Of a stretch of DNA of 64,000 nucleotides, positions 1 to 64,000 are shown piece after piece. Source of the DNA: Anaerolinea sp. (lineage in GTDB: Bacteria > Chloroflexota > Dehalococcoidia > Tepidiformales > Tepidiformaceae); assembly GCA_013822275.1 (NCBI GenBank), contig PNKC01000006.1, forward strand, positions 2,667 through 66,666, in the 5' to 3' direction. The notes beneath the pieces are model-generated. The model was not told the origin of the DNA. It searched no databases and saw only the letters and a program-made list of their open reading frames with translations. The translations under genes were made by a program, and so were the position numbers. Each line of letters begins with the position of its first letter. The stretch's first letter is position 1.

Positions 1-2
1 GC

Positions 3-278
<276 letters not shown>

Positions 279-298
279 GACGGATTCACGAACCCACG

Positions 299-339
299 CC
301 GGGCGTTCAGTGAGACCGGACTCCTCACTGAACGCCCGG
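299..339 (+). terminator. stem-loop downstream of the thiolase gene
   Basis: Perfect 16-bp inverted repeat CCGGGCGTTCAGTGAG (299-314) / CTCACTGAACGCCCGG (324-339) with a 9-nt loop. Only a weak T run follows. Confidence 0.55.
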
Positions 340-364
340 CGTTTCACTGTGATAGGGTATATAC

Positions 365-706
365 ATGATAGCGAAGCGCGCGTCGCACCGGACGAGAATC
401 GGCAAGCGGAACCAGGTGACAATACCTGCCGCACTTCTGCGCGAGTTGGGTGTGGTGCCAGGGGATCTGGTGGAAGTGTCGCTCGACGCGCAGTGCAACA
501 TCGCGATCGCGAAGGCGCTCGACCCGTTTGAGCGGCTTGCGGAGCTGCGCGCTGAGTTCAAACGAGACCACCCGGGTGCTCCGCCCGCTCCTTCTTCTGA
601 CGATGAACTTGAGGGCGTGATTCGCGAAGCGCGCAGGGTACATGGAGAAAGGGCATCCGCGGACGACGCGCGGATTATGCGGGAGTCACGTGAACCTAAC
701 GGCTGA
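365..706 (+). CDS. AbrB/MazE/SpoVT-type antitoxin (VapB-like)
   Basis: 113-aa ORF. N-terminal swapped-hairpin motif KRNQVTIPAALLRELGVVPGDLVEV. Its 3' end overlaps the PIN gene. Confidence 0.8.
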   Translation: MIAKRASHRTRIGKRNQVTIPAALLRELGVVPGDLVEVSLDAQCNIAIAKALDPFERLAELRAEFKRDHPGAPPAPSSDDELEGVIREARRVHGERASADDARIMRESREPNG

Positions 707-1112
707 CACGAACATCCTGCTTCGTCTGATCTTAAGCGACGATCTGCCGCAAAAAGCCGCGGTGACTGCGTTTCTTCGGCTCCCCGAGGGAGTGCGGGGA
801 ACTGTCGAATTGCGCACCGCGACACTGTCCGAGGTCGTCTACGTGCTGAACTCCCCGCATGAGGGTTACTCGCGCGACGATATCGTCCGGGCGTTGGAGA
901 CCGTCCTCGACCTACCGCTGCACATCGTTGAAAAGGAAGTCGTCGAAACCGCTCTCGAGCTTTACCGGGATACCCATCCGGACTGGGACGACTGCGTCGT
1001 CGCGGCCTACGCGTTGCAACACAACAACGGTCGCCTTCTGTCGTACGACCGAAAGCTCTCTCGCATCCCCGGACTTACGCGAATCGAACCGCCAATGGTG
1101 ACCGCTTCATGA
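690..1112 (+). CDS. PIN-domain toxin (VapC family)
   Basis: ORF 642-1112. Likely GTG start at 690, preceded by GGGAG. Has the N-terminal ADTNILLR acidic motif and later D/E residues typical of PIN. Overlaps the antitoxin by 17 nt. Confidence 0.8.
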   Translation: MNLTADTNILLRLILSDDLPQKAAVTAFLRLPEGVRGTVELRTATLSEVVYVLNSPHEGYSRDDIVRALETVLDLPLHIVEKEVVETALELYRDTHPDWDDCVVAAYALQHNNGRLLSYDRKLSRIPGLTRIEPPMVTAS

Positions 1113-1339
1113 CCGGACCCCGCTTCGCCGCGCGCTGCGCGTTCCTCCGGATGACGCTCGATTCGAAGCAGATGGGCACGGTGGTCAACCTCTGCCAGCA
1201 CATTGTCCGCGACGGGCGCGACTGCGTCGGCCCGTTTCTGGACGACACGGAGACGCACTGCGGCCTCTGGGAAGAGAAACCGGGGGTGCGCCCGGTCGCG
1301 GCCCCCGTTACGCTCCCTGCTCCCGGGCGGCTTCGTTAG
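1109..1339 (+). CDS. hypothetical 76-aa Cys/His-rich protein, translationally coupled to vapC
   Basis: ATGA overlap with the vapC stop. Third codon positions are almost all G/C, which is the coding signature of this genome. Carries C10, C29-x-H31, C39 and H50-C51. I recognise no family. Confidence 0.45.
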   Translation: MTGPRFAARCAFLRMTLDSKQMGTVVNLCQHIVRDGRDCVGPFLDDTETHCGLWEEKPGVRPVAAPVTLPAPGRLR

Positions 1340-1345
1340 CCAGGT

Positions 1346-1777
1346 TCATCGCTGTGTCCCGTCCAGTGTGAGCACGCCGAGTCCCGCCGCCTCCGCGCCG
1401 CGCGCCTGTTGGCGGTCCATCGTCACAAAGGTGAGGCTTTCGCCGAGTCGAAGCTGCGCAGTCAGGGCCGAGGCGATGTGTATGGCATCCAGCGTCTTGA
1501 CGGGCGCTCCAAAGGACTGACGGGCGGCGTCAAGGACGGCGGCCTCAACAGGAATCAGCTCCACCATGCCGAGGAGTGCCGATGCCCGGCGCAGAGCAGC
1601 ATCGAGCGCATCTCCAGCAAGTCTCCCCTCGTGCGTCAGGCGGTCAATGGTTCGCGCCACTTCCACTGCCATGAGTTCGCTGCAGGTGACAGTATCGGCA
1701 CTCGGGAGATGCGCGAGCCATGGCGCGCCGGTCAACACATGCGCCACCAGGACGCTTGAATCGACGTAATGCCTCAC
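1346..1777 (-). CDS. PIN-domain toxin (VapC family)
   Basis: 143-aa ORF beginning MRHYVDSSVLV, the N-terminal Asp motif of PIN. ATGA overlap with the upstream antitoxin gene. Confidence 0.8.
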   Translation of the reverse strand: MRHYVDSSVLVAHVLTGAPWLAHLPSADTVTCSELMAVEVARTIDRLTHEGRLAGDALDAALRRASALLGMVELIPVEAAVLDAARQSFGAPVKTLDAIHIASALTAQLRLGESLTFVTMDRQQARGAEAAGLGVLTLDGTQR

Positions 1778-2031
1778 CGTTGGTCGCGGCTCTCCCGCAG
1801 GATGGCCACGAGGTCAACGTCTCCGGCAATAAGCGGCGCGGGCGGCAGATCCTTCAAGGCGAACCGCAAGGCATCCGATGGGAGAGCCGGCAGTTCGTAA
1901 GGGCGAACGCACGGCCCGAGGCTCGCGATCGTTTCACCATCCTCGGCCACGAGCAGCGTCTCCCCGGCGCGGACGCGTTCGAGATACTCACGCAGATGGG
2001 CCTGGAGCTCGCTGACCTGGACTCGTTCCAT
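1774..2031 (-). CDS. Phd/YefM-type antitoxin
   Basis: 85-aa ORF. MERVQVSELQAHLREYLERVRAGETLLVAEDGETIASL fits the prevent-host-death antitoxin N-terminal pattern. 4-nt overlap with the PIN gene. Confidence 0.75.
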   Translation of the reverse strand: MERVQVSELQAHLREYLERVRAGETLLVAEDGETIASLGPCVRPYELPALPSDALRFALKDLPPAPLIAGDVDLVAILRESRDQR

Positions 2032-2058
2032 GGAACGATTCTAGCACCACGCGCGGGG

Positions 2059-2844
2059 TCATCCGGTGAGTGAATCGAGGAGTGACGCGTGCCCCAGTCC
2101 CCGCGCATCGCGAAACCGCTCGACCTCCAACAGCCGCGACACGATGCCGGCCGGGAAGAGCGCCTCGGGGTCACCGCCTGGGAGCTGGGAGCGATGGGCG
2201 CGGATCGCGCTCAGTTTCACCCGCGCGACGGGGCGAATGTCAACCTCGTAGTCGAACGACGCACTCCCAATATCAGCAGCGGCCGGAGACGGCGGGTTGC
2301 CCATCATCTCGATGCACTTTTCGTACTGGGGCAGAAACAGGCCTGCTGGGAAGGCCGCGAACAGCAACTCCGGACGCGGCCCCGACAGTGCGCGCCATGC
2401 TTCCGCAACCCAGTGGTACACCGCGATGTGGTCGGGATGTCCGTAGGCGCCGTCCGCGCCGAGTGCGAGGATCACGTCCGGGGCAATCTCGTCAACGAGG
2501 GAGCGCAGCATCCCTGCCCGCGAAGGCTGCCCGCTGAGTCCGCCATCGGGCAGCCGCAGGAAGCGCGGAGGCTGCGCGCCCAGCAGCTTGCAGGATGCCG
2601 CCAACTCCTGCTCGCGCGCCGTGCCCACGCCTTCTTTTCGCACGAGCACTCCATCGTGACGCTTGCCTCGCTCCCCGGAACTCGCACAAACGACCACACA
2701 GCGCCAGCCCGCCCGAGAAGCGAGCGCGATGGTCCCGCCGAAGCTGTAGGACTCGTCGTCCGGGTGGGGAATAACCGCGAGGAGCGTGGGCACGGGCGGA
2801 TTATCGGCACGGGCCGGGGCCGTGGCGATTCCTTGAAAGCTCAC
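2059..2844 (-). CDS. PIG-L/LmbE family deacetylase
   Basis: Contains the AVIPHPDDESYSFGG and HPDH motifs of the PIG-L (GlcNAc deacetylase) family. Its start overlaps the dapA stop. Confidence 0.8.
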   Translation of the reverse strand: MSFQGIATAPARADNPPVPTLLAVIPHPDDESYSFGGTIALASRAGWRCVVVCASSGERGKRHDGVLVRKEGVGTAREQELAASCKLLGAQPPRFLRLPDGGLSGQPSRAGMLRSLVDEIAPDVILALGADGAYGHPDHIAVYHWVAEAWRALSGPRPELLFAAFPAGLFLPQYEKCIEMMGNPPSPAAADIGSASFDYEVDIRPVARVKLSAIRAHRSQLPGGDPEALFPAGIVSRLLEVERFRDARGLGHASLLDSLTG

Positions 2845-3737
2845 GCCGGGACTGGCACATCCAGCTCGTGCTTCACCACCTCCGCCATGATGCGCGCGCC
2901 CATCACGCTGTCCGGCTCAACCACCGGCAGGCGCGGTTCGCCGATGGCGAAGCCAAGCTGCCGGAGGACGTAACGAATTGTGCTGGGGCTGCCGTTGAGG
3001 AAGCAGGCATCCGTGAGCCGGCAGAGCCGGCGCTGAATAGCCGCGGCCTCCGCGACCTGGCCGGTTTCGAGCAGTTGAAGCATCCGGCGCTGCTGCCCGG
3101 CGACAATGTGGCCAGTCACGCTGATCGCGCCATAGCCGCCGAGCGCCCAGATGTGGAAGTTGTCGTTGTCGTTGCCGCTCCAGATCTTGAAGCCGGGGGC
3201 GGCGTCGATGAGCGCGGCCGTGTGGGCGAGGTCCCCGTTCGCTTCCTTGTCGCCGACGATGTTCGGGACCTCGGCACACCGAAGGATGGTCTCCAGGGAC
3301 ATGTTCACAACGGAACGGCCGGGAATGTTGTAGATGATGACAGGCAAAGAGGTGCTCTCGGCGATGGCGCGCATGTGCCGGAAGATGCCTTCCTGGGGCG
3401 GCTTCAGGTAGTACGGCGCAACCGCGAGGATCGCATCGACGCCAGCCTTCTCCGCCAGACGCGTGAGGTGCACGGAATGGCGCGTGTCGTTCGTCCCTGA
3501 CCCTGCCACGATCGTGGCGGAGTCGCCCACCTCCTGCTTCACGCCTTCCCAGAGCCGGAACTTCTCATCATCCGTAAGCAGCGGGGCTTCTCCGGTTGTC
3601 CCCGCCAGCACGAGCCCGTCGTTGCCAGAGCGGACGAGATGGGCAGCAAGGCGGCGAGCGTGGGGGATATCCACCTCGCCGTCCGGGGTGTAAGGCGTGA
3701 CCATCGCCGTCATGAAGCGGCCGAGTTCCTGTGGCAT
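2841..3737 (-). CDS. dapA: 4-hydroxy-tetrahydrodipicolinate synthase
   Basis: ORF 2841-4142 trimmed to the internal ATG at 3737. MTAMVTPYTPDGEVD...GLVLAGTTGEAPLLT...YNIPGRS is a typical DapA sequence. Confidence 0.9.
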   Translation of the reverse strand: MPQELGRFMTAMVTPYTPDGEVDIPHARRLAAHLVRSGNDGLVLAGTTGEAPLLTDDEKFRLWEGVKQEVGDSATIVAGSGTNDTRHSVHLTRLAEKAGVDAILAVAPYYLKPPQEGIFRHMRAIAESTSLPVIIYNIPGRSVVNMSLETILRCAEVPNIVGDKEANGDLAHTAALIDAAPGFKIWSGNDNDNFHIWALGGYGAISVTGHIVAGQQRRMLQLLETGQVAEAAAIQRRLCRLTDACFLNGSPSTIRYVLRQLGFAIGEPRLPVVEPDSVMGARIMAEVVKHELDVPVPA

Positions 3738-3891
3738 GGAGAGGCTCCGGGGAGAGTGAGCGATTATTGTAACCTGTTGGGCGCCGGGGGCGCATGCAAT
3801 GGGGAATGGGGATGAGGAACGAGACACACATCGCGCGAGGCGCGAGGCGCGGGTGCGGGGCGTGACGGGACGACCGGCTAGACTGCCACGA

Positions 3892-5070
3892 GTGACGAGG
3901 GATTGGGTTGCCATCGCGAAGGGACTTGCCCCGGGCTTCGCGGCACGTGCCGCGGAGCACGATCGAGAGGGCAGCTTCCCGTTCGAGAACTTCCGCGAAC
4001 TGCGCGAGGCGGGCTTCTTCCGGCTGACGGTGCCGCGCAGCCATGGGGGCGAAGAGGCGTCACTCACGACGTTCCTGCGCGTCCAGGAGGAATTGGCCGC
4101 CGGAGACGGTTCCACCGCGCTCGCCCTGATGATGCACCTCAAGACTTTTGGCCAGGAGCGCGAAGCCCCGGCCTACCCTCAACACTGGTTCGACGAGCTC
4201 TGCCGCGGGGCGGTGGAGGACGGCTGGCTGAACAACACCGCCGCCAGCGAGGAGGGCCTTGGCAGCCCCGCCGGCGGCGGCCTTCCCGAGACGGAGGCGG
4301 TTCCCACCGGGTCCGGCTGGCTGCTTACCGGACGGAAGACGTTCACCACCCTCTCGCCCGTGCTCCACTACTTCATTGTCCTGGCGCGGCTGCCGGCCAG
4401 CGGGGGCGAGCCTCCACAGGTCGCCAACTTCATGGTCCTCCGCGACGACCCGGGCGTGCGGATCGACGAGACGTGGGACAGCCTGAGCATGCGCGCCAGC
4501 GGCAGCCACGACCTGGTGCTGGAAGCGGTCAGTCTGCCTGCGGACCGGCTGATGACCCGGCGCGCACTCGGCAGTGGTGACGCGCGGGGAGCGGCGGGCA
4601 TGGTTTGGTTCGCGCTGGGCCTTTGCGCGACGGTCACCGGGGTGGCGCGCGCGGCCCGCGACTACGCCGTGGCGTATGCCCGCGAGCGGACGCCGAACAG
4701 CAACAAGACGATCAAGGAGTACCCCGGCGTCCGCACCCGCATCGCCCGCATCGACCTGCTCCTCCAGCGCAGCCGGGCGATGACCTACGATGCGGCCGCC
4801 GCCTGGGAGTCCGGCGCCGGCGACGGGATGCGGGCGGTTGACCGGGTTGCCGCGGCAAAGGTGGACACGGTGAACAGTTGCATTGAGGCGGTGGACCTTG
4901 CGATGCGGGTTGTGGGGGGCGTCAGCCTGCGCAAGAGCCGCCCGATCGAGCGCTACTTCCGGGATGTGCGGGCGCCGCTGCACAACCCACCGCTGGAAGA
5001 CCGGGCGCTGGAACAGCTGGCACGGGCGGCGCTCGATGAGCCGCCGGAGCCCGCGCCGGCGGTGGAGTAA
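3892..5070 (+). CDS. acyl-CoA dehydrogenase family protein
   Basis: ORF 3799-5070. ACAD-like domains (WLLTGRKTFTT..., C-terminal RYFRDVRAPLHNPP). Start is uncertain: GTG at 3892 or 3862, or the start codon at 3799. Confidence 0.75.
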   Translation: MTRDWVAIAKGLAPGFAARAAEHDREGSFPFENFRELREAGFFRLTVPRSHGGEEASLTTFLRVQEELAAGDGSTALALMMHLKTFGQEREAPAYPQHWFDELCRGAVEDGWLNNTAASEEGLGSPAGGGLPETEAVPTGSGWLLTGRKTFTTLSPVLHYFIVLARLPASGGEPPQVANFMVLRDDPGVRIDETWDSLSMRASGSHDLVLEAVSLPADRLMTRRALGSGDARGAAGMVWFALGLCATVTGVARAARDYAVAYARERTPNSNKTIKEYPGVRTRIARIDLLLQRSRAMTYDAAAAWESGAGDGMRAVDRVAAAKVDTVNSCIEAVDLAMRVVGGVSLRKSRPIERYFRDVRAPLHNPPLEDRALEQLARAALDEPPEPAPAVE

Positions 5071-5074
5071 GGCG

Positions 5075-6496
5075 TCACGTCCCCGGGATCTTGAAGTCCT
5101 TGCCGATGATGATGACGACATCCGGCAGGCTGCCGTCACCTCTCGGCAGTTCCTTGATCTGCGATTCGGGGATGTTCATCCACTTCGCGATGTCTTCCGC
5201 GAGGGGGCGAAAGCGATTGCCATAAAGGGTGACGGTGGTTTCCGGCTGCACGGGCTGGTCCGGGCCGTAGTAGACGGTTGGCAGGCCCTTCGAGTAGGCA
5301 AGATAGCGGCCAAGGGCGCCGGCGCGGACCGCTCCCTCGTCGCCGCCGTAGCCGTTCTGGATTTCGACATTGGACTGGGAGTACTTCGCCTTGGTGAAGA
5401 CCTGGCTGAGGATGTACTGGACGTTTTCGTGGTTCCAGAGCTGGACGGCGGCGCCTCCGCCGGTGGTGTAACCGGTGAGCGTCTCGATGCCGTTGACAGG
5501 GTCACCGAGAGAGTAGGTCTTCAGGCGGCCGTTCGTCTCCTTGAGGAGGAGGCCGTAGCCCGGCATCTTGCTCCGGGGAATGTCCGTCTTCACCGTGCTG
5601 CTGTACGCGTCCCAGAGCTCGAGCGGGTTGTTGAGCAGCCCGAGCTGGAACGCCTTGTCCAGGGCGGCCTTCACCACGAGCTGCTGGCGCTTCACCCGCT
5701 TCAGGTCGCTGTCGTACTCGCGGTGGCGGCCGAAGGCGACGGCGTGGTAGCCGTCGAGCTTGTTGATGCCGGCCGGGAAGCTGAGCCAGACGCCATTGAT
5801 GTCGTCGTCGCTGTAAAACCAGTTCGGCACCGAGAGGTCGTAAGGGATGTCTACTTCCACGCCGCCGACGGCATCGATGAGCTTCTCCACGCCCTTGAAG
5901 TCCATCACCACCCAGTGGTCGATTTCGATGCCGAAGTTCGCCTTCAGGTCAGTCTGGAGCTGCTTGATGCCTGCTTCCGGCTTCTTCCCTTCCCTCACGC
6001 CCACGCCATAGGAAGTGTTGATCCTGTCCTCATACTTGAAGCCGTTGGGGAGGTTGATGTCGATCTGCATGTCCCGCGGAAAGCTCAGGAGGCTGACCGT
6101 CTTCTGCAGCGGGTCGATCGTCGCGACCATGATGGTGTCCGTGAGGTAGCCGTCCTGGTCACGGAATTCGTACTGCGGGCGCTTGTCGATACCGAGGACG
6201 AGGAGGTTGATGCGTTGGTTGAAGATGCTGCCCTCGTCCGGCGCGCTGATACCGATGGGCAGCCGGTCGAGCTGCGCGAGGACGGGGATGTTTATCAGGG
6301 ACTGGCCGGGGAACAGCGCGGGGTAGACGCGGGCGAGAGAGACGACCCCGGTGTACATCGAGGCGAGGCCAAAGGTGAGGAGCGAGAAGACGAACAGGAT
6401 ACGCTGGCTGGCGCTCAGGCTTGGGCGGGCCCTGACCCGGCTCCTCGACCGGGGAGCGCGGACGGGGAACGTGGCCTCTTCGACCCGGCTTGTCAC
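5075..6496 (-). CDS. LCP (LytR-CpsA-Psr) family protein with C-terminal LytR_C domain
   Basis: Arg-rich N-terminus plus one TM helix. LCP core RINLLVLGIDKR...TDTIMVATIDP...SFPRD...DHWVVMDFKGVEKLIDAVGGVEV. C-terminal NVEIQNGYGG...IIGKDF. Confidence 0.85.
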   Translation of the reverse strand: MTSRVEEATFPVRAPRSRSRVRARPSLSASQRILFVFSLLTFGLASMYTGVVSLARVYPALFPGQSLINIPVLAQLDRLPIGISAPDEGSIFNQRINLLVLGIDKRPQYEFRDQDGYLTDTIMVATIDPLQKTVSLLSFPRDMQIDINLPNGFKYEDRINTSYGVGVREGKKPEAGIKQLQTDLKANFGIEIDHWVVMDFKGVEKLIDAVGGVEVDIPYDLSVPNWFYSDDDINGVWLSFPAGINKLDGYHAVAFGRHREYDSDLKRVKRQQLVVKAALDKAFQLGLLNNPLELWDAYSSTVKTDIPRSKMPGYGLLLKETNGRLKTYSLGDPVNGIETLTGYTTGGGAAVQLWNHENVQYILSQVFTKAKYSQSNVEIQNGYGGDEGAVRAGALGRYLAYSKGLPTVYYGPDQPVQPETTVTLYGNRFRPLAEDIAKWMNIPESQIKELPRGDGSLPDVVIIIGKDFKIPGT

Positions 6497-6596
6497 AGGC
6501 TCAACCTAACGACGGCGCTGTGCTCGGTCAATGCCCCGGGGGCAGGCAGCAACGCGAGTGCCCGTTGCGGATTTGGGCCCGGGAAAGGAGCGCGGC

Positions 6597-8009
6597 TTAC
6601 GTGCCGGGGATCTTGAAGTCCGTACCCACGACGATGACCACGTCAGGCAGGCTCGTGTCGGTTTTTGGGAGCACGCGGATGCGGCTGTCCGGCAGGTTCA
6701 TCCAGCGGGCGACATCGTCCGCGAGTTGCTCCTTGTCGCCGTAGAGGACGATGCTGGTCGCTGGCTGGACCGGTTGATCCGGCCCGTAGTACACCGTCGG
6801 CAGCCCCTTGGAGTACGCCAGGTAACGCCCGAGGGCCGCCGCGCGCACCGCGCCATCGTCTCCACCGTAGCCGTTCTGGATTTCGACGTTGGAATTCGCG
6901 TAAGCGGACTTGGTGAACACCTGGCTGAGCCAGTACTGGGCGTTTTCCGGGTCCCAGAGTTGCACGTCGCGGCCGTCTGGCGTGGTCCAGCCCTGGACGG
7001 TCTGGAGGCCGTTGACCGGGTCGCCCATGGAGAACGTCCGGCTGCGGCCACCGGTGTCCCTGAGCAGCAGCCCGTAGCCCGGCATCTTCGATTTCGGTAT
7101 GTCCGTCTGGATCAGGTTGGCGTACGAGTCGTAGAGGCCTGCCGGGTTGTTCAGCAGCCCGAGCGAGAACACTTTTGCAAGGGCCGCAGAGATAACCAAC
7201 TGCTGACGTTTCACGCGGGAGAAGTCGTCCGGGTCGCGGTTTCGGCCAAAGGCGACGGCGTTGTAGCCGTCCAGGTGGCGAAGCCCGGCGGGGAAGCTGA
7301 CGTAGCGGGCGCGGATATCGTCGTCGCTGTAGTACCAGTTGCCGACGGAGAGCTCGTACGGGATCTCGATGTCGATGCCCCCGACGGCGTCGATCAACTG
7401 TTCAACCGCGCGGAAGTCCATGACCACCCAGTGGGTGACTTCGATGCCGAAGTTCTCGCGGAGGTCACGCTTCACCTGGTCCGCCCCCGCTTCCGCTGAC
7501 TTGCCGCTATTCACGCCGGTTGGAAAGGAGGCATTGATGCGGTCCTTGTAGACCTTTCCGTCCGGTGTGTGGATGTCGATCCAGAGGTCCCGTGGGAAGC
7601 TGAGCATGTTCGTGGTCTTCGTCACGGGGTCGATGGAGGCGATGAGGAGCGAATCCGTGCGGCCCGCGATGTCACCTTCGCCGGAGCGCCGGTCCAGGCC
7701 CATGATGAGGAGGTTGATACGGCGGTTCTGGAGGTCGTTCGCGCCCGGGGCGGCAACGCCTGGAGCAACCCCACCGATCTGTGATATGACGGGGACGTTG
7801 AGGATGTTTTTGCCCGGGAAGAGCATCGGCGTGACCCGCCCAAGCATCGCCAGCGTGCTGTAGGCCGAAGCAAGCACGAGGGTGAGGAGGCCAAGGACGA
7901 AGAGCGTGCGCTCGGCACGGCTTCGCCTCCGGTGAGGGGCCAGGGGGCGGCGCGACGGGCGGGGGGCGGCGCGACGCCATTCTTCTGCGCGGGGTTGCAT
8001 TGCAGCCAC
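6597..8009 (-). CDS. LCP (LytR-CpsA-Psr) family protein, tandem paralog
   Basis: Same architecture as 5075-6496 and colinear along its length. The C-terminal about 100 aa are nearly identical (SNVEIQNGYGGDDGAVRAAALGRYLAYSKGLPTVYYGPDQPVQP). Confidence 0.85.
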   Translation of the reverse strand: MAAMQPRAEEWRRAAPRPSRRPLAPHRRRSRAERTLFVLGLLTLVLASAYSTLAMLGRVTPMLFPGKNILNVPVISQIGGVAPGVAAPGANDLQNRRINLLIMGLDRRSGEGDIAGRTDSLLIASIDPVTKTTNMLSFPRDLWIDIHTPDGKVYKDRINASFPTGVNSGKSAEAGADQVKRDLRENFGIEVTHWVVMDFRAVEQLIDAVGGIDIEIPYELSVGNWYYSDDDIRARYVSFPAGLRHLDGYNAVAFGRNRDPDDFSRVKRQQLVISAALAKVFSLGLLNNPAGLYDSYANLIQTDIPKSKMPGYGLLLRDTGGRSRTFSMGDPVNGLQTVQGWTTPDGRDVQLWDPENAQYWLSQVFTKSAYANSNVEIQNGYGGDDGAVRAAALGRYLAYSKGLPTVYYGPDQPVQPATSIVLYGDKEQLADDVARWMNLPDSRIRVLPKTDTSLPDVVIVVGTDFKIPGT

Positions 8010-8064
8010 CGTAGGCAGGGCGGGGCGTTTGGGTCAACGTCGGGGAGCCCCGATTGTCCCTTCC

Positions 8065-8460
8065 CTATCCCATGCCCAGTTCGTGGAGGCGGTCGTCGTC
8101 GATGCCGAAATAGTGGCCCAGTTCGTGAAGGACCGTCTTACGGACCTGCTCGCGGATCTCGTCGTCCGTCTCGCAGACGGCTTCGATCGAATCCTGGTAG
8201 ATGGAGATCTTGTCGGGCGCCACCAGGTTGTAGTTCTCGCCCCGGTGGGTAATCGGGATGCCATGATAGAGGCCGAGGAGCAGGCGTCCGGGCCCAATGC
8301 CCGCCGTTTTCCGGTCCATCGCGGTGGGCCGCTTTTCGACAACGATATCGACGTTGTGGACGCGCTGGAGCAGCTCGGGGGGAATGAGCGCGACGGCTTC
8401 GCGGACGAGCTTGCGGAACTCGGCGCGTTCCAGCGTGCTACCTCCGGCTGGGGGATGCAC
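8065..8460 (-). CDS. minimal zincin-like metallopeptidase family protein (DUF1025-like)
   Basis: C-terminal HELGHYFGIDDDRLHELG carries an HExxH motif. ORF 8065-8568 trimmed to the GTG at 8460 to limit overlap with the upstream gene. Confidence 0.6.
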   Translation of the reverse strand: MHPPAGGSTLERAEFRKLVREAVALIPPELLQRVHNVDIVVEKRPTAMDRKTAGIGPGRLLLGLYHGIPITHRGENYNLVAPDKISIYQDSIEAVCETDDEIREQVRKTVLHELGHYFGIDDDRLHELGMG

Positions 8461-8884
8461 TCCAGAGAGTGCGGAACCCCTCGCCGCGGACAGCGTCCTT
8501 CTGCTGGGCGCGCTCCAACCCGATGAGCTCCGCCAGGGCTTCTTCCGCTGTCCGGACGGCATCGACATGGCCGCTGTCGCTCACGCGCTCCATCACCTCT
8601 TTCCAGATGCCGGTGGACTCGAGCGAACTTGCGAACCGTGGCCACCAGATGGCCACGATGCGTTCCGGCGGCCCGAATCGGGGGCGCAGTTTGCGGAGGT
8701 TGCGGTAGCGCTCTTCGACGGACTTCACCGGGTCGACGACCTTCACCATCGGCCCGTCGATCTCCGTGGCGCGAAAGTCCAGGAGGAGGCGGTGGCCCAC
8801 GGCGACGAAGCGGATCGTGACGACATCGTTCGTCCGGACCGTGGAGGCGATGTCGATGAGGTCGATGTTGAAGTCGTTGTCCAT
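8438..8884 (-). CDS. hypothetical protein (148 aa)
   Basis: ORF 8438-9229 trimmed to the ATG at 8884 (MDNDFNIDLIDIAS...). Coding-like G/C third positions. No family recognised. Overlaps the zincin gene. Confidence 0.5.
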   Translation of the reverse strand: MDNDFNIDLIDIASTVRTNDVVTIRFVAVGHRLLLDFRATEIDGPMVKVVDPVKSVEERYRNLRKLRPRFGPPERIVAIWWPRFASSLESTGIWKEVMERVSDSGHVDAVRTAEEALAELIGLERAQQKDAVRGEGFRTLWSASPSRR

Positions 8885-8954
8885 GCGACTCGGAGTGTAG
8901 AGCCTGGCCAACCGGCAGGCCAGCGCGCCCCGGCAGCGTGGCTGCTGCCGTCTT

Positions 8955-9464
8955 ATGTCGCGCGACTTGGTCGGTGGGCCACCGCTGTTCACCCGAATTG
9001 CCACCAAGTCCACCGCTGGCACATCCGACAACCAGAGTGTTATGGGATTCCTCCGCAAAACGTCGCCACATCGCCGTGTTGAACAGTTGATCCGCCAGGG
9101 TGTCGGTATCCACGAAGCCTCCTGGGCGCTCCCGGAAACGGGCGCCGGCGAGGCGCCGGCGGAGCTGGTGAGCGAGATCGTGAGCTGGGTGCGGCGCTCC
9201 ATGGGCGAGATGCGCCGGCCGTACGGCATCGATCATGTCGCCTTCGCCCTGGCCTGCCGGGACGGCGAGGGGAAAGTGCTCTGCAGCAACTCCCTCGGTG
9301 TCATCCGGCCGGAAGTGTTCTATTCGGAAGAGGGCAACGCCCGCGTAGCGGCATTCTTCCAGGATGTGCACGCGGTGCGAGAGCGGAACCCCGGCGACAT
9401 CGTGGGCGCGCTCCTGAGTCTCGGAGACCTGGCCTACGAAATGGAAGCAGCCCACGCGGCCTGA
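8955..9464 (+). CDS. hypothetical protein
   Basis: 169-aa ORF with coding-like codon bias throughout. Alternative ATG at 9042. No recognisable motif. Confidence 0.5.
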   Translation: MSRDLVGGPPLFTRIATKSTAGTSDNQSVMGFLRKTSPHRRVEQLIRQGVGIHEASWALPETGAGEAPAELVSEIVSWVRRSMGEMRRPYGIDHVAFALACRDGEGKVLCSNSLGVIRPEVFYSEEGNARVAAFFQDVHAVRERNPGDIVGALLSLGDLAYEMEAAHAA

Positions 9465-9506
9465 GCGATTTGGCCTCATCCCCCGCCTCGCCTACAATTC
9501 GCGGCA

Positions 9507-9833
9507 ATGGCAAGCGTGACCAACCCCACCCTCGCGCGCGAACGAATTGAGGCGCAGCTGAACTCGATCGGGCGTCTGCGCGGCGGCGGCCCCAACCCGT
9601 TCGACTACACCATCTGGGATTCCCGGACGATTGAAGTCCTGACCGCGATTTACGGGGAGGGTTCGCCAGAACTGGGCCGCTACCACGAGGCGGCGGGTGT
9701 CCGCGGCCGCCTCCCGGGCGTCCGCGGGGAGGCCGAGAACATGACGCTGAACATCCACGGCCAGTGGGGCATCCTCGGCCGCCTGAACCGGGCGGAGACT
9801 GTCCTCAGGGACCTCGCCGGCTCGCTGGGCTAA
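9507..9833 (+). CDS. hypothetical protein (108 aa)
   Basis: ORF with coding-like third-position bias. Its 3' end overlaps rimI by 4 nt, convergently. No family recognised. Confidence 0.45.
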   Translation: MASVTNPTLARERIEAQLNSIGRLRGGGPNPFDYTIWDSRTIEVLTAIYGEGSPELGRYHEAAGVRGRLPGVRGEAENMTLNIHGQWGILGRLNRAETVLRDLAGSLG

Positions 9834-10411
9834 CCGCGCCCGGCGGCGGGCACACAGCAGCCCGCCACGCGGTTGGATACCCCCGGCAGCATCACAGCTA
9901 ATTCTTCTTCCAGGCGCTGAAGGCGGCGCTGATAGGGCTCACTCGCCAACGGCTCCGTGGTCATCACAACCGCGTCTTCCTGGGTGTCCTGGTAGTAGCG
10001 GGGCCGCAGGCCGACTTCGTAGAAGCCGTACCGCGCGTAGAGCGCCCGCGCGGCCGTGTTCGAGACGCGGCACTCCAACGTGGCATCCAGCATCCCTTCG
10101 CACTGCGCGAGCTGGACGAGGCCATGCACGATGAGACGGCCAAGCCCGTGGCGGCGATACCGCGGCGGGACTGCTACGGTCACCACGTGGGCCTCATCCA
10201 CCATCAGCCAGATGCCGCCAAAGCCGGCAATTTCGCTGCCCGTGTCCAGGACCACGTAGCGCGCCATACGGTTCTGGGTGAGTTCCCGCTCGAAGGCCGT
10301 GGCCGGCCAGTTGTGGCCGAAGGCGCTTCGCTCGACCTCGACAACGGCGGATATGTCTGCCGGCTCCATCCGCCGCAGGATCAGCCGGGAGAAGAGCGAT
10401 GCAGACGCCAT
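9830..10411 (-). CDS. rimI: ribosomal-protein-alanine N-acetyltransferase (GNAT)
   Basis: RimI-like sequence: IRRMEPADISAVVEVERSAF...WP...F..EL, plus GNAT motif A RYRRHGLGRLIV...ARALYARYGF. Confidence 0.75.
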   Translation of the reverse strand: MASASLFSRLILRRMEPADISAVVEVERSAFGHNWPATAFERELTQNRMARYVVLDTGSEIAGFGGIWLMVDEAHVVTVAVPPRYRRHGLGRLIVHGLVQLAQCEGMLDATLECRVSNTAARALYARYGFYEVGLRPRYYQDTQEDAVVMTTEPLASEPYQRRLQRLEEELAVMLPGVSNRVAGCCVPAAGRG

Positions 10412-10414
10412 GCA

Positions 10415-10479
10415 GGAATCGTAGGGGGAATCGGGCGCCGGCGGAATCGGATATCCAAATGACGCATCTCAGGGAATCG
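10415..10479. repeat. four direct copies of GGAATCG in the rimI / 10503 divergent intergenic region
   Basis: Exact heptamers at 10415-10421, 10427-10433, 10443-10449 and 10473-10479. Confidence 0.7.
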
Positions 10480-10502
10480 ATTACGGTGCCGATACTCATG
10501 CT

Positions 10503-11093
10503 GTGGAGCCCATCGCAGAACCCGGCGCCCCAATCACGGTGATCCGCCGCGCCCACCCGACAGTTCAATACCCGGGGAAGGTGAGCGCGAGCCGCCGCGC
10601 AGCGGTCGCCGTGATGTTCGCCGACCCTCCGGCCTGGGACGGCGACGACGACGTGATGCTCATCGTTGGGCCACCGGCCGCCAGGTTCGCGGCAACCGGA
10701 AGGTTCGTCGCCGCCCAGGCTGCCCTCGTCGCGTTCGCCGTGACCGGGCCCTGGCAGCCCCTTGAACTGTCGAAGGCGCCCCGGCGGGCGCTCGACGTGG
10801 TCGCGGAAGTGCGGTCCGTCCTCGGTCAGTCACGCCAGCCGGGCCGCATCCTCGACGTCTCGGCGGAAGGGATGACAGTGGTGGTTGCCACAAAACCGGG
10901 GGGCAAGGCCGTGGACGTCGTCCTGACGCGAGACGGGTTCAGCTCGCATTTTCGCTGCGACACCGTGTCGTCGACTTCCGAGTCCGCAGGCGTGACTCTC
11001 CAACTGACCTATCAGGACCTGACAACGGCGCAGCAAGCTTTCGTGCGCCAGTTGGTGGCGAGCACCGCCAAGCCGCGCGAAGGGGCCGCCTGA
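10503..11093 (+). CDS. hypothetical protein with possible C-terminal PilZ-like domain
   Basis: 196-aa ORF with a GTG start. PRRALDVVAEVRSV...GRILDVSAEGMTVVV resembles the PilZ RxxxR...D/NxSxxG pattern, but the first motif is degenerate. Confidence 0.4.
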   Translation: MEPIAEPGAPITVIRRAHPTVQYPGKVSASRRAAVAVMFADPPAWDGDDDVMLIVGPPAARFAATGRFVAAQAALVAFAVTGPWQPLELSKAPRRALDVVAEVRSVLGQSRQPGRILDVSAEGMTVVVATKPGGKAVDVVLTRDGFSSHFRCDTVSSTSESAGVTLQLTYQDLTTAQQAFVRQLVASTAKPREGAA

Positions 11094-11138
11094 GCGAAAG
11101 CGTGGCCTCCGTCATTCTCCTGGGATAGGATCCCGCCA

Positions 11139-12992
11139 ATGCCTGTCACGCTGGGACACGTCGCGAACTGGACCGTCTCCGGACCGCTGGAACGCGGGCC
11201 GGCGCAGCATGCGTCCGCCGAACTCCGTCGCGCCCTCGAACCATTCCGGACCGGTGCCGAAGCTGGCTCGATCAGGCTTACGACAGGCCCCGGGCCGGGC
11301 GACGGGTTCGTGGTGAGCGTGGCCGCCGAGCGTGTGGAGATCCTGGGGGCGAGCGAGCGCGGTTGCCTGAACGGCGCCTACTGGCTCCTCGAACAGTTGG
11401 GCTTCGCCTGGGTCGCGCCCGGCGACCGCGGGGAGCGCGTCGCCGCCGGCCGGGCGCTCACTGAAGGCGAATACAGGGAGGAGCCGGCGTTCGCGCGCCG
11501 CACGCTCATCCTGGGCCAGGACGCGTTGCACGACGACTGGTGCGAGTGGATGGAGTGGGCGAGCCGCAACCGGCTCAACGACATCTTCTTCCACGACACA
11601 CCGCCGAGCCGCCTGGACCGGGCCGGCAAGGGGCGTCCGGCGGATGCGGCGGGCATCGCCGGGGATGGCGGAGGCTGGTTGTTCGAACGCTGGGACGCGG
11701 ACGGCGCCGCGATCGTTGCGACCGCGCGGCGCAGGGGGATGACGGTCCAGTTTGGCGGCCACCACCTCCCGGCGCTCCTCGACCGCGACCTGTTCGATTC
11801 CCACCCGGACTGGTTTCCTCTGCGTGGGGGCAGGCGCGACCCGCGCTATAACGTGTGTGTTTCCAGCGAGGGGGCGCGCGCGCATCTCCGGGCAAACGCC
11901 CGCCGGTTCTTCGAGCGGTTCAGTGGCGCGGATACATATCACCTCTGGGCAGACGACATCCGCAGCGGTGGATGGTGCGAATGCGGCCCCTGCCAGGCCC
12001 TCGAGCCAGCCGGCCAGGCGCTCGCGGCGACGAACGTCGTCGCGGCGGCACTGGCGGAGACGGCGCCCGGGGCCCGCCTCGCCCATCTCGCCTACCGCGA
12101 CACCCTCGGCCCTCCGGCCGGCGTCCGGCCGCTCGCGAACGTCGACCTCCTCTGGGCGCCGCGGGAGCGCTGCTACGCCCACGCCATTGCCGACCCCGAG
12201 TGCGGACGCAACCGGGACGAATTCTGGAAGCCCTTCACCCGATTACTCGGGACGTTTGCCAACGACCGGTCGCGAGTAAGCGTCTTCGAGTACTACAGCG
12301 ATGCTGTCCTGTTTAAGTGGCTGGCGCCGCCGGCGTTGGAGACCCTCCCCCGGGACGCCGCCGCCTACGCGGCAGCGGGCGCGGGCAACCTGCAAGACCT
12401 GATGGTGGGGCCACGCCCGTGGCTCGGGCCTCCATGGCACGCCTGGTGGATGGCGAAATGCGCCTGGCAGCCATCGGCCAGCGTGGACGAAGCCCTTACC
12501 GCGTTCTGCGACGCGGCCTACCCCGAGGCAGGGGACGAAATGGTTCAGTACTACCGCGCGCAGGACCAGGCCTGCCGCCTGATCCTGGACCGGCATGACC
12601 TGCGGCCCCTGGAACGCCACGATGTGCTCGACTTTTCGGACTCCCCGCGCGAGACGATGGTCCGGAAGGTCGCGGAGCTGCGGGATGCGGCGGCGCGGCT
12701 GGACGGTCTGCGCCGGACTCTCCAGGAGGGCAGTGGCTGGATGGCGCTCGAAGCGCTCCAGGCGGGGCTCTCATGGCATGTGGCGGCCCACCTCGCCCAC
12801 CGCCTGGCCGCCTGGGAGGCGTCGCTGCGGGGAGACGGGGTGGACGCCGGACCGGAGCTGGCGCTGGCAACCGGGCATCTTGAGTGGCTGGAGCGCTGGG
12901 AAACGGAGTCCAACTCAGCGGCCTACGCCAACTTGGGCCGTCCCATGCTGCGGGCAATGCGCTTTCACACCGGCAACATCGGCCGGAGCTGA
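11139..12992 (+). CDS. DUF4838-like (glycoside-hydrolase-like) protein
   Basis: 617-aa ORF. The N-terminal region (ILGASERGCLNGAYWLLEQLGFAWVAPG) and NRLNDIFFHD resemble DUF4838 / GH-like proteins. Assigned from memory of the family. Confidence 0.45.
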   Translation: MPVTLGHVANWTVSGPLERGPAQHASAELRRALEPFRTGAEAGSIRLTTGPGPGDGFVVSVAAERVEILGASERGCLNGAYWLLEQLGFAWVAPGDRGERVAAGRALTEGEYREEPAFARRTLILGQDALHDDWCEWMEWASRNRLNDIFFHDTPPSRLDRAGKGRPADAAGIAGDGGGWLFERWDADGAAIVATARRRGMTVQFGGHHLPALLDRDLFDSHPDWFPLRGGRRDPRYNVCVSSEGARAHLRANARRFFERFSGADTYHLWADDIRSGGWCECGPCQALEPAGQALAATNVVAAALAETAPGARLAHLAYRDTLGPPAGVRPLANVDLLWAPRERCYAHAIADPECGRNRDEFWKPFTRLLGTFANDRSRVSVFEYYSDAVLFKWLAPPALETLPRDAAAYAAAGAGNLQDLMVGPRPWLGPPWHAWWMAKCAWQPSASVDEALTAFCDAAYPEAGDEMVQYYRAQDQACRLILDRHDLRPLERHDVLDFSDSPRETMVRKVAELRDAAARLDGLRRTLQEGSGWMALEALQAGLSWHVAAHLAHRLAAWEASLRGDGVDAGPELALATGHLEWLERWETESNSAAYANLGRPMLRAMRFHTGNIGRS

Positions 12993-13013
12993 GCGGCGAA
13001 GGCGGGACAAAGC

Positions 13014-13045
13014 GAAGAGCCGCGAAGCAAACTTCACGGCTCTTC
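13014..13045 (+). terminator. hairpin downstream of the 11139-12992 gene
   Basis: 14-bp stem GAAGAGCCGCGAAG / CTTCACGGCTCTTC with one C-A mismatch and a CAAA loop. No T tract. Confidence 0.4.
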
Positions 13046-13217
13046 AGAGGAGGTCATCGCTGCGCGAGTGGAGCGGACACTCCGCGCGTTGACCGCCTCA
13101 GGCGCATCGTAGCGCTTTCGGCACAAAAGTCCAGAGGAAAATCCCAGAGTTTTGTGAATTTTTCGCAGGCAATGCCTCTCGCTTCCCCGGTCGGCGGCAA
13201 GGGCGTTAACTAGGGGC

Positions 13218-13850
13218 GTGCACGCACTGCTGATCGCGCATGGCGAAGCGCCTTCGACGGCCCTTCTTCGCATCCTCGCGGGCGTTGCGGACCTCGTCGT
13301 CGCGGCGGACGGCGGCGTTTCCCACGCCCTCGCCGCCGGTATCAAAGTGGACGCGGTGGTGGGCGACCTTGACTCCCTCACGGCGGAACAGCGCTCGCTG
13401 CTGGGGCCGGGGGTGGTGGAGTGGGTCCAGGACGCGGACACGACGGACCTCCAGAAGGCGATCGCCTACGCGATCGCCCGCGGCGCGGTGACGATCGACA
13501 TCGTGGCAACGGGAGGTGGCCGCGTGGACCACGCCCTGGCGAACCTCTCCGTCCTGCTCCTTTCTCGCGGCAAGGCGCGGCTCCGGATCATCGACGACCA
13601 GTTCGAGGTCAGCCTCGTGGAGGGGGTCGCCGTCATTGAAGGAGAGCCGGGCACCGTGGTCTCGCTCGTGGCCATCGGGCAGGCGGAAGGCGTCACAACC
13701 ACCGGCATGCGCTGGGACCTGGACGACTACCCTCTTGCCTTCAGCCCATACGGCATCCACAACGAATTGAGGACGAGCCCCGCGCGAGTTACCGTCCGCC
13801 GCGGAGACGTACTTCTGTTCCGGGGGCGCTGGGTGGAAAAACACAGGTAA
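13218..13850 (+). CDS. thiamine diphosphokinase
   Basis: VVAADGG...VVGDLDS...DTTDLQKA...ATGGGRVDHALAN is the TPK catalytic-domain pattern. GTG start. Confidence 0.8.
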   Translation: MHALLIAHGEAPSTALLRILAGVADLVVAADGGVSHALAAGIKVDAVVGDLDSLTAEQRSLLGPGVVEWVQDADTTDLQKAIAYAIARGAVTIDIVATGGGRVDHALANLSVLLLSRGKARLRIIDDQFEVSLVEGVAVIEGEPGTVVSLVAIGQAEGVTTTGMRWDLDDYPLAFSPYGIHNELRTSPARVTVRRGDVLLFRGRWVEKHR

Positions 13851-13967
13851 AGCGGCAGGGGGTGCCCGTCACCCTGGCGGCCGGCAGCGCCATAGCTCAG
13901 GTGCCGGGCCAAGAGGCCCGCCGGGCCCCAACCGCGGGGGCGCCCGGACAGAAAAGGAGACACCTTC

Positions 13968-14741
13968 ATGTTCAAGTGGATCATCAACAGCAGGCTCGCC
14001 ACCGTGGGAGTGGCCGGGGTCATCGCCGTGGGCATCCTTAGCGCGGCCTCGGTGGCGATGGCGGATGAGCCGGACCGGCCGGGCGGCCAGCTCGGCGCCG
14101 AACGCCACGGCCCCGGGCGCATCGCGGGCATCGTCATTGGCAAGGTGCTGGAGAATGCCGGAGTTACGCGCGACGAACTCAAACAGGGCGCCAGCGAAGA
14201 CATGACGTTCGCCGAAATCATCACCGCGTATGGTGACAAGAGCGTAGAGCAGGCGAAGGCGGACGCCCTGGCGGCGCTCGACACGCGCCTCGCCCAGGCC
14301 GTTGCGGCCGGCAAGCTGACGCAGGAGAAGGCGGACCAGATTGAAGCCGCCGCCCCTGCGGCGTTCGACAAGCTGATGGCCGCCAAACCAGGCGACCACA
14401 AACCCGGCGACAACCGTCGCGGTGGCAAGGTTGCCGGCATCGCCAGGCACGCCCTTAAGACGGTCGCCGAGACGCTCGGCATGGAACCAAAGGAACTTCT
14501 CACGCAGTTGCGCGGCGGCGCGACGATCGCCGGCGTTGCCGGTGATCAGACCGATGAAGTGGTTGCCGCGCTCACGGCTGAGGCGAACGCCGCTATCGAC
14601 AAGGCTGTCGCCGACGGCAAGATCACGGCCGAGCAGGGCGCCGCGGCGAAGTCGAAAGTTGGCGAACGGATCGAGGCGTTCGTCAACAACGAACATCCGG
14701 GCAAGGGCCCGAAGCTCCCGCGGGGGCCGAGGACGAACTAA
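13968..14741 (+). CDS. secreted hypothetical protein with two related helical repeats
   Basis: Signal peptide MFKWIINSRLATVGVAGVIAVGILSAASVAMA and RBS AAAGGAGA. Internal repeat: ALAALDTRLAQAVAAGKLTQEKADQIEAAAPAAFDKL versus VAALTAEANAAIDKAVADGKITAEQGAAAKSKVGERI. Confidence 0.6.
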   Translation: MFKWIINSRLATVGVAGVIAVGILSAASVAMADEPDRPGGQLGAERHGPGRIAGIVIGKVLENAGVTRDELKQGASEDMTFAEIITAYGDKSVEQAKADALAALDTRLAQAVAAGKLTQEKADQIEAAAPAAFDKLMAAKPGDHKPGDNRRGGKVAGIARHALKTVAETLGMEPKELLTQLRGGATIAGVAGDQTDEVVAALTAEANAAIDKAVADGKITAEQGAAAKSKVGERIEAFVNNEHPGKGPKLPRGPRTN

Positions 14742-14762
14742 ACCTCAACGACCGCCGCGGGT

Positions 14763-16946
14763 TTACGAACCGCCAGCCGGCGAGCCACCTGGAAGCGGGG
14801 GGTGGTCCGCCGGCCTTTCCACGTTCACGTCCGGGAGCAGCCTGTCGAGCCACTTCGGCATCCACCAGTTCGCATCGCCAAGCAGCTCCATGGTCGCCGG
14901 GACAAGCACCAGGCGGACGATTGTGGCGTCCACGAAGATGGCTGTCGCGAGGCCGATGCCGAACTCCTTGATCACCCGGTCCGTGCCAAGGACGAACGAA
15001 CCGAAGACGGCGACCATGATGGCGGCGGCGGCTGTGATGACCCGCGCCGTTGCGGCGAGGCCGTGGCTCACGGCGGTGGCGTTGTCCCCGGTCTGGAGGT
15101 ATTCCTCGCGGATGCGGCTGATGAGGAACACTTCGTAATCCATGGAGAGGCCGAAGAGGATGGCGAACATCATCATCGGCAGAAACGTTTCCACGGGACC
15201 TTTCTGGATTCCCAGGAGGTCCGCCCCCCAACCCCACTGGAAGACGGCGATGACGACGCCGTAGGCCGCGCCTATCGAGAGCAGATTCATGATTGCGGCC
15301 TTCAGGGCGACCAGCACGGAGCGGAAGACCGTCATGAGAAGGATGAAGCTTAGCCCGATGACGCCACTGAAGAGCAGTGGCATGCGGCTGGTGATCTTCT
15401 CCTGAGCATCAACGTTGCCGGCGGTCGCGCCAGTCACCAGGAGCGCAACCCCGCTGCCCGAAACGGTGGCAGGCAGCGTCTCGTCGCGAAGACGGTGGAC
15501 CAGGTCCGTCGTCTCATTGCTCTGGGGCGAAGTGCCGGGGATCAGCGTGATGAGCGCCGTATCCCCGCTGGGATTAAAGACCGCCGGGTTGGCCGCAACG
15601 ACGTTTGGGGTAGCGAGGATGTTCTCGACAGCGGAATCCGTGATCCTTGCGCGGGCCGCGGGGTCCGTTTCCGCCGCGAGGTCGGCGACGACGAAGAGCG
15701 GGCCATTGAAGCCGGGGCCGAAGCCTTTGGCCAACAAGTCGTAGGCCTGCCGCGGGCGGCTGTTTTCGGGAAGGTTACCGGCATCGGTGAAGCCGAGCTC
15801 CATCCTCAAGATCGGCGAGGCGAGGAAGAGGAGGAGCGCGGCGGCCGAAAGGAAGTAGACGATGGGCCGGCGTTGAATCTGCCTGCTCAGGCGATACCAG
15901 CCGCTGTTGGTATCGACACCCTCCGTGCTGTGGAGGAAGGGCACGCGCCAGCGGTCGATCCGCGTGCCGGCCAGGGAAAGCAACGCGGGCATGAGCGTGA
16001 TCGAGACCAGGACGGACGCCACCACCACCACCGCCCCGGCCGTCCCAAGCGCGGCCACGAACGGCAGCCCAACAACGAACAACCCGAGAAAAGAGACGGC
16101 CACCACGATGCCCGCGAAGATCACGGAACGCCCGGCGGTGGTGACGGCGAGGACGATCGAGTCCTCGACGCTCTTGCCGGTGTGCAGGCCCTCACGGAAG
16201 CGGGTGACGACGAGCAGGCTGTAGTCGATCCCGACGCCGAGGCCGATCATGGCGGCGAACTGGGGGCTGAAATCCGGCAACTTCCAGACGTTTGCCCCCA
16301 GGGCGATGAAGGCGAAGCCCGTTACGAGGCCGACGACCGCGGCGCTCAGGGGAAGGCCCATGGCCACGACCGACCCAAACGCGATCAGGAGGATGAGCAT
16401 GGCGGCGAGGAAGCCGAGTCCCTCGGAACCGAACGCCTCGTCACCGTTCGCCCAGACCACGGCGCCGCCGGCCTCAACGCGCAGGCCGGGGCTGTCCGCT
16501 TCGTCCACAAGGGCGATGAATTGCTTGAAATCCGCGGGCTTTACATCGAAACCGAGCGTGGACCAGCGCACCACCGCCCTGCCGATGGTCCCGCTGGCAG
16601 AGATATTGCCCGGCGAATCGTAGGGCGACTCAACTTCGACAACGCCGGGGATCAGGGCCACATCCTTGAGCAGCGCTTCGATTTTCGCCTGCGTCGCAGG
16701 CTCGGCGATCCCGGCGCGGGCTTCGAACACGAGGTCCGCGTCTTCTCCGGAACGGTCCGGGAAGCGGTCTTCGAGGAGGTCCTGGGCACGCTGCGATTCC
16801 GCTCCCGGGTTCTTGAACTCGGAAATGAACTCCCCGCCGAACCTGACCTGGGTGAACAGCATGATAACGACGACGAGCGCCCAGGCGCCGATCACCGTGC
16901 CGCGGCGCCTGTGAGAAAAGCGCGCCCACCGTTCGAGAAGACCCAT
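14763..16946 (-). CDS. MMPL family (RND superfamily) transporter
   Basis: ORF 14763-17015 trimmed to the ATG at 16946. Twelve-TM, two-lobe MMPL layout with duplicated GLGVGIDYSLL / GLSMDYEVFL motifs. Confidence 0.85.
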   Translation of the reverse strand: MGLLERWARFSHRRRGTVIGAWALVVVIMLFTQVRFGGEFISEFKNPGAESQRAQDLLEDRFPDRSGEDADLVFEARAGIAEPATQAKIEALLKDVALIPGVVEVESPYDSPGNISASGTIGRAVVRWSTLGFDVKPADFKQFIALVDEADSPGLRVEAGGAVVWANGDEAFGSEGLGFLAAMLILLIAFGSVVAMGLPLSAAVVGLVTGFAFIALGANVWKLPDFSPQFAAMIGLGVGIDYSLLVVTRFREGLHTGKSVEDSIVLAVTTAGRSVIFAGIVVAVSFLGLFVVGLPFVAALGTAGAVVVVASVLVSITLMPALLSLAGTRIDRWRVPFLHSTEGVDTNSGWYRLSRQIQRRPIVYFLSAAALLLFLASPILRMELGFTDAGNLPENSRPRQAYDLLAKGFGPGFNGPLFVVADLAAETDPAARARITDSAVENILATPNVVAANPAVFNPSGDTALITLIPGTSPQSNETTDLVHRLRDETLPATVSGSGVALLVTGATAGNVDAQEKITSRMPLLFSGVIGLSFILLMTVFRSVLVALKAAIMNLLSIGAAYGVVIAVFQWGWGADLLGIQKGPVETFLPMMMFAILFGLSMDYEVFLISRIREEYLQTGDNATAVSHGLAATARVITAAAAIMVAVFGSFVLGTDRVIKEFGIGLATAIFVDATIVRLVLVPATMELLGDANWWMPKWLDRLLPDVNVERPADHPPLPGGSPAGGS

Positions 16947-16966
16947 TAAGCAACCCCTATCCCACC

Positions 16967-16980
16967 GGGATGTGCATCCC
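16967..16980. promoter_or_regulatory. 14-bp palindrome upstream of the MMPL start (possible operator)
   Basis: GGGATG-TG-CATCCC, 21 nt upstream of the ATG at 16946. Confidence 0.3.
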
Positions 16981-17105
16981 GCATTCCACCTTACAAGAAG
17001 CGTGTTACGGGACAACGCTCAGCTCGCGCGGGAGTTGCGGGCGAGCGCGCGCCGGCCAGGTGCAAAGGCGCGCCGAACTGGCTTAACCCCGCCGATAGAG
17101 ACGAT

Positions 17106-17114
17106 TGATATAAT
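17106..17114 (+). promoter_or_regulatory. extended -10 promoter element upstream of the moxR operon
   Basis: TGaTATAAT at 17106-17114, about 83 nt upstream of the moxR start. No clear -35. Confidence 0.45.
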
Positions 17115-17196
17115 CGCTGCAAATCCGGGGGCCGCCGCGCCGGGCGGCGCCACTTGGCCTGTCCCTCAGGCCACCATCTTACTGCGGAGTGCCTGA

Positions 17197-18147
17197 GTGG
17201 AAGAACCAAAGGTTATTGCCGAGCGAATCATCTCAAACGTCGAACAGGTCATCGTCGGCAAGCAGCGCGAGTTGCGCCTGGCGATCACGGCCCTCATCTG
17301 CGGCGGGCACATGCTCATCGAAGACGTGCCGGGCGTGGGCAAGACGATGCTCGCGCGGGCGATCGCCGTCTCCACGGGCTGCGAGTTCCGGCGCATTCAG
17401 TTCACCCCGGACCTGCTGCCGAGCGACATCACCGGGGTGTCCATCTTCAACCAGAAGACGGGCGACTTCGAGTTCCGGCCGGGCCCGATCATCGCCCAGA
17501 TCGTGCTCGCCGACGAGGTGAACCGGGCCACCCCCAAGACGCAATCGGCGCTCCTGGAGGCCATGGAGGAGCGGCAGGTTACGGTCGACGGCATTACGCA
17601 CAAGATGCCACAGCCGTTCATGGTCATGGCGACACAGAACCCAATCGAGTACGAAGGCACATTCCCCCTGCCCGAGGCGCAGGTGGACCGCTTCCTCATC
17701 CGCATCTTCCTGGGCTACCCAAGCCCAACGGACGAAGTGTTGGTGCTGGACCAGCAGCAGATCACCCACCCCGTTGAAACCATCAAGCAGGTCACCGACG
17801 CGACCGAAATCCTCCAACTCCAGCGCGCCGTGAAGGAGATCTACGTCGATCCGCTCATCAAGCAGTACATCGTCCAGCTCGCGAACGCCACGCGCGACCA
17901 CGAGTCGGTCTACCTGGGCGCCAGCCCGCGCGGCTCGCTGGCCCTGTTCCGCACGTCCCAGGCTAAAGCGCTGCTTGAGGCACGCGACTTCGTGACCCCG
18001 GACGACGTGAAAGAACTCGCGCTGGTGACGCTCGGCCACCGCATCATCCTGAGCCCGGGCGCAAAGGTGAAGGGCGTAACGGTTGCCGATGTCGTCGCGA
18101 ACTGCCTCAGCCGCGTCCCGGTGCCGGGCGCGCGGGCGCGGGCGTAA
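17197..18147 (+). CDS. MoxR-like AAA+ ATPase
   Basis: [19 protein letters not shown] (Walker A), [23 protein letters not shown] (Walker B / sensor) and a MoxR C-terminal lid. Confidence 0.9.
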
Positions 18148-18156
18148 GCGAGAACC

Positions 18157-19407
18157 ATGCGGCGCCTCGCGCGGACTCTGTTTGGAAGCGAACACCGCAC
18201 CCTGACGCTGGTCGTCTTGGTGCTGCTCGCCTCTGTGTTCGTGGCGCTGGGCACCGGGTTCTGGCTGCTTTTCCGGCTCGCCTATGTGATCGGCTTCGGG
18301 TTGCCAATCTGCTGGGGGCTTGCCTGGTGGAACACCCGCCATGTGGAGGCCGTGGTTGATCGCCGGACCCTCCGCGGCCAGGTTGGCCAGGAAGCAGTCG
18401 AAGTGATCGAAGTCCGCAACCGGGATCTCTTCCCGAAGGTCTGGGTGGAAGTCGAAGACCCCAGCGACCTGCCGGGGCATCACTCGAAGCGCGTGGTGAT
18501 TATCCCGCCGCGGCGTACGCGCAACTGGCTGGTGACAACGAAACTCACGCGGCGCGGACTCTACGAATGGGGCCCGTTGCGGATCACCACCTCGGACCCG
18601 TTTGGCATCTTCCGGCGCTCGCGCGAACTCGGCGGCAGCGCCCAGATCCTTGTCTACCCGCCGGTTGTGGAATTGCCGCATTTCACGGCGCCGCCCGCCA
18701 ACCTGCCGGGCGAAGGCCGCTTCCGCCGGCGGACGCACTACGTGACGCCCAACGCCAGCGGCATCCGCCAGTACGCCCCGGGCGACGCCTTCAACCGCAT
18801 CCACTGGCGAAGCACAGCGCGCACCGGCGAGCTCATGGTCAAGACCTTCGAACTGGACCCGGCAAGCGACATCTGGGTAGTCGTGGACCTTGAACGGCGC
18901 GTGGCCGCGGGCAGCGGCGAGGAGAGCACAGAGGAGTACGCGGTCCGTGTGGCGGCCAGCATCGCCCGCCACTACCTCGTCAACAACCGGCCGGTGGGCA
19001 TGATCTCGTTCGGCAAGGATCTGCGGGTGCTGGAACCGGAACGCGGCGGGCAGCAGCTCACGCGCATCCTCGAAACGCTGGCCACGGCCTACGCCGTGGG
19101 CGACGCCCCGCTCGGCAACATCCTGACGGAGGAGCAGCGCCGTTTCGGCCGCCACACGACCCTGATCATCATCACCTCCGCCACGGACGACCACTGGCTC
19201 ACGGCGATCCAGGCCCTCACCCAGCGGGGGGTGCGCGCCGCCGCCGTGCTCGTTGACCCGAGCACCTTCGGCAGTGACCGCTCAGCCCTGCTGATGTACG
19301 GTCAACTGGCGGCGAGCGATATCCTCACGTATGTCATCAGCCGCGGCGATGACCTCGGGCTCGCCCTCAGCCCATCAGCGACAGGAGTCGGCGCATGGCA
19401 GGGATAA
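18157..19407 (+). CDS. DUF58 domain-containing protein
   Basis: Two N-terminal TM helices, then GIRQYAPGDAFNRIHWRSTARTGELMVKTFE (DUF58 signature). Positioned directly after moxR. Confidence 0.85.
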   Translation: MRRLARTLFGSEHRTLTLVVLVLLASVFVALGTGFWLLFRLAYVIGFGLPICWGLAWWNTRHVEAVVDRRTLRGQVGQEAVEVIEVRNRDLFPKVWVEVEDPSDLPGHHSKRVVIIPPRRTRNWLVTTKLTRRGLYEWGPLRITTSDPFGIFRRSRELGGSAQILVYPPVVELPHFTAPPANLPGEGRFRRRTHYVTPNASGIRQYAPGDAFNRIHWRSTARTGELMVKTFELDPASDIWVVVDLERRVAAGSGEESTEEYAVRVAASIARHYLVNNRPVGMISFGKDLRVLEPERGGQQLTRILETLATAYAVGDAPLGNILTEEQRRFGRHTTLIIITSATDDHWLTAIQALTQRGVRAAAVLVDPSTFGSDRSALLMYGQLAASDILTYVISRGDDLGLALSPSATGVGAWQG

Positions 19408-21692
19408 ACCTCCCGATGGAGCGTTCAGCAGGCCGCAGAGCCGGCTCGTTCGCCGTCTCCGCCCCTCGCGTGGTGATGTCCTGGGAGGATTGGCTCACGT
19501 TCGCGGTTGCTGCCGTGGCGTTCCTCGCCGTCGCCGTCTCGATCGACAGCGCCGACTGGGTGAAGCGGATGCCAAGCATTATCCCGACGGTGATGCTCGG
19601 GCTGCTCATCGGGCTGGTGTCCGCCCGCACAAAGCTCCCGGCCGTGATCGTCCACCCCCTGGGGATGGTCCTTGGCGCGGTCGTCGTGGCCCTCGTCGTC
19701 CAGCAGTACGCCGACGGGCTGACGCTTTCCGAGCGGATGGCGGATTTCCGCATCCGGATGAACGAGTGGTACAACGTCGTCCGCGCGGGCGACATCAGCA
19801 ACGACAACCTGCCGTTCATCACGCTCGTCAACACGCTCGGCTTCCTGAGCACGTACGTCGCCGCCTGGGCCATCTACCGCTGGCACAACGCATGGCTCGC
19901 GATCATGCCGGGGGGCATCGTCCTGCTGGCGAACATCAGCTTCCAGAAGGGCCAGCCGAGCGGCGCGTTCGTGGTCTTCCTTTTCGGCGCGGTGCTGCTC
20001 GCCGCGCGGCTCCACCTCCAGAAGAACCAGGCACACTGGAAGAAGGAGGGTGTGGAGTACCCCGAGTTCATCAGCGTGAGCTCCGTCCAGCTCACCTTCC
20101 TGGTCACCATCCTCCTCCTGGTTTTCGCCTGGATGGTCCCGCTGGGAAGCCAGGCGAAGGCGTTCGAGGGCACGGTTGACGCGGTTACCAGGCCGTTCGA
20201 AGGCCAGTCCGAAACGCTCGTCCGCCTCTTCCACAACATCGACTCCCGCAAAGGCGCCCCGCTCCATTCGTTCGGGGACACCCTCCCGATCCAGGGCGAG
20301 GTGAAGCTTGGCACGAAGGCTCTCTTCGAAGTAAAGAGCCCGGACGCCGGGCTCCTCCGGGCGACCAGTTACGACCAGTACACGGGCAACGGCTGGAAGG
20401 CCAGTGACCGCGACTCCACTCGCGTGGATGCGCGCGAACTGGCTGTTGACGAAGTCGCCGGGAACTACAAGGAGCGCACGATCTCCACCCTCAAGGTGAC
20501 GGTGTTGGATCGGGAGAGCACGCTCCTGACGCCGGGGATGCCGCTGCGCGCCAATATCGCGACCACGATCGAAACCCCGAAGGACTTCAGCAGCGACATC
20601 GAGCGGATGCGCAGCCGTCGCGGGCTGGAAAAGGGCGACACGTACAACAGCTTCGGCTCGATCAGCACGGCCAGCGCAGAGCAGCTGAACGGCGCCGGGA
20701 CGGCGTACCCCTCGTGGGTGACGGACCGCTACCTTCAACTGCCCAAATCACTTCCGCAGCGCGTTGGCGCTGAGAGCCTGAGGGTGGTGAACGAAAAGGG
20801 CGCAAGGACTCCCTACGAACGGACGCGCGCCATCGAGGAGTACCTCCGCACCTTCCCGTACGACCTGCTTGTGGTCTCCGCGCCGGCTGGCCGCGATACC
20901 GTCGACTTCTTCCTCTTCGACCTGAAGCGGGGCTACTTCGACTACCAGTCCACGACGATGGCCGTGATGCTGCGGACGCTGGGCATCCCTGCGCGGGTGG
21001 CCGTTGGCTACGCGATTGACGCTGGCGCGGGCGAAGAAACCAACTACACCATCCGGAAGGACGCCGCGTACTCGTGGGTGGAAGTGTACTTCCCGGAGTT
21101 CGGCTGGGTCACCTTTAACCCGACCCAGGACCGGCCGGAGGGTGGCGCCGGCGGCCTGGGGGCGACGATCGTGGACCCCATTGACCCGTTCGGCGAGGAC
21201 CCCAGCCTGACCGAACTCTTCCCCACTGAAGTCGTGGACCCCTTCGCCGACCCGGAACTTGCCGAGGCGCTCAACGAGACCGCGATCGCGAACTCGCAGC
21301 CGCCTTGGATCCTGTTGTACGCCCTGGCCGGCGTGCTGACCATGATGGCCGTCCTCTTCATCGCCGGGCGGATGACGTGGAACTGGGGCCTGGGCGGGCT
21401 CTCCGGGCGGGCACGCCTGTGGGCGAAGGCACACCGCCTCGCGAGCTGGGCCGGCATGGGCGGACGGGCAGCCGAAACACCGCGGGAGTGGTCCCGGCGA
21501 GTGGGCGGGGCCGTCGACCGGGCGGAGGAAGCGCAGCGGCTGGCGGAGGCGTACGAAGAGTCTCGCTATGGCCGTCCGGACCTGCAACGGATTGACGACG
21601 AATCCGCGGCTGGCTCGTATAGGCAGCTGCGCGGCGCGCTGCTCTCAGCGGTCCTGCGGCGGAAGCCGGCAAAGAAGAAGCCGAAGGCATAA
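19395..21692 (+). CDS. transglutaminase-like membrane protein (TgpA-like)
   Basis: Multi-TM N-terminus. Transglutaminase core GYFDYQSTTMAVMLRTLGIPARVAVGY...AYSWVEVYFPEFGWVTFNPT. 13-nt overlap with the DUF58 gene. Confidence 0.85.
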   Translation: MAGINLPMERSAGRRAGSFAVSAPRVVMSWEDWLTFAVAAVAFLAVAVSIDSADWVKRMPSIIPTVMLGLLIGLVSARTKLPAVIVHPLGMVLGAVVVALVVQQYADGLTLSERMADFRIRMNEWYNVVRAGDISNDNLPFITLVNTLGFLSTYVAAWAIYRWHNAWLAIMPGGIVLLANISFQKGQPSGAFVVFLFGAVLLAARLHLQKNQAHWKKEGVEYPEFISVSSVQLTFLVTILLLVFAWMVPLGSQAKAFEGTVDAVTRPFEGQSETLVRLFHNIDSRKGAPLHSFGDTLPIQGEVKLGTKALFEVKSPDAGLLRATSYDQYTGNGWKASDRDSTRVDARELAVDEVAGNYKERTISTLKVTVLDRESTLLTPGMPLRANIATTIETPKDFSSDIERMRSRRGLEKGDTYNSFGSISTASAEQLNGAGTAYPSWVTDRYLQLPKSLPQRVGAESLRVVNEKGARTPYERTRAIEEYLRTFPYDLLVVSAPAGRDTVDFFLFDLKRGYFDYQSTTMAVMLRTLGIPARVAVGYAIDAGAGEETNYTIRKDAAYSWVEVYFPEFGWVTFNPTQDRPEGGAGGLGATIVDPIDPFGEDPSLTELFPTEVVDPFADPELAEALNETAIANSQPPWILLYALAGVLTMMAVLFIAGRMTWNWGLGGLSGRARLWAKAHRLASWAGMGGRAAETPREWSRRVGGAVDRAEEAQRLAEAYEESRYGRPDLQRIDDESAAGSYRQLRGALLSAVLRRKPAKKKPKA

Positions 21693-21716
21693 GGGCGCGT
21701 TACCAGTCGCGCGCCC
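21693..21716 (+). terminator. hairpin after the transglutaminase gene
   Basis: GGGCGCG / CGCGCCC stem followed by CGGCGTTTTCC. Confidence 0.4.
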
Positions 21717-21731
21717 CGGCGTTTTCCCTTC

Positions 21732-22268
21732 ATGAAGACTGACCAGCTCACCGCCGTCGTCGCGGAGACCGTCCTCGGATGGGTTGGCGTCGCGCTTTCG
21801 GAGCATGGAATCCGTTACGCGACGCTCTTCCACCACTCCCGGGAAGCCGTCCTGGGCGAACTTGCCGCCTTCGGGGCGGGGGAGCGGCCGGACAGGCGAG
21901 CGGAGGAGGTGGCAGAGTTCCTCCGCGGCTACGCAGCCGGCGAGCCCGTGTCGCTGGATGACTACCCGGTCGATCTACCCCCGTGTACGGAAGCGCGGCG
22001 GCAGATCTGGCTGGCGCTGAGAGAGATCCCAAGGGGGGAGACGCGAAGTTACGGCTGGCTCGCCCGCAGAGTCGGCAGACCCACGGCGGCGCGGGCGATT
22101 GGGGCCGCCGTGGGCGCCAACCCGATCCCGCTCTGGCTCCCCTGCCACCGCGTGGTCGCAAGCGACGGCGCCCTGCATGGGTTCGGAGGCGGACTGGCGA
22201 TGAAGCAGGCGCTGCTGGAGTTGGAAGGCGCGCTCCCGCGGCGGCTGCCGGCCCGCCGCGAGTTCTGA
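21732..22268 (+). CDS. ogt: methylated-DNA--protein-cysteine methyltransferase
   Basis: Active-site motif IPLWLPCHRVV and the preceding helix-turn-helix GETRSYGWLARRVGRPTAARAIGAAVGANP. Confidence 0.9.
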   Translation: MKTDQLTAVVAETVLGWVGVALSEHGIRYATLFHHSREAVLGELAAFGAGERPDRRAEEVAEFLRGYAAGEPVSLDDYPVDLPPCTEARRQIWLALREIPRGETRSYGWLARRVGRPTAARAIGAAVGANPIPLWLPCHRVVASDGALHGFGGGLAMKQALLELEGALPRRLPARREF

Positions 22269-22330
22269 GTTCTTGGTTCTGAGTTCTCGGAGACGGAACC
22301 GAGAACTTTAGAACGCAGAACCGAGAACTT
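22262..22330. repeat. GTTCT/AGAAC-rich repeat cluster
   Basis: GTTCTGAGTTCT at 22262-22273 and 22276-22287. GAACCGAGAACTT at 22296-22308 and 22318-22330. 22283-22290 (GTTCTCGG) can pair with 22299-22306 (CCGAGAAC). Confidence 0.7.
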
Positions 22331-22333
22331 CGA

Positions 22334-22377
22334 AAACAACGAAGAGGCCGCCCTCTCGGGCGGCTTCTTCGTTGTTT
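22334..22377. terminator. bidirectional intrinsic terminator between ogt and the ABC substrate-binding gene
   Basis: 20-bp stem AAACAACGAAGAGGCCGCCC / GGGCGGCTTCTTCGTTGTTT with one G-U pair and a TCTC loop. A/T runs on both flanks. Confidence 0.8.
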
Positions 22378-22390
22378 CCGGATGAGGAGG

Positions 22391-24112
22391 CTAGGCCTTG
22401 TCGCGCCAGGCCTTCATCAGGTGGGTGTAGGGGAACCACGCGGTGGGGCGGTAGTTCTGGATGTCGGGGTTCCAGAAGTAGGTCCGCGTGTCCGTGCTGA
22501 AGTAGATCTCGTACTGCTCTTCGGCGACCAGTTCTTCGATCTGCTTGATGGTCTGGAGGCGTTCTTCCAGCTTGAATTGCCCGCGCTGCTTGTCCATCAG
22601 GTCCTCGAGCTTCGGGTCGTTGACGTAGCTGAGGTTGATGCGGCCGCGCTTCGGCTTCATGGTGAAGCGCTCGGTGACGTAGTCCAGCCAATAGGCCACG
22701 GCGCGCGGGCTGTGGCCCATGCCTTCGTAGTTGCCCTGGTAGGTGGTGGTCAGGTAGCTGGTGGCATACGGCTGGTTGTTGTCCGTGATGTTGATGCCGA
22801 TGTCCTTGAGCTGGTTCTGGGCAAGGGTCGCCGTGTCCAGGTATTCCTGGCCGTAGGCGGTGATATCGGCGTGGCTCCAGGTCGTATCGATCGTCTTGCC
22901 GTCGCCGAGGGCGGCGGCGAGCAGCTTCTTCGCTTCGGTCGGGTTGTAGTCCCAGTACTTGGCCTGGGGCAGGTCCTTCACCTGGCGGGCGAAGGGGTAG
23001 CCGACGTGGTAGAGCTGGTCCGGCACGCCTTCGCCCTTGGAGATCGCCTCACGAATGAGCTTGCGGTTCAGGCCCATGCTGATGGCCTGGCGGACGCGCT
23101 TGTCCTGGAACGGGGGCTTGTCCGTGCGGAGGTAGATGTAGCCGCCGATGCCCTGGGTCTCTTCGAACTTGGCGTCTGGGCGGGCCTTCTTCGTGCTGTC
23201 GCGCGGGTCCGGCAGCATCAGCCAGGTGAGATCTACCTGCCTGGACTGGAAGTCGGCAACGCGCTTGGCCGGGTCCGTGACGCCGAACATCTTCAGTTCA
23301 TCGAAGTACGGGTACGGCTTATCGAAGTAGTCAGGGTTCTTCTTGAAGGAGAGGCTGACGCCCGCCTGGGTCTCCGTGTGGAGGAACGGGCCCGAGCCGA
23401 GCATCTTGGTCGTGGCTTCAGGGGACTCGGCGTGCTCCTTCGGCGAAATCCAGGCGCCGAGGTTTCCGCCGAGATAGGCCGTGGTGTCGGCGTAGGGCAG
23501 CTTCGTCGTGATCTTGAACGTCTGGTTGTCCGGCGTCTCCATCTTGTCGATGAAGCTGAGGCCGGTCTTGTGTACAGACTTCTCGAAGTTGAGGTAGCGG
23601 TCGAAGGCGTAGCGGATGTCTTCCGAGGTGACCTGGCGGCCGTTGTGGAACTTCGCGTTTGCCTTGATCTTGAAGGTGTAGGTGAGCGGGTCCGCCTGTT
23701 CGGGAAGCTTCTCGGCGAGGTCTGGCTCCATCGAGTTGTCGGCCGGGGCAACCTCGGGCACGCCGGCCCTGAAGCGCAGGAGCTTGCTGTAGCTCAGGCC
23801 GTTGACGTACGCCGTCTGGAACGAAGTGACGGTGTAGGGGTCCAGGACCGGGTTAATCGCCGGAAGTGTGACCGTGAGCGTCCCGCCTGGCTTCGGGGTC
23901 TTGGCGGCGGCCGTTGGCGACGTTGCGGCGGTCGGCAGGAGGCCCTGCTTCGTGGGCTCGGGGCCGCCGTCGTCGTCTCCACAGCCGACGAGCGCGAAGG
24001 CGCCGGCGCCCACGCCGGCCACGGCCGCGCCGCGGAGGGCGGTGCGGCGGCTGGTCTTGTGGCGCAGCCAGTAGTTGTTGCGGTCTTCCATGGTGTGCTG
24101 TTTCCCCCTCAA
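22391..24112 (-). CDS. ABC transporter substrate-binding lipoprotein (peptide/nickel, family 5)
   Basis: Tat-like RRTALRGAAVAGVGAGAFALVGC lipobox. Length and sequence are typical of DppA/OppA-type SBPs. Confidence 0.85.
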   Translation of the reverse strand: MRGKQHTMEDRNNYWLRHKTSRRTALRGAAVAGVGAGAFALVGCGDDDGGPEPTKQGLLPTAATSPTAAAKTPKPGGTLTVTLPAINPVLDPYTVTSFQTAYVNGLSYSKLLRFRAGVPEVAPADNSMEPDLAEKLPEQADPLTYTFKIKANAKFHNGRQVTSEDIRYAFDRYLNFEKSVHKTGLSFIDKMETPDNQTFKITTKLPYADTTAYLGGNLGAWISPKEHAESPEATTKMLGSGPFLHTETQAGVSLSFKKNPDYFDKPYPYFDELKMFGVTDPAKRVADFQSRQVDLTWLMLPDPRDSTKKARPDAKFEETQGIGGYIYLRTDKPPFQDKRVRQAISMGLNRKLIREAISKGEGVPDQLYHVGYPFARQVKDLPQAKYWDYNPTEAKKLLAAALGDGKTIDTTWSHADITAYGQEYLDTATLAQNQLKDIGINITDNNQPYATSYLTTTYQGNYEGMGHSPRAVAYWLDYVTERFTMKPKRGRINLSYVNDPKLEDLMDKQRGQFKLEERLQTIKQIEELVAEEQYEIYFSTDTRTYFWNPDIQNYRPTAWFPYTHLMKAWRDKA

Positions 24113-24145
24113 AGCACCCTTCTGGGCGCAGTGATTCCTAACGTA

Positions 24146-25069
24146 TTACGATCCCTGGCGGAGCCGTGGATCCAGGATGTCTCTCAGGGCGTCGCCGAAG
24201 AGGTTGAAGCTGAGCACGGCGAGGCTAATCGCGAGGCCCGGCATGAAGGCGGTCCACCAGGCGCGTTCCCAAACGGCGCGGGTGTCCTGGAGCATGGCGC
24301 CCCAGCTGGGGTGGGTGGCGTTGGCGATGCCGAGGCCGAGGAAGCTGAGCGCGGCCTCGGCGAGGATCGCGTTGCCAATCTGGATGCTGGCGATGACAAT
24401 GATCGGCGCCACAACGTTCGGGAGCACGTGCCGCCACATGATCCGGTTGGCGCTGTTGCCAACGCACTGCGCCGCCTCGATGTATTGCAGGTTCCGGATC
24501 GAGAGCACGGAGCCGCGCACGATGCGCGCGGTCGTGGGCGCGATGATGATGCCGATGGCCAGGCTGACGAGCAGGTACGACTGCATGCTGTAGCCGCCCT
24601 TACTGTTGAAGATGGAGAGGAAGAAGATCAGAAAGACGAGCGGCGGGAAGCCCAGCATCACGTCCAGCAGGCGGCCGATGAGCAGGTCCACCCAGCCGCC
24701 AAGGTAGCCCCCCAGCATCCCCAGCACGGTCCCGAGCACGGTCCCAACAAAGACTGCGCCAAAGCCGACGCCGAGGGAGATCCGGCTGCTCACGATGATC
24801 CGGCTGAACATGTCGCGGAAGAGGTTGTCGGTCCCCATCGGGTAGGTTGCCGAGGGCGCCTGCAGGCGCGGGAAGCGTTGTGCGTCCACGGGATGCGGCG
24901 CGAGCTGGCCAGCGAAGACCGCCACAAGGACGAGGAGAATGCAGACCACGCAGGCGACGGCGCCGATGGGCTTCTTCCGGGCGATGCGCCAGACTCTTTG
25001 GATCGGGCTCCGGCGCGCGCGGAGTTCGTAGGAGGGGACGGGGAGTGAGGTTTCGGCCGCGGAGGTCAT
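24146..25069 (-). CDS. ABC transporter permease (DppC/OppC-like)
   Basis: Six-TM permease with an EAA-like loop IEAAQCVGNSANRIMWRHVLPN. Confidence 0.85.
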   Translation of the reverse strand: MTSAAETSLPVPSYELRARRSPIQRVWRIARKKPIGAVACVVCILLVLVAVFAGQLAPHPVDAQRFPRLQAPSATYPMGTDNLFRDMFSRIIVSSRISLGVGFGAVFVGTVLGTVLGMLGGYLGGWVDLLIGRLLDVMLGFPPLVFLIFFLSIFNSKGGYSMQSYLLVSLAIGIIIAPTTARIVRGSVLSIRNLQYIEAAQCVGNSANRIMWRHVLPNVVAPIIVIASIQIGNAILAEAALSFLGLGIANATHPSWGAMLQDTRAVWERAWWTAFMPGLAISLAVLSFNLFGDALRDILDPRLRQGS

Positions 25070-26016
25070 TATGAGTACCTGATCCGCGGGTCAATCCACG
25101 CGTAGCTCAGGTCCACCAGGAGGTTGAGGACCACGAGGACGGTAGCGAAGAGAAGCACGAGGCCCTGCACCTGGGAGTAGTCCTTCGCGCGTACGGCGCT
25201 CAAGGTCAACCCGCCAAGCCCGGGCAGGCTGAAGATGGATTCGAGGACGACTGTCCCGCCAAAGAGCACGCCCACCTGGAGGGCGAAGAGCGTGGTCACC
25301 GGGATCATCGCGTTGCGCAGGGCGTGGCGGACGACCACGACGGCGCCGCCGAGGCCTTTCGCGCGGGCCGTGCGGATGTAGTCCTGGCGCAGCACCTCGA
25401 GCATGGACGAGCGTGTGACGCGCGCCAGGCTGGCGCTGAGGGCGAGACCGAGGGAGATCGCGGGCAGGTACAACTGCTCAAGGTTCCTCAGTGGGTCTTC
25501 CCAGATGTTCACGTAGCCCACAGGCGGGCCGTAGTGCCACCACTTGGAGGGGAACACGATCAACATCGTCCCCAGCCAGAACGAGGGGATGCTCAGCCAG
25601 CCGATCGTGAGGAAGCGGAGCCCGTAGTCCGAGAGGCTGTCCTGTCTCACGGCGGAGACCACGCCAATCGGGATTGCGATCACGAGGGCGAAGAACGTCG
25701 AGAGCAGAGTCAGTTCGATCGTGAGCGGGATACGGTCTTTCATCTCCGCGCCCACGGCGCGCTTCGTGATGAGGGACTTGCCGAAGTCACCGGTGAGCAC
25801 CCCGCCCATGTACTTGAAGTACTGGGTGACCATGGGCTGGTCGATCCCCAGCTCCTTGTCGATCACGGTGCACTGTTCCTTCGTGACGTCCGGCGTCTGG
25901 AGGACGATGTGGCAAACGTTGCCGGGGATGACTCGGACAGCCGAAAACACGATCACGCTGATCGCGAGGAGAACCAACAAGGAGAAGAGGATGCGCTTAA
26001 CGACGTACTGGCCCAT
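25069..26016 (-). CDS. ABC transporter permease (DppB/OppB-like)
   Basis: MGQYVVKRILFSLLVLLAISVIVF N-terminus and the YIRTARAKGL EAA motif. 1-nt overlap with the downstream permease. Confidence 0.85.
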   Translation of the reverse strand: MGQYVVKRILFSLLVLLAISVIVFSAVRVIPGNVCHIVLQTPDVTKEQCTVIDKELGIDQPMVTQYFKYMGGVLTGDFGKSLITKRAVGAEMKDRIPLTIELTLLSTFFALVIAIPIGVVSAVRQDSLSDYGLRFLTIGWLSIPSFWLGTMLIVFPSKWWHYGPPVGYVNIWEDPLRNLEQLYLPAISLGLALSASLARVTRSSMLEVLRQDYIRTARAKGLGGAVVVVRHALRNAMIPVTTLFALQVGVLFGGTVVLESIFSLPGLGGLTLSAVRAKDYSQVQGLVLLFATVLVVLNLLVDLSYAWIDPRIRYS

Positions 26017-26145
26017 GTGCGCAGGCTGTCTCCCCCATCATCCATCCGCCGGCGGCTGTGGGCCTTCCGGCGAAGGTCTGATTATTGGGAGCCGGGGACG
26101 CTGGGTCAATTCCTGTCGAAGAAATAATCGATGTGTTGAACAAGT

Positions 26146-27243
26146 TTATACATTGAAGAGGATGTTCAAAACGTCCCCATCCTGGACAACGTACTGCTTG
26201 CCTTCGGTGCGGAGCAGGCCGCGCTTCTTCGCCTCGGCCTCACTCCCGGCGGCGACGAGATCGTCAAAGCGGATGACTTCCGCGCGGATGAAACCGCGCC
26301 GGAGGTCGCTGTGGATCTTCCCCGCGGCTTCCGGCGCAGTCGAGCCCCTGGCGACGGTCCAGGCGCGGCACTCATCCGGCCCCGCGGTGAGAAAACTGAT
26401 GAGGCCAAGGATCTGGTAGCTCATCCGGATGGCGCCCGCCATCCCGCTCTCCGTCACGCCGGCGGAGGCGCGGAACTCTGCCGCTTCGTCCTCGCCCAGG
26501 TCATTTAGCTCCATCTCGAACTTGCCACAGAAGACGGCGACGTCACGGAACGGCGCCTGGTGCTTCGCGCGGTACTCCGCTTCCAGCTCGGCCCGGCGGG
26601 GGAGGTCTTTCTCCCCGATGTTGACGATGATCAGCAGGGGGAGCGCCGTGAGGAATTGCGAGCCCTCGAGGCTCTTCCACTCCTCGGCCGAGAGGCCCTG
26701 TTCGCGGATCGGCTCCTCAGCCTCCAACCGCGCCTTCATGCGCGCCAGGACGTCCTTGCCACGTTGCAGGGCGTCGCGTTCGCCCGCCTTGATCGAACGC
26801 ATCTCCGCCTCAATCCGCTGGAGCCGCTTATCGATGATGGCGAGGTCCGCGAAGGCCAGCTCGAGGTCCATCGTCGCGATGTCGCGTGCCGGGTCGATCG
26901 TGACCTCTGGATGGGGCACGGTCTCATCTTCGAAAGCGCGGACGACGTGGATGAGGGCGTCCATCCGGGCGAGCTCGTTGATAAACTTGCCCGCCGGGCC
27001 TTCGCCCTTGCCGAATGACTCGCCAGCGGCCGGGAAATCGACGTACTGGATGGTCGCGTAGGTCGTCTTTTTCGGGTGGTAGAGCTGCGCGAGGCGGTCG
27101 ACCCGCTCGTCCGGGACGTTCACGACACCAACGTTCGGCTGGGTGCTGGCGCTGTAGGCGCCAACCTGGGCGGTGCCGCGCGTGACCGCGTTAAAGACCG
27201 TCGTTTTCCCAGACCGCGCCAGGCCGATGATTCCGAGCTGCAT
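26146..27243 (-). CDS. ychF: redox-regulated ribosome-binding ATPase YchF
   Basis: ORF 26146-27657 trimmed to the ATG at 27243. MQLGIIGLARSGKTTVFNA (G1), a TGS-like C-terminus, and ending ...YVVQDGDVLNILFNV. Confidence 0.9.
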   Translation of the reverse strand: MQLGIIGLARSGKTTVFNAVTRGTAQVGAYSASTQPNVGVVNVPDERVDRLAQLYHPKKTTYATIQYVDFPAAGESFGKGEGPAGKFINELARMDALIHVVRAFEDETVPHPEVTIDPARDIATMDLELAFADLAIIDKRLQRIEAEMRSIKAGERDALQRGKDVLARMKARLEAEEPIREQGLSAEEWKSLEGSQFLTALPLLIIVNIGEKDLPRRAELEAEYRAKHQAPFRDVAVFCGKFEMELNDLGEDEAAEFRASAGVTESGMAGAIRMSYQILGLISFLTAGPDECRAWTVARGSTAPEAAGKIHSDLRRGFIRAEVIRFDDLVAAGSEAEAKKRGLLRTEGKQYVVQDGDVLNILFNV

Positions 27244-27400
27244 AGAGGGGAGGGTACAGGGGAAGCCGCTAAGGGCCGAGACATGCGCTTTACCCCCCGC
27301 CCCCAGCAGGACCGAACGGGCCCACGCGGAGGGCCGATCCGGCCCTCGCATTGCCATGCCGGTGAGCGACGATGGGTCCACGCTTAAGGGAGGCAACGGT

Positions 27401-27826
27401 ATGACCGCGCTCATGCGACGGAACCCATTTGAAGAGTTGATCAACCTCTTCCCTCGCGACCTCTTCGGCCGCGCCGGCGCGCTCTCCATGGAGTGGAGCC
27501 CGCGCTGCGATGTCACCGAAAACGCTGACGCTGTCGTCATCCACGCCGAACTTCCCGGCGTGGAGGTTGCGGACATGGAAGTGACGATCTCCGAAGGCTT
27601 CCTCACCATCCGCGGAGAGAAGACGTCCGAGAAGAAGGACGAAGCCGCGAACCGCACTTACCGGGAGCGCTTCTTCGGCAGCTTCGAACGGTCCATCGCC
27701 ATCCCGGCGGGGGTGGATGAAGCCCGTATCGAAGCGAATCTGAAGGACGGAGTCCTTGAGGTCCGCCTTCCGAAGTCTGAAGTCGTGAAGCCGGAAGCCC
27801 GGAAGGTTGAGATCAAGAAGCCATAG
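27401..27826 (+). CDS. Hsp20/alpha-crystallin family small heat-shock protein
   Basis: RBS AAGGGAGG. Alpha-crystallin domain DV.E..DAVVIHAELPGV....MEVTI.EGFLTIRGEK....ERFFGSFERSI.IP...D...I.A.L.DGVLEV.LPK. Confidence 0.9.
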   Translation: MTALMRRNPFEELINLFPRDLFGRAGALSMEWSPRCDVTENADAVVIHAELPGVEVADMEVTISEGFLTIRGEKTSEKKDEAANRTYRERFFGSFERSIAIPAGVDEARIEANLKDGVLEVRLPKSEVVKPEARKVEIKKP

Positions 27827-27830
27827 GGAC

Positions 27831-27847
27831 GGGTGGCGACGCCACCC
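27831..27847 (+). terminator. short GC hairpin after hsp20
   Basis: GGGTGGC-gac-GCCACCC immediately after the TAG stop. No T tract. Confidence 0.3.
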
Positions 27848-27930
27848 CCGGGCTACGCGCTACTGGCCGGACGGCCTGGTCCGTGCGGCCAACTCTTCTC
27901 GACACCAGGCGCAAACTGACGGAGGGGATC

Positions 27931-28239
27931 ATGGACACGGACGCGGATCGGCTCGAACGAGACCGGGAGCGCGACGGCTGGGTCGTCGACAGGGCTACCG
28001 GCCGCGTTGTCCGCAGGGGTTCCGCCACGCTGGCGGCGAAGGTGAAGGACGCCCTCGTTGAGGCGATGACCGAAGGCGCGCTTTCGCTTGACCCGGGGGA
28101 ATCGGACGCCCGAGCCGTACTGCCGGCGGAGCCGCCGGTTGAAGTCGCCGAGCCCATCGCGGCCCGGCCGAAGCGCCCGCCCGAAGCCCACGTCATGCCA
28201 GACGCCAGGGAGCTGGGCCGGGAGCGCCGGGGCTTCTGA
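27931..28239 (+). CDS. hypothetical protein (102 aa)
   Basis: ATG at 27931 preceded by GGAGGGG. Coding-like bias. Charged, low-complexity sequence. No family recognised. Confidence 0.45.
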   Translation: MDTDADRLERDRERDGWVVDRATGRVVRRGSATLAAKVKDALVEAMTEGALSLDPGESDARAVLPAEPPVEVAEPIAARPKRPPEAHVMPDARELGRERRGF

Positions 28240-28281
28240 TCCCTCTTCCGCTGCGCCGCAGCGGGACAGACCACGCGCCCT

Positions 28282-29331
28282 TCACGCGCCCGCTTCGAGC
28301 CGTGCCAGCAGCATCTGGCGGTAATCCCGGTCGCGAAGCGCGGTGAGCATCCGCCGGTGTGGTTCGAGGAATTGGGCTGCGGCGCGGTTGCCTTCGATGA
28401 AGCGCGCCCGGTAGGCCCAGGTGCTGTGGAGTTGCGCCTGCCACCACATCTCGACGCCCTCCGCGCAGTCTTCCAGGGGCAGGTGGGAGCGGTAGGCGGC
28501 AAGATAGGCGCCACACAGGTCCGGCTTCCAGAGTTCCATGAACGACAGCGCGCGGATCACTTCGAAGACCGGCGGCAGGAGCCCCGCAATCTCCCAGTCA
28601 ACAACGGCGGCGACGCCGCCCGCTGCATTGATGATGACGTTCCGTTCGTGGTAGTCGCCGTGACAGCACTGCCGGTGCAGGTGCCCGAAATCCGAGGCGG
28701 GCCTCGCATCAACTGACTGGAGCATCTCCATCTGCTCGCGGACCGCATCCTGGAGGCGAAGCTGCTCCGGCGTGTTCGCGGGGTAGTAGCGGATCAGGTC
28801 ATCAACTCTGGCGAGCACGTCAAGCGCTTCGTCTGCATCCCAGTCACTCCCTGTCTTGCCGCTCGGCAAACGGCTGTCCGCGAAGTCGCGCAGGGCGACA
28901 TGGATGCGGCCCTGCATGTCTCCCAGCACGCGCGCCTGGGCGGCGGTGATGGCCCCCCGTTCGAAGTGGCCGCCGTCGATCCACGGGTAGACGGAGATGA
29001 ACTGGTTGGTGACCGAGTGGAGCGCGCGGCCCTGGTTGTCCGCCAGCGGCGCGAACACGGGGACACCGTGGTCCCCCGCGTACGCGATGACGGCCGCCTC
29101 AAGCTCCAACCGTTCGCGGGGACGCGTCTTACGATGGAAGCGGACGAAGCGCTCGCCGGCGGAGGTGGGGACGCGGTAGTTTTCGTTGAGTACGGACGCG
29201 GCCACCGGCCGTGGTTCGCCCGCCAGTTCAAGGCCGTAGCGCATAACCACTTCAACGATCGACTGGCGGCGCAAGCGCGGCAGGGAAGGGAGGGGCGGCT
29301 CCGGTTCAAGCGACATCCGGGCATTCTGCAC
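28282..29331 (-). CDS. phosphotransferase (APH / homoserine kinase type II-like) family protein
   Basis: Catalytic loop CCHGDYHERNVII and metal-binding VVDWE motif. Overall kinase-like fold pattern. Confidence 0.7.
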   Translation of the reverse strand: MQNARMSLEPEPPLPSLPRLRRQSIVEVVMRYGLELAGEPRPVAASVLNENYRVPTSAGERFVRFHRKTRPRERLELEAAVIAYAGDHGVPVFAPLADNQGRALHSVTNQFISVYPWIDGGHFERGAITAAQARVLGDMQGRIHVALRDFADSRLPSGKTGSDWDADEALDVLARVDDLIRYYPANTPEQLRLQDAVREQMEMLQSVDARPASDFGHLHRQCCHGDYHERNVIINAAGGVAAVVDWEIAGLLPPVFEVIRALSFMELWKPDLCGAYLAAYRSHLPLEDCAEGVEMWWQAQLHSTWAYRARFIEGNRAAAQFLEPHRRMLTALRDRDYRQMLLARLEAGA

Positions 29332-29348
29332 TACGGCAGTGGGACTCG

Positions 29349-29437
<89 letters not shown>

Positions 29438-29489
29438 GCGGTGGGGCCAGCAGCTATCGTACCAAGCCGCCGTTTTGCGGGCTTGCCGC

Positions 29490-29690
29490 CTACTTCGCGC
29501 GCCTGCGGCGATGCTTCGTCTTGTCGTCGAAGCGGTCCCAGTACTCGTTGTAGGCCTGGTGCGCGCCGCGCCGGCCCTCCGCAAGCATATCCTCGGCGGT
29601 ATCGCGGACTCCGAGCGCGATCGCTTTCGCCCAGGCGATGAGCGGGTGCTCTTCCCGGCCGCCCGGCGTCCGGGGCGCGGGGGCCGTCAC
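29490..29690 (-). CDS. hypothetical small basic protein (66 aa)
   Basis: ORF overlaps the stop of the upstream membrane-protein gene by 4 nt. Coding-like bias. Lys/Arg-rich tail. Confidence 0.45.
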   Translation of the reverse strand: MTAPAPRTPGGREEHPLIAWAKAIALGVRDTAEDMLAEGRRGAHQAYNEYWDRFDDKTKHRRRRAK

Positions 29691-30154
29691 TTCCGGCCCT
29701 TCTTGCGGCGGCCGCGGATCCGGTCTGGCAGGTTGGTGATGGCGCCCAGGCCGGTGCGCACGCCCTTCACGACGGCGTAGGTGCGGATAATCGGTGAAGC
29801 GACGGTTTCGCCGGCGAACTCCGTCGCTCCCCGGACGTTATCCAGCGATGCCTTGAGGGAGTCGATCGCCGGGACGGCGTTTTCGCGCAGAATCCGGCGG
29901 ACAAGGATCACCAGGAAGACCAGCGCCGCCAGCAGCGCCACCATGACGACACCGGCGAGCATCCAGAAGAGGGCCGTAAAGACGATGAGGATGTCGCGCC
30001 ATTCGCTCCACGCATCGGGAGCCGCCCAGGCATCGGGGACCGCCCCATCGGGGACGATGTTCGCATCGAAGTAACCGTCCGCAATCCAGCCAACGAGCAG
30101 ATAGACGAGGAAGATCAGGATGGCGGCGGAGACTACTGTGCCGAGAAATCGCAT
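29687..30154 (-). CDS. hypothetical membrane protein (DUF948-like C-terminal helix)
   Basis: Two TM helices, RBS GGGAGG. C-terminal region IDSLKASLDNVRGATEFAGETV resembles DUF948-type proteins (weak). Confidence 0.55.
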   Translation of the reverse strand: MRFLGTVVSAAILIFLVYLLVGWIADGYFDANIVPDGAVPDAWAAPDAWSEWRDILIVFTALFWMLAGVVMVALLAALVFLVILVRRILRENAVPAIDSLKASLDNVRGATEFAGETVASPIIRTYAVVKGVRTGLGAITNLPDRIRGRRKKGRK

Positions 30155-30180
30155 CGCCCGAACCTCCCAAACCTCTGGCG

Positions 30181-30209
30181 ATACTAGTTGAGATCCACGA
30201 GTGGAGCAA
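30181..30209 (-). promoter_or_regulatory. sigma70-like promoter for the 30154 operon
   Basis: Minus-strand TTGCTC (30209-30204), 17-nt spacer, TAGTAT (30186-30181), about 27 nt upstream of the ATG. Confidence 0.4.
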
Positions 30210-30369
30210 AGAATCGCGGGCGGGGGGGGATGCGCCGCCCCTGAAGTGTGAAGAAACGCTCATGCGCAGGCCCCTATAAGGGTTACCCCCGATGCCCCGC
30301 CGCCGCCCCTGCCGCGAAAATGGCGGAATCGACAACGCGAGGCTGGCGGCTCGTACGGAGGACCGTAAA

Positions 30370-30822
30370 ATGCCAGGGACGGGTGGAACAGCGCTACTGT
30401 CAGACGCCAGCCGGCAAAATGCTTCAGAGGCCCCCATGATCTTGGTCGTCGATGACGACGACCCGGTAAGGGTGATGCTTGCCCGCCTGCTCCGCACCCA
30501 GGGCTACGCCGTCGTGCAGGCCGCGAACGCCGAGCAGGCGCGGGGGTCGCTCGACCCGCGCCGTCCCGACCTCGTGATCAGCGACATCGTGATGCCCGGC
30601 GAATCGGGCATCGAACTCCGGCGGGCCATTGCCCAGCGCTGGCCAGAACTGCCGGTCATCCTGATCAGCGGCTACAGCGCCGAAGGGCCGGCGGAGTTCG
30701 CGGCGCGGACGCCGAACACGACGTTCGTCCAGAAACCGTTCGCCGCAGACCAGTTCCTCGCCCTGGTGGAGCAGACCCTCGCGACCTCATTCGCGCGCTC
30801 GCCGTTAGAACTGCAAGGCTAG
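30370..30822 (+). CDS. stand-alone response-regulator receiver protein (CheY-like)
   Basis: RBS GGAGGA 7 nt before the ATG at 30370. ILVVDDDD...DLVISDIVMPGESG...PVILISGY...KPF receiver motifs. No output domain. Confidence 0.8.
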   Translation: MPGTGGTALLSDASRQNASEAPMILVVDDDDPVRVMLARLLRTQGYAVVQAANAEQARGSLDPRRPDLVISDIVMPGESGIELRRAIAQRWPELPVILISGYSAEGPAEFAARTPNTTFVQKPFAADQFLALVEQTLATSFARSPLELQG

Positions 30823-32154
30823 GGCTTTGATCGCCCCCGCGAGCACCGCGGGGCTGATTGCGCGGGCCAGGAGCTCATCCAGGTAGCGCAGGTTGAACGC
30901 GCTGCCGGGGCCCATATCCGAGGACACCAGCAAGTTCGAAACGTAGGCATCGGCCAGCGGCTCGGGCGGCGATTGGCGCGTATCGACGGCCGGGTAGGCG
31001 GCCGCTACCAACTCGGCGAAAGATGCGAACCGGACGGTGGTATCCGGCAGCACGCGCGACACCCCCGCACTGGGGAGGACCCCGACCGATTCTGGGTACC
31101 GCCGGCCACTGTTCAGCATGGCGATGGCGTCGATGTTCAGTTCCCGCGCGAGCGTCGTCCCCGCCAGGGCTAGCTCCGGGTCCGCGGCGACAAGCTGGAG
31201 GTAGAGGAAGGCGTCAAAGGCCGTGGCGGCCACTTCCTCGCCCAAACCATCCTCGTCGTCGCAATGGACCGCTTCGTGGGCGAGGATCGGCATGAGGTGC
31301 TCGATGCGCTCTCCTTCGGCCACGGGGTTGATAGAGATGACGCGCTCCCCGCCGCGCGTGAACGTGACCCTCGCGATCAGCTCTGGCGCGTCCGGCGGGG
31401 GCTGGAACACGACCCTCGCGGCACGTTTGCCGGTGCAATTGCTCGCGGTGAACACCGCGTCTATGGCGGGTTCGGCGAACGTCCCGGTGAGGCCCGCGAA
31501 CGCAGCCCGCACCTTCGGCGAAGGGGCGATCGAGGATGGGATGGAGTCGTACCGCTCAAGCGCCCGTTTGCGCGTCCCGGCGTCGGCGCCACGGCGGTCC
31601 AGGGCCTGTCCCAGCGCCTCGCGCATGGCCGCGGGGTCTCGATCCGAGTCTTTCACTTCGGCGACCTTCGGAGAATCGAGCAGGCCGGGGTTCCCGAGCC
31701 TCATCGCCTGGCCGGCGAGCAAGGCGAGGGTGGGCGTGAATTCGGACTCAATGGCGATCGCGATTTCGCCCGTGGCGCCCTGGCGGAACGCCTTCTCGGC
31801 AATCCGGAGCATGGCGCCGAGGGGGATGACCTGGTCGACCTTGAGTATAATCACCCGGCCGTTCTCGGTACTCACGTCGGCGGAACGGACGAGGACTCGC
31901 CTGGCCGCGCCACCACCAGGGGGTGGCACGTCGACCTCGAAATGCGATGCCAGCGGGACGTTTGAGCGGGCCAGATCAACCGTCCGATCGAACCGCACTT
32001 CGATCGTCGAACTCAGTTTCGCTTCGCCATCGACCACGTCGCGCTCGGCGCGTGCTGAAGCGATCTCCGGCACCTGCCCCGGGTCGCCGCCCGAACAGCC
32101 AGCCGCCAGGCCCAGCAGGACCACCAGCAGTGGCGGCAGCGCAAGCACGCGCAC
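30805..32154 (-). CDS. lipoprotein with HExxH motif (putative metalloprotease-like), unknown family
   Basis: Lipobox LLGLAAGC. ILAHEAVHCDDEDGLGEEVAATAF carries HEAVH plus downstream Glu residues. Confidence 0.55.
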   Translation of the reverse strand: MRVLALPPLLVVLLGLAAGCSGGDPGQVPEIASARAERDVVDGEAKLSSTIEVRFDRTVDLARSNVPLASHFEVDVPPPGGGAARRVLVRSADVSTENGRVIILKVDQVIPLGAMLRIAEKAFRQGATGEIAIAIESEFTPTLALLAGQAMRLGNPGLLDSPKVAEVKDSDRDPAAMREALGQALDRRGADAGTRKRALERYDSIPSSIAPSPKVRAAFAGLTGTFAEPAIDAVFTASNCTGKRAARVVFQPPPDAPELIARVTFTRGGERVISINPVAEGERIEHLMPILAHEAVHCDDEDGLGEEVAATAFDAFLYLQLVAADPELALAGTTLARELNIDAIAMLNSGRRYPESVGVLPSAGVSRVLPDTTVRFASFAELVAAAYPAVDTRQSPPEPLADAYVSNLLVSSDMGPGSAFNLRYLDELLARAISPAVLAGAIKALALQF

Positions 32155-32167
32155 GCGAAATCCCTCC

Positions 32168-32953
32168 TCAGCGCCCCTTGTACTCAGGCTTCCGCTTCTC
32201 GGCGAAGGCGCGCGGGCCCTCCTTCGCGTCTTCCGTGGCCATCAGGCGCCCGAGCACGAGGTCTTCGTAGGCCAGGCCGTGTTCGAGCGGCATGTCCATG
32301 CCGCGGAGGATGGCCTCCTTGGCGGCGCGCACGGCGAGCGGCCCGCGCTCGCAGATCGTGTTCGCGATCTGCATGGCGCGGTCCATCAGCTCTTCGCGAG
32401 GGACAATGTGTGAGACGAGGCCGATGCGGAGGGCGGTCTCCGCATCCATCTGGTCGGCCGTGAGGATGAGGTAGTTCGCCCAGGCGAGGGGGATCGCGCG
32501 CGGCATCCGCTGCGTCCCGCCGGCGCCCGGCATGATCGCCCAGCGCACTTCCGGGAGGCCGAAGCGGGCCTCGGGGGCGCAGATCCGGATGTCGCAGGCG
32601 AGTGCCAGTTCCATCCCCCCAGCGAGGCAGAAGCCGTTCACCGCGGCGATGATCGGCTTGTAGATCGGCATCCGCTTGGTGAACCCGCCGAATGGCGCCG
32701 GCTTGCCCGCGAACTGATTCTCGCCGCGCGCGGTCGCCACCAGGTCCATACCCGTGGAGAACGACTTCTCGCCGATGCCGGTCAGGATTGCCACGCGCAG
32801 GTCGTCGTCGTCGCGAAAGTCCTCCCAGGCCTGCTGCATCTCGCGCGAAGTCTGCGCCGCGATTGCGTTGAGGGCTGACTCGCGGTTGATCGTGAGGACC
32901 GCGACGGGGCCCTTCTTTTCGTAGATGATGTGCTCGGAATTGAAGCTGCTCAT
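32168..32953 (-). CDS. enoyl-CoA hydratase/isomerase (crotonase) family protein
   Basis: ORF trimmed to the ATG at 32953. VAVLTINRESALNAI...FSTGMDL...AAVNGFCLAGGMELALACD crotonase signature. Confidence 0.85.
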   Translation of the reverse strand: MSSFNSEHIIYEKKGPVAVLTINRESALNAIAAQTSREMQQAWEDFRDDDDLRVAILTGIGEKSFSTGMDLVATARGENQFAGKPAPFGGFTKRMPIYKPIIAAVNGFCLAGGMELALACDIRICAPEARFGLPEVRWAIMPGAGGTQRMPRAIPLAWANYLILTADQMDAETALRIGLVSHIVPREELMDRAMQIANTICERGPLAVRAAKEAILRGMDMPLEHGLAYEDLVLGRLMATEDAKEGPRAFAEKRKPEYKGR

Positions 32954-32977
32954 ACCCTTCCCTCGCGAACAATAGTG

Positions 32978-33520
32978 ATGCCGGCTGAGCATACGCCTCC
33001 CGGTGATCCCGCGGCGATCGGCAGTCCTTACCTTGAGCGGAAGCTGAAGCCGGACGGGAGCTGGCGGGAGTACCGCTGCACTCTGCTCCACCGCGCCCCC
33101 GGCCTGGTGGTCGTCCGGTTCGTGATGGAAAAGGGCGGCGTCATCTTCGGGACGCCGATTGAGGTGCCACCGCGGTCAGTTTCCCACGGCTATTTCTGGG
33201 CACGCCGCCCCTACAACCTTTATCGCATGCGGATGGCGGACGGGCCGCTCATCGCCCACCGCTTCGATGCCGTGACGAATGTGATCATCCGGGAGGACGA
33301 AGTCTCTTACCGCGACCTCGTGCTGGATTGGTGGGTGCTGCCAGACGGGGCGATTTTCGAGGAAGACCACGAGGAGTTCGACGAATTGCGCGCCTCGGGC
33401 GCCCTGGCGGCGCGCGATGCGGAGACCGCCGAGGAAGCGGCCCGCCATGTGTGGTCGCGCTACCGCCACATCATCGATGACGTGGAGGCGTTCGAGCGTC
33501 GCCACGGGCTGCCGCTGTAG
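32978..33520 (+). CDS. DUF402 domain-containing protein
   Basis: KPDGSWREYRCTLL...YNLYRM...DLVLDWWVLPDG...EDHEEFDEL pattern of the DUF402 (nucleoside di/triphosphatase-like) family. Confidence 0.55.
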   Translation: MPAEHTPPGDPAAIGSPYLERKLKPDGSWREYRCTLLHRAPGLVVVRFVMEKGGVIFGTPIEVPPRSVSHGYFWARRPYNLYRMRMADGPLIAHRFDAVTNVIIREDEVSYRDLVLDWWVLPDGAIFEEDHEEFDELRASGALAARDAETAEEAARHVWSRYRHIIDDVEAFERRHGLPL

Positions 33521-33559
33521 CCCTTTACAGGCGGGCCGGGGCGGCTAATACTCCGGCGC

Positions 33560-33763
33560 ATGTGGGCCTTCTTTCGCCGCCAAACCTTCTACTTCATCTG
33601 GGGATTCGCCATCAGCCTGGCCGTCATCGTCGCCTGGAAAGTTGGCGTCAGCGACCTGCTGAACTACGCCATGATCAGCGCTGTGGTCGGTGTCGTGGTG
33701 TCGGCCACCATCTTCTTTCTCGAACGGAAGTTCCCCAATAACACCGTGACGAAGGTGGAGTAG
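33560..33763 (+). CDS. small membrane protein (67 aa, two TM helices)
   Basis: Hydrophobic ORF MWAFFRRQTFYFIWGFAISLAVIVAW...ISAVVGVVVSATIFFL. Confidence 0.45.
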   Translation: MWAFFRRQTFYFIWGFAISLAVIVAWKVGVSDLLNYAMISAVVGVVVSATIFFLERKFPNNTVTKVE

Positions 33764-33808
33764 GCTCCGGTCTGCATCTCTCGCCCGCCCGGTATACCCT
33801 TCGCTGAC

Positions 33809-34759
33809 ATGAGCAGCGCGCGCGTTTCCGCCGGCCGGGCCGCCTTCCAGGCGTTGCCGCAGCACCGCCAGGGTCTGCTTGGGGTAACCGGCGCGGCGGT
33901 GCTCTGGAGTTCCGGCGGGCTCTTCATCAAGTGGGTCTCCCTGGATGCGCTGGGCGTGACGATGTGGCGCTCGCTGCTGGCCGGCCTGACCATCTACCTC
34001 ATCGCGCGGCCGCCTTTGGTGAAGCCATGGCGCGCGGGGCGTCTCACCTGGGGGCTCGCGCTCAGCTACGCCGCCACCATGCTGCTTTTCGTCACGGCCA
34101 CAAAAACGACCACCGCGGCAAACGCCATCTTCCTCCAGTACACGGCGCCGCTCTACCTCCTCGTCCTTGGCGCGGCCGTGCTGGGCGAGCGCGCCACGCG
34201 GCTGGACGTCGCCACCGTCGCCGTGGCGTTTGGGGGGATGGGACTGTTCTTCGTGGGAAGGCTGGAGACCGACGAGGTCTGGGGCAACGTTGCCGCGCTG
34301 GGGTCCGGGGTGACACTGGCAATCATGATGCTGCTGCTCCGCCACAAAGGGTGCGGCCCGCACACGCGGCCCCAGGCGATGGTGCTCGGCAACGCCCTCC
34401 TCGTGGCCGGGTTGCTTGCGGTGAACCTGCTGCGCGGGGCCGGGGCGGTCTTCACGCCAGATGTCTCGGATGTGGCCGGCCTGCTCTTCCTTGGAATCGT
34501 CCAGATTGGCATCGCCTATGTCCTCTTCGCCTTCGCGATGACGCACGTCCAGGCCCTTGAAGCGTCGCTCATTGGCATGCTGGAACCGGTCCTGAACCCC
34601 GTGTGGGTGTTCATCTTCCTCGGGGAGACGCCGGGCTGGTGGGCCGTGCTGGGCGGCGCCATCCTTGTCATCGCCGTGGGCATCCGGACCTGGATAACGG
34701 AACGCGGCCGGCCCGCGGGAGACCTGTCGGACCTTGTCGTCCTCTCGGCTGAGACGTGA
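33809..34759 (+). CDS. EamA/DMT family transporter
   Basis: Ten predicted TM helices in two EamA repeats (WSSGGLFIKW..., LFLGIVQIGIAYVLFAFA). Confidence 0.8.
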   Translation: MSSARVSAGRAAFQALPQHRQGLLGVTGAAVLWSSGGLFIKWVSLDALGVTMWRSLLAGLTIYLIARPPLVKPWRAGRLTWGLALSYAATMLLFVTATKTTTAANAIFLQYTAPLYLLVLGAAVLGERATRLDVATVAVAFGGMGLFFVGRLETDEVWGNVAALGSGVTLAIMMLLLRHKGCGPHTRPQAMVLGNALLVAGLLAVNLLRGAGAVFTPDVSDVAGLLFLGIVQIGIAYVLFAFAMTHVQALEASLIGMLEPVLNPVWVFIFLGETPGWWAVLGGAILVIAVGIRTWITERGRPAGDLSDLVVLSAET

Positions 34760-35436
34760 GCCAGGCTGCGCGACTGCTGGCTATCTATCGCGAACTTGAA
34801 GCGATGCACGCCTGGCGCGGCTGGCACTGGTGGCCAGATGCGGACCCGTTCGAGGTGATCGTGGGCTCCATCCTTGTGCAGAACACGGCCTGGTCGAACG
34901 TGGAGCGGGCGCTGGACCGCCTTCGCGCCGCGGACGCCCTCAACCCCAACGCCATGCGCGCCCTGGACGACGCGAAACTCGAAGAACTCGTACGGCCCAG
35001 CGGCCAGTACCGCCAGAAGACGAAGAAGCTGCGCGCCTTCCTCGCGGTGGCGGACGCGCACGGAAGCCTTGAGAACCTTCTTGCCCTCGACCCGGCAACC
35101 CTGCGGCGCACACTCCTCGAAACCTGGGGCATCGGCGAGGAGACGGCCGACTGCATCGTCGTCTACGCCGCGCGTCAGCCCGCCTTCGCGATCGACGCTT
35201 ACACAAGACGCATCTTCTCTCGTCTCGGGCTGGGGCCTGGCGAGAACGCGTCTTACGGGGCCTGGCAGCAGTACTTCGTTGGCCACATCGCCGAAGACCG
35301 CGACACGTGGGCGCGCTACCATGCCCTGATCGTGATGCACGCCAAGCACATCTGCCGCAAGCAGCGCCCGCTCTGCGGCGAGTGCAGCCTGGCGCCGGGT
35401 TGCGGCTGGGCTGGGACGGCCTGGGCATCCACTTGA
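34756..35436 (+). CDS. endonuclease III-related HhH-GPD protein with Fe-S motif
   Basis: FEVIVGSILVQNTAWSNVERA, the HhH region, and C-terminal CRKQRPLCGECSLAPGC cluster ligands. Confidence 0.75.
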   Translation: MSQAARLLAIYRELEAMHAWRGWHWWPDADPFEVIVGSILVQNTAWSNVERALDRLRAADALNPNAMRALDDAKLEELVRPSGQYRQKTKKLRAFLAVADAHGSLENLLALDPATLRRTLLETWGIGEETADCIVVYAARQPAFAIDAYTRRIFSRLGLGPGENASYGAWQQYFVGHIAEDRDTWARYHALIVMHAKHICRKQRPLCGECSLAPGCGWAGTAWAST

Positions 35437-35462
35437 GCCGCTCAAAGCGGTGGCTGCTCCGC

Positions 35463-35900
35463 ATGGCTTACGCGGGCGTGACGTTGCGCCGAAAGTTGGC
35501 CGAACCGGTCACACTGGGCGTCCGCGTGCTCCTGGTGCGCGATTCGCAAGTGCTGCTCGTGCGCCACACCTATCGTGACGGATGGTATCTGCCGGGCGGC
35601 GGTGTAAAACGGCGGGAGACGCTCGAAGATGCCATCCGTCGAGAGGCACGTGAAGAGGTGGGAGCGACAGTAGATGACCTCCGGCTGATGGGTGTGTACT
35701 CGAACTTTGTCGAGGCGAAGAGCGACCACGTTGTCGTGTTCGTCTCCGAGGGCTTCACGCTCACGCCCGTGCAAAGCAGTGAGATCGCCGAATTGCGTTT
35801 CGTCCCGCTATCCGGCCTGCCCGCCGGGGTCTCGCCCGGGAGCGCGCGACGGATCGCGGAGTACCTCGAGAGGGTCGATGCGGCCGCGCGGCGCTGGTGA
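35463..35900 (+). CDS. NUDIX hydrolase
   Basis: NUDIX box GGGVKRRETLEDAIRREAREEVG. Confidence 0.85.
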   Translation: MAYAGVTLRRKLAEPVTLGVRVLLVRDSQVLLVRHTYRDGWYLPGGGVKRRETLEDAIRREAREEVGATVDDLRLMGVYSNFVEAKSDHVVVFVSEGFTLTPVQSSEIAELRFVPLSGLPAGVSPGSARRIAEYLERVDAAARRW

Positions 35901-35967
35901 CGCACCACTGTCCTCAAACTGCTACGCTCCAGCGAAAATCGCGCCCTCCGGCGCACCTGGAGCAGCC

Positions 35968-36846
35968 ATGAAACTCGGACTGCAGCTTTCGAACCTCACC
36001 TACGAAGGCGGCCCGCCAAAACTGGGCCAGAACCTCGCCACGATTGCCCGGGCAGCAGACGACGCCGGCTACAGCTCGATCTGGCTGATGGACCATCTCT
36101 TCCAGATCCCGCCGGTTGGGCCGGCGCAGCGCGAAATGCTGGAGGCCTACACCACGCTCGGCTACCTGGCCGCGCACACCTCCCGCGCGCGCCTCGGCAC
36201 CATGGTCACCGGCGTTACCTACCGCCACCCTGGCGTGCTCGCGAAGCAGGTGACGACGCTCGACGTGCTCTCCGGTGGACGCGCGATCCTCGGCATCGGC
36301 GCCGCCTGGTTCGAACGCGAGCACGTGGGCCTGGGCATCCCCTTCCCGCCGCTCAAAGAGCGCTTCGAACGGCTGGAGGACACACTCCAGATCTGCCTGC
36401 AGATGTGGAGCGAGAACGACGGGCCGTTCGAAGGGAAGCGCGTGACGCTGGCGGAAACGCTCAATTCGCCCCAGAGCCTCAGCCGGCCGCACCCGCCCAT
36501 CCTCATTGGCGGCGGCGGCGAGAAGAAGACTCTGCGGCTCGTGGCGAAATACGCCGACGCCTGCAACATCTTCGGCGAATCGCCGGAGTTCGTGAACCAC
36601 AAGCTCGAGGTCCTTCGGGAGCATTGCGAACGCGAGGGCCGTGACTACGCCACGATCGAGAAGACCGTCCTCACCCGCATGGATGTGGGCCCGAACGGCG
36701 AGAAGGTCGGCCAGCTCGTCGAGACGCTCGGCCGCCTCTCCGAAGTTGGTGTCCAGACGGCCATTGGCTACCTCTACGGCGTCGATTCGATCAAGCCGAT
36801 CGAGGTCGTGGGCGCCAGCCTGCTGCCGCAGATCGCCGGTCTGTAA
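35968..36846 (+). CDS. LLM-class F420-dependent oxidoreductase
   Basis: ATG at 35968. MKLGLQLSNL...AGYSSIWLMDHLFQ...ILGIGAAWFEREH pattern of luciferase-like monooxygenase F420 enzymes. Confidence 0.8.
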   Translation: MKLGLQLSNLTYEGGPPKLGQNLATIARAADDAGYSSIWLMDHLFQIPPVGPAQREMLEAYTTLGYLAAHTSRARLGTMVTGVTYRHPGVLAKQVTTLDVLSGGRAILGIGAAWFEREHVGLGIPFPPLKERFERLEDTLQICLQMWSENDGPFEGKRVTLAETLNSPQSLSRPHPPILIGGGGEKKTLRLVAKYADACNIFGESPEFVNHKLEVLREHCEREGRDYATIEKTVLTRMDVGPNGEKVGQLVETLGRLSEVGVQTAIGYLYGVDSIKPIEVVGASLLPQIAGL

Positions 36847-36961
36847 GGGAACCTCCGGCCCATCTTAGAGGGATCGTCCGGACCTGCCCTGTGCGCCCGG
36901 GTAGAGCAACCCTGAAGGATGGCTGGCCGCCAGGTCAGAAACGGCTGGCAGGAGGCTCCCA

Positions 36962-37897
36962 ATGAGGCACGTACTTCTCGTGGCGCTGGCGATCTTCGCC
37001 GCGCTGCTGCCCGTGTCCGCCTTTGCCCAAGACGGTACGAACGGCGATGGCGGCTTTGTCCTGCGGGTAAGCGGCGACTACTGGCTCCGGGGCGATGAAG
37101 AAGCCGACACCGTCGTCGTCATAGATGGTCACGCGCGGATTGACGGCGTCGCCCAATCGCTGCTGGTGATCAGCGGTTCGGCGACCGTCACCGGGCGGGT
37201 GGAAGACGACATCACCATGATCCGGAGCGACCTGGACCTGCAGCGAACCGCCGTGGTGGACAACGTCTCCGTGTTCCGGGGTGACCTGACCCGCAGCGCA
37301 GGCGCAACGATTACGGGCGAACTGGACGAATCCGACGGCCAGTTCCTGTGGGCCGGCTGGTGGATCCTCTTCGGGTTCGTGATGTTCATCGGGATGACGA
37401 TCTTCGTCATCGCGGCCGGGCTGCTGTTCGCCGCCGTGGGTGGACGCCAGTTGCGGGAGGCGGCGGAGTCGATGTCCGCCGAGCCGGGCAAGACGATCGC
37501 GGCCGGGCTGATCATGGTCGTTGGGCTCCCCGTGGCGGCGGTCATCGCGCTGATCACCATCGTGGGAATCCCGGTGGGTGTGGGGCTCCTCGTGATGGCC
37601 CTGCCGCTGTTGGGGTTGCTTGGCCACCTTGTTGCAGGGACCTGGCTGGGGACCCTCATCCTCCGCCCGAGGGAGCCGGCTAAGCATCCGTACCGGGAAG
37701 CGGCCCTCGGCCTGTTGCTCTTGCAGCTCGTGATCTTCGTGCCGGGCGTGGGCGGCCTTGCCTTCGTGGCCGGTGTTGTCTGGGGCACAGGCGCCATTGC
37801 GCTGATGGCATGGCGAGGCATGCGCGGACGGGCCATGCCAGGCGGAGAAGCGCCCACCGCCGCCGCCGTGGGAGGCGGGATGCCACATCCGGCCTGA
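36962..37897 (+). CDS. membrane protein with N-terminal bactofilin-like beta-helix region
   Basis: Signal peptide, then repetitive G/D-V-x segments (IDGHARIDGVAQSLLVISGSATVTGRVEDDITMIRSDLDL...), then about four TM helices. Confidence 0.55.
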   Translation: MRHVLLVALAIFAALLPVSAFAQDGTNGDGGFVLRVSGDYWLRGDEEADTVVVIDGHARIDGVAQSLLVISGSATVTGRVEDDITMIRSDLDLQRTAVVDNVSVFRGDLTRSAGATITGELDESDGQFLWAGWWILFGFVMFIGMTIFVIAAGLLFAAVGGRQLREAAESMSAEPGKTIAAGLIMVVGLPVAAVIALITIVGIPVGVGLLVMALPLLGLLGHLVAGTWLGTLILRPREPAKHPYREAALGLLLLQLVIFVPGVGGLAFVAGVVWGTGAIALMAWRGMRGRAMPGGEAPTAAAVGGGMPHPA

Positions 37898-38047
37898 ACG
37901 AGCCGCCCTCCCGTTCCGGAGGACACCCGCCCGGCGCCGCGCCAACCCTGCGCGGTAAACGTTGGCGGGGATCGCGGAAAACGCACACGCGAGCCTGCGC
38001 CAGAGCCGTCATCCTGCCGATTGCAGGGATGAGACAACGAGGAGGCA

Positions 38048-38245
38048 ATGCAGATGGAACCACACATCAGCCACCCGTTGGACCGGATGAAGCCCCAACG
38101 CGGCCGCGAGTGGGACAGGGCTGCCCCGCCGCTGATGGTCGCGGCTCCACCGGCGCGCCACATCCGCTGGCGCCTGGTCGCGTTCGCCACGGTCGCATCC
38201 GCCCTCGCCGGGGCCGCGTCTGCGGTGGCCGCGCAGGCCTTCTGA
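38048..38245 (+). CDS. hypothetical small protein with C-terminal hydrophobic helix (65 aa)
   Basis: RBS GAGGAGG about 4 nt upstream. Coding-like third positions. C-terminal segment WRLVAFATVASALAGAASAVAAQAF. Confidence 0.4.
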   Translation: MQMEPHISHPLDRMKPQRGREWDRAAPPLMVAAPPARHIRWRLVAFATVASALAGAASAVAAQAF

Positions 38246-38248
38246 GCG

Positions 38249-38665
38249 TTACTCGACGACGATCTTGCCGCTCATGGCTGCGCCGTGGATGCCGCACTGG
38301 TAGTTGATCGTGCTTCCCGGCGTATCGAAGGTCCGTTCGTAGGTGCCGGAACCGGTCTTCTCGCCCGAACTCTGGCCACCCAGGAGGATGGAGTGCGGAT
38401 TGCTGCCGGACCACTCCCAGATTACCTTCGTCCCGGACTTCACCGTGAGCGTGGCGGGCGTGAAGGCGTTGTCCGAGACCTTCACTTTCGCTTCGGGCCG
38501 GGGCGTGGGCGAACCCTGAGGCGCGTTGCTGATGTTGCTGTTCACGATCCCCCCGGCGTCCGCGCTCGCCTTGTCATCGCCCCCTCCTCCACACCCACCA
38601 ACGGCCCAGGCCCCAGCCACCAGGACCCCCACAAGCGCGACGCCGCGCAGATCTGGACGATGCAT
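38249..38665 (-). CDS. cupredoxin-domain lipoprotein (plastocyanin/azurin-like)
   Basis: RBS GAGGGG. Lipobox AVGGC. Type-1 copper ligand spacing H...C-G-I-H-G-A-A-M (NPHS...YQCGIHGAAM). Confidence 0.8.
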   Translation of the reverse strand: MHRPDLRGVALVGVLVAGAWAVGGCGGGGDDKASADAGGIVNSNISNAPQGSPTPRPEAKVKVSDNAFTPATLTVKSGTKVIWEWSGSNPHSILLGGQSSGEKTGSGTYERTFDTPGSTINYQCGIHGAAMSGKIVVE

Positions 38666-38765
38666 CTTGCCCCTCAGCTTCCCGCACAACGTGCGCCCGT
38701 CTTGGCCCGGAGTCTAGCATCCGCTCAATCGAACGCAAGGGTTGTTTCTATGGAAGCCCGGCCGC

Positions 38766-39305
38766 TCAGGGCGTCTTCTTATCCCATTCCTCCCAGTAGA
38801 CGAACTCCTCCAGGGGCATCCGCGCCCGTGTCCCGGCGTTGGCATCATGGCCCGCCGGGTAGCCGAAGGCGACGAGGTTCGCCACCGTATGGCCTTCCGG
38901 AAGGCGGAGCACCTGGCCGGCACATTCGGCGTCGTGCATGGATGCGGGGCAACTGGCGATCCCCGCCTCCCACGCCGTGAGCATCATGTTCTGGGCAGCC
39001 CGTCCCGCATCGAACGGTCCGCGGAAGATCGAAAACGGCGCGCCCACCACGCCAAGCTCGGGCACGAGCACAAGAGCGACGACGAGCGGGGCGGAAACCA
39101 CGTGCGGGGTGAACTGGCCACAGGCAGCAAGCTCCGCCTTCCGGGCGGAGTCGCGCAGCGCCACCAGGCGGATCGGCTGGGCGTTCTTGGCGCTGCCGGC
39201 CATGCGCGCTGATTGAAGGATCCGGTGGAGCACGTCTTCGGGGACCGGCTGCGCCGAGAATGAGCGGGTGTCGCGTTTGCTGATGATCGAACGGTAGGTG
39301 TCCAT
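38766..39305 (-). CDS. nitroreductase family protein
   Basis: ISKRDTRSF...VPEDVLHRILQSARMAGSAKNAQP is a typical nitroreductase N-terminus. Confidence 0.8.
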   Translation of the reverse strand: MDTYRSIISKRDTRSFSAQPVPEDVLHRILQSARMAGSAKNAQPIRLVALRDSARKAELAACGQFTPHVVSAPLVVALVLVPELGVVGAPFSIFRGPFDAGRAAQNMMLTAWEAGIASCPASMHDAECAGQVLRLPEGHTVANLVAFGYPAGHDANAGTRARMPLEEFVYWEEWDKKTP

Positions 39306-39442
39306 CGCCGGGGCATCCTAGCGCCCGCGGGGCGAACTCGCCCGGTGGGCGATAGTCGGAGGAACCTTTCTTCACAGTTCGGCGTTTGTTCTGACAAGGC
39401 GGGTGTAGAATGCGGCCGGTGGCGCAGGCAGGTGGGGAGCAG

Positions 39443-40498
39443 ATGTCCTCCCGGCAACGGCACTTCGGCGGGCCCAGGGTGGAAGCGTCACTCCGCCAGG
39501 GCGGCGCCTGGCTGCCGCTGTTTGTCCTGGCTCTCGCGGCGTTCCTGGGGACTTTGCTGATCCTGGCGGAGGCGATTATCGACGCCCCGCGGCGCCAACC
39601 CGCCCGGCCGCTGGACCTGGACTCCGGCCAGGTGTCAGTACCGGCCCAGCCCCGGCAACCGGTCGCCGGCCGCAGCGAGACTTCTGCTGCTCCGGGGGCG
39701 GCACCCGCCGAAGCGCTGCTTGAGCCGCCCGCCGGCGTGACCCGCTGGGAAGACCCGCTGCTCCGGCGAGCGATTGAAGACGCGCTCGGCCCGGACATTG
39801 TCCACACCTCCGTTACCGTCCTGCGCCTGGCGGACGGCCGGGCGGCGTCCGTGGACGGATCGCGGGTGTACTACGCCGCCAGCACCTTCAAGCTAGCCGT
39901 CCTCTACGAGGCGGAGAAGCGCCGCTCCACCGGCGAGCTTGATCTGGAGAGCGTCATCCAATTCAACGACGGCGACCTGGGCGAAGACCTCGGTACGCTC
40001 GGCTACCTCACTTTCGAAGCCGATGGCGGCATCCGCATCCGCGCGGCCCTCGAAGGCATGGTGACTTATTCGGATAACAGCAGCGCCGTCGCCCTGCTCC
40101 ATCTTCTCGGCGGCGGGGCGATTGACGACACGCTGCGTGGCCTCGGCCTTACGGCCATGTCCGTGAATACTCGCGACCTGCCCACCACGGCCGACGACCT
40201 CGCCTTGCTGATGGGGGCCATCGTGGAGGGCCGTGGTCTAAGCCAGGAGGCCCGCGACGAGATGCACTCGTTCCTGCTTCGCCAGCGCACGCGCGACGGG
40301 ATCCCGGCCGGGCTCCCCGCGGGCGTTGCCGCCGGCAACAAGACGGGGACCTGGGAGGGCGCGACCCACGATGTCGCCTTCGTGGACGCGCCGGGCGGGA
40401 CCTACGTGCTCGCTATCCTCTCGGACCGGGGTTGGGAATGGGACCCCCTGAAGCGCGTCAGCGAAGCGGTGTACCGCGAGATGTCGGCCCGTAGGTAG
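39443..40498 (+). CDS. serine hydrolase, class A beta-lactamase-like
   Basis: STFK (SxxK), SDN and KTG motifs in the canonical order. N-terminal TM anchor. ATG at 39443 preceded by GGTGGGGAG. Confidence 0.75.
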   Translation: MSSRQRHFGGPRVEASLRQGGAWLPLFVLALAAFLGTLLILAEAIIDAPRRQPARPLDLDSGQVSVPAQPRQPVAGRSETSAAPGAAPAEALLEPPAGVTRWEDPLLRRAIEDALGPDIVHTSVTVLRLADGRAASVDGSRVYYAASTFKLAVLYEAEKRRSTGELDLESVIQFNDGDLGEDLGTLGYLTFEADGGIRIRAALEGMVTYSDNSSAVALLHLLGGGAIDDTLRGLGLTAMSVNTRDLPTTADDLALLMGAIVEGRGLSQEARDEMHSFLLRQRTRDGIPAGLPAGVAAGNKTGTWEGATHDVAFVDAPGGTYVLAILSDRGWEWDPLKRVSEAVYREMSARR

Positions 40499-40567
40499 CC
40501 GGACGGCGCCAGCGCCGGGCTGGACGGCCAACTTGAGTTCCCGGTGCCACTGGGGTACAAGCCGCAC

Positions 40568-41554
40568 ATGACCACAATTCTCGTCTCTCATCACTTCGCG
40601 CAAACGCACTGGGAGGCAATCGCGCGGGTGGCTGCCGAAGCAGGACTTGGATACGACATCCTGACGCTGCCCGCCGACCCCGAAGCCCGGCTCTCGCCTG
40701 AAGAGTGCGCCCGGGCCGATATCGCCTTCTTTTCGGGCGACATCTTTCCGCGATACTCCCGCGGGTTTTTCGCCGCCACCGCCCAGGCTCCCAACTTGAA
40801 ATGGGTGCACGTTTTCAACGCTGGCGTGGACAACCCGGTCTTCAGGGCCTTCCTCGACCGCGGCATCCGCCTGACGACGTCATCCGGCTCGACCGCGAAA
40901 CCGATCGCCCAAACGGCTATCGGCGGCCTGCTCATGCTCGCGCGCCGCTTCCCCACCTGGGGCGAGTCCCAGCGCCGCCACGCCTGGGAGCCGATCCGGG
41001 GCGACCCACCACCGGACCTGGACTCGCAGACGATGGTCGTGCTCGGCGTCGGCGCGATCGGCAACGAGATCGCGCGCCTGGCGCGCGCAATCGGGCTGCG
41101 CGTCGTCGGAGTGCGGCGGAGTCAGCGGCGCGCGGGGGACAATGTGGACGAACTGATCGCGCCGCCAGATCTGCTGAACGTGCTGCCACGCGCGGACTGG
41201 CTTGCGCTCGCCTGCCCCCTGACTCCAGAGACCCGCGGGGTGATCAACGCGGAGACCCTCGCCACGCTGCCTCGCGGCGCCCACATCATCAACATCGCGC
41301 GCGGCGAAGTGGTCGATGAGCCCGCGATGATCGCGGCGCTGAGGTCTGGCCACCTCGGGGGCGCCTACCTGGATGTGGTGTCGCAGGAGCCGCTGCCGGC
41401 GGATTCACCACTGTGGGACATCCCCAACGTCATCATTTCGCCGCACAACTCCGCCATCGCCGCCGGCAACGAAGGCAGGACCATCGAGTATTTCTTGACC
41501 AACCTCCGGCGCTGGGCGAAGGGCGAGGCACTGGTCAACGAGGTGACGGCGTAG
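40568..41554 (+). CDS. D-isomer-specific 2-hydroxyacid dehydrogenase family protein
   Basis: NAD-binding VLGVGAIGNEIARLA, and catalytic NIARGEVVDE and SPHNS motifs. Confidence 0.85.
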   Translation: MTTILVSHHFAQTHWEAIARVAAEAGLGYDILTLPADPEARLSPEECARADIAFFSGDIFPRYSRGFFAATAQAPNLKWVHVFNAGVDNPVFRAFLDRGIRLTTSSGSTAKPIAQTAIGGLLMLARRFPTWGESQRRHAWEPIRGDPPPDLDSQTMVVLGVGAIGNEIARLARAIGLRVVGVRRSQRRAGDNVDELIAPPDLLNVLPRADWLALACPLTPETRGVINAETLATLPRGAHIINIARGEVVDEPAMIAALRSGHLGGAYLDVVSQEPLPADSPLWDIPNVIISPHNSAIAAGNEGRTIEYFLTNLRRWAKGEALVNEVTA

Positions 41555-41557
41555 AGA

Positions 41558-42145
41558 TCAGGAGCCGCGGGGACAGGAGAGAGCCTCCCGGAAGACTTCG
41601 GACCCAGGGGCCGGGACGGCGCCGCTGAGCTCTGGCGGCCGGCTCGTCACGTTCGCGCGCTTCGCCGTGACGACACCGCTCGAAGGTTCGCGGAACGCCA
41701 CGGTCAGTTCGTGCGTGCCCGTACCCAGCGGCACGGCCTCGGCGGCGCTTTCGAGGAGCAGCTGAAAGCAGACGGTGCCGCTGTAGACCGCCGTGGAGCC
41801 GGCGCTCCAGCGAGCGACGGTCCGGCCACCCTCCGTAAGCCAGAGCTCCATGCCGGCGCCCGGCCGGGATTGCATCTGGAGGACGATCATGAGCGCGGGC
41901 GCCTCGTTTTCGAGCTTCGTGAACCGTGCCAGGGCAAGCTCCCACTTCCAGTTCGAAGGCGGCGCTTTCACGGCGGGCGGAATCTCCGGCGCGTTGAAGG
42001 CGACGTTTCCCGTTGTCGTCCCTATCAAGGCGCGCACGGAGGGAGAAGTCGTGAACGATGCGTCCGGCTTTTCGCATGCGGCGGCAGCCAGGGCGATCCC
42101 CAGGGCAAAGACCGTGAAAGCGGCCCGGGCGGAATGCCGGAGCAT
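41558..42145 (-). CDS. hypothetical lipoprotein
   Basis: Signal/lipobox FALGIALAAAAC. No family recognised. Confidence 0.5.
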   Translation of the reverse strand: MLRHSARAAFTVFALGIALAAAACEKPDASFTTSPSVRALIGTTTGNVAFNAPEIPPAVKAPPSNWKWELALARFTKLENEAPALMIVLQMQSRPGAGMELWLTEGGRTVARWSAGSTAVYSGTVCFQLLLESAAEAVPLGTGTHELTVAFREPSSGVVTAKRANVTSRPPELSGAVPAPGSEVFREALSCPRGS

Positions 42146-42183
42146 CCCGCCGCGGGCCGCCGGCCGGGGGTGAGACCCGTTCT

Positions 42184-43722
42184 TCAGTTGCGCACCGCGT
42201 CTCGCTTGTTCACCAGGAGCATGCGGTTGAGGGCGCTCATGTACGCCTTCGCGCTCGCCACGATGATGTCCGTATCGGCTGCGCGCCCCGTGTAGACGCG
42301 GCCGTCCTGTTCGATGCGGATGGTTACGTCGCCCTGAGCGTCGATGCCTTCCGTGACACTGTTCACGCTGAACTCCGTCAGACGCGGCGAAAGGCCGGTG
42401 ATCCGGTTCATCGCCCGGTAAACAGCATCGACGGGGCCCGTCCCGGTGGCGGCGTCCGTGCGGATGTTGCCTTCCGGGTCGACGAGGCGCAGCGTCGCCG
42501 TCGGCGTGGAATGGTCGCCCGCGGAGACCTGGACAAGTTCGAGGCGCCAGGCGGCGTCTTCCATGCTCCGCATGTTTTCGTTGACGATGGCCTCGAGGTC
42601 GCGGTCATCGACTTCCATCTTCTTGTCGGCCAGCTCCTTGAAGGCGCTGAAGACGCGGCTCAGCTCTTCGTCGGTGAGTTCGTAGCCGAGCTCTTCCATG
42701 TGCACCTTGAAGGCGTGGCGGCCCGAGAGCTTGCCCATAATGAGCTGCGTCCCCTGGGGGATGCCGATCTCCGCGGGGTCCATGATCTCCCACGTCTCGC
42801 GCAGTTTGAGGATGCCGTCCTGGTGGATGCCCGAACCGTGGCGGAAGGCGTTCTTGCCGACGACCGCCTTGTTCCACTGCACCGGCATGCCCGAGTACGT
42901 CTCGACCATCTTGCTGGCACGGTAGATCTCGCGCGTGTTTATGCTCGTCTCGAAGCCGAAGTAGTCCTTGCGCGTCTTGAGCGCCATTACGACCTCTTCG
43001 AGGGAGGTGTTGCCCGCCCGCTCGCCGATGCCGTTGATCGTGACCTCCACCTGGCGGGCGCCGTTCTGGATGGCCGTGAGGGTGTTGGCGGTGCAGAGAC
43101 CGAGGTCGTTCTGGCCGTGGAAGCTGACCCGCGCTTTGTGGATGTTCGGGACGTTTTCGAAGATCGAGCGGAAGAGGCCGCCAAGCTCTTCAGGGATGGC
43201 GTAACCCACCGAGTCCGGGATATTGACCGTTGTGGCGCCAGCGTCGATACACCGCCGCACGATTTCGTACACGAAGCGGGGGTCGGCGCGAGTGGCGTCC
43301 ATCGGGCTGAACTCAACGTTCGAGGTGTACTTCGCCGCGTGGCGGACCATCGCCTCGGCCTGCGTCAGGACCTGCTCACGGTCCTTGTTCAACTGGTGCG
43401 CCATCTGGATGTCGCTCGTGTTGATGAAGACGTGGATGCGCGGGTCGGCAGCGTTCTTGATGGCTTCCCAGGCCGTGTCGATGTCAGTCGTTACGGCGCG
43501 GGCGAGCGCGCAGATCGTGGTGCCACGGACTTCGCGGGAGATCTTCTGGACGGCTTCCAGGTCGCCCGGTGTGGAGCAGGGGAAGCCGGCTTCGATGATG
43601 TCGACGCCGAGCTTCTCGAGCTGCTTCGCAATCTCCAGCTTTTCCTGGGGAGTGAACGCGACGCCGGCAGACTGTTCGCCGTCGCGCAGGGTGGTATCGA
43701 AGATGTAGATCTTTTCGCCCAT
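42184..43722 (-). CDS. leuA: 2-isopropylmalate synthase
   Basis: ORF trimmed to the ATG at 43722. MGEKIYIFDTTLRDGEQSAGV...HGQNDLGL...HQDG, plus the C-terminal LeuA dimer/regulatory domain. Confidence 0.92.
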   Translation of the reverse strand: MGEKIYIFDTTLRDGEQSAGVAFTPQEKLEIAKQLEKLGVDIIEAGFPCSTPGDLEAVQKISREVRGTTICALARAVTTDIDTAWEAIKNAADPRIHVFINTSDIQMAHQLNKDREQVLTQAEAMVRHAAKYTSNVEFSPMDATRADPRFVYEIVRRCIDAGATTVNIPDSVGYAIPEELGGLFRSIFENVPNIHKARVSFHGQNDLGLCTANTLTAIQNGARQVEVTINGIGERAGNTSLEEVVMALKTRKDYFGFETSINTREIYRASKMVETYSGMPVQWNKAVVGKNAFRHGSGIHQDGILKLRETWEIMDPAEIGIPQGTQLIMGKLSGRHAFKVHMEELGYELTDEELSRVFSAFKELADKKMEVDDRDLEAIVNENMRSMEDAAWRLELVQVSAGDHSTPTATLRLVDPEGNIRTDAATGTGPVDAVYRAMNRITGLSPRLTEFSVNSVTEGIDAQGDVTIRIEQDGRVYTGRAADTDIIVASAKAYMSALNRMLLVNKRDAVRN

Positions 43723-44070
43723 TGGACTGTGCCCTCTCGGTATCCATTCTGGCGCCACGCCCGCGAACGGTCGCGCGGCTCTAACAGTCCTCCAACATTT
43801 CGGAGTGGCGGCCCGCGACGCGGAGCGCATGGCGCGCTCAACTTCAGCGCAGGTGCAGGGAATCGTGGAGGTGTATGGGGAACGCGTCAGGGGCGCCGAA
43901 GGGCGCGCCCCGGTGAGTCCGGGGCGAAGAGCGTTTCCTCTCGTAAGTATGCGACAGCGGTCAGCATCGTTGTTGTAGTATCGGCGGCGGCAGGGCCACC
44001 CCGCAAGTAGGCTGTTCCCTACGCCTGCACGGTTCCGCCCAGCCACCAACACAAGTGCGCGGATGAGACG

Positions 44071-44076
44071 TACAAT
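44071..44076 (+). promoter_or_regulatory. -10-like hexamer TACAAT 8 nt upstream of the dapB ATG (possible leaderless transcript)
   Basis: TACAAT at 44071-44076 and ATG at 44085. No Shine-Dalgarno sequence in between. Confidence 0.35.
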
Positions 44077-44084
44077 CGCGAGCC

Positions 44085-44864
44085 ATGAGCGACTTGCGCA
44101 TTGTGATATCCGGTTCCGGGAAGATGGGCCGCCAGGTGGCGGAGGCCGTGGCCGCCGCGGAAGGCATGCACGCCGTCGCCTTCCTGGACGCCATGGCCAC
44201 CACGGGCCGCATCGAGCACCTCCCAGTCTTCACCGACCCCGAGGTCTGTTTCGATGAAAAGATGCCGGACCTCGTCATCGACTTCACGAACGCGGAGTGG
44301 ACGCCCGGCCTGGCCGAGGCCGCCCTCGCCCGCAACGTGCGGATGGTGATCGGCACGACCGGCCTGAGCGGGGAGTTCATGGGCTGGCTAGAAAGAGAAG
44401 CGGCGAAGAAGAAGCTGGGCGTCGTCGTCGCGGCCAACTTCGCCATCGGTGCCGTCCTGATGATGCACTTCGCCGCCCAGGCAAGCCGGTTCTTCGACAA
44501 CGCCGAGATCATCGAGCTGCACCACGACCAGAAGGTCGATTCCCCCAGCGGTACGGCGAAGACCACGGCGGAGACGATGCGCGCGGCCCGTGAGACCGAC
44601 TTCATCCACCCGAACTCAGAGAAAGAGCCGCTGCCCGGCGCGCGCGGCGCCGAGAGTGGTGGCGTTGCTATTCACTCCGTGCGCCTGCCGGGGCTGGTCG
44701 CCCATCAGGAAGTGATCTTCGGTGGCCTCGGCCAAACGCTCACCATCCGCCACGACACCACGGGCCGCGATTCGTTCATGCCCGGCGTCATCCTCGCCGC
44801 CCGCCAGGTGATGGAACTGAAGAAGCTGGTCGTCGGGCTGGATGCGCTCTTCGGGCTGCGGTAG
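44085..44864 (+). CDS. dapB: 4-hydroxy-tetrahydrodipicolinate reductase
   Basis: ISGSGKMGR NAD(P) motif and ELHHDQKVDSPSGTA DapB signature. Confidence 0.92.
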   Translation: MSDLRIVISGSGKMGRQVAEAVAAAEGMHAVAFLDAMATTGRIEHLPVFTDPEVCFDEKMPDLVIDFTNAEWTPGLAEAALARNVRMVIGTTGLSGEFMGWLEREAAKKKLGVVVAANFAIGAVLMMHFAAQASRFFDNAEIIELHHDQKVDSPSGTAKTTAETMRAARETDFIHPNSEKEPLPGARGAESGGVAIHSVRLPGLVAHQEVIFGGLGQTLTIRHDTTGRDSFMPGVILAARQVMELKKLVVGLDALFGLR

Positions 44865-44874
44865 GGTTGGACAC

Positions 44875-45084
44875 ATGAGCACCGAAGCCCGTTCAGAGAT
44901 CCAGGCCATCGAAAGCCGGTTGCGCGCACTCTCGCCCGCCGCCCGGGCGCTGGTGGCGGAGTTCGTCGAAGAGCTGGAGCGGCAGGACACTCTCCGGGCT
45001 GGCGCGACCGCTATAGCCTCTGAACAGGCGCTCGCGCGGGACTGGCTTGCCGCCGCGGAGGACGAAGCTTGGAGCGGCTTGTAA
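44875..45084 (+). CDS. small antitoxin-like protein (DUF2281-like C-terminal motif), no cognate toxin adjacent
   Basis: 69 aa. LSPAARALVAEFVEELERQ and the C-terminal LARDWLAAAEDEAWSGL resemble addiction-module antitoxins. Confidence 0.4.
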   Translation: MSTEARSEIQAIESRLRALSPAARALVAEFVEELERQDTLRAGATAIASEQALARDWLAAAEDEAWSGL

Positions 45085-45119
45085 GGCTTCGTGTCTAACG
45101 CTCAACAGTGTTGTGTGGA

Positions 45120-45494
45120 ATGGACTCGGAAACCTACCTCCGGCTGCTCGAAGGCGTCATGAGGCGGCACTCTGAACTCTGGGCTGGCTTCGGCGAAGGC
45201 CTTTCCGGCGACTTCCCCGAGATGCTCGCGGACACCTACGACGTCATCTCCAGCGACCTTGCGAGGCTCTCCCCACCCGGCTCGCTGGAGGGGACCCATC
45301 GTGCGCTGATGGAAACCTTTGCGGGGATATCCGGCGTGATGCGCGCTTCGACGGTGAGCGATGGGAAGTTGCGGGTGCCGCCCGAACTGGATGAGCACCT
45401 CGTTGCGGTAACGCAGGGTGGAGCCCGTGCCGTCGTGACGCTCCAGGACGCAGCAAGGCAACTCGGCCTGGACATCCGCCTGGACTGGTCTTGA
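45120..45494 (+). CDS. hypothetical protein (124 aa)
   Basis: ORF with coding-like bias. Alternative GTG at 45108. No family recognised. Confidence 0.45.
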   Translation: MDSETYLRLLEGVMRRHSELWAGFGEGLSGDFPEMLADTYDVISSDLARLSPPGSLEGTHRALMETFAGISGVMRASTVSDGKLRVPPELDEHLVAVTQGGARAVVTLQDAARQLGLDIRLDWS

Positions 45495-45543
45495 AGCGCC
45501 TCGCTCCCTTCCAGTGCGCCTGTAGAGGCGTCTGCTATCCTCG

Positions 45544-46374
45544 GTGGCGATGAACTTCGACAGGATCACGGTCGAAACGCTGAACAGCCTCGCCCTTCGC
45601 TGGGCTGTGTTGGAGCATGGCGCCGTCTGGGCCGCGAAGTCCTTGCCCGTCATCCTCGTCGCCACGCTCGTGATCGGCGGACTCGCGGCGGCGATTCGCG
45701 AAATGCGGCGGCGCGAGCTGCCGTTTCGCCTGATTGAAGGCGCGTTTGTGGCGCTTATCGCGCTCATCCTGGGGATGGCCGTGAACCAGATCGTGAGCGC
45801 CATCTGGTTCCGCCCGCGTCCCTACGATGCTATCCCCGGGCTGCACCTCCTTGTCGCCGCTTCCCCCGACCCGTCATTCCCGTCGGACCACGCGACGGCT
45901 GCGCTCGCCCTGGCCATCGGCATTGGCATCGCGGTGCCCTGGTTGCGCAATGTCCTTCTCATCGAAAGCGCGCTGCTGCTCACGGGGCGAGTCGCGGTCG
46001 GGCTGCACTACCCGTCTGACATGGCCGCTGGCCTCTTCATCGCGCTCTTCGCGGTTGCGGTCGCCCAGCTGATCGTCTTCAAGGGGCGGCGCCTCTTGCA
46101 CAGGGTTGCGGCGCCGGCCGTTGGCTGGATCGTCCCGCTGGGGCCGCCGTCGCCCGCGCCTGCGAGCCAGGGCAAGGTCTTGCTGGCGGCCGGGCTGCTT
46201 TCCGCCCTGGTAGGGATGCCGATCGTAATTGAGGCCGCCGCCGACCCCATCCGCTTGCACCCCGAATGGTTGGAGGCGGTTGTGCTTGCCGGGCTGTGGA
46301 CAGGACTCGCCGCGTTGGCGGTGCTCCTCATCCGGGCCAGCGGCGGCGCCGGGCGGGGGATGACCACCAGGTAG
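45544..46374 (+). CDS. PAP2-family phosphatase (membrane)
   Basis: PAP2 motifs ...RPRP..., FPSDHATA and GRVAVGLHYPSDMAAG. Confidence 0.8.
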   Translation: MAMNFDRITVETLNSLALRWAVLEHGAVWAAKSLPVILVATLVIGGLAAAIREMRRRELPFRLIEGAFVALIALILGMAVNQIVSAIWFRPRPYDAIPGLHLLVAASPDPSFPSDHATAALALAIGIGIAVPWLRNVLLIESALLLTGRVAVGLHYPSDMAAGLFIALFAVAVAQLIVFKGRRLLHRVAAPAVGWIVPLGPPSPAPASQGKVLLAAGLLSALVGMPIVIEAAADPIRLHPEWLEAVVLAGLWTGLAALAVLLIRASGGAGRGMTTR

Positions 46375-46380
46375 GGCAAC

Positions 46381-47451
46381 TCAGCTCAGGCCCCGCAGCT
46401 TCGGGTCCGCCCCGCCGTCCGCGATTTCGAGCGCGGAGCGGATGAGCATCTCGGTGCGTTCGCCGTACCCTTCGAAGCCCTCGCCAACCGTTTCGCCCGC
46501 CAGGAAGCGCGCGTGGATGCCCTCGCAGATGACGGCCAGCTTGTAGGTCGCGAGCACCTGGTAGAACTCGATATTGCTCACGTCCCGGCCGCTGAGTTTG
46601 CCGTAGTAGCCCACAAGTTCCGCGCGCGTGAAGAACCCGGGTTCGCGCGTCACGTGCGTTGTCGCCGTGGCAGCGCCGTACGAGGCGTCGTCCCCCAACT
46701 GGCCCCAGTAGCAGAGGGTATAGCCAAGGTCCGAGAGCGGGTCGCCGAGGGTGCACATCTCCCAGTCCAGGATCGCGGAAACTTCCCCGGCGTTGGCGCG
46801 GTCCAGGATCATGTTCCCCAGCCGGTAGTCGCCGTGGACGATCGTCGGCAAGGGCGACTCGGGGATGGCCTCGCGCAGGCGGCGGATGAGCTCCCGGATT
46901 TCGGGCAAGGGGCGCGTTTCGCTGCGGTCCCACTGTTCGCTCCAGCGCCGCACCTGGCGTTCAAGGTAGCCATCCGGGCGGCCAAAATCCCCGAGGCCGA
47001 CGGCGTTGTAGTCCACGGCGTGCAGCTTCACGAGCGTCTCGATGAGCCCGCGACTGATCGCCTGGCGCTCCTCGAAGGTTTGGGCGAAGCCCGCCGGGAT
47101 TTCGTCGGCGATAATCACGCCGTCCACGAAGTCCATCACGTAAAACGGGGCGCCATTCACCGCGTTGTCTTCGCAGAGCGCGACCGTGCGCGGCACGGGG
47201 ACGCCGGTGCCCCAGAGGGCGGTGATAACGCGGTACTCGCGCGCCATGTCGTGGGCGGTTGGGAGGACATGGCCGAGAGGCGGGCGCCGGAGTACCCAGG
47301 CCCTCTCCCCCGCGGCAACCCTGTAGGTAAGGTTCGACCTCCCGCCACTGATGAGCGTCACGGTCAGGGGGACGTCGCCGCCTGGCACGTGCGTGGCGAA
47401 GTAACGGGAGACGCCGTCGAGGTCGATCCCGGCGGGTGCAGTGTGGTTCAT
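46381..47451 (-). CDS. phosphotransferase (APH-like kinase) family protein
   Basis: IVHGDYRLGNMILD catalytic loop and ILDWEMCTLGDPLSDLG motif. Confidence 0.75.
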   Translation of the reverse strand: MNHTAPAGIDLDGVSRYFATHVPGGDVPLTVTLISGGRSNLTYRVAAGERAWVLRRPPLGHVLPTAHDMAREYRVITALWGTGVPVPRTVALCEDNAVNGAPFYVMDFVDGVIIADEIPAGFAQTFEERQAISRGLIETLVKLHAVDYNAVGLGDFGRPDGYLERQVRRWSEQWDRSETRPLPEIRELIRRLREAIPESPLPTIVHGDYRLGNMILDRANAGEVSAILDWEMCTLGDPLSDLGYTLCYWGQLGDDASYGAATATTHVTREPGFFTRAELVGYYGKLSGRDVSNIEFYQVLATYKLAVICEGIHARFLAGETVGEGFEGYGERTEMLIRSALEIADGGADPKLRGLS

Positions 47452-47598
47452 CGGCGCAAGTATATCGAGTCGCCCGCGCGAGGTTCTGGTCTGGGGGACG
47501 AGACGAGGGATTCGCCTTTTAGCCGCGCCGCTTTCTTTCTCGGAGAACTTCTCTTATCCTCTGCAAATCGCAGACGAAGTTCGTGGGAACGATAGCTT

Positions 47599-48690
47599 TT
47601 GAACGGTTTAACAGATTTACGATTGTGCGGGTGGCAGGCGGCCAACATGGCTCGCGATGAGTGGGACAGGGCCCGCGCCGCGGCGGAAGCGCACGGCCAT
47701 CCACGGATGCAGGTCTCGAGTTGCCAACGGATCGAGGTCTACCACTTCGGCGAATGCGCCTGCAACGCGACGATGAGCGCGAAGGGCACGGCTGCCCTCA
47801 GTCACCTCGCCGAAGTTGCCGCCGGGCTCCACTCGGTGGTCCTTGGGGAGCGGGAGATCCTGGGCCAGGTGAGGGCGGGGGCGGCGGACGCCGAGGGCGA
47901 ACTCGAACGGCTGGCCCGTGTTGCGATCGCGGCGGCGCGAGACCTGCGCGAGGAAGCTTCGCTGGAGGCGAATACCGGCCACCTTCTGGACCGTGCCCTG
48001 CGCCACCTGGGCCGGGAAGCCGCGGGCACCATCGCCGTCGTGGGCGCGGGCGCCACGGCCCGCGCGGTCGCCGCACGTGCCCACGCCATCGGGTTCGAGA
48101 AGGTCGTCGTCGCATCTCGCACGGCCCCGGATGCGCCCTGGTTCGATGAGTGCCAGGCCGTCCACGTCCCGCTGCCGGAAATGGCCAGCGTTACCGCCGG
48201 TGTGGTCGTGACCTGTCTCGGCTCGGAGGCGGCGCCGCTCAGCGCGCGAATGCTCCCCTCGGCTGGGATGCTGATCGACCTGGGCATACCGCCAAATACG
48301 GTGGGCGATTTCACGGTGCCGGTTGTGACGATGGCTACCCTCTGGAACTCGGAGTTCGGCCGCCCGCACTCCGATTCGCGCCGGGCGGAACTGGGCGAGA
48401 AGCTCGGCCACCGGCTCGAACACCGGCTGCGGATGCTCCGCGAGGATGGCTCCTCACCGGTGGGCTCCGTACGTCGAGCGGTGGAGCGCATCCGGCAGCA
48501 AGAGATCGAGCGCTCGCGGCGCCTTCACCCGGACATCCCGGCCGCGGCGCTGGAGACGATCACGCGGTCGCTGGTGAACCAGATCTTCCATCTCCCCTCC
48601 CAGCGCTTGCGGAGCGAAGCGGACCCCTCGTTCGCCCGCGAATTCGCCGCGCTGTTCACGCCAACCGAAATCACGGAGCATGCCCAATGA
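47599..48690 (+). CDS. hemA: glutamyl-tRNA reductase (compact form)
   Basis: Active-site Cys in SSCQRIEVY, NADPH-binding IAVVGAGATARAV, and C-terminal ...ITRSLVNQIFHLPSQRL. Start uncertain (TTG 47599 or ATG 47647). Confidence 0.8.
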   Translation: MNGLTDLRLCGWQAANMARDEWDRARAAAEAHGHPRMQVSSCQRIEVYHFGECACNATMSAKGTAALSHLAEVAAGLHSVVLGEREILGQVRAGAADAEGELERLARVAIAAARDLREEASLEANTGHLLDRALRHLGREAAGTIAVVGAGATARAVAARAHAIGFEKVVVASRTAPDAPWFDECQAVHVPLPEMASVTAGVVVTCLGSEAAPLSARMLPSAGMLIDLGIPPNTVGDFTVPVVTMATLWNSEFGRPHSDSRRAELGEKLGHRLEHRLRMLREDGSSPVGSVRRAVERIRQQEIERSRRLHPDIPAAALETITRSLVNQIFHLPSQRLRSEADPSFAREFAALFTPTEITEHAQ

Positions 48691-49826
48691 CCATGCTGAC
48701 GGGGCCCACTGAACTTGAAGACGAGACGAACCGGCGGATCCTCCACATATCCGAAGACCGGATAGCGGGGTTCGAACGCGACCCGTTCGGCCGCATTGCC
48801 GAGGAGTCGGGCGTCGCGCTCGACACGGTCCTCGAACGCATCCGCGCGATGCTCGAGGCGGGCGTCATCCGGCGGGTGCGACAGACGCTGATGGCCACCA
48901 ACCTGGCGCCGGGGGCGCTGGCGGCCTGGCAGGTGTCCCAGGACAACCTCCACCAGGCGTTCGACGACCTCTTCCAGAACGACCCGTTCTCCGGCCATGT
49001 CGTCATCCGCACGACGGACGCGGAGACGCCGGGCTCGGCCTACCGCCTCTGGACGACGCTCAAGGTGCCGCAGGGCTTCTCCATCGAGAAGCACGCCACC
49101 TATCTCGCGGAACGGATCGGCGCGAAAGAATACCGGCTGATGCCCGCCAGGTGCCTCTTCGTGCTCGGTGTTGGCCACATGCGCCGCCGCGCGATTGGAC
49201 CTGGCTCAAAGTCCGAGGCGCTGGCTAATGCGACGAACACTACTGTCGTCGAACTCAGCGAGATTGAGTGGCGGGTGCTTGAGGCCGTGAAGCGCGAACT
49301 GGCGCCGGCCGAAGTCGCGCGCGACCTGTGGGCGCTCCGCGCCGAGGAAGCCGGAATTGCGCTGGAAGAGTTCTACCAGGTTGCCGAGGGGCTGAACGCC
49401 CGCGGCGTCGTGGGGCGGTTCTCCACGTTCCTGGAGCACGTGAAGGAGTTGAGCACGGGCGAACGCGTGACCCGCTACAACGCCCTCTTCCACTGGGCCG
49501 TCCCGCCTGGGCGCGAACTTGAGGCAGGCCGCGAAGTTGGCCGCCACCACATCCTCACCCATGCCTACTGGCGTGAAGGCGGGCCGGAGTTCGCCAACGT
49601 CAACATCATGGCTGTCGCCCACGGGATGGAAAAACCGGCCGTCCTCGCCCACAAGGCGGCGATCGACGAGCACCTCGCGGCCTGCGGCATTCCGGTCTCC
49701 TACACAAACGTGTTCTGGGGCGGACGCAGCGAGATCAAGCCATCCGAAGTTTCGCCGTTCGCCTACGAACGCTGGTGCCGCGACACCGGCATTAACCCAG
49801 AGAGCATGCGCGCGGAGGTGCGTTGA
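48687..49826 (+). CDS. fused AhbA/AhbB (NirD/L/G/H)-like siroheme decarboxylase family protein
   Basis: Two tandem Lrp/AsnC-like modules. The first is [48 protein letters not shown]...LWTTL. The second is EWRVLEAV...[11 protein letters not shown]...[10 protein letters not shown]...THAYWRE. ATGA overlap with hemA. Confidence 0.6.
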
Positions 49827-50827
49827 TGGAGTACCGCAAGATCCATGGCACGCCGCTTACCGTCTCCGCGGTCGGTTTCGGCGTCTGGACCGTCGGCACC
49901 ACGTGGTGGGGAGTCAGAGACCGCCAAACCGGCATCCGCCTGCTCCGCCAGGCGTTTGACCTGGGTGTCACCTTCTTCGACACCGCTGACACCTACGCCA
50001 GCGGCGACGCCGAGACCATCCTCCAGGAGGCCCTCGGCGACGTTCGCGACCAGATCGTGATCGGGACGAAGTTCGGCTACGACATCTACAACCACCCGGA
50101 CCGGCCGGGCCAGCAGGAACGCCCGCACGACTGGTCGCCCAAGCACATGCGCCACGCTCTTGAGCAGTCGCTCCGGAGGCTTGGCACCGGCCACATCGAC
50201 CTCTACCAACTCCACAACCCGCGCCTGGACGCGATCCAGCGAGACGACCTCTGGGAGGAGCTGGAGCGTGCGAAGGATGAGGGCCTCATCCGCGCCCTCG
50301 GGACCGCGATGGGCCCGGCCTTCGACCTGCGCCAGGTCGCGGAGGGCGTCGACTCGATTGAGCGCCGGGCGGCGCCGCCGCAGATCATCTACAACCTTCT
50401 CGAACAGGAGATCGGCGCGGGGATCTTCCCCACGGCGCGAGCGCATGGCGTTTCGGTGCTCGTCCGCGTGCCGCACGCCTCCGGGCTGCTTGATGGAAGC
50501 GTCAGGAAGGACACGGTCTTCGAACCCGGCGACCACCGCAACTGGCGCGTGACGACGAACGAACGCCGCCGGGCCTTCATGGAGGACGGCCTCGCCAGGG
50601 TCGAGCGCCTGCGGTTCATCGAAGACGGCCGGACAATCGGTCAGGCCGCCATCCAGTTCATCCTCCACGAACCGTCTGTCGCCTCTGTCCTGCCGAACAT
50701 CTACGACGCGGAGGGCCTGAAAGAGTTCGCGACCTTCGATTCCGCCCGCCCGCTGAGCGACGACGACTATGCAACGGTGCAGCGGCTGCACGCCGAGAAC
50801 TTCGGACTCCAGCCGGCCGCGATCTGA
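49826..50827 (+). CDS. aldo/keto reductase
   Basis: GFGVWTVG..., [23 protein letters not shown] and [13 protein letters not shown] motifs. TGATG 1-nt overlap with the upstream gene. Confidence 0.85.
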
Positions 50828-50834
50828 GGGAAAC

Positions 50835-51623
50835 ATGTCTCACCACCCCGAACCCGCAGCCCCCGCCGGCCCGCCACCTCGCCGCGGTCCGATGGTTGAC
50901 CTGGACCCCAGCGGCCAGGTCACCGGCAAAGAGCCGGACCGCGCCACGCGCCAGTTCCTCCGCTACGCCTTCTACAGGGTGGACCCCGGCTTCCGCCGCC
51001 TGCCCGTGCCCCAACGGGTCGCTGCACGGGACGAATTCCGGGAGCTATTGGAAGCCAGGCTCGCTGCGGACTACCCGATCCTGCGCACCTACTCGCTCGT
51101 TGGCCTGCGTGGCGACTGCGATTTCATGCTCTGGAGCATCGCGAACAATCCCCTCTGCTTCCAGGAGTTGCAGGCGGCAATCAACCGCACGGCGCTGGGC
51201 GCCTACCTGGAGGTCGCCCACAGCTTCGTTTCCATGCAGAAGCGGAGCCAATACGTGAACCGGATTGAAGGCTCAGGCAACGGCGTGGAGCTGCTGCCGG
51301 GCGAAGGCAAGTACCTCTTCATCTACCCGTTCGTGAAGACGCGGCCCTGGTACGCGCTCAGTCCTCATGCTCGCCAGGGGATGATGGATGAGCACATCGC
51401 CGCCGCCTCGCCGTTCAAGGGCGTGCGCATCAACACCAGCTACAGCTACGGCATCGACGACCAGGAGTTCGTGGTCTCGTTCGATTCGGACTACCCCCAG
51501 GAGTTCGTGGACCTCGTCGGCCGCCTCCGCTACACGCAAGCGAGCCTCTACACCCAGCGCGACACGCCCATGTTCACCTGCGCGAAAGTCACCCCCGGCG
51601 GCCTGCTGGAACAGATCGGTTGA
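50835..51623 (+). CDS. chdC: coproheme decarboxylase (HemQ/ChdC, chlorite-dismutase family)
   Basis: KYLFIYPFVKTRPWYALSPHARQGMMDEHIAAASPF...EFVVSFDSDYPQEFVDLVGRLRYTQASLYT resembles actinobacterial-type HemQ. Pro-rich N-terminal extension. Confidence 0.75.
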   Translation: MSHHPEPAAPAGPPPRRGPMVDLDPSGQVTGKEPDRATRQFLRYAFYRVDPGFRRLPVPQRVAARDEFRELLEARLAADYPILRTYSLVGLRGDCDFMLWSIANNPLCFQELQAAINRTALGAYLEVAHSFVSMQKRSQYVNRIEGSGNGVELLPGEGKYLFIYPFVKTRPWYALSPHARQGMMDEHIAAASPFKGVRINTSYSYGIDDQEFVVSFDSDYPQEFVDLVGRLRYTQASLYTQRDTPMFTCAKVTPGGLLEQIG

Positions 51624-51662
51624 ACATCCACGCTCCCGGCGCGCAACAATGGAACGCGCGAA

Positions 51663-53150
51663 ATGAATGAGGGACATGTCTGGATCGTTGGTGCAGGCCC
51701 TGGAGACCCCGGGCTGCTGACCGTGGCCGGGGCGGCGGCCCTGGCGCGGGCCGAAGTCGTCCTGTACGACGCGCTCTCGTCGCCGGCTCTGTTGCGTGGC
51801 GTCCCGGCGGAGGCCGAGCTCGTCTACGTTGGCAAACGCGCCGGCCAGCACGCGATGAAGCAGGAGGAGATGAACACCCTTCTGGTGGCCCACGCGCGGC
51901 GGGGCAGGCGCGTCGTGCGGCTCAAGGGGGGCGACCCCTTCGTCTTCGGGCGCGGCAGCGAAGAAGCGCTCGCCTGCCGCGCGGCGGGTGTGCCGTTCAC
52001 CATTGTGCCCGGCATCAGTTCGGCAATCGCGGCCCCCGCATATGCGGGCATCCCGGTGACGCACCGGGGGCTGGCGGCGAACTTCATGGTTATCACCGGC
52101 AACGACGCCGGGACGGAGAATTCCGGGACCGACTGGGCTGTCGCCGCCCGCGCGGACGCGCTCGTGATCCTCATGGGGGTGTCCACCCTCGCCCAGGACA
52201 TGGAACTGCTGCGTGGTGCCGGGAAGCCGGCCGAAACGCCCGTCGCCTGCATTCGCTGGGGCACGCGGCCCGACCAGCGGGTCCTCCGCGGGACAATCGG
52301 GACGATCGCCGGACTGGCCGCTGAGGCCGGGCTCGAATCCCCCGTCGTCACGGTCGTGGGGGCCGTGGCCGCCCTGGCTGGCGACCTTGCCTGGTTCGAA
52401 CCCGGCCCCCTGGCGGGGAAATCCATCGTGGTCACTCGCGCCCGTACGCAGAGCAGCGACCTCGCGGCGCGGTTCGAAGCCCTCGGCGCGTACGTGGTGC
52501 AAGCGCCCGCGATTCGCGTCCGCCTGCTCCCCGGGAACATCACCAACGATGAGCGCGTCTCCTCGCGCTGGGACTGGATCGTGTTCGCCAGCCAGAACGG
52601 CGTGGAGTCGTTCTTCGCGGCCCTGCGACAGGGTAGGCGAGACGCCCGTACTCTCGGTACGACGCAGGTCGCGGCCATCGGCGAAGCAACGACCGCAGCG
52701 CTCCTTGCCAACGGGATCGTCCCGGACTTCCAGCCGTCACGCGCCACGTCGGCGGTGCTGGCCGCAGAACTGCCTCGCGTTTCGGGCGCGCGCATCTTTC
52801 TGCCCTCCAGCAGCCTGGCGGACGACCAGCTTGCCCAGGCGCTGCGCAAGCGAGGTGGGCACGTGGAGCAGGTCGCGGCCTACGAAACGCTTCCCGAACC
52901 GCTTGACGACGAACGGCTCCGGCAGGTGCTGAGCGCCGACGCCATCACCTTCACCAGCGCCTCCACCGCCAGGAACCTGCGGGCGGCCCTGGGGGAAGCA
53001 CAAGTCCCTGCCTCCACGAAGCTCGTGTCCATCGGTGAGCAGACGAGTGATGCCGTGCGTGAGTGCTTCGGGCGCCTCGATGCGCAAGCGGACGAGGCAT
53101 CGCTCGACGCCCTGGTCGCCGCAACGCGGGAGGCCCTGCCATGGGGATGA
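51663..53150 (+). CDS. cobA: bifunctional uroporphyrinogen-III C-methyltransferase / uroporphyrinogen-III synthase
   Basis: N-terminal SUMT (VWIVGAGPGDPGLLT...VVRLKGGDPFVFGRG). The C-terminal about 240 aa are HemD-like (KSIVVTRA...WIVFASQNGV...ITFTSAST). Confidence 0.85.
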   Translation: MNEGHVWIVGAGPGDPGLLTVAGAAALARAEVVLYDALSSPALLRGVPAEAELVYVGKRAGQHAMKQEEMNTLLVAHARRGRRVVRLKGGDPFVFGRGSEEALACRAAGVPFTIVPGISSAIAAPAYAGIPVTHRGLAANFMVITGNDAGTENSGTDWAVAARADALVILMGVSTLAQDMELLRGAGKPAETPVACIRWGTRPDQRVLRGTIGTIAGLAAEAGLESPVVTVVGAVAALAGDLAWFEPGPLAGKSIVVTRARTQSSDLAARFEALGAYVVQAPAIRVRLLPGNITNDERVSSRWDWIVFASQNGVESFFAALRQGRRDARTLGTTQVAAIGEATTAALLANGIVPDFQPSRATSAVLAAELPRVSGARIFLPSSSLADDQLAQALRKRGGHVEQVAAYETLPEPLDDERLRQVLSADAITFTSASTARNLRAALGEAQVPASTKLVSIGEQTSDAVRECFGRLDAQADEASLDALVAATREALPWG

Positions 53151-53671
53151 TGATCGACCTCCGCCCCGATGCCGGCCCAGCGCTCATCGTCGGCGGCGGC
53201 GCCGTGGCGACGCGCAAGGCCAGGGGCCTGGCCGAGGCTGAGTTCCGGATGACGGTCATCGCGCCTGTTATCGACGAAGCCATCCGCGCCCTGCCCTGGG
53301 TGACGGTGATCGAACGTGTCTTCGAGGCGAGCGACCTGCCCTGGGACACGGGCTACTCGCTCGTGTTCGCCTGCACGAGTTCTCGCGCCGTCAACAAGGA
53401 AGTGGGCCGGCTAGCGCGGGCGGCGCGCATCCCCGTCGTCGTGGCCGATTCCCAGCCTGAGAGCACATTCTTCACCCCGGCGGTCATCCGCGACGGCGAC
53501 CTCGCCATCGCGGTTTCCACCGGCGGCGCCTCGCCCACGCTGGCCCGCTCCATCCGCGAACAGATCGTGGCGGCCCTCGGACCCGGCTGGGGCAAGGTCG
53601 TTGGGCTCGCCCGCTCGGAACGGCTGACGCGGCAAGCCGCGAAGGCCCCACGACGAAAGGACGGCGCGTGA
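53141..53671 (+). CDS. precorrin-2 dehydrogenase / sirohydrochlorin ferrochelatase family (SirC/CysG N-terminal-like)
   Basis: ALIVGGGAVATRKARGL Rossmann motif and ...DLAIAVSTGGASPTLARSIRE. 10-nt overlap with the upstream gene. Confidence 0.8.
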   Translation: MGMMIDLRPDAGPALIVGGGAVATRKARGLAEAEFRMTVIAPVIDEAIRALPWVTVIERVFEASDLPWDTGYSLVFACTSSRAVNKEVGRLARAARIPVVVADSQPESTFFTPAVIRDGDLAIAVSTGGASPTLARSIREQIVAALGPGWGKVVGLARSERLTRQAAKAPRRKDGA

Positions 53672-54390
53672 GCCGGGCGCTGCTCCTCGCGGGCCACGGG
53701 TCCCATCTGAACGCGGATTCGAGCGCTCCCGTGTACGCGCACGCGGCGCGCCTCCGCGAACGCGGGATGTTCGATGAGGTACGGATAGCCTTCTGGAAGG
53801 AGGAGCCTTCGTTGTCCCGCGCGCTGGATGGCTGCGATGCAGACGAGATCACGGTCGTGCCCGTTTTCATGTCCGCCGGCTACTTCACCAACGAAGTCAT
53901 CCCGCGCGAGATGGGGCTCAACGGCCGGAAGTGCTGCATCCGCGGCAAGACCGTGCGCTACACGGCGCCGGTTGGCGGCCACCCGTCGCTCGCCAGGGTG
54001 GTTGTCCAGCGGGCGCTGGAGGCCGGAGCCACCGGGGACGAAGCGCTGGCCGTCCTTGGACATGGGACGGAGCGCCACCGCCAGTCCGAGGCCAACGTCT
54101 ACCAGCAATCGGAGTTCGTCCGCGCGCTTGGCGCGTTTCCCGAGGTTTTGACCGTCTTCCTCGACCAGCAGCCGGGGATGATGGACGTGTTCGACCTCAC
54201 GGCCAGGGCGGAGGTGGTCGTTGTGCCGCTGTTCATCGCCGATGGCTGGCACGCGGGTGAGACCATCCCCGAGGGCCTTGGTGATTTGCGCGAGGATGGC
54301 CGCCGCCTGCACTACGCCGGGGCCGTTGGCACCCACCCCAGCGTCGCGGATGTCATCCTGGAACTCGCCGCCGAGGCCGCCGCATGGTGA
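53668..54390 (+). CDS. CbiX/SirB-type sirohydrochlorin chelatase (two CbiX repeats)
   Basis: LLAGHGSH... and LAVLGHGTE... repeats, each followed by VVP(V/L)F(M/I). GTGA overlap with sirC. Confidence 0.8.
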   Translation: MSRALLLAGHGSHLNADSSAPVYAHAARLRERGMFDEVRIAFWKEEPSLSRALDGCDADEITVVPVFMSAGYFTNEVIPREMGLNGRKCCIRGKTVRYTAPVGGHPSLARVVVQRALEAGATGDEALAVLGHGTERHRQSEANVYQQSEFVRALGAFPEVLTVFLDQQPGMMDVFDLTARAEVVVVPLFIADGWHAGETIPEGLGDLREDGRRLHYAGAVGTHPSVADVILELAAEAAAW

Positions 54391-55040
54391 AACGCGAGCC
54401 GTACGCCTTCGGCCAACTCCGCATCGAGTTCGACGTTCAGACGCCCGTTGTCCACGGCCCGGCAGCAACAGGCGAGGAACGGCGGATCGAAGCCCGTGAA
54501 GACGCGCTGCGCGAATGGGTGCGTGATGACGCACTGGGGCGGTACCGGCCGCTGCCAACGGCGAGGACGATGCGGCCTGGCTGGTACGTGCGTTGCGAAC
54601 CTGGCTTTTCGCTCGACGACGCCCTGGAAGTGATCTACCCGCTCGCCGTGCGCCACCAGCGGATGCTCGCGGAAGGGACGCTTCGGCTCGTGTCTCTGCA
54701 AAGAGTGTTTGACCGCCAGTCGGGGCGCTATCGCGCGGCTGGGAAACTCTCCGCGGCTGGCCGCGAAGCTGCCCGGCGGGTGCTCTGCAACCGCTGCGTG
54801 AAGGTGCCGCTCTGGGATGGCGAGACGGCCGGGTCGAAGGACATCCCCTGCCCCGAACCGTGCAGCCTGATGCTCTCACTCTGCCGCGAAGCCGCGCTCT
54901 GGGAGGAGGCGCCGCCCGCTCCCGCTCCCATCGACCCCTCTGTCGCCTGGGCCGCGTTCGATGAACCTGGCAACGAAATCCGCGAAACGTACCTGCGGGA
55001 ACGGTCCGCACCAGCCAATGAAGTAGGCTTGCTCCGATGA
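54384..55040 (+). CDS. DR2241-like protein with Cys cluster (putative 4Fe-4S domain)
   Basis: 218 aa. CNRCVKVPLW...PCPEPCSLMLSLC cysteine pattern. Family assignment is from memory of CbiX-DR2241 fusion proteins. Overlaps the cbiX stop and the hemL start. Confidence 0.45.
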   Translation: MVKREPYAFGQLRIEFDVQTPVVHGPAATGEERRIEAREDALREWVRDDALGRYRPLPTARTMRPGWYVRCEPGFSLDDALEVIYPLAVRHQRMLAEGTLRLVSLQRVFDRQSGRYRAAGKLSAAGREAARRVLCNRCVKVPLWDGETAGSKDIPCPEPCSLMLSLCREAALWEEAPPAPAPIDPSVAWAAFDEPGNEIRETYLRERSAPANEVGLLR

Positions 55041-56311
55041 CTAACGCCGCCACCCGCGATGCCGCCCGCCAGCTCTTCCCGGGCGGGGTGAACAGCCCCG
55101 TCCGCTCGTTCCGCTCGGTTGGCGGGGGTGCAATCCCCATCGTCCGAGGCGAAGGCGCGCTCATTTTCGATACGGAAGGCAACCGCTACATCGATTACAT
55201 CGCGGCGTTCGGCCCGCTGATCCTCGGCCACGCCCCCGCGCCCGTTGTCGAAGCCGTGCGCAAGGCGGCGGGCGAAGGCACCGCCTTCGGCGCGCTCACG
55301 CCCGGCGAAGTGGAGCTGGGGCGGCGCGTCACGGAGGCGACCGGGCTCGAACGCATCCGCTTCGTCAACTCCGGCACGGAAGCAACGATGACCGCCATCC
55401 GGCTCGCGCGGGCGGCCACGGGGCGCGACATCATCGTGAAGTTCGACGGCTGCTACCACGGCCACAGCGACGGCCTCCTCGTGAAGGCCGGCAGCGGCGT
55501 CGCGACCATGGGCCTGAGCGATTCAGCGGGCGTCCCCGAGCAGATCGCCGGTCTCACGGCCGTCCTCCCCTACAGCGACGCGCCGGCGCTCGAAGCGTGG
55601 TTCAGGGAGCACGGCGAGCAGACGGCCGCCGTCATCGTGGAATCGATCGCGGGCAACATGGGCCTCGTGCCACCGGCGCAGCCGTTCCTTGATGCGCTTC
55701 AGTCAGCGCCGGCGAAATACGGGGCCCTGCTCATCGCGGACGAAGTGATCACCGGCTTCCGGATGCGCTACGGCCTCTCGGACCTGCTACCCGGCGCGGA
55801 CCTCGTCTGCCTCGGCAAGATCATCGGCGGCGGGCTGCCCGTCGGGGCGTTTGGCGGCTCCGCGAAGCTAATGTCGCTGATCGCGCCGGAAGGGCCGGTC
55901 TACCAGGCCGGGACGCTCAGCGGCAACCCGCTGGTGATGGCGGCGGGCGTGGCGATGCTCGATACACTCGCTGACGGCGCGCCATACAAGCGCGCGGACG
56001 AACTGGCGCGGCACCTCGAAAACGGGCTGAACGCTGCCATCAAGCGCGCCGAGGTGACCGCCAGCGTAGTCCGCATGGGCTCCATGCTCACGCTCTTCTT
56101 CCGGCGGGCCGTCCCCACGGATTACGCCGAAGCGCGCGAATCCGATACCGGCCTCTTCGCGCGCTACCATTCGGCCATGCTCGCGCGCGGGATAATGCTG
56201 CCGCCCTCACAGTTCGAAACGCTCTTCGTCTCGGCGGCGCACAACGAAGCCGCGATCGACGAGACGGTGAAGGCGGCGCACGAGTCGCTGCGGGAGATTG
56301 CGGCATCGTGA
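55037..56311 (+). CDS. hemL: glutamate-1-semialdehyde 2,1-aminomutase
   Basis: FPGGVNSPVRSF...YIDYI..FGPLILGH...LIADEVITGFR...LGKIIGGGLPVGAFGG. Confidence 0.93.
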   Translation: MTNAATRDAARQLFPGGVNSPVRSFRSVGGGAIPIVRGEGALIFDTEGNRYIDYIAAFGPLILGHAPAPVVEAVRKAAGEGTAFGALTPGEVELGRRVTEATGLERIRFVNSGTEATMTAIRLARAATGRDIIVKFDGCYHGHSDGLLVKAGSGVATMGLSDSAGVPEQIAGLTAVLPYSDAPALEAWFREHGEQTAAVIVESIAGNMGLVPPAQPFLDALQSAPAKYGALLIADEVITGFRMRYGLSDLLPGADLVCLGKIIGGGLPVGAFGGSAKLMSLIAPEGPVYQAGTLSGNPLVMAAGVAMLDTLADGAPYKRADELARHLENGLNAAIKRAEVTASVVRMGSMLTLFFRRAVPTDYAEARESDTGLFARYHSAMLARGIMLPPSQFETLFVSAAHNEAAIDETVKAAHESLREIAAS

Positions 56312-57201
56312 CCACGATCCGCATCGGCACGCGCGGCAGCCGCCTGGCACTGGCGCAGACCGGGCTCGTGGCGGACCTGCTACGGAAGACCCACCCCGGT
56401 GCGGAGATCGAACTCGTCGAGATCGTTACCGCCGGCGACCGCGACCAGACATCCGCGCTCAGCTCGGGGGAAGGCATCGGCTGGTTCACTTCGGCCCTCC
56501 AGGTCGCGCTCCAACAGGGAGAGGTGGACATCGCCGTCCACAGCTACAAGGACCTGCCCACGAAGCGTCCCGAGGGGCTGGTTATCGCCGCCGTCCCGCT
56601 GCGCGAAGATCCGCGCGATGCGCTTGTCAGCCGCGACGGCCGCTCGGACTTCCGCGCGCTCCCGCCTGGCGCCCGGGTGGGCACGAGCAGCGCGCGCCGC
56701 ACGGCCCAGCTCGCCGCCATCCGGCCGGACATCGAGATTGTCGCCATCCGCGGGAACGTGGACACCCGCCTGGTAAAGGTTGACGCGGGCGACTACGACG
56801 CGGCTGTCCTCGCTCTCGCCGGGCTGAAGCGGCTGGGCCTCGATGGCCGCGCGACGCACGTCTTCGGCTTCGAAGAACTGGTGCCCGCCCCGGCCCAGGG
56901 TGTCCTCGCGATTGAATGCCGGGCAGGCGATGGGCCGGTGAGGGATCTGCTGGGCGCAATCGATGACCCGATCCTGCGCCAGACCGTGACCGCCGAACGG
57001 AGCTTCCTGGCAACGCTGGGGGCGGGCTGCAGCTTCCCCGCCGGCGCCTATGCGGAGCACTTCGGCTCCACGCTCAAACTGCACGGGCTCATTGCCCGCG
57101 ACGGCAAGATCGTGCGCTCAAAGATGGCCGGAGCGGCGGAAACCGCTGCCGGGCTGGGCTCGACGTTGGCGCGGGAATTGATGGCCCTCGCGGGCATGTA
57201 G
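56308..57201 (+). CDS. hemC: hydroxymethylbilane synthase (porphobilinogen deaminase)
   Basis: IRIGTRGSRLALAQT...HSYKDLPT...RGNVDTRL...ERSFLATLGAGCSFP. Confidence 0.93.
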   Translation: MTTIRIGTRGSRLALAQTGLVADLLRKTHPGAEIELVEIVTAGDRDQTSALSSGEGIGWFTSALQVALQQGEVDIAVHSYKDLPTKRPEGLVIAAVPLREDPRDALVSRDGRSDFRALPPGARVGTSSARRTAQLAAIRPDIEIVAIRGNVDTRLVKVDAGDYDAAVLALAGLKRLGLDGRATHVFGFEELVPAPAQGVLAIECRAGDGPVRDLLGAIDDPILRQTVTAERSFLATLGAGCSFPAGAYAEHFGSTLKLHGLIARDGKIVRSKMAGAAETAAGLGSTLARELMALAGM

Positions 57202-57218
57202 CCCGCATACTGCCCCGG

Positions 57219-57397
57219 ATGACGCCCACTGCCCGCGAACTCGAAGCCCAGTTATTCCGCACTCTGAACAGCTTTGTGGAGCCATCCATGACGATGGAGT
57301 TGCCACCCTGCTCTCCCACCTCGTCGAAGAGGCCCCGCTCGCGGCATCGGTCGCGACGGGCTGGGCCTTCGCGATCATCACGCCTGCGGGCGAATAG
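57219..57397 (+). pseudogene. frameshifted small ORF (about 60 codons) downstream of hemC
   Basis: G/C third-position bias follows the ATG frame from 57219 to about 57285. It then switches to the -1 frame (..GVATLLSHLVEEAPLAASVATGWAFAIITPAGE, TAG at 57395-57397). No in-frame start exists for the second part. Confidence 0.35.
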
Positions 57398-57440
57398 CGA
57401 ATGAATGCCGTCGTGGCCCCGCAAACTGGCGCGGCGAACA

Positions 57441-58847
57441 TCATCCTGGCGGCCGGTTGCGACCTCTGGCCGCGCTCGCCTGCTCCGCCATCAGCGCCTT
57501 CATCCGCGGTTCGCTGCGAATGGCATCGACCACCATCGCGACGAAGAGGAGCAACCCCAGCCACCCCAGCGCGCCAGCCAGGGCTGAAGTCTGCATTCGC
57601 GGCTCAATGTCCCATGCCTCGGCCAGCAACCCCGTCGTGACGCGCAGCGCGGCGGCAGTCAACAGGCACCACCAGGCGCCCCGCTCCACGAGTGAAGGCC
57701 CCACCGCCTCGACGCGGCGGAGGGCGAAGAACGGCGCCACCAACTGAGCCATCCCGATGATGAGGAGCGTAATCAGCCCCGCCCCGTAGGCGTGGCGAGC
57801 TGCGTCCCGCGCGGGGACAGCGTTGTCGCCATCGAAAAACAGCATGCGTACGCCCGCCCAAACGAGGAGAGCGCCCGCGATCATGGCAAAGACGTTGGCC
57901 GCCAGAACGAACCTGGAAGCGCGGCGGGCCCGCGGACGCAGCCGCCTGGCCCTTCCCCAGACGGAACCGGCGATCGGGGGCAGCCAGATGAGAGCGGCCC
58001 CGCTCAGGAGGAAGCCGGCGCCCATCACGGCCTCACGCTGGTCAACATCATCCAGCCAGGGCGAAACGAGGACGGCGGCGGCGCCCGCGTTCAGCAGCAC
58101 GCCCGGCACTACGGCGCGGCGGAGTGAGGGCGTCTTGCGCCCGAAGAACACGGGCACGGCGCGGCTCTGCACTCCCCAGATGAAGTTGCCTATTGCGGCA
58201 AGCATGACGGTCCAGGCGGTTGCGTCGTCATCCAGCGAGGGCACGTAGGCGCCGTTGGCAGAGGCGTCCATGCCCTGGGCGACCAGGAGCGCCGCCCAAA
58301 CAGCCCACCAAACGCCGCCCGCCATGCAGAACCAGCGCCACGGCTCATTCGTCTTCCGGCCGGTGAGGAGGGCATAGAGGACGAGGCCGGAAAACGAAGC
58401 AGCCCCGGCCCCCGCGAGGACACCGGAGACGGCCATCAGGCGTTCGGAGAGGCCACCCATGTCCACGGCCTGGGCGGCCACGCGCGTTACCGCGCCGCCA
58501 AAGAGCAGCGCGAAGACAGGGAGAACGCGTGTCCGGCGGAACGGCTGGCGCGCCGCGAACCGGGGCAGCAGGCGAAGGCCCATGCCGGCCACGAAGAGCC
58601 CCGCCCAACCCTGCACCTGGGCCCAACCGTGTGCCTGGATCAGCCACGGCACCCGCTCCTCCCAGCCGAACGCGCCCGATTGCGCCAGCGAAAGCAGGAT
58701 GGCGAGCACCAGCCCGGCGCCAACCGCCATCACCATCGCGCCCATGATGAAGACCACGTAGGAGCGGTCTTCCACCGCCGGGACAACTTCGGCCGACTGC
58801 ACCAGAGGCATCTCGAGGGGGATGTCGCCGCGCCGGCCGTTCGCCAT
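57441..58847 (-). CDS. NnrS-like multi-pass membrane protein
   Basis: ORF trimmed to the ATG at 58847. About 12 TM helices. WLIQAHGWAQVQGWAGLFVAGMGLRLLPRF resembles the NnrS His-containing helix pattern. Confidence 0.45.
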   Translation of the reverse strand: MANGRRGDIPLEMPLVQSAEVVPAVEDRSYVVFIMGAMVMAVGAGLVLAILLSLAQSGAFGWEERVPWLIQAHGWAQVQGWAGLFVAGMGLRLLPRFAARQPFRRTRVLPVFALLFGGAVTRVAAQAVDMGGLSERLMAVSGVLAGAGAASFSGLVLYALLTGRKTNEPWRWFCMAGGVWWAVWAALLVAQGMDASANGAYVPSLDDDATAWTVMLAAIGNFIWGVQSRAVPVFFGRKTPSLRRAVVPGVLLNAGAAAVLVSPWLDDVDQREAVMGAGFLLSGAALIWLPPIAGSVWGRARRLRPRARRASRFVLAANVFAMIAGALLVWAGVRMLFFDGDNAVPARDAARHAYGAGLITLLIIGMAQLVAPFFALRRVEAVGPSLVERGAWWCLLTAAALRVTTGLLAEAWDIEPRMQTSALAGALGWLGLLLFVAMVVDAIRSEPRMKALMAEQASAARGRNRPPG

Positions 58848-58903
58848 GGGACAACTATAGCCGCGCAGCCAGTCCGGTCGCGGCGTCCCGCCGGGGATAC
58901 AAG

Positions 58904-58937
58904 AAGGCCGCCCCGAGGTGAGATTCGGGGCGGCCTT
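58904..58937 (-). terminator. hairpin between the 59-aa gene and the NnrS-like gene
   Basis: Perfect 13-bp stem AAGGCCGCCCCGA / TCGGGGCGGCCTT with an 8-nt loop. A modest T-rich run follows on the minus strand (TCTTGTAT). Confidence 0.55.
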
Positions 58938-58990
58938 TGTCGGTTGCGGCGTGGGAGAGGTCACGCCGGAAAGGGACGAGGGCGGAAGGG

Positions 58991-59170
58991 TCAGGCCGCG
59001 GAGCGGTGCTCTTCGTTCGTAATGAAGTCGCCGTCCTGGAGCCAGTTCTTGAACTGCTTCGTGACGCCGCATTCCTTGCAGACGCCGACGCTGACGGGGC
59101 CGTTCGGCTCGTCGATGCGCCAGCGGTGGAAATGGTCGGCCTTGGGTGCCTGGGCTGTGGCGGTTGCCAT
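58991..59170 (-). CDS. small HxH...CxxC protein (59 aa), putative zinc-ribbon-like
   Basis: Strong RBS AAGGAGG 8 nt upstream of the ATG at 59170. H13-x-H15 and C31-x-x-C34. Coding-like bias. Confidence 0.6.
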   Translation of the reverse strand: MATATAQAPKADHFHRWRIDEPNGPVSVGVCKECGVTKQFKNWLQDGDFITNEEHRSAA

Positions 59171-59189
59171 GGTGAGAGCCTCCTTGGTT

Positions 59190-59208
59190 GACTCGCTTCT
59201 CGCGAGTC
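59190..59208 (-). promoter_or_regulatory. 5'-UTR hairpin directly upstream of the RBS of the 59-aa gene
   Basis: GACTCGC / GCGAGTC 7-bp stem with a 5-nt loop. It ends 4 nt before AAGGAGG on the minus strand. Confidence 0.4.
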
Positions 59209-59232
59209 GGCTACGCTTGTTTCGAATGACTG

Positions 59233-59285
59233 CTAGCACTATGGATTTGGTAGTGCCGGTGTAGGTGGAAGTCTAGCACCTGCTA
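59233..59285. promoter_or_regulatory. operator-like palindromes in the AT-rich hxlR-type divergent intergenic region
   Basis: GCACTA-N9-TAGTGC (59236-59256). TAGCA-CC-TGCTA (59274-59285). CTAGCAC direct repeat at 59233 and 59273, 40 bp apart. Confidence 0.45.
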
Positions 59286-59354
59286 CTATCAAGTCAATAG
59301 TCTTAGAGCTATCTTTGAAGAAATCTTTACATACGAGCAATCGGAGCAGCCCTC

Positions 59355-60038
59355 ATGGCCCATCGGACCGCTGAGACGGACGGAGCGCGCAAGACCTACA
59401 ACCACCCCTGCACAATCGCCCAGACGCTGGACGTCCTCGGCGACAGGTGGACGCTCCTCATCCTCCGGGACCTGATGGCTGGCCTGCACCGCTACAACGA
59501 CATCCTCGAAAGCTGCGCCGGCATGTCTCCCAACGTCCTTTCGGACCGCCTCAAGCGCCTCGAAGCCGATGGGCTCGTCAACCGTAACTACTTCAAGGAA
59601 CTGCCACCGCGGGTGGAATACACCCTCACCGAAAAGGGCTGGTCCGTACGCCCTATCCTTCTCGAACTCCTTGAGTGGGGCCGCAAACACACTCCGGGAT
59701 TCAGCGAAGACAAAGTAGGCCGGGAGATCTCCACAGACTTTGCAGTCAGGGTGGTCCCGGCCTTTTCCTTTCATCCCGAACGGGCGGACGGCCTCAACGT
59801 GAGCATGTCGGTGGAGATCGCCGAAAGCGAACACTGCACCGCCTGGACGCTCGCCATCCACGACGGCCACATCCACCCCCAACGGAGCCGGGCCGCCAGC
59901 ACGGACGTCCACCTGCGCACAACCACACACGGGTTCTTCCAGTTCATCCGCGGCGAAGCCCGCGCCGAGATGGTGGGCGAACTGACTGGCTCGCCGGAAG
60001 CGGCAGCCCGCATCCAGGCCTGCTTCCTCAGCGACTGA
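59355..60038 (+). CDS. HxlR-family transcriptional regulator with C-terminal SCP2-like extension
   Basis: CTIAQTLDVLGDRWTLLILRDL...RYNDI......SPNVLSDRLKRLEADGLV.R......PPRVEYTLTEKG HxlR signature, plus about 110 extra C-terminal residues. Confidence 0.8.
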   Translation: MAHRTAETDGARKTYNHPCTIAQTLDVLGDRWTLLILRDLMAGLHRYNDILESCAGMSPNVLSDRLKRLEADGLVNRNYFKELPPRVEYTLTEKGWSVRPILLELLEWGRKHTPGFSEDKVGREISTDFAVRVVPAFSFHPERADGLNVSMSVEIAESEHCTAWTLAIHDGHIHPQRSRAASTDVHLRTTTHGFFQFIRGEARAEMVGELTGSPEAAARIQACFLSD

Positions 60039-60086
60039 GTCCGTCGCGAACTCCCACTCCAGCCCCTGTTCCTGTACGGTGGACTC

Positions 60087-61199
60087 GTGATCATCCTCCT
60101 CTACGGCGCCGACGAGCTGGCGATGCGCAGGCGCATCCAGCAGCTCAAGGACCTCGCCGACGGCGGCAGCGGCATGCTTGTCACGAACCTGACAGAGCTG
60201 GACGGACGGGACGTCAGGGCCGCCGAGATCATCGCTCCGGCCAACTCAATCCCGTTCCTCGCGCCAAAGCGGCTGATCATCGTTGAGCACTTCTTCGAGC
60301 GGTTCGAATCACGGGGCGCGCCCGCGGCCGGGGAGAGCACCGGCCAGCGCCGCCTGGCAGCCTTCGAACCCCTGCTCGCGGCGCTCAAGGTGGGCCTCCC
60401 CGAGACCACCATCCTCGTCTTCACCGGCGTATCCGAAGACAAGAACCCGTTCGCCGCCAACCCGATGCTGAAGGCGTTGAAGGAAGTTCCCGGCGTCGAG
60501 AATGTCGCCCTCCCCAGGCTCGAGAAGGACGCCCTGACCCGGTACATCCGGGCGGAAGCGAAAGCCCGCGGCATCCACTTCAAAGCCGGCCAGATGCGCG
60601 CTGGCGAGGGGCGGGCGGATGAGGACACGCCCCGCGAATCAGACCCCGCGCAACTCCTCGCCAATCTCTTCCAGTCCGACACGCTGGCGCTGAACAACGA
60701 ACTCGACAAACTCGCCCTCTACGCGCACGGCCGCGAAGTGACCGTGGCGGACGTGAACGAAATCTGCGCCGGCGACCGTGAAACCACCACCTTCGAACTC
60801 GTCGATGCCATCCAGGATGGCAACCTGGCGGTGGCGATGGAGCGGCTGCAATGGCTGCGGCGAGACGGTGCCGAGTACCAGGGTCTCGTGTTCTCTATCC
60901 TTATCGGCTACCGGCGGACGGCCAGCATTCTCGACCTCCTCGACGACCGGGCACCGACGGAGGAGATCGCCCGCGCCCTCGGTCCCGCGGGCAAATGGCC
61001 GAACCTGCGTGACGCCGCGATCCGGCGGGCGAAGCGGCTGGGCCACGAAGGACTGCGGCGAGCGTATGAGGCGATCGTGGAATCCGAACGGTCCTTCAAG
61101 TCTGGCGAAACGGCGGAGGAAGTGGCCTTCGAAGTAATGTTGATGCGGTTGACCGGGTTGGTTGGGGCGCCCCCGCCCCGCCCCCTTGTCCCCCGCTAA
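60087..61199 (+). CDS. holA: DNA polymerase III subunit delta
   Basis: MIILLYGADELAMRRRIQQL N-terminus. Length and helical C-terminal domains are typical of HolA. GTG start. Confidence 0.75.
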   Translation: MIILLYGADELAMRRRIQQLKDLADGGSGMLVTNLTELDGRDVRAAEIIAPANSIPFLAPKRLIIVEHFFERFESRGAPAAGESTGQRRLAAFEPLLAALKVGLPETTILVFTGVSEDKNPFAANPMLKALKEVPGVENVALPRLEKDALTRYIRAEAKARGIHFKAGQMRAGEGRADEDTPRESDPAQLLANLFQSDTLALNNELDKLALYAHGREVTVADVNEICAGDRETTTFELVDAIQDGNLAVAMERLQWLRRDGAEYQGLVFSILIGYRRTASILDLLDDRAPTEEIARALGPAGKWPNLRDAAIRRAKRLGHEGLRRAYEAIVESERSFKSGETAEEVAFEVMLMRLTGLVGAPPPRPLVPR

Positions 61200-62182
61200 C
61201 GCTCCGCCTGCCAGATCGGGTTGTAGCAGGCGACCAGGTGGGCGCGGCCTTCCGGTAGTTCCAGCTTCGGCGCGCCGCTGGCGCGGCAGACGTTGAGCAC
61301 CTTGGGGCAGCGCGGGATGAACGGGCAGCGCTCCGATGGCTCCGTCAGCTCGGGCGGCTGCCCGGGGATCTGCCGAAGGTGCTCGTTTGCCCCGTCAACG
61401 CGAGGGAGCGTCGCCAGCAGGCCGTGCGTGTAAGGGTGAAGCGGCGCCTTCAGCATCTCCATCACGCCGCCGGATTCAACCACCCGCCCGGCGTACATCA
61501 CGGCGACCTGGTCCGCCATCTGCGCGACGACACCAAAGTCGTGGGTGATCAGCATGATGGCTGTCCCCCGGGTCTTTCGAAGCTGGTCCAGTTGGTGGAG
61601 GATCTGGGCCTGGATGGTCACGTCCAGCGCGCTCGTCGGCTCATCCGCGATGATGACGTCCGGGTTGAGCGCCGTGGCGATGCCAATCATCACCCGCTGA
61701 CACATCCCGCCCGACAGTTGGAAAGGGTACGACTTTGCAACGCGTTCAGCATCCGCGAGCCCCACGCCCTTGAGGATCTGGAGCGCCTGTTTTTGAGCGT
61801 CCTTCTTGCTGATTTCGAGGTGGCTCGTGAGGATTTCGGCAACCTGCGAACCAACGGGGAGCACCGGGTTCAAGCCCGCCACCGGGTCCTGGAAGACCAT
61901 GGCGATGCGCCGGCCGCGCAGCGGGCGAAGATGCTTGTCGTCCATGGCAAGCAGGTCGCGGCCTTCGAACAGGACCTGCCCTCCCAGCACTTCCGCCTCC
62001 GGCGCGAGCAGACGGAGGATCGACATCCCGGCCGTGGTCTTGCCTGAACCGGATTCGCCCACCAGCGTCAGAACCTGCCCGGGGAACAGGTCGAAGGAGA
62101 CATCGTCCACGGCGTACACGCGTGACTCTTTCGTCCGGTAGCGAATCGAAAGGCCGCGCACACTGATAATCGGTTCGGTCAT
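61196..62182 (-). CDS. ABC transporter ATP-binding protein (OppD/DppD type), orphan
   Basis: Walker A GESGSGKT, signature LSGGMCQR, Walker B IIADEPTSALD, and the oligopeptide-type C-terminal extension with CPFIPRCP...C. Confidence 0.88.
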   Translation of the reverse strand: MTEPIISVRGLSIRYRTKESRVYAVDDVSFDLFPGQVLTLVGESGSGKTTAGMSILRLLAPEAEVLGGQVLFEGRDLLAMDDKHLRPLRGRRIAMVFQDPVAGLNPVLPVGSQVAEILTSHLEISKKDAQKQALQILKGVGLADAERVAKSYPFQLSGGMCQRVMIGIATALNPDVIIADEPTSALDVTIQAQILHQLDQLRKTRGTAIMLITHDFGVVAQMADQVAVMYAGRVVESGGVMEMLKAPLHPYTHGLLATLPRVDGANEHLRQIPGQPPELTEPSERCPFIPRCPKVLNVCRASGAPKLELPEGRAHLVACYNPIWQAER

Positions 62183-62186
62183 GGCG

Positions 62187-62215
62187 ATAAAAACGGGGCC
62201 TCTGCGGGCCCCGTT
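62187..62215 (-). terminator. intrinsic terminator after lexA
   Basis: Minus strand reads AACGGGGCC-cgcaga-GGCCCCGTT followed by TTTAT. The T tract ends 4 nt before the OppD-like ATG. Confidence 0.7.
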
Positions 62216-62240
62216 GGTCTGCTCCGCGGATGGGATGGTG

Positions 62241-62879
62241 CTAGTCCGCTGGGCGGAAGGACGAAATGAAGCGCCCCTGGACTTCTACGTTGTCGGCCGT
62301 GGTATAGATGGGCTGCATCGTACTGTTTGCCGGCTGCAACCGCACCCGCGCACCCTCATGGTAAATGCGCTTTAGCGTCACTTCGCCCCGGTCCTTCAGC
62401 CAGACCGCGACCTTGTCACCGTCATTCGCCGAACGCGCCGGTTCCAAAAAAACGATGTCTCCGTCGTCGATGAGGTCGTCGATCATGGACGTACCCTTCA
62501 CGCGCAGGGCGAAGACGTTCTGGCGGCCCCGGATCATGTCCTCGGTCACCGCCACGGAGTCCTCGGCGTCGTTCCCCCAGCGCTCGCTGGTGGGCACCGG
62601 GATCGGCTGGCCGGCGGCGATGGAGCCAAGTACGGGGACTTCAACGATGCGTGGCCGCCGGCCCCGGCTGCCGAGGATCTCGATTCCCCGGGAGACCTCG
62701 CGGTCGCGGCGGATGTAGTTCTTCTCTTCCAGCTTCCGGAGGTTGTAGTCCACAACCGACGTGCTGCTGATGCCGCAGCCATCCTGGATGTCGCGGATGC
62801 TGGGCGGGTAGTCCTTGTCCTCAATGAAGGTGCGAAGGAATTCGAGGATTTGACCCTGCTTACCGGAGAGTTCTTGCAT
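62241..62879 (-). CDS. lexA: LexA repressor
   Basis: ORF trimmed to the ATG at 62879. N-terminal wHTH (LSGKQGQILEFL...PPSIRDI), cleavage/peptidase motifs (VLGSIAAG, VKGTSM, VTLKR). Confidence 0.92.
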   Translation of the reverse strand: MQELSGKQGQILEFLRTFIEDKDYPPSIRDIQDGCGISSTSVVDYNLRKLEEKNYIRRDREVSRGIEILGSRGRRPRIVEVPVLGSIAAGQPIPVPTSERWGNDAEDSVAVTEDMIRGRQNVFALRVKGTSMIDDLIDDGDIVFLEPARSANDGDKVAVWLKDRGEVTLKRIYHEGARVRLQPANSTMQPIYTTADNVEVQGRFISSFRPAD

Positions 62880-62893
62880 GGCGGGAAGCCTTC

Positions 62894-62907
62894 CGAACGG
62901 ATGTTCG
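62894..62907. promoter_or_regulatory. LexA operator (Cheo-type SOS box CGAAC-N4-GTTCG)
   Basis: CGAACGGATGTTCG is a perfect GAAC-N4-GTTC palindrome, 15-28 nt upstream of the lexA ATG. Confidence 0.8.
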
Positions 62908-62912
62908 CGCAA

Positions 62913-62943
62913 ACTTTAACACACCGTGGCGGGTTATCGTCAA
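62913..62943 (-). promoter_or_regulatory. putative lexA promoter
   Basis: Minus-strand TTGACG (62943-62938), 19-nt spacer, TAAAGT (62918-62913). The SOS box starts 5 nt downstream of the -10. Confidence 0.4.
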
Positions 62944-63034
62944 ACCTGTTCCGAACATACCACCCGAAAGTTGAAAGTCCACGGGTGACCATGGAAAGTG
63001 GGAGGGCGCCTTCGCCGCCCCAGGATCATCTCGC

Positions 63035-63730
63035 ATGCCCCAGCCTTCCCGCACCGCCCTGCTCATCGCCGCCCACCCGGATGACGGCGAATTCGGCGCG
63101 GCCGGGCATTGTTCGCAGCTCGCGGACGAGGGCTGGGACGTCTACTTCCTGGTCTGTACCAACGGCGCCAAGGGGACCGAGGACCGCGCGATGCACCGCG
63201 AGCGGCTTATCGCCCTCCGCCGCGAGGAGCAGCGCGAAGCCTGCCGCCGCCTCGGTGTGAAGGATGTCTTCTTCCTCGACCATGAGGACAGCGAACTCGT
63301 CTACGACCGTGCCCTCCTGGAGCAGATCGTCCGGTATATCCGTATGTTGCGGCCGGAGACCGTCCTGACGCACGACCCGGCTGACATCATCATCCTCGAC
63401 AGCTTCATCAACCACCCGGACCACCGCGCGGCCGGGACCGCCGTACTCGACGCGGTCTACCCCACGGCGCGAGACCACCTGAACTTCCCCGAACACCTCG
63501 CCGAAGGGCTGGAGCCTCACAAAGTCCGCGAACTCCTCCTCTGGAACTCGAACAGCCCGAACTTCGATGTCGACATCAGCGACCGCGTGGACCAGAAGAT
63601 CAACGCCCTGGCCGCGCACGTAACCCAGTTCGGCGATCAACAGGACTTCGCCACCTTCGCCCGAGAACGCTGGAAGTCGGAGGACGGCCGCTACCTGGAA
63701 CGCTTCCGGCGCATCCAACTGCAGTTCTGA
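63035..63730 (+). CDS. PIG-L/LmbE family deacetylase (second copy)
   Basis: LLIAAHPDDGEFGAAG and NHPDHRAAG motifs. Confidence 0.8.
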   Translation: MPQPSRTALLIAAHPDDGEFGAAGHCSQLADEGWDVYFLVCTNGAKGTEDRAMHRERLIALRREEQREACRRLGVKDVFFLDHEDSELVYDRALLEQIVRYIRMLRPETVLTHDPADIIILDSFINHPDHRAAGTAVLDAVYPTARDHLNFPEHLAEGLEPHKVRELLLWNSNSPNFDVDISDRVDQKINALAAHVTQFGDQQDFATFARERWKSEDGRYLERFRRIQLQF

Positions 63731-64000
63731 TGGCCACAACTGCGACGGTGACAGTCGATGAGCGCGTGCGGGCGCTCTGCCGGGTGGAGGGGTTCGAAAT
63801 CGTGCGCTTCGCGCCGGCCACGCTCACCCAGGCCGCGCGGGATGCCGCCCAGGCCGCGCTGGACGAGGGCCGGCTCGCGGACATGGCCTGGATGACCGGG
63901 GAGTGGCTGGACCGCGCCACGGACCCCCAACGCTTCCTCGCGGACGCACGCACGGCCATCCTCGTGGCGCTGCCGTATCACGGTGACGAGGCGCAAACCG
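63730..64000 (+). CDS. queG: epoxyqueuosine reductase, N-terminal fragment (3' end outside window)
   Basis: ATG at 63730 overlaps the upstream TGA, and the frame is open to the window end. GFEIVRFAPA...GRLADMAWM......DP..FL.DARTAILVALPY matches the QueG N-terminal pattern. Strong G/C third-position bias. Confidence 0.6.
   Translation, partial: MATTATVTVDERVRALCRVEGFEIVRFAPATLTQAARDAAQAALDEGRLADMAWMTGEWLDRATDPQRFLADARTAILVALPYHGDEAQT

Follow-up and report, generated by a model that had tools for sequence, protein, structure and literature searches.

A tetrapyrrole operon that combines siroheme synthesis genes with a coproheme decarboxylase in a Tepidiformaceae-like Chloroflexota genome

We analyzed a 64-kb stretch of DNA (the window) and found ten coupled open reading frames on its forward strand, spanning positions 47599-57201 (Table 1). 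Pfam, NCBIfam, and a reading of each junction confirmed that the preliminary description had named the genes correctly and that they are tightly coupled. Following the operon from its start, hemA meets the AhbA/B-like gene at ATGA (48687); TGATG (49824-49828) links that gene to the aldo/keto reductase (AKR) gene; a 7-nt gap, GGGAAAC, precedes the ATG of chdC at 50835; and a 39-nt gap separates chdC from cobA-hemD, which begins at 51663. Next, cobA-hemD and sirC overlap by 10 nt at 53141, and the remaining junctions are GTGA at 53668 (sirC/cbiX), ATGGTGA at 54384 (cbiX/DR2241-like), ATGA at 55037 (DR2241-like/hemL), and GTGA at 56308 (hemL/hemC). The locus is probably the principal tetrapyrrole operon of its host, a Tepidiformaceae-like Chloroflexota MAG.

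Table 1. The ten genes of the operon, in order, with window coordinates.
Gene or product	Coordinates	Strand	Assignment
hemA, short divergent glutamyl-tRNA reductase, 363 aa	47599..48690	+	Pfam GlutR_N, Shikimate_DH, GlutR_dimer
Divergent fused AhbA/AhbB-like (NirDL-like) protein, 379 aa	48687..49826	+	Pfam two AsnC_trans_reg2 + NirDL-like HTH
Aldo/keto reductase, AKR11-like	49826..50827	+	Pfam Aldo_ket_red, 157 bits
chdC (hemQ), coproheme decarboxylase	50835..51623	+	Pfam Chlor_dismutase, 184 bits
cobA-hemD fusion (uroporphyrinogen-III C-methyltransferase + uroporphyrinogen-III synthase)	51663..53150	+	Pfam TP_methylase + HEM4
sirC-like precorrin-2 dehydrogenase	53141..53671	+	Pfam NAD_binding_7 + Sirohm_synth_M
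cbiX, two-domain CbiX-type class II chelatase	53668..54390	+	Pfam CbiX, two stretches
DR2241 C-terminal-like Fe-S protein	54384..55040	+	Pfam DR2241 stabilising domain + Fer4_23
hemL, glutamate-1-semialdehyde 2,1-aminomutase	55037..56311	+	NCBIfam PRK00062, 547 bits; TIGR00713, 527 bits
hemC, hydroxymethylbilane synthase	56308..57201	+	NCBIfam TIGR00212, 318 bits (cut-off 164)

The operon contributes GluTR, GSAM, HmbS, and UroS to the C5 trunk (with HemB encoded elsewhere), SUMT, SirC, and a CbiX-type chelatase with an Fe-S partner to the siroheme branch, and also ChdC. The hemA product scores far under the NCBIfam cut-offs (76-84 bits) and retains the catalytic Cys motif, as SCQR (canonically TCNR). 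NCBIfam supports cobA-hemD (PRK06136, 296 bits, above the cut-off), sirC (cysG_Nterm, 101 bits; cut-off 62), and cbiX (PRK02395.1-3, 246 bits). The chelatase is presumably the sirohydrochlorin ferrochelatase (SirB). The DR2241-like protein covers positions 334-475 of the 486-position fusion model PRK02395.1-4, and its gene follows cbiX in related genomes as well, so it is the split-off counterpart of the C-terminal segment of CbiX-DR2241 fusions. In Deinococcus radiodurans, DR2241 joins a CbiX chelatase, a stabilising domain, and a 4Fe-4S domain in a single protein; the seventh and eighth genes of the operon jointly give the same domain series, but split over two overlapping genes.

The cluster is not a chance arrangement, because at least 14 related loci contain this set of genes. 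The preliminary description had raised the question of whether the gene order is conserved. The overall order is not (there are at least 5 gene orders), but two pairs are fixed despite the shuffling: the AhbA/B-like gene lies directly downstream of hemA in 10 of 10 loci, and the AKR gene (64-92% identity) lies directly upstream of chdC in all 14 operon-type loci. Whatever the permutation, siroheme genes surround chdC. The AhbA/B-like protein, AKR, ChdC, and HemL are the most conserved operon proteins in the more distant loci (61-92% identity), as compared to 29-77% for HemA, CbiX, and the DR2241-like protein.

Because siroheme synthesis genes and chdC share one operon, the locus points to flow from siroheme via coproheme to heme, as had been suggested, rather than to the classical coproporphyrin-dependent (CPD) route. 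As originally noted, the window encodes no radical-SAM AhbC or AhbD and no HemB, HemE, CgoX, or CpfC: among about 60 other ORFs that cover the rest of the window, none matched HemB, UroD, CgoX, ferrochelatase, or a radical-SAM family in Pfam, and tblastn of the window with HemE, HemH, and HemB from E. coli gave no match. It is still conceivable, if improbable, that UroD, CgoX, and CpfC, from genes at other sites in the genome, supply ChdC through the ordinary CPD pathway, while the siroheme genes of the operon serve only sulfite or nitrite reductases and the anaerobic Ahb route. Indeed, hemB illustrates that essential pathway genes may sit outside the operon, enzymes of all three pathways occur in some Chloroflexota (PMC10991733), and the operon's ChdC is nearest to actinobacterial CPD enzymes. 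However, the surroundings of the operon-type ChdC clade and of the AhbA/B-like family contain no UroD or ferrochelatase homologue in any of 170 related loci (1.8 Mb in total), and chdC stays with siroheme genes however the order is permuted. Furthermore, a survey reports that Chloroflexota mix enzymes of the siroheme, CPD, and PPD pathways and that none of the species reviewed is complete on CPD alone (PMC10991733).

A gene for the missing step of the siroheme route lies elsewhere in the genome. A search with the AhbC of a related locus recovered MBA4180146.1, "12,18-didecarboxysiroheme deacetylase [Anaerolinea sp.]", which has the same organism label as the window's proteins (MBA4179587.1 and MBA4179589.1) and lies 559 accession numbers away from them. 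Its orthologue in the nearest relative, assembly ERZ24842533 (Tepidiformaceae_PNKC01), is 94% identical. On the basis of the organism label, the accession proximity, and the matching divergence, we assign MBA4180146.1 to the same MAG as the window. ERZ24842533 also carries the same ten-gene operon (locus L004, on NODE_115, coverage 12.92), and its AhbC is encoded on a separate contig of matching coverage (locus L170, on NODE_860, coverage 12.97), where fused ahbAB, an ahbD-like radical-SAM gene, and ahbC form a canonical cluster. In another relative (locus L169), a canonical AhbAB/AhbD-like/AhbC cluster lies directly upstream of the operon; its fused AhbAB scores 231 and 220 bits (above the cut-offs), its AhbD-like protein 467 bits (TIGR04053, above the cut-off), and its AhbC has TIGR04546 as its top match (498 bits). 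Thus, canonical Ahb genes are present in this genome or its nearest relative. The proposal that AhbC is absent and that an unexplained operon member does its work did not hold up, and a siroheme-to-heme route that dispenses with AhbC fails as the key inference, given the deacetylase in the source MAG.

Since canonical AhbAB clusters occur in the same lineage (L169 and L170), the AhbA/B-like gene of the operon is a second, divergent paralogue of the canonical siroheme decarboxylase and not the sole one. Its original assignment as AhbA/B stands as to family resemblance, but the protein does not reach the NCBIfam equivalog cut-offs (AhbB, 73 bits versus 125; AhbA, 49 bits versus 140) and is just 27-30% identical to the canonical AhbAB proteins of L169 and L170. 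The best structural comparison is with NirDL of Hydrogenobacter thermophilus, a fused siroheme decarboxylase (PDB 4CH7/4CZC). The paralogue aligns to 4CH7 over its full length (E = 9e-13), and its AF2 model (pLDDT 83) matches NirDL in Foldseek (TM 0.76, E = 7.5e-19). The two proteins have the same fused two-module fold, and both halves of the paralogue retain the catalytic His and Arg of HXYXR, with one motif complete. In contrast to NirDL, to which it is about 20% identical, the paralogue has Val for Tyr in the N-half motif, has the added invariant motifs LGVGHx[24 protein letters not shown], and lies outside a nir/heme d1 context. GHVVIR and THAYWR (HXYXR) are invariant across its family (alignment A1). 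The paralogue most likely binds an iron tetrapyrrole in a NirDL-type cleft; it might be a second decarboxylase, or else act with GluTR as a carrier or a feedback sensor.

For this second gene only, a non-enzymatic role is possible but on the unlikely side: it might encode a heme- or siroheme-sensing regulator of the Lrp/AsnC type, or a feedback or carrier protein bound to GluTR. The protein keeps the fold and the HTH modules of Lrp/AsnC factors, its gene overlaps the invariably adjacent hemA, and a canonical AhbAB is present alongside. Also, some AhbA/B complexes bind heme, and the study that describes this allows for a DNA-binding role (PMC4145669). Conservation argues against a regulator: the family is 65-70% identical over at least 7 phyla and falls into essentially one cluster at 50% identity, which is unusual for a transcription factor. 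Furthermore, its variable positions are in the presumed recognition helix, while the invariant ones are the HXYXR-type and other pocket residues, including the catalytic residues kept in both halves.

The closest solved relative of the AKR is YhdN from B. subtilis (1PZ1, E = 2e-31), and the Asp-Tyr-Lys-His tetrad aligns between them, so from its sequence the AKR may be a catalytically intact NAD(P)H oxidoreductase and a functional partner of ChdC. ChdC appears to belong to a clade nearest the actinobacterial enzymes, although it scores 124 bits against the NCBIfam model HemQ_actino (cut-off 235). Its closest solved homologue is ChdC from C. diphtheriae (6XUB, E = 1e-27, about one-third identical). 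The catalytic Tyr (YPFV; Tyr135 in 6XUB) and the proximal His (DEH) are conserved, but a Glu aligns to the distal His118. Also, the neighbours of the operon's chdC are siroheme genes, with hemE, hemY, and hemH not nearby, unlike in the CPD pathway of Actinobacteria.

Might the paralogue, the AKR, and ChdC together form an aerobic module that turns siroheme into heme without radical-SAM enzymes, as an oxygen-tolerant counterpart of the separately clustered AhbAB/AhbC/AhbD-like set? The two sets run parallel one to one (L169 and L170), the second AhbAB-like gene would otherwise be redundant, these three proteins (with HemL) are the best conserved of the operon, and the AKR's tetrad is intact. 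We did not find the AKR-ChdC link in the literature that we searched. We nevertheless consider such a module very improbable. With AhbC in the genome, nothing needs replacing, and aerobic haloarchaea combine a radical-SAM AhbC with ChdC (PMC5746218; PMC8305020). Moreover, hydride transfer to a carbonyl, the chemistry of AKRs, has no obvious substrate in didecarboxysiroheme, and outside of the Chloroflexota the paralogue is not adjacent to the operon-type ChdC clade and the AKR is not beside ChdC.

Instead, because the MAG contains a didecarboxysiroheme deacetylase and its nearest relative has the canonical cluster, we think that this is probably an ordinary siroheme-dependent (Ahb) pathway with ChdC as an alternative last enzyme beside the AhbD-like radical-SAM enzyme. 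AhbAB from the canonical cluster would convert siroheme to 12,18-didecarboxysiroheme, which AhbC would convert to coproheme; the final conversion to heme b would be carried out by ChdC (peroxide-dependent) under oxic conditions or by the AhbD-like enzyme under anoxic conditions. The direction of flux and this division of labour are our inferences. Some observations sit less well with the Ahb reading: it does not explain why there is a second AhbAB-like gene, one that is much better conserved, or why the AKR is coupled to chdC; ChdC does not have the actinobacterial distal His; and the AhbC candidate, although it is the top full-length match (501 bits), is below the strict NCBIfam cut-off of 650.

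There is a precedent in Haloferax, which lacks uroD, cgoX, and cpfC, has ahbAB, ahbC, ahbD, and chdC, and employs AhbD under anaerobic and ChdC under aerobic conditions (PMC5746218; PMC8305020). H. volcanii has two two-domain AhbA/B proteins, AhbC, AhbD, and ChdC/PitA. The Chloroflexota system similarly pairs a siroheme-dependent route with both types of terminal enzyme, has two fused AhbA/B-type paralogues, and shows no uroD, cgoX, or cpfC within the window scan. It differs in that the host is a bacterium, chdC is part of a siroheme/C5 operon in which it is paired with an AKR gene, the ChdC protein has no fused ABM domain, and one of the two AhbAB-type proteins belongs to a highly divergent family that is conserved across phyla. 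The components of the canonical Ahb pathway known from Desulfovibrio and Methanosarcina recur here: either this genome or that of its nearest relative encodes AhbAB above the cut-offs, AhbC as a best match, and an AhbD-like radical-SAM/SPASM protein. Unlike in those organisms, the canonical genes are clustered apart from the operon, which brings in ChdC as well, and the host belongs to a lineage of an aerobic type, neither a sulfate reducer nor a methanogen.

The ten genes at window positions 47599-57201 form a real operon, as the preliminary description had proposed: they are same-strand open reading frames in a background of 64-70% G+C, Pfam and NCBIfam assign a family to each (see table), and every junction described before, whether overlap or gap (one of 7 nt and one of 39 nt), was read in the sequence and matches exactly. 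According to Pfam and NCBIfam, the operon includes a siroheme synthesis set, with SUMT, precorrin-2 dehydrogenase, and sirohydrochlorin ferrochelatase encoded by cobA-hemD, sirC, and cbiX. HemA is unusually short and divergent: its NCBIfam hemA scores are 76-84 bits (versus cut-offs of 209-429), and its catalytic-cysteine motif is SCQR, not TCNR. A scan of the operon for promoters and terminators was uninformative (0 promoters; 3 weak terminators versus 5.2 expected).

The fused AhbAB-like protein and ChdC have 100% identity to proteins from an NCBI MAG with the label "Anaerolinea sp." (contig of 73 kb). The closest relative is the ENA bin Tepidiformaceae_PNKC01, which has the identical ten genes in identical order, at 76-93% identity. 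Remoter Chloroflexota contigs keep the gene set, with the order shuffled into at least five arrangements. Two gene pairs are always intact: hemA followed by the AhbAB-like gene (10 of the 10 loci in which this flank could be read) and the aldo/keto reductase (AKR) gene directly upstream of chdC (14 of 14 loci). The best-kept proteins are the AhbAB-like protein, the AKR, ChdC, and HemL (61-93% identity). In remoter loci, identity is down to 29-50% for hemA, cbiX, and the DR2241-like gene.

Location and assignment of the features discussed (positions within the window or within the named related locus)
Feature	Location (strand)	Assignment or observation
hemA	window 47599-48690 (+)	short glutamyl-tRNA reductase, 363 aa (Pfam, NCBIfam)
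AhbAB-like gene	window 48687-49826 (+)	fused double AsnC-like/NirDL-like protein, 379 aa (Pfam, NCBIfam)
AKR gene	window 49826-50827 (+)	aldo/keto reductase (Pfam, NCBIfam)
chdC	window (+)	chlorite-dismutase-family protein (Pfam, NCBIfam)
cobA-hemD	window (+)	SUMT-UroS fusion (Pfam, NCBIfam)
sirC	window (+)	SirC-type precorrin-2 dehydrogenase (Pfam, NCBIfam)
cbiX	window (+)	two-domain CbiX chelatase (Pfam, NCBIfam)
DR2241-like gene	window (+)	DR2241/Fer4_23 protein (Pfam, NCBIfam)
hemL	window (+)	HemL (Pfam, NCBIfam)
hemC	window (+)	HemC (Pfam, NCBIfam)
canonical fused AhbA-AhbB	L169	NCBIfam 220 and 231 bits, above cut-offs
radical-SAM/SPASM protein	L169	top match AhbC (TIGR04546, 498 bits)
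second radical-SAM/SPASM protein	L169	family TIGR04053; AhbD is the next-best match
AhbAB-like gene, cobA-hemD, hemC, hemB	L072:2770-7135	Gemmatimonadales MAG
chdC with FAD_binding_3 gene	L090:10001-20309	metagenome locus outside Chloroflexota
AhbD-like genes	L100:12500-13675; L126:14756-15859; L117:19270-20004	32-35% identical to the Tepidiformaceae one
GRDB-family genes	L001:838-1521; L002:393-1067; L165:2603-3103	small, glycine reductase B-like
APH-family phosphotransferase	window 46381-47451 (-)	divergent from the operon
membrane protein	window 57441-58847 (-)	convergent with hemC
HxlR-type regulator	window 59319-60038	after the membrane protein
PIN-domain genes	window 642-1112 (+); 1346-1777 (-)	at the window start
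LytR_cpsA_psr paralogues	window 5075-8033 (-)	two, in tandem
MoxR-type AAA ATPase, DUF58 protein, transglutaminase-like protein	window 17197-21692 (+)	gene cluster

The preliminary description had found no radical-SAM AhbC or AhbD gene and no HemB, HemE, CgoX, or CpfC gene in the window, and had proposed that AhbC is missing and that acetate removal is done by something else. The absences from the window hold, as Pfam searches of about 60 further open reading frames in the remainder of the window detected none of HemB, UroD, CgoX, and ferrochelatase and no radical-SAM gene, and tblastn with HemE, HemH, and HemB from E. coli agrees (no match in the window). The proposal about AhbC does not. In one related locus (L169), the genes for a canonical fused AhbA-AhbB and two radical-SAM/SPASM proteins lie directly upstream of the operon (see table). 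A protein search with the AhbC from this locus identified MBA4180146.1 (P0250), which is annotated as "12,18-didecarboxysiroheme deacetylase [Anaerolinea sp.]" and whose top NCBIfam match is TIGR04546 (501 bits versus a strict cut-off of 650). MBA4180146.1 shares its organism label with the window proteins and is 559 accession numbers away (the fused protein is MBA4179587.1 and ChdC is MBA4179589.1). It is also 94% identical to a protein on NODE_860 of Tepidiformaceae_PNKC01, the assembly that holds the close relative of the operon; the coverage of NODE_860 is 12.97, versus 12.92 for the operon contig. NODE_860 carries a canonical cluster of fused AhbAB (209 and 211 bits), an AhbD-like radical-SAM protein, and AhbC. 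The AhbD-like radical-SAM/SPASM proteins of the relatives score 428-467 bits for TIGR04053, above its cut-off, and 340-356 bits for AhbD, below its cut-off of 500. From the label, the accession proximity, and the assembly of the orthologue, we infer that AhbC is present in the window's genome. Given MBA4180146.1 and the NODE_860 cluster, the lineage appears to have a complete canonical Ahb tail, with an AhbD-like enzyme as its last member, on another contig than the operon, and the window's own MAG almost certainly has one on another contig as well. The case for a missing AhbC is therefore unsupported, although the siroheme-to-ChdC logic of the same description stands. The DR2241-like protein was also considered as a substitute for AhbC and was set aside: it corresponds to the C-terminal portion, here split off, of a CbiX fusion whose architecture is already known.

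The siroheme-dependent route to heme is usually attributed to archaea and sulfate reducers. Here, the simplest and most likely role of the operon is Ahb-type heme synthesis via siroheme, with ChdC as an alternative last enzyme. Glu-tRNA would be converted to ALA and then, with HemB encoded elsewhere, to uroporphyrinogen III; this would lead via precorrin-2 and sirohydrochlorin to siroheme; and siroheme would be converted via didecarboxysiroheme and coproheme to heme, with ChdC as an alternative to the AhbD-like enzyme at the final step. An Ahb-plus-ChdC arrangement like this is already documented in haloarchaea: Haloferax is without uroD, cgoX, and cpfC and carries AhbAB (as two two-domain proteins), AhbC, AhbD, and ChdC, and its last step is carried out by AhbD anaerobically and by ChdC aerobically (PMC5746218, PMC8305020). 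On this reading, the locus is a bacterial variant of this known arrangement, with two strongly conserved uncharacterised accessory genes. Less probably, a coproporphyrin route with genes elsewhere in the genome may feed ChdC. In 170 related loci (1.8 Mb in total), searches with HemE and HemH found no UroD or ferrochelatase homologues adjoining either this ChdC clade or members of the AhbAB-like family. A 2024 review (PMC10991733, citing Kim et al. 2021) describes Chloroflexota as having mixed enzymes of the siroheme-dependent, coproporphyrin-dependent, and PPD pathways, with no species complete for the coproporphyrin-dependent pathway alone, and in the Kim preprint Chloroflexota are one of the phyla in which the heme pathway often has gaps. 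If synthesis via siroheme is correct, then the siroheme route with ChdC as the last step also runs in aerobic-type Chloroflexota, and some calls of an incomplete heme pathway or of predicted auxotrophy in this phylum may be explained.

The ChdC of the operon has the chlorite-dismutase fold (Pfam, 184 bits). Its tyrosine in YPFV aligns to the catalytic Tyr135 of ChdC from C. diphtheriae (mutated in the Y135A structure), and its histidine in DEH aligns to the presumed proximal histidine of that enzyme. Because it has glutamate at the site of the actinobacterial distal histidine and scores below the NCBIfam HemQ equivalog cut-offs (HemQ_actino, 124 versus 235; PRK12276, 65 versus 253), it is, judging from its sequence, a separate clade. 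In other phyla, this clade is found on at least 581 metagenome contigs, at 65-74% identity. In L090 and about 20 other metagenome loci outside Chloroflexota (for example L094, L096, L107, L109, L118, L146, and L151), a highly conserved monooxygenase-like FAD_binding_3 gene (407 aa; copies 68-87% identical to the one in L090) lies some 100 nt downstream of chdC, and then come genes for alternative complex III (NrfD/ActD) and cytochrome c oxidase. The FAD_binding_3 protein could be another partner of ChdC, for instance in oxidant supply. Three non-Chloroflexota contigs have AhbD-like radical-SAM/SPASM genes about 9-10 kb from chdC, which suggests that oxic and anoxic terminal enzymes are paired outside Chloroflexota too.

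The AhbAB-like protein has two AsnC_trans_reg2 domains and a NirDL-like HTH (Pfam), corresponding to the pseudo-heterodimer of two Lrp/AsnC-like modules, each an HTH with a ligand-binding domain, that is typical of NirDL-type siroheme decarboxylases. It matches NirDL (4CH7) in sequence (E = 9e-13), and its AlphaFold2 model (pLDDT 83) matches the same structure in Foldseek (TM 0.76, E = 7.5e-19). Its identity to canonical AhbAB from its own lineage is just 27-30%, and it lies below the NCBIfam equivalog cut-offs (AhbB, 73.4 versus 125; AhbA, 49 versus 140), versus 211-231 bits for AhbB and 209-220 bits for AhbA in the canonical proteins of relatives. The feature that defines siroheme decarboxylases is HXYXR, a motif that each subunit carries (Palmer et al. 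2014, PMC4145669). In the C-terminal half of the AhbAB-like protein this motif is invariant (H292-A-Y294-W-R296); the N-terminal half has an invariant H104-V-V-I-R108, so the histidine and arginine are kept and the tyrosine is lost to valine. Part of the other invariant motifs (LGVGHx[24 protein letters not shown]) falls in loops that the model predicts with low confidence.

Copies at 65-71% identity to the query are present in over 400 GTDB species representatives from Verrucomicrobiota, Gemmatimonadota, Acidobacteriota, Eremiobacterota, Planctomycetota, Chloroflexota, and Methylomirabilota. (Several of the GTDB MAGs with a copy, L013, L014, L039, L049, L035, and L059, bear the title Klebsiella or Akkermansia muciniphila. 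At 65-67% identity to the query, their copies are level with those of Verrucomicrobiota and other MAGs, and the titles look like those of mislabelled bins.) At 50% identity the family is essentially one cluster with a few outliers at 34-46%. This isolates a sharply defined uncharacterised family that, in the operon's lineage, always follows hemA. In other phyla than Chloroflexota the gene usually stands by itself, with two exceptions: a Planctomycetaceae contig has an AKR homologue 0.5 kb upstream, and in L072 the gene is directly followed by cobA-hemD, hemC, and hemB, which independently ties the family to tetrapyrrole synthesis outside Chloroflexota.

Because canonical AhbAB coexists with it and because its place after hemA is fixed, the AhbAB-like protein is probably not simply "the" siroheme decarboxylase. 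It is most likely an iron-tetrapyrrole-binding protein, either acting as another decarboxylase or serving as a carrier or sensor linked to GluTR. That it is non-enzymatic seems somewhat unlikely. Transcriptional regulators are not normally as conserved as this family, and the alignment places variable columns in the presumed recognition helix, so a regulatory role is disfavoured. A role in heme d1 synthesis was rejected, as no locus has a nirS, nirF, nirJ, or nirN context. When we clustered the neighbours of 84 loci with the AhbAB-like gene and 80 with chdC, there was no universal partner, and the lineage-specific neighbours (efflux, SBP, kinase, aldehyde dehydrogenase) were unrelated and were rejected as the missing enzyme. 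A membrane protein of about 500 aa beside the AhbAB-like gene in Acidobacteria is unrelated to the one downstream of hemC.

The AKR is AKR11-like (Pfam Aldo_ket_red, 157 bits), and alignment to YhdN (1PZ1) shows an intact tetrad of Asp (DTAD), Tyr (TY), Lys (GTK), and His (LHNP). The analysis thus singles out an invariant AKR-ChdC gene pair. The literature that we searched had no link between an AKR and ChdC, and nothing specific on a bacterial Ahb/ChdC hybrid or on heme synthesis in Tepidiforma. One could imagine that the AhbAB-like protein, the AKR, and the ChdC clade make up an oxygen-compatible route from siroheme to heme that is independent of radical-SAM enzymes and stands beside the canonical AhbAB/AhbC/AhbD set, and that its core, the AhbAB-like protein and ChdC, is widespread in aerobic soil phyla (Verrucomicrobiota, Gemmatimonadota, Acidobacteriota, Eremiobacterota, Planctomycetota, and Chloroflexota). 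We consider this improbable, but keep it alive because the operon's module of three genes is mirrored by a canonical cluster that also has three (AhbAB, AhbC, and the AhbD-like gene); if true, it would be a fourth way of making heme. A 2026 review considers the pathway to be essentially complete, and the AhbAB-like family and the AKR-ChdC pair offer directly testable leads within it.

Near the operon, the APH-family phosphotransferase is divergent from it in the window, L004 (the operon locus of Tepidiformaceae_PNKC01), L165, and L166, whether hemA or the AKR gene begins the operon, and may share its control region. The membrane protein convergent with hemC also adjoins the operon in L004 (78% identity). 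It has only a weak full-length match to NnrS, a family of heme/copper membrane proteins (E = 9.5e-5; 22 bits versus a cut-off of 28). In Acidobacteriota and Chloroflexota, small GRDB-family genes are repeatedly present at a distance of 7-9 kb from either the AhbAB-like gene or the AKR-chdC pair, which may be coincidence. Elsewhere in the window are the LytR_cpsA_psr paralogues, the cluster with the MoxR-type ATPase, and the PIN-domain genes, which are probably toxin-antitoxin modules.
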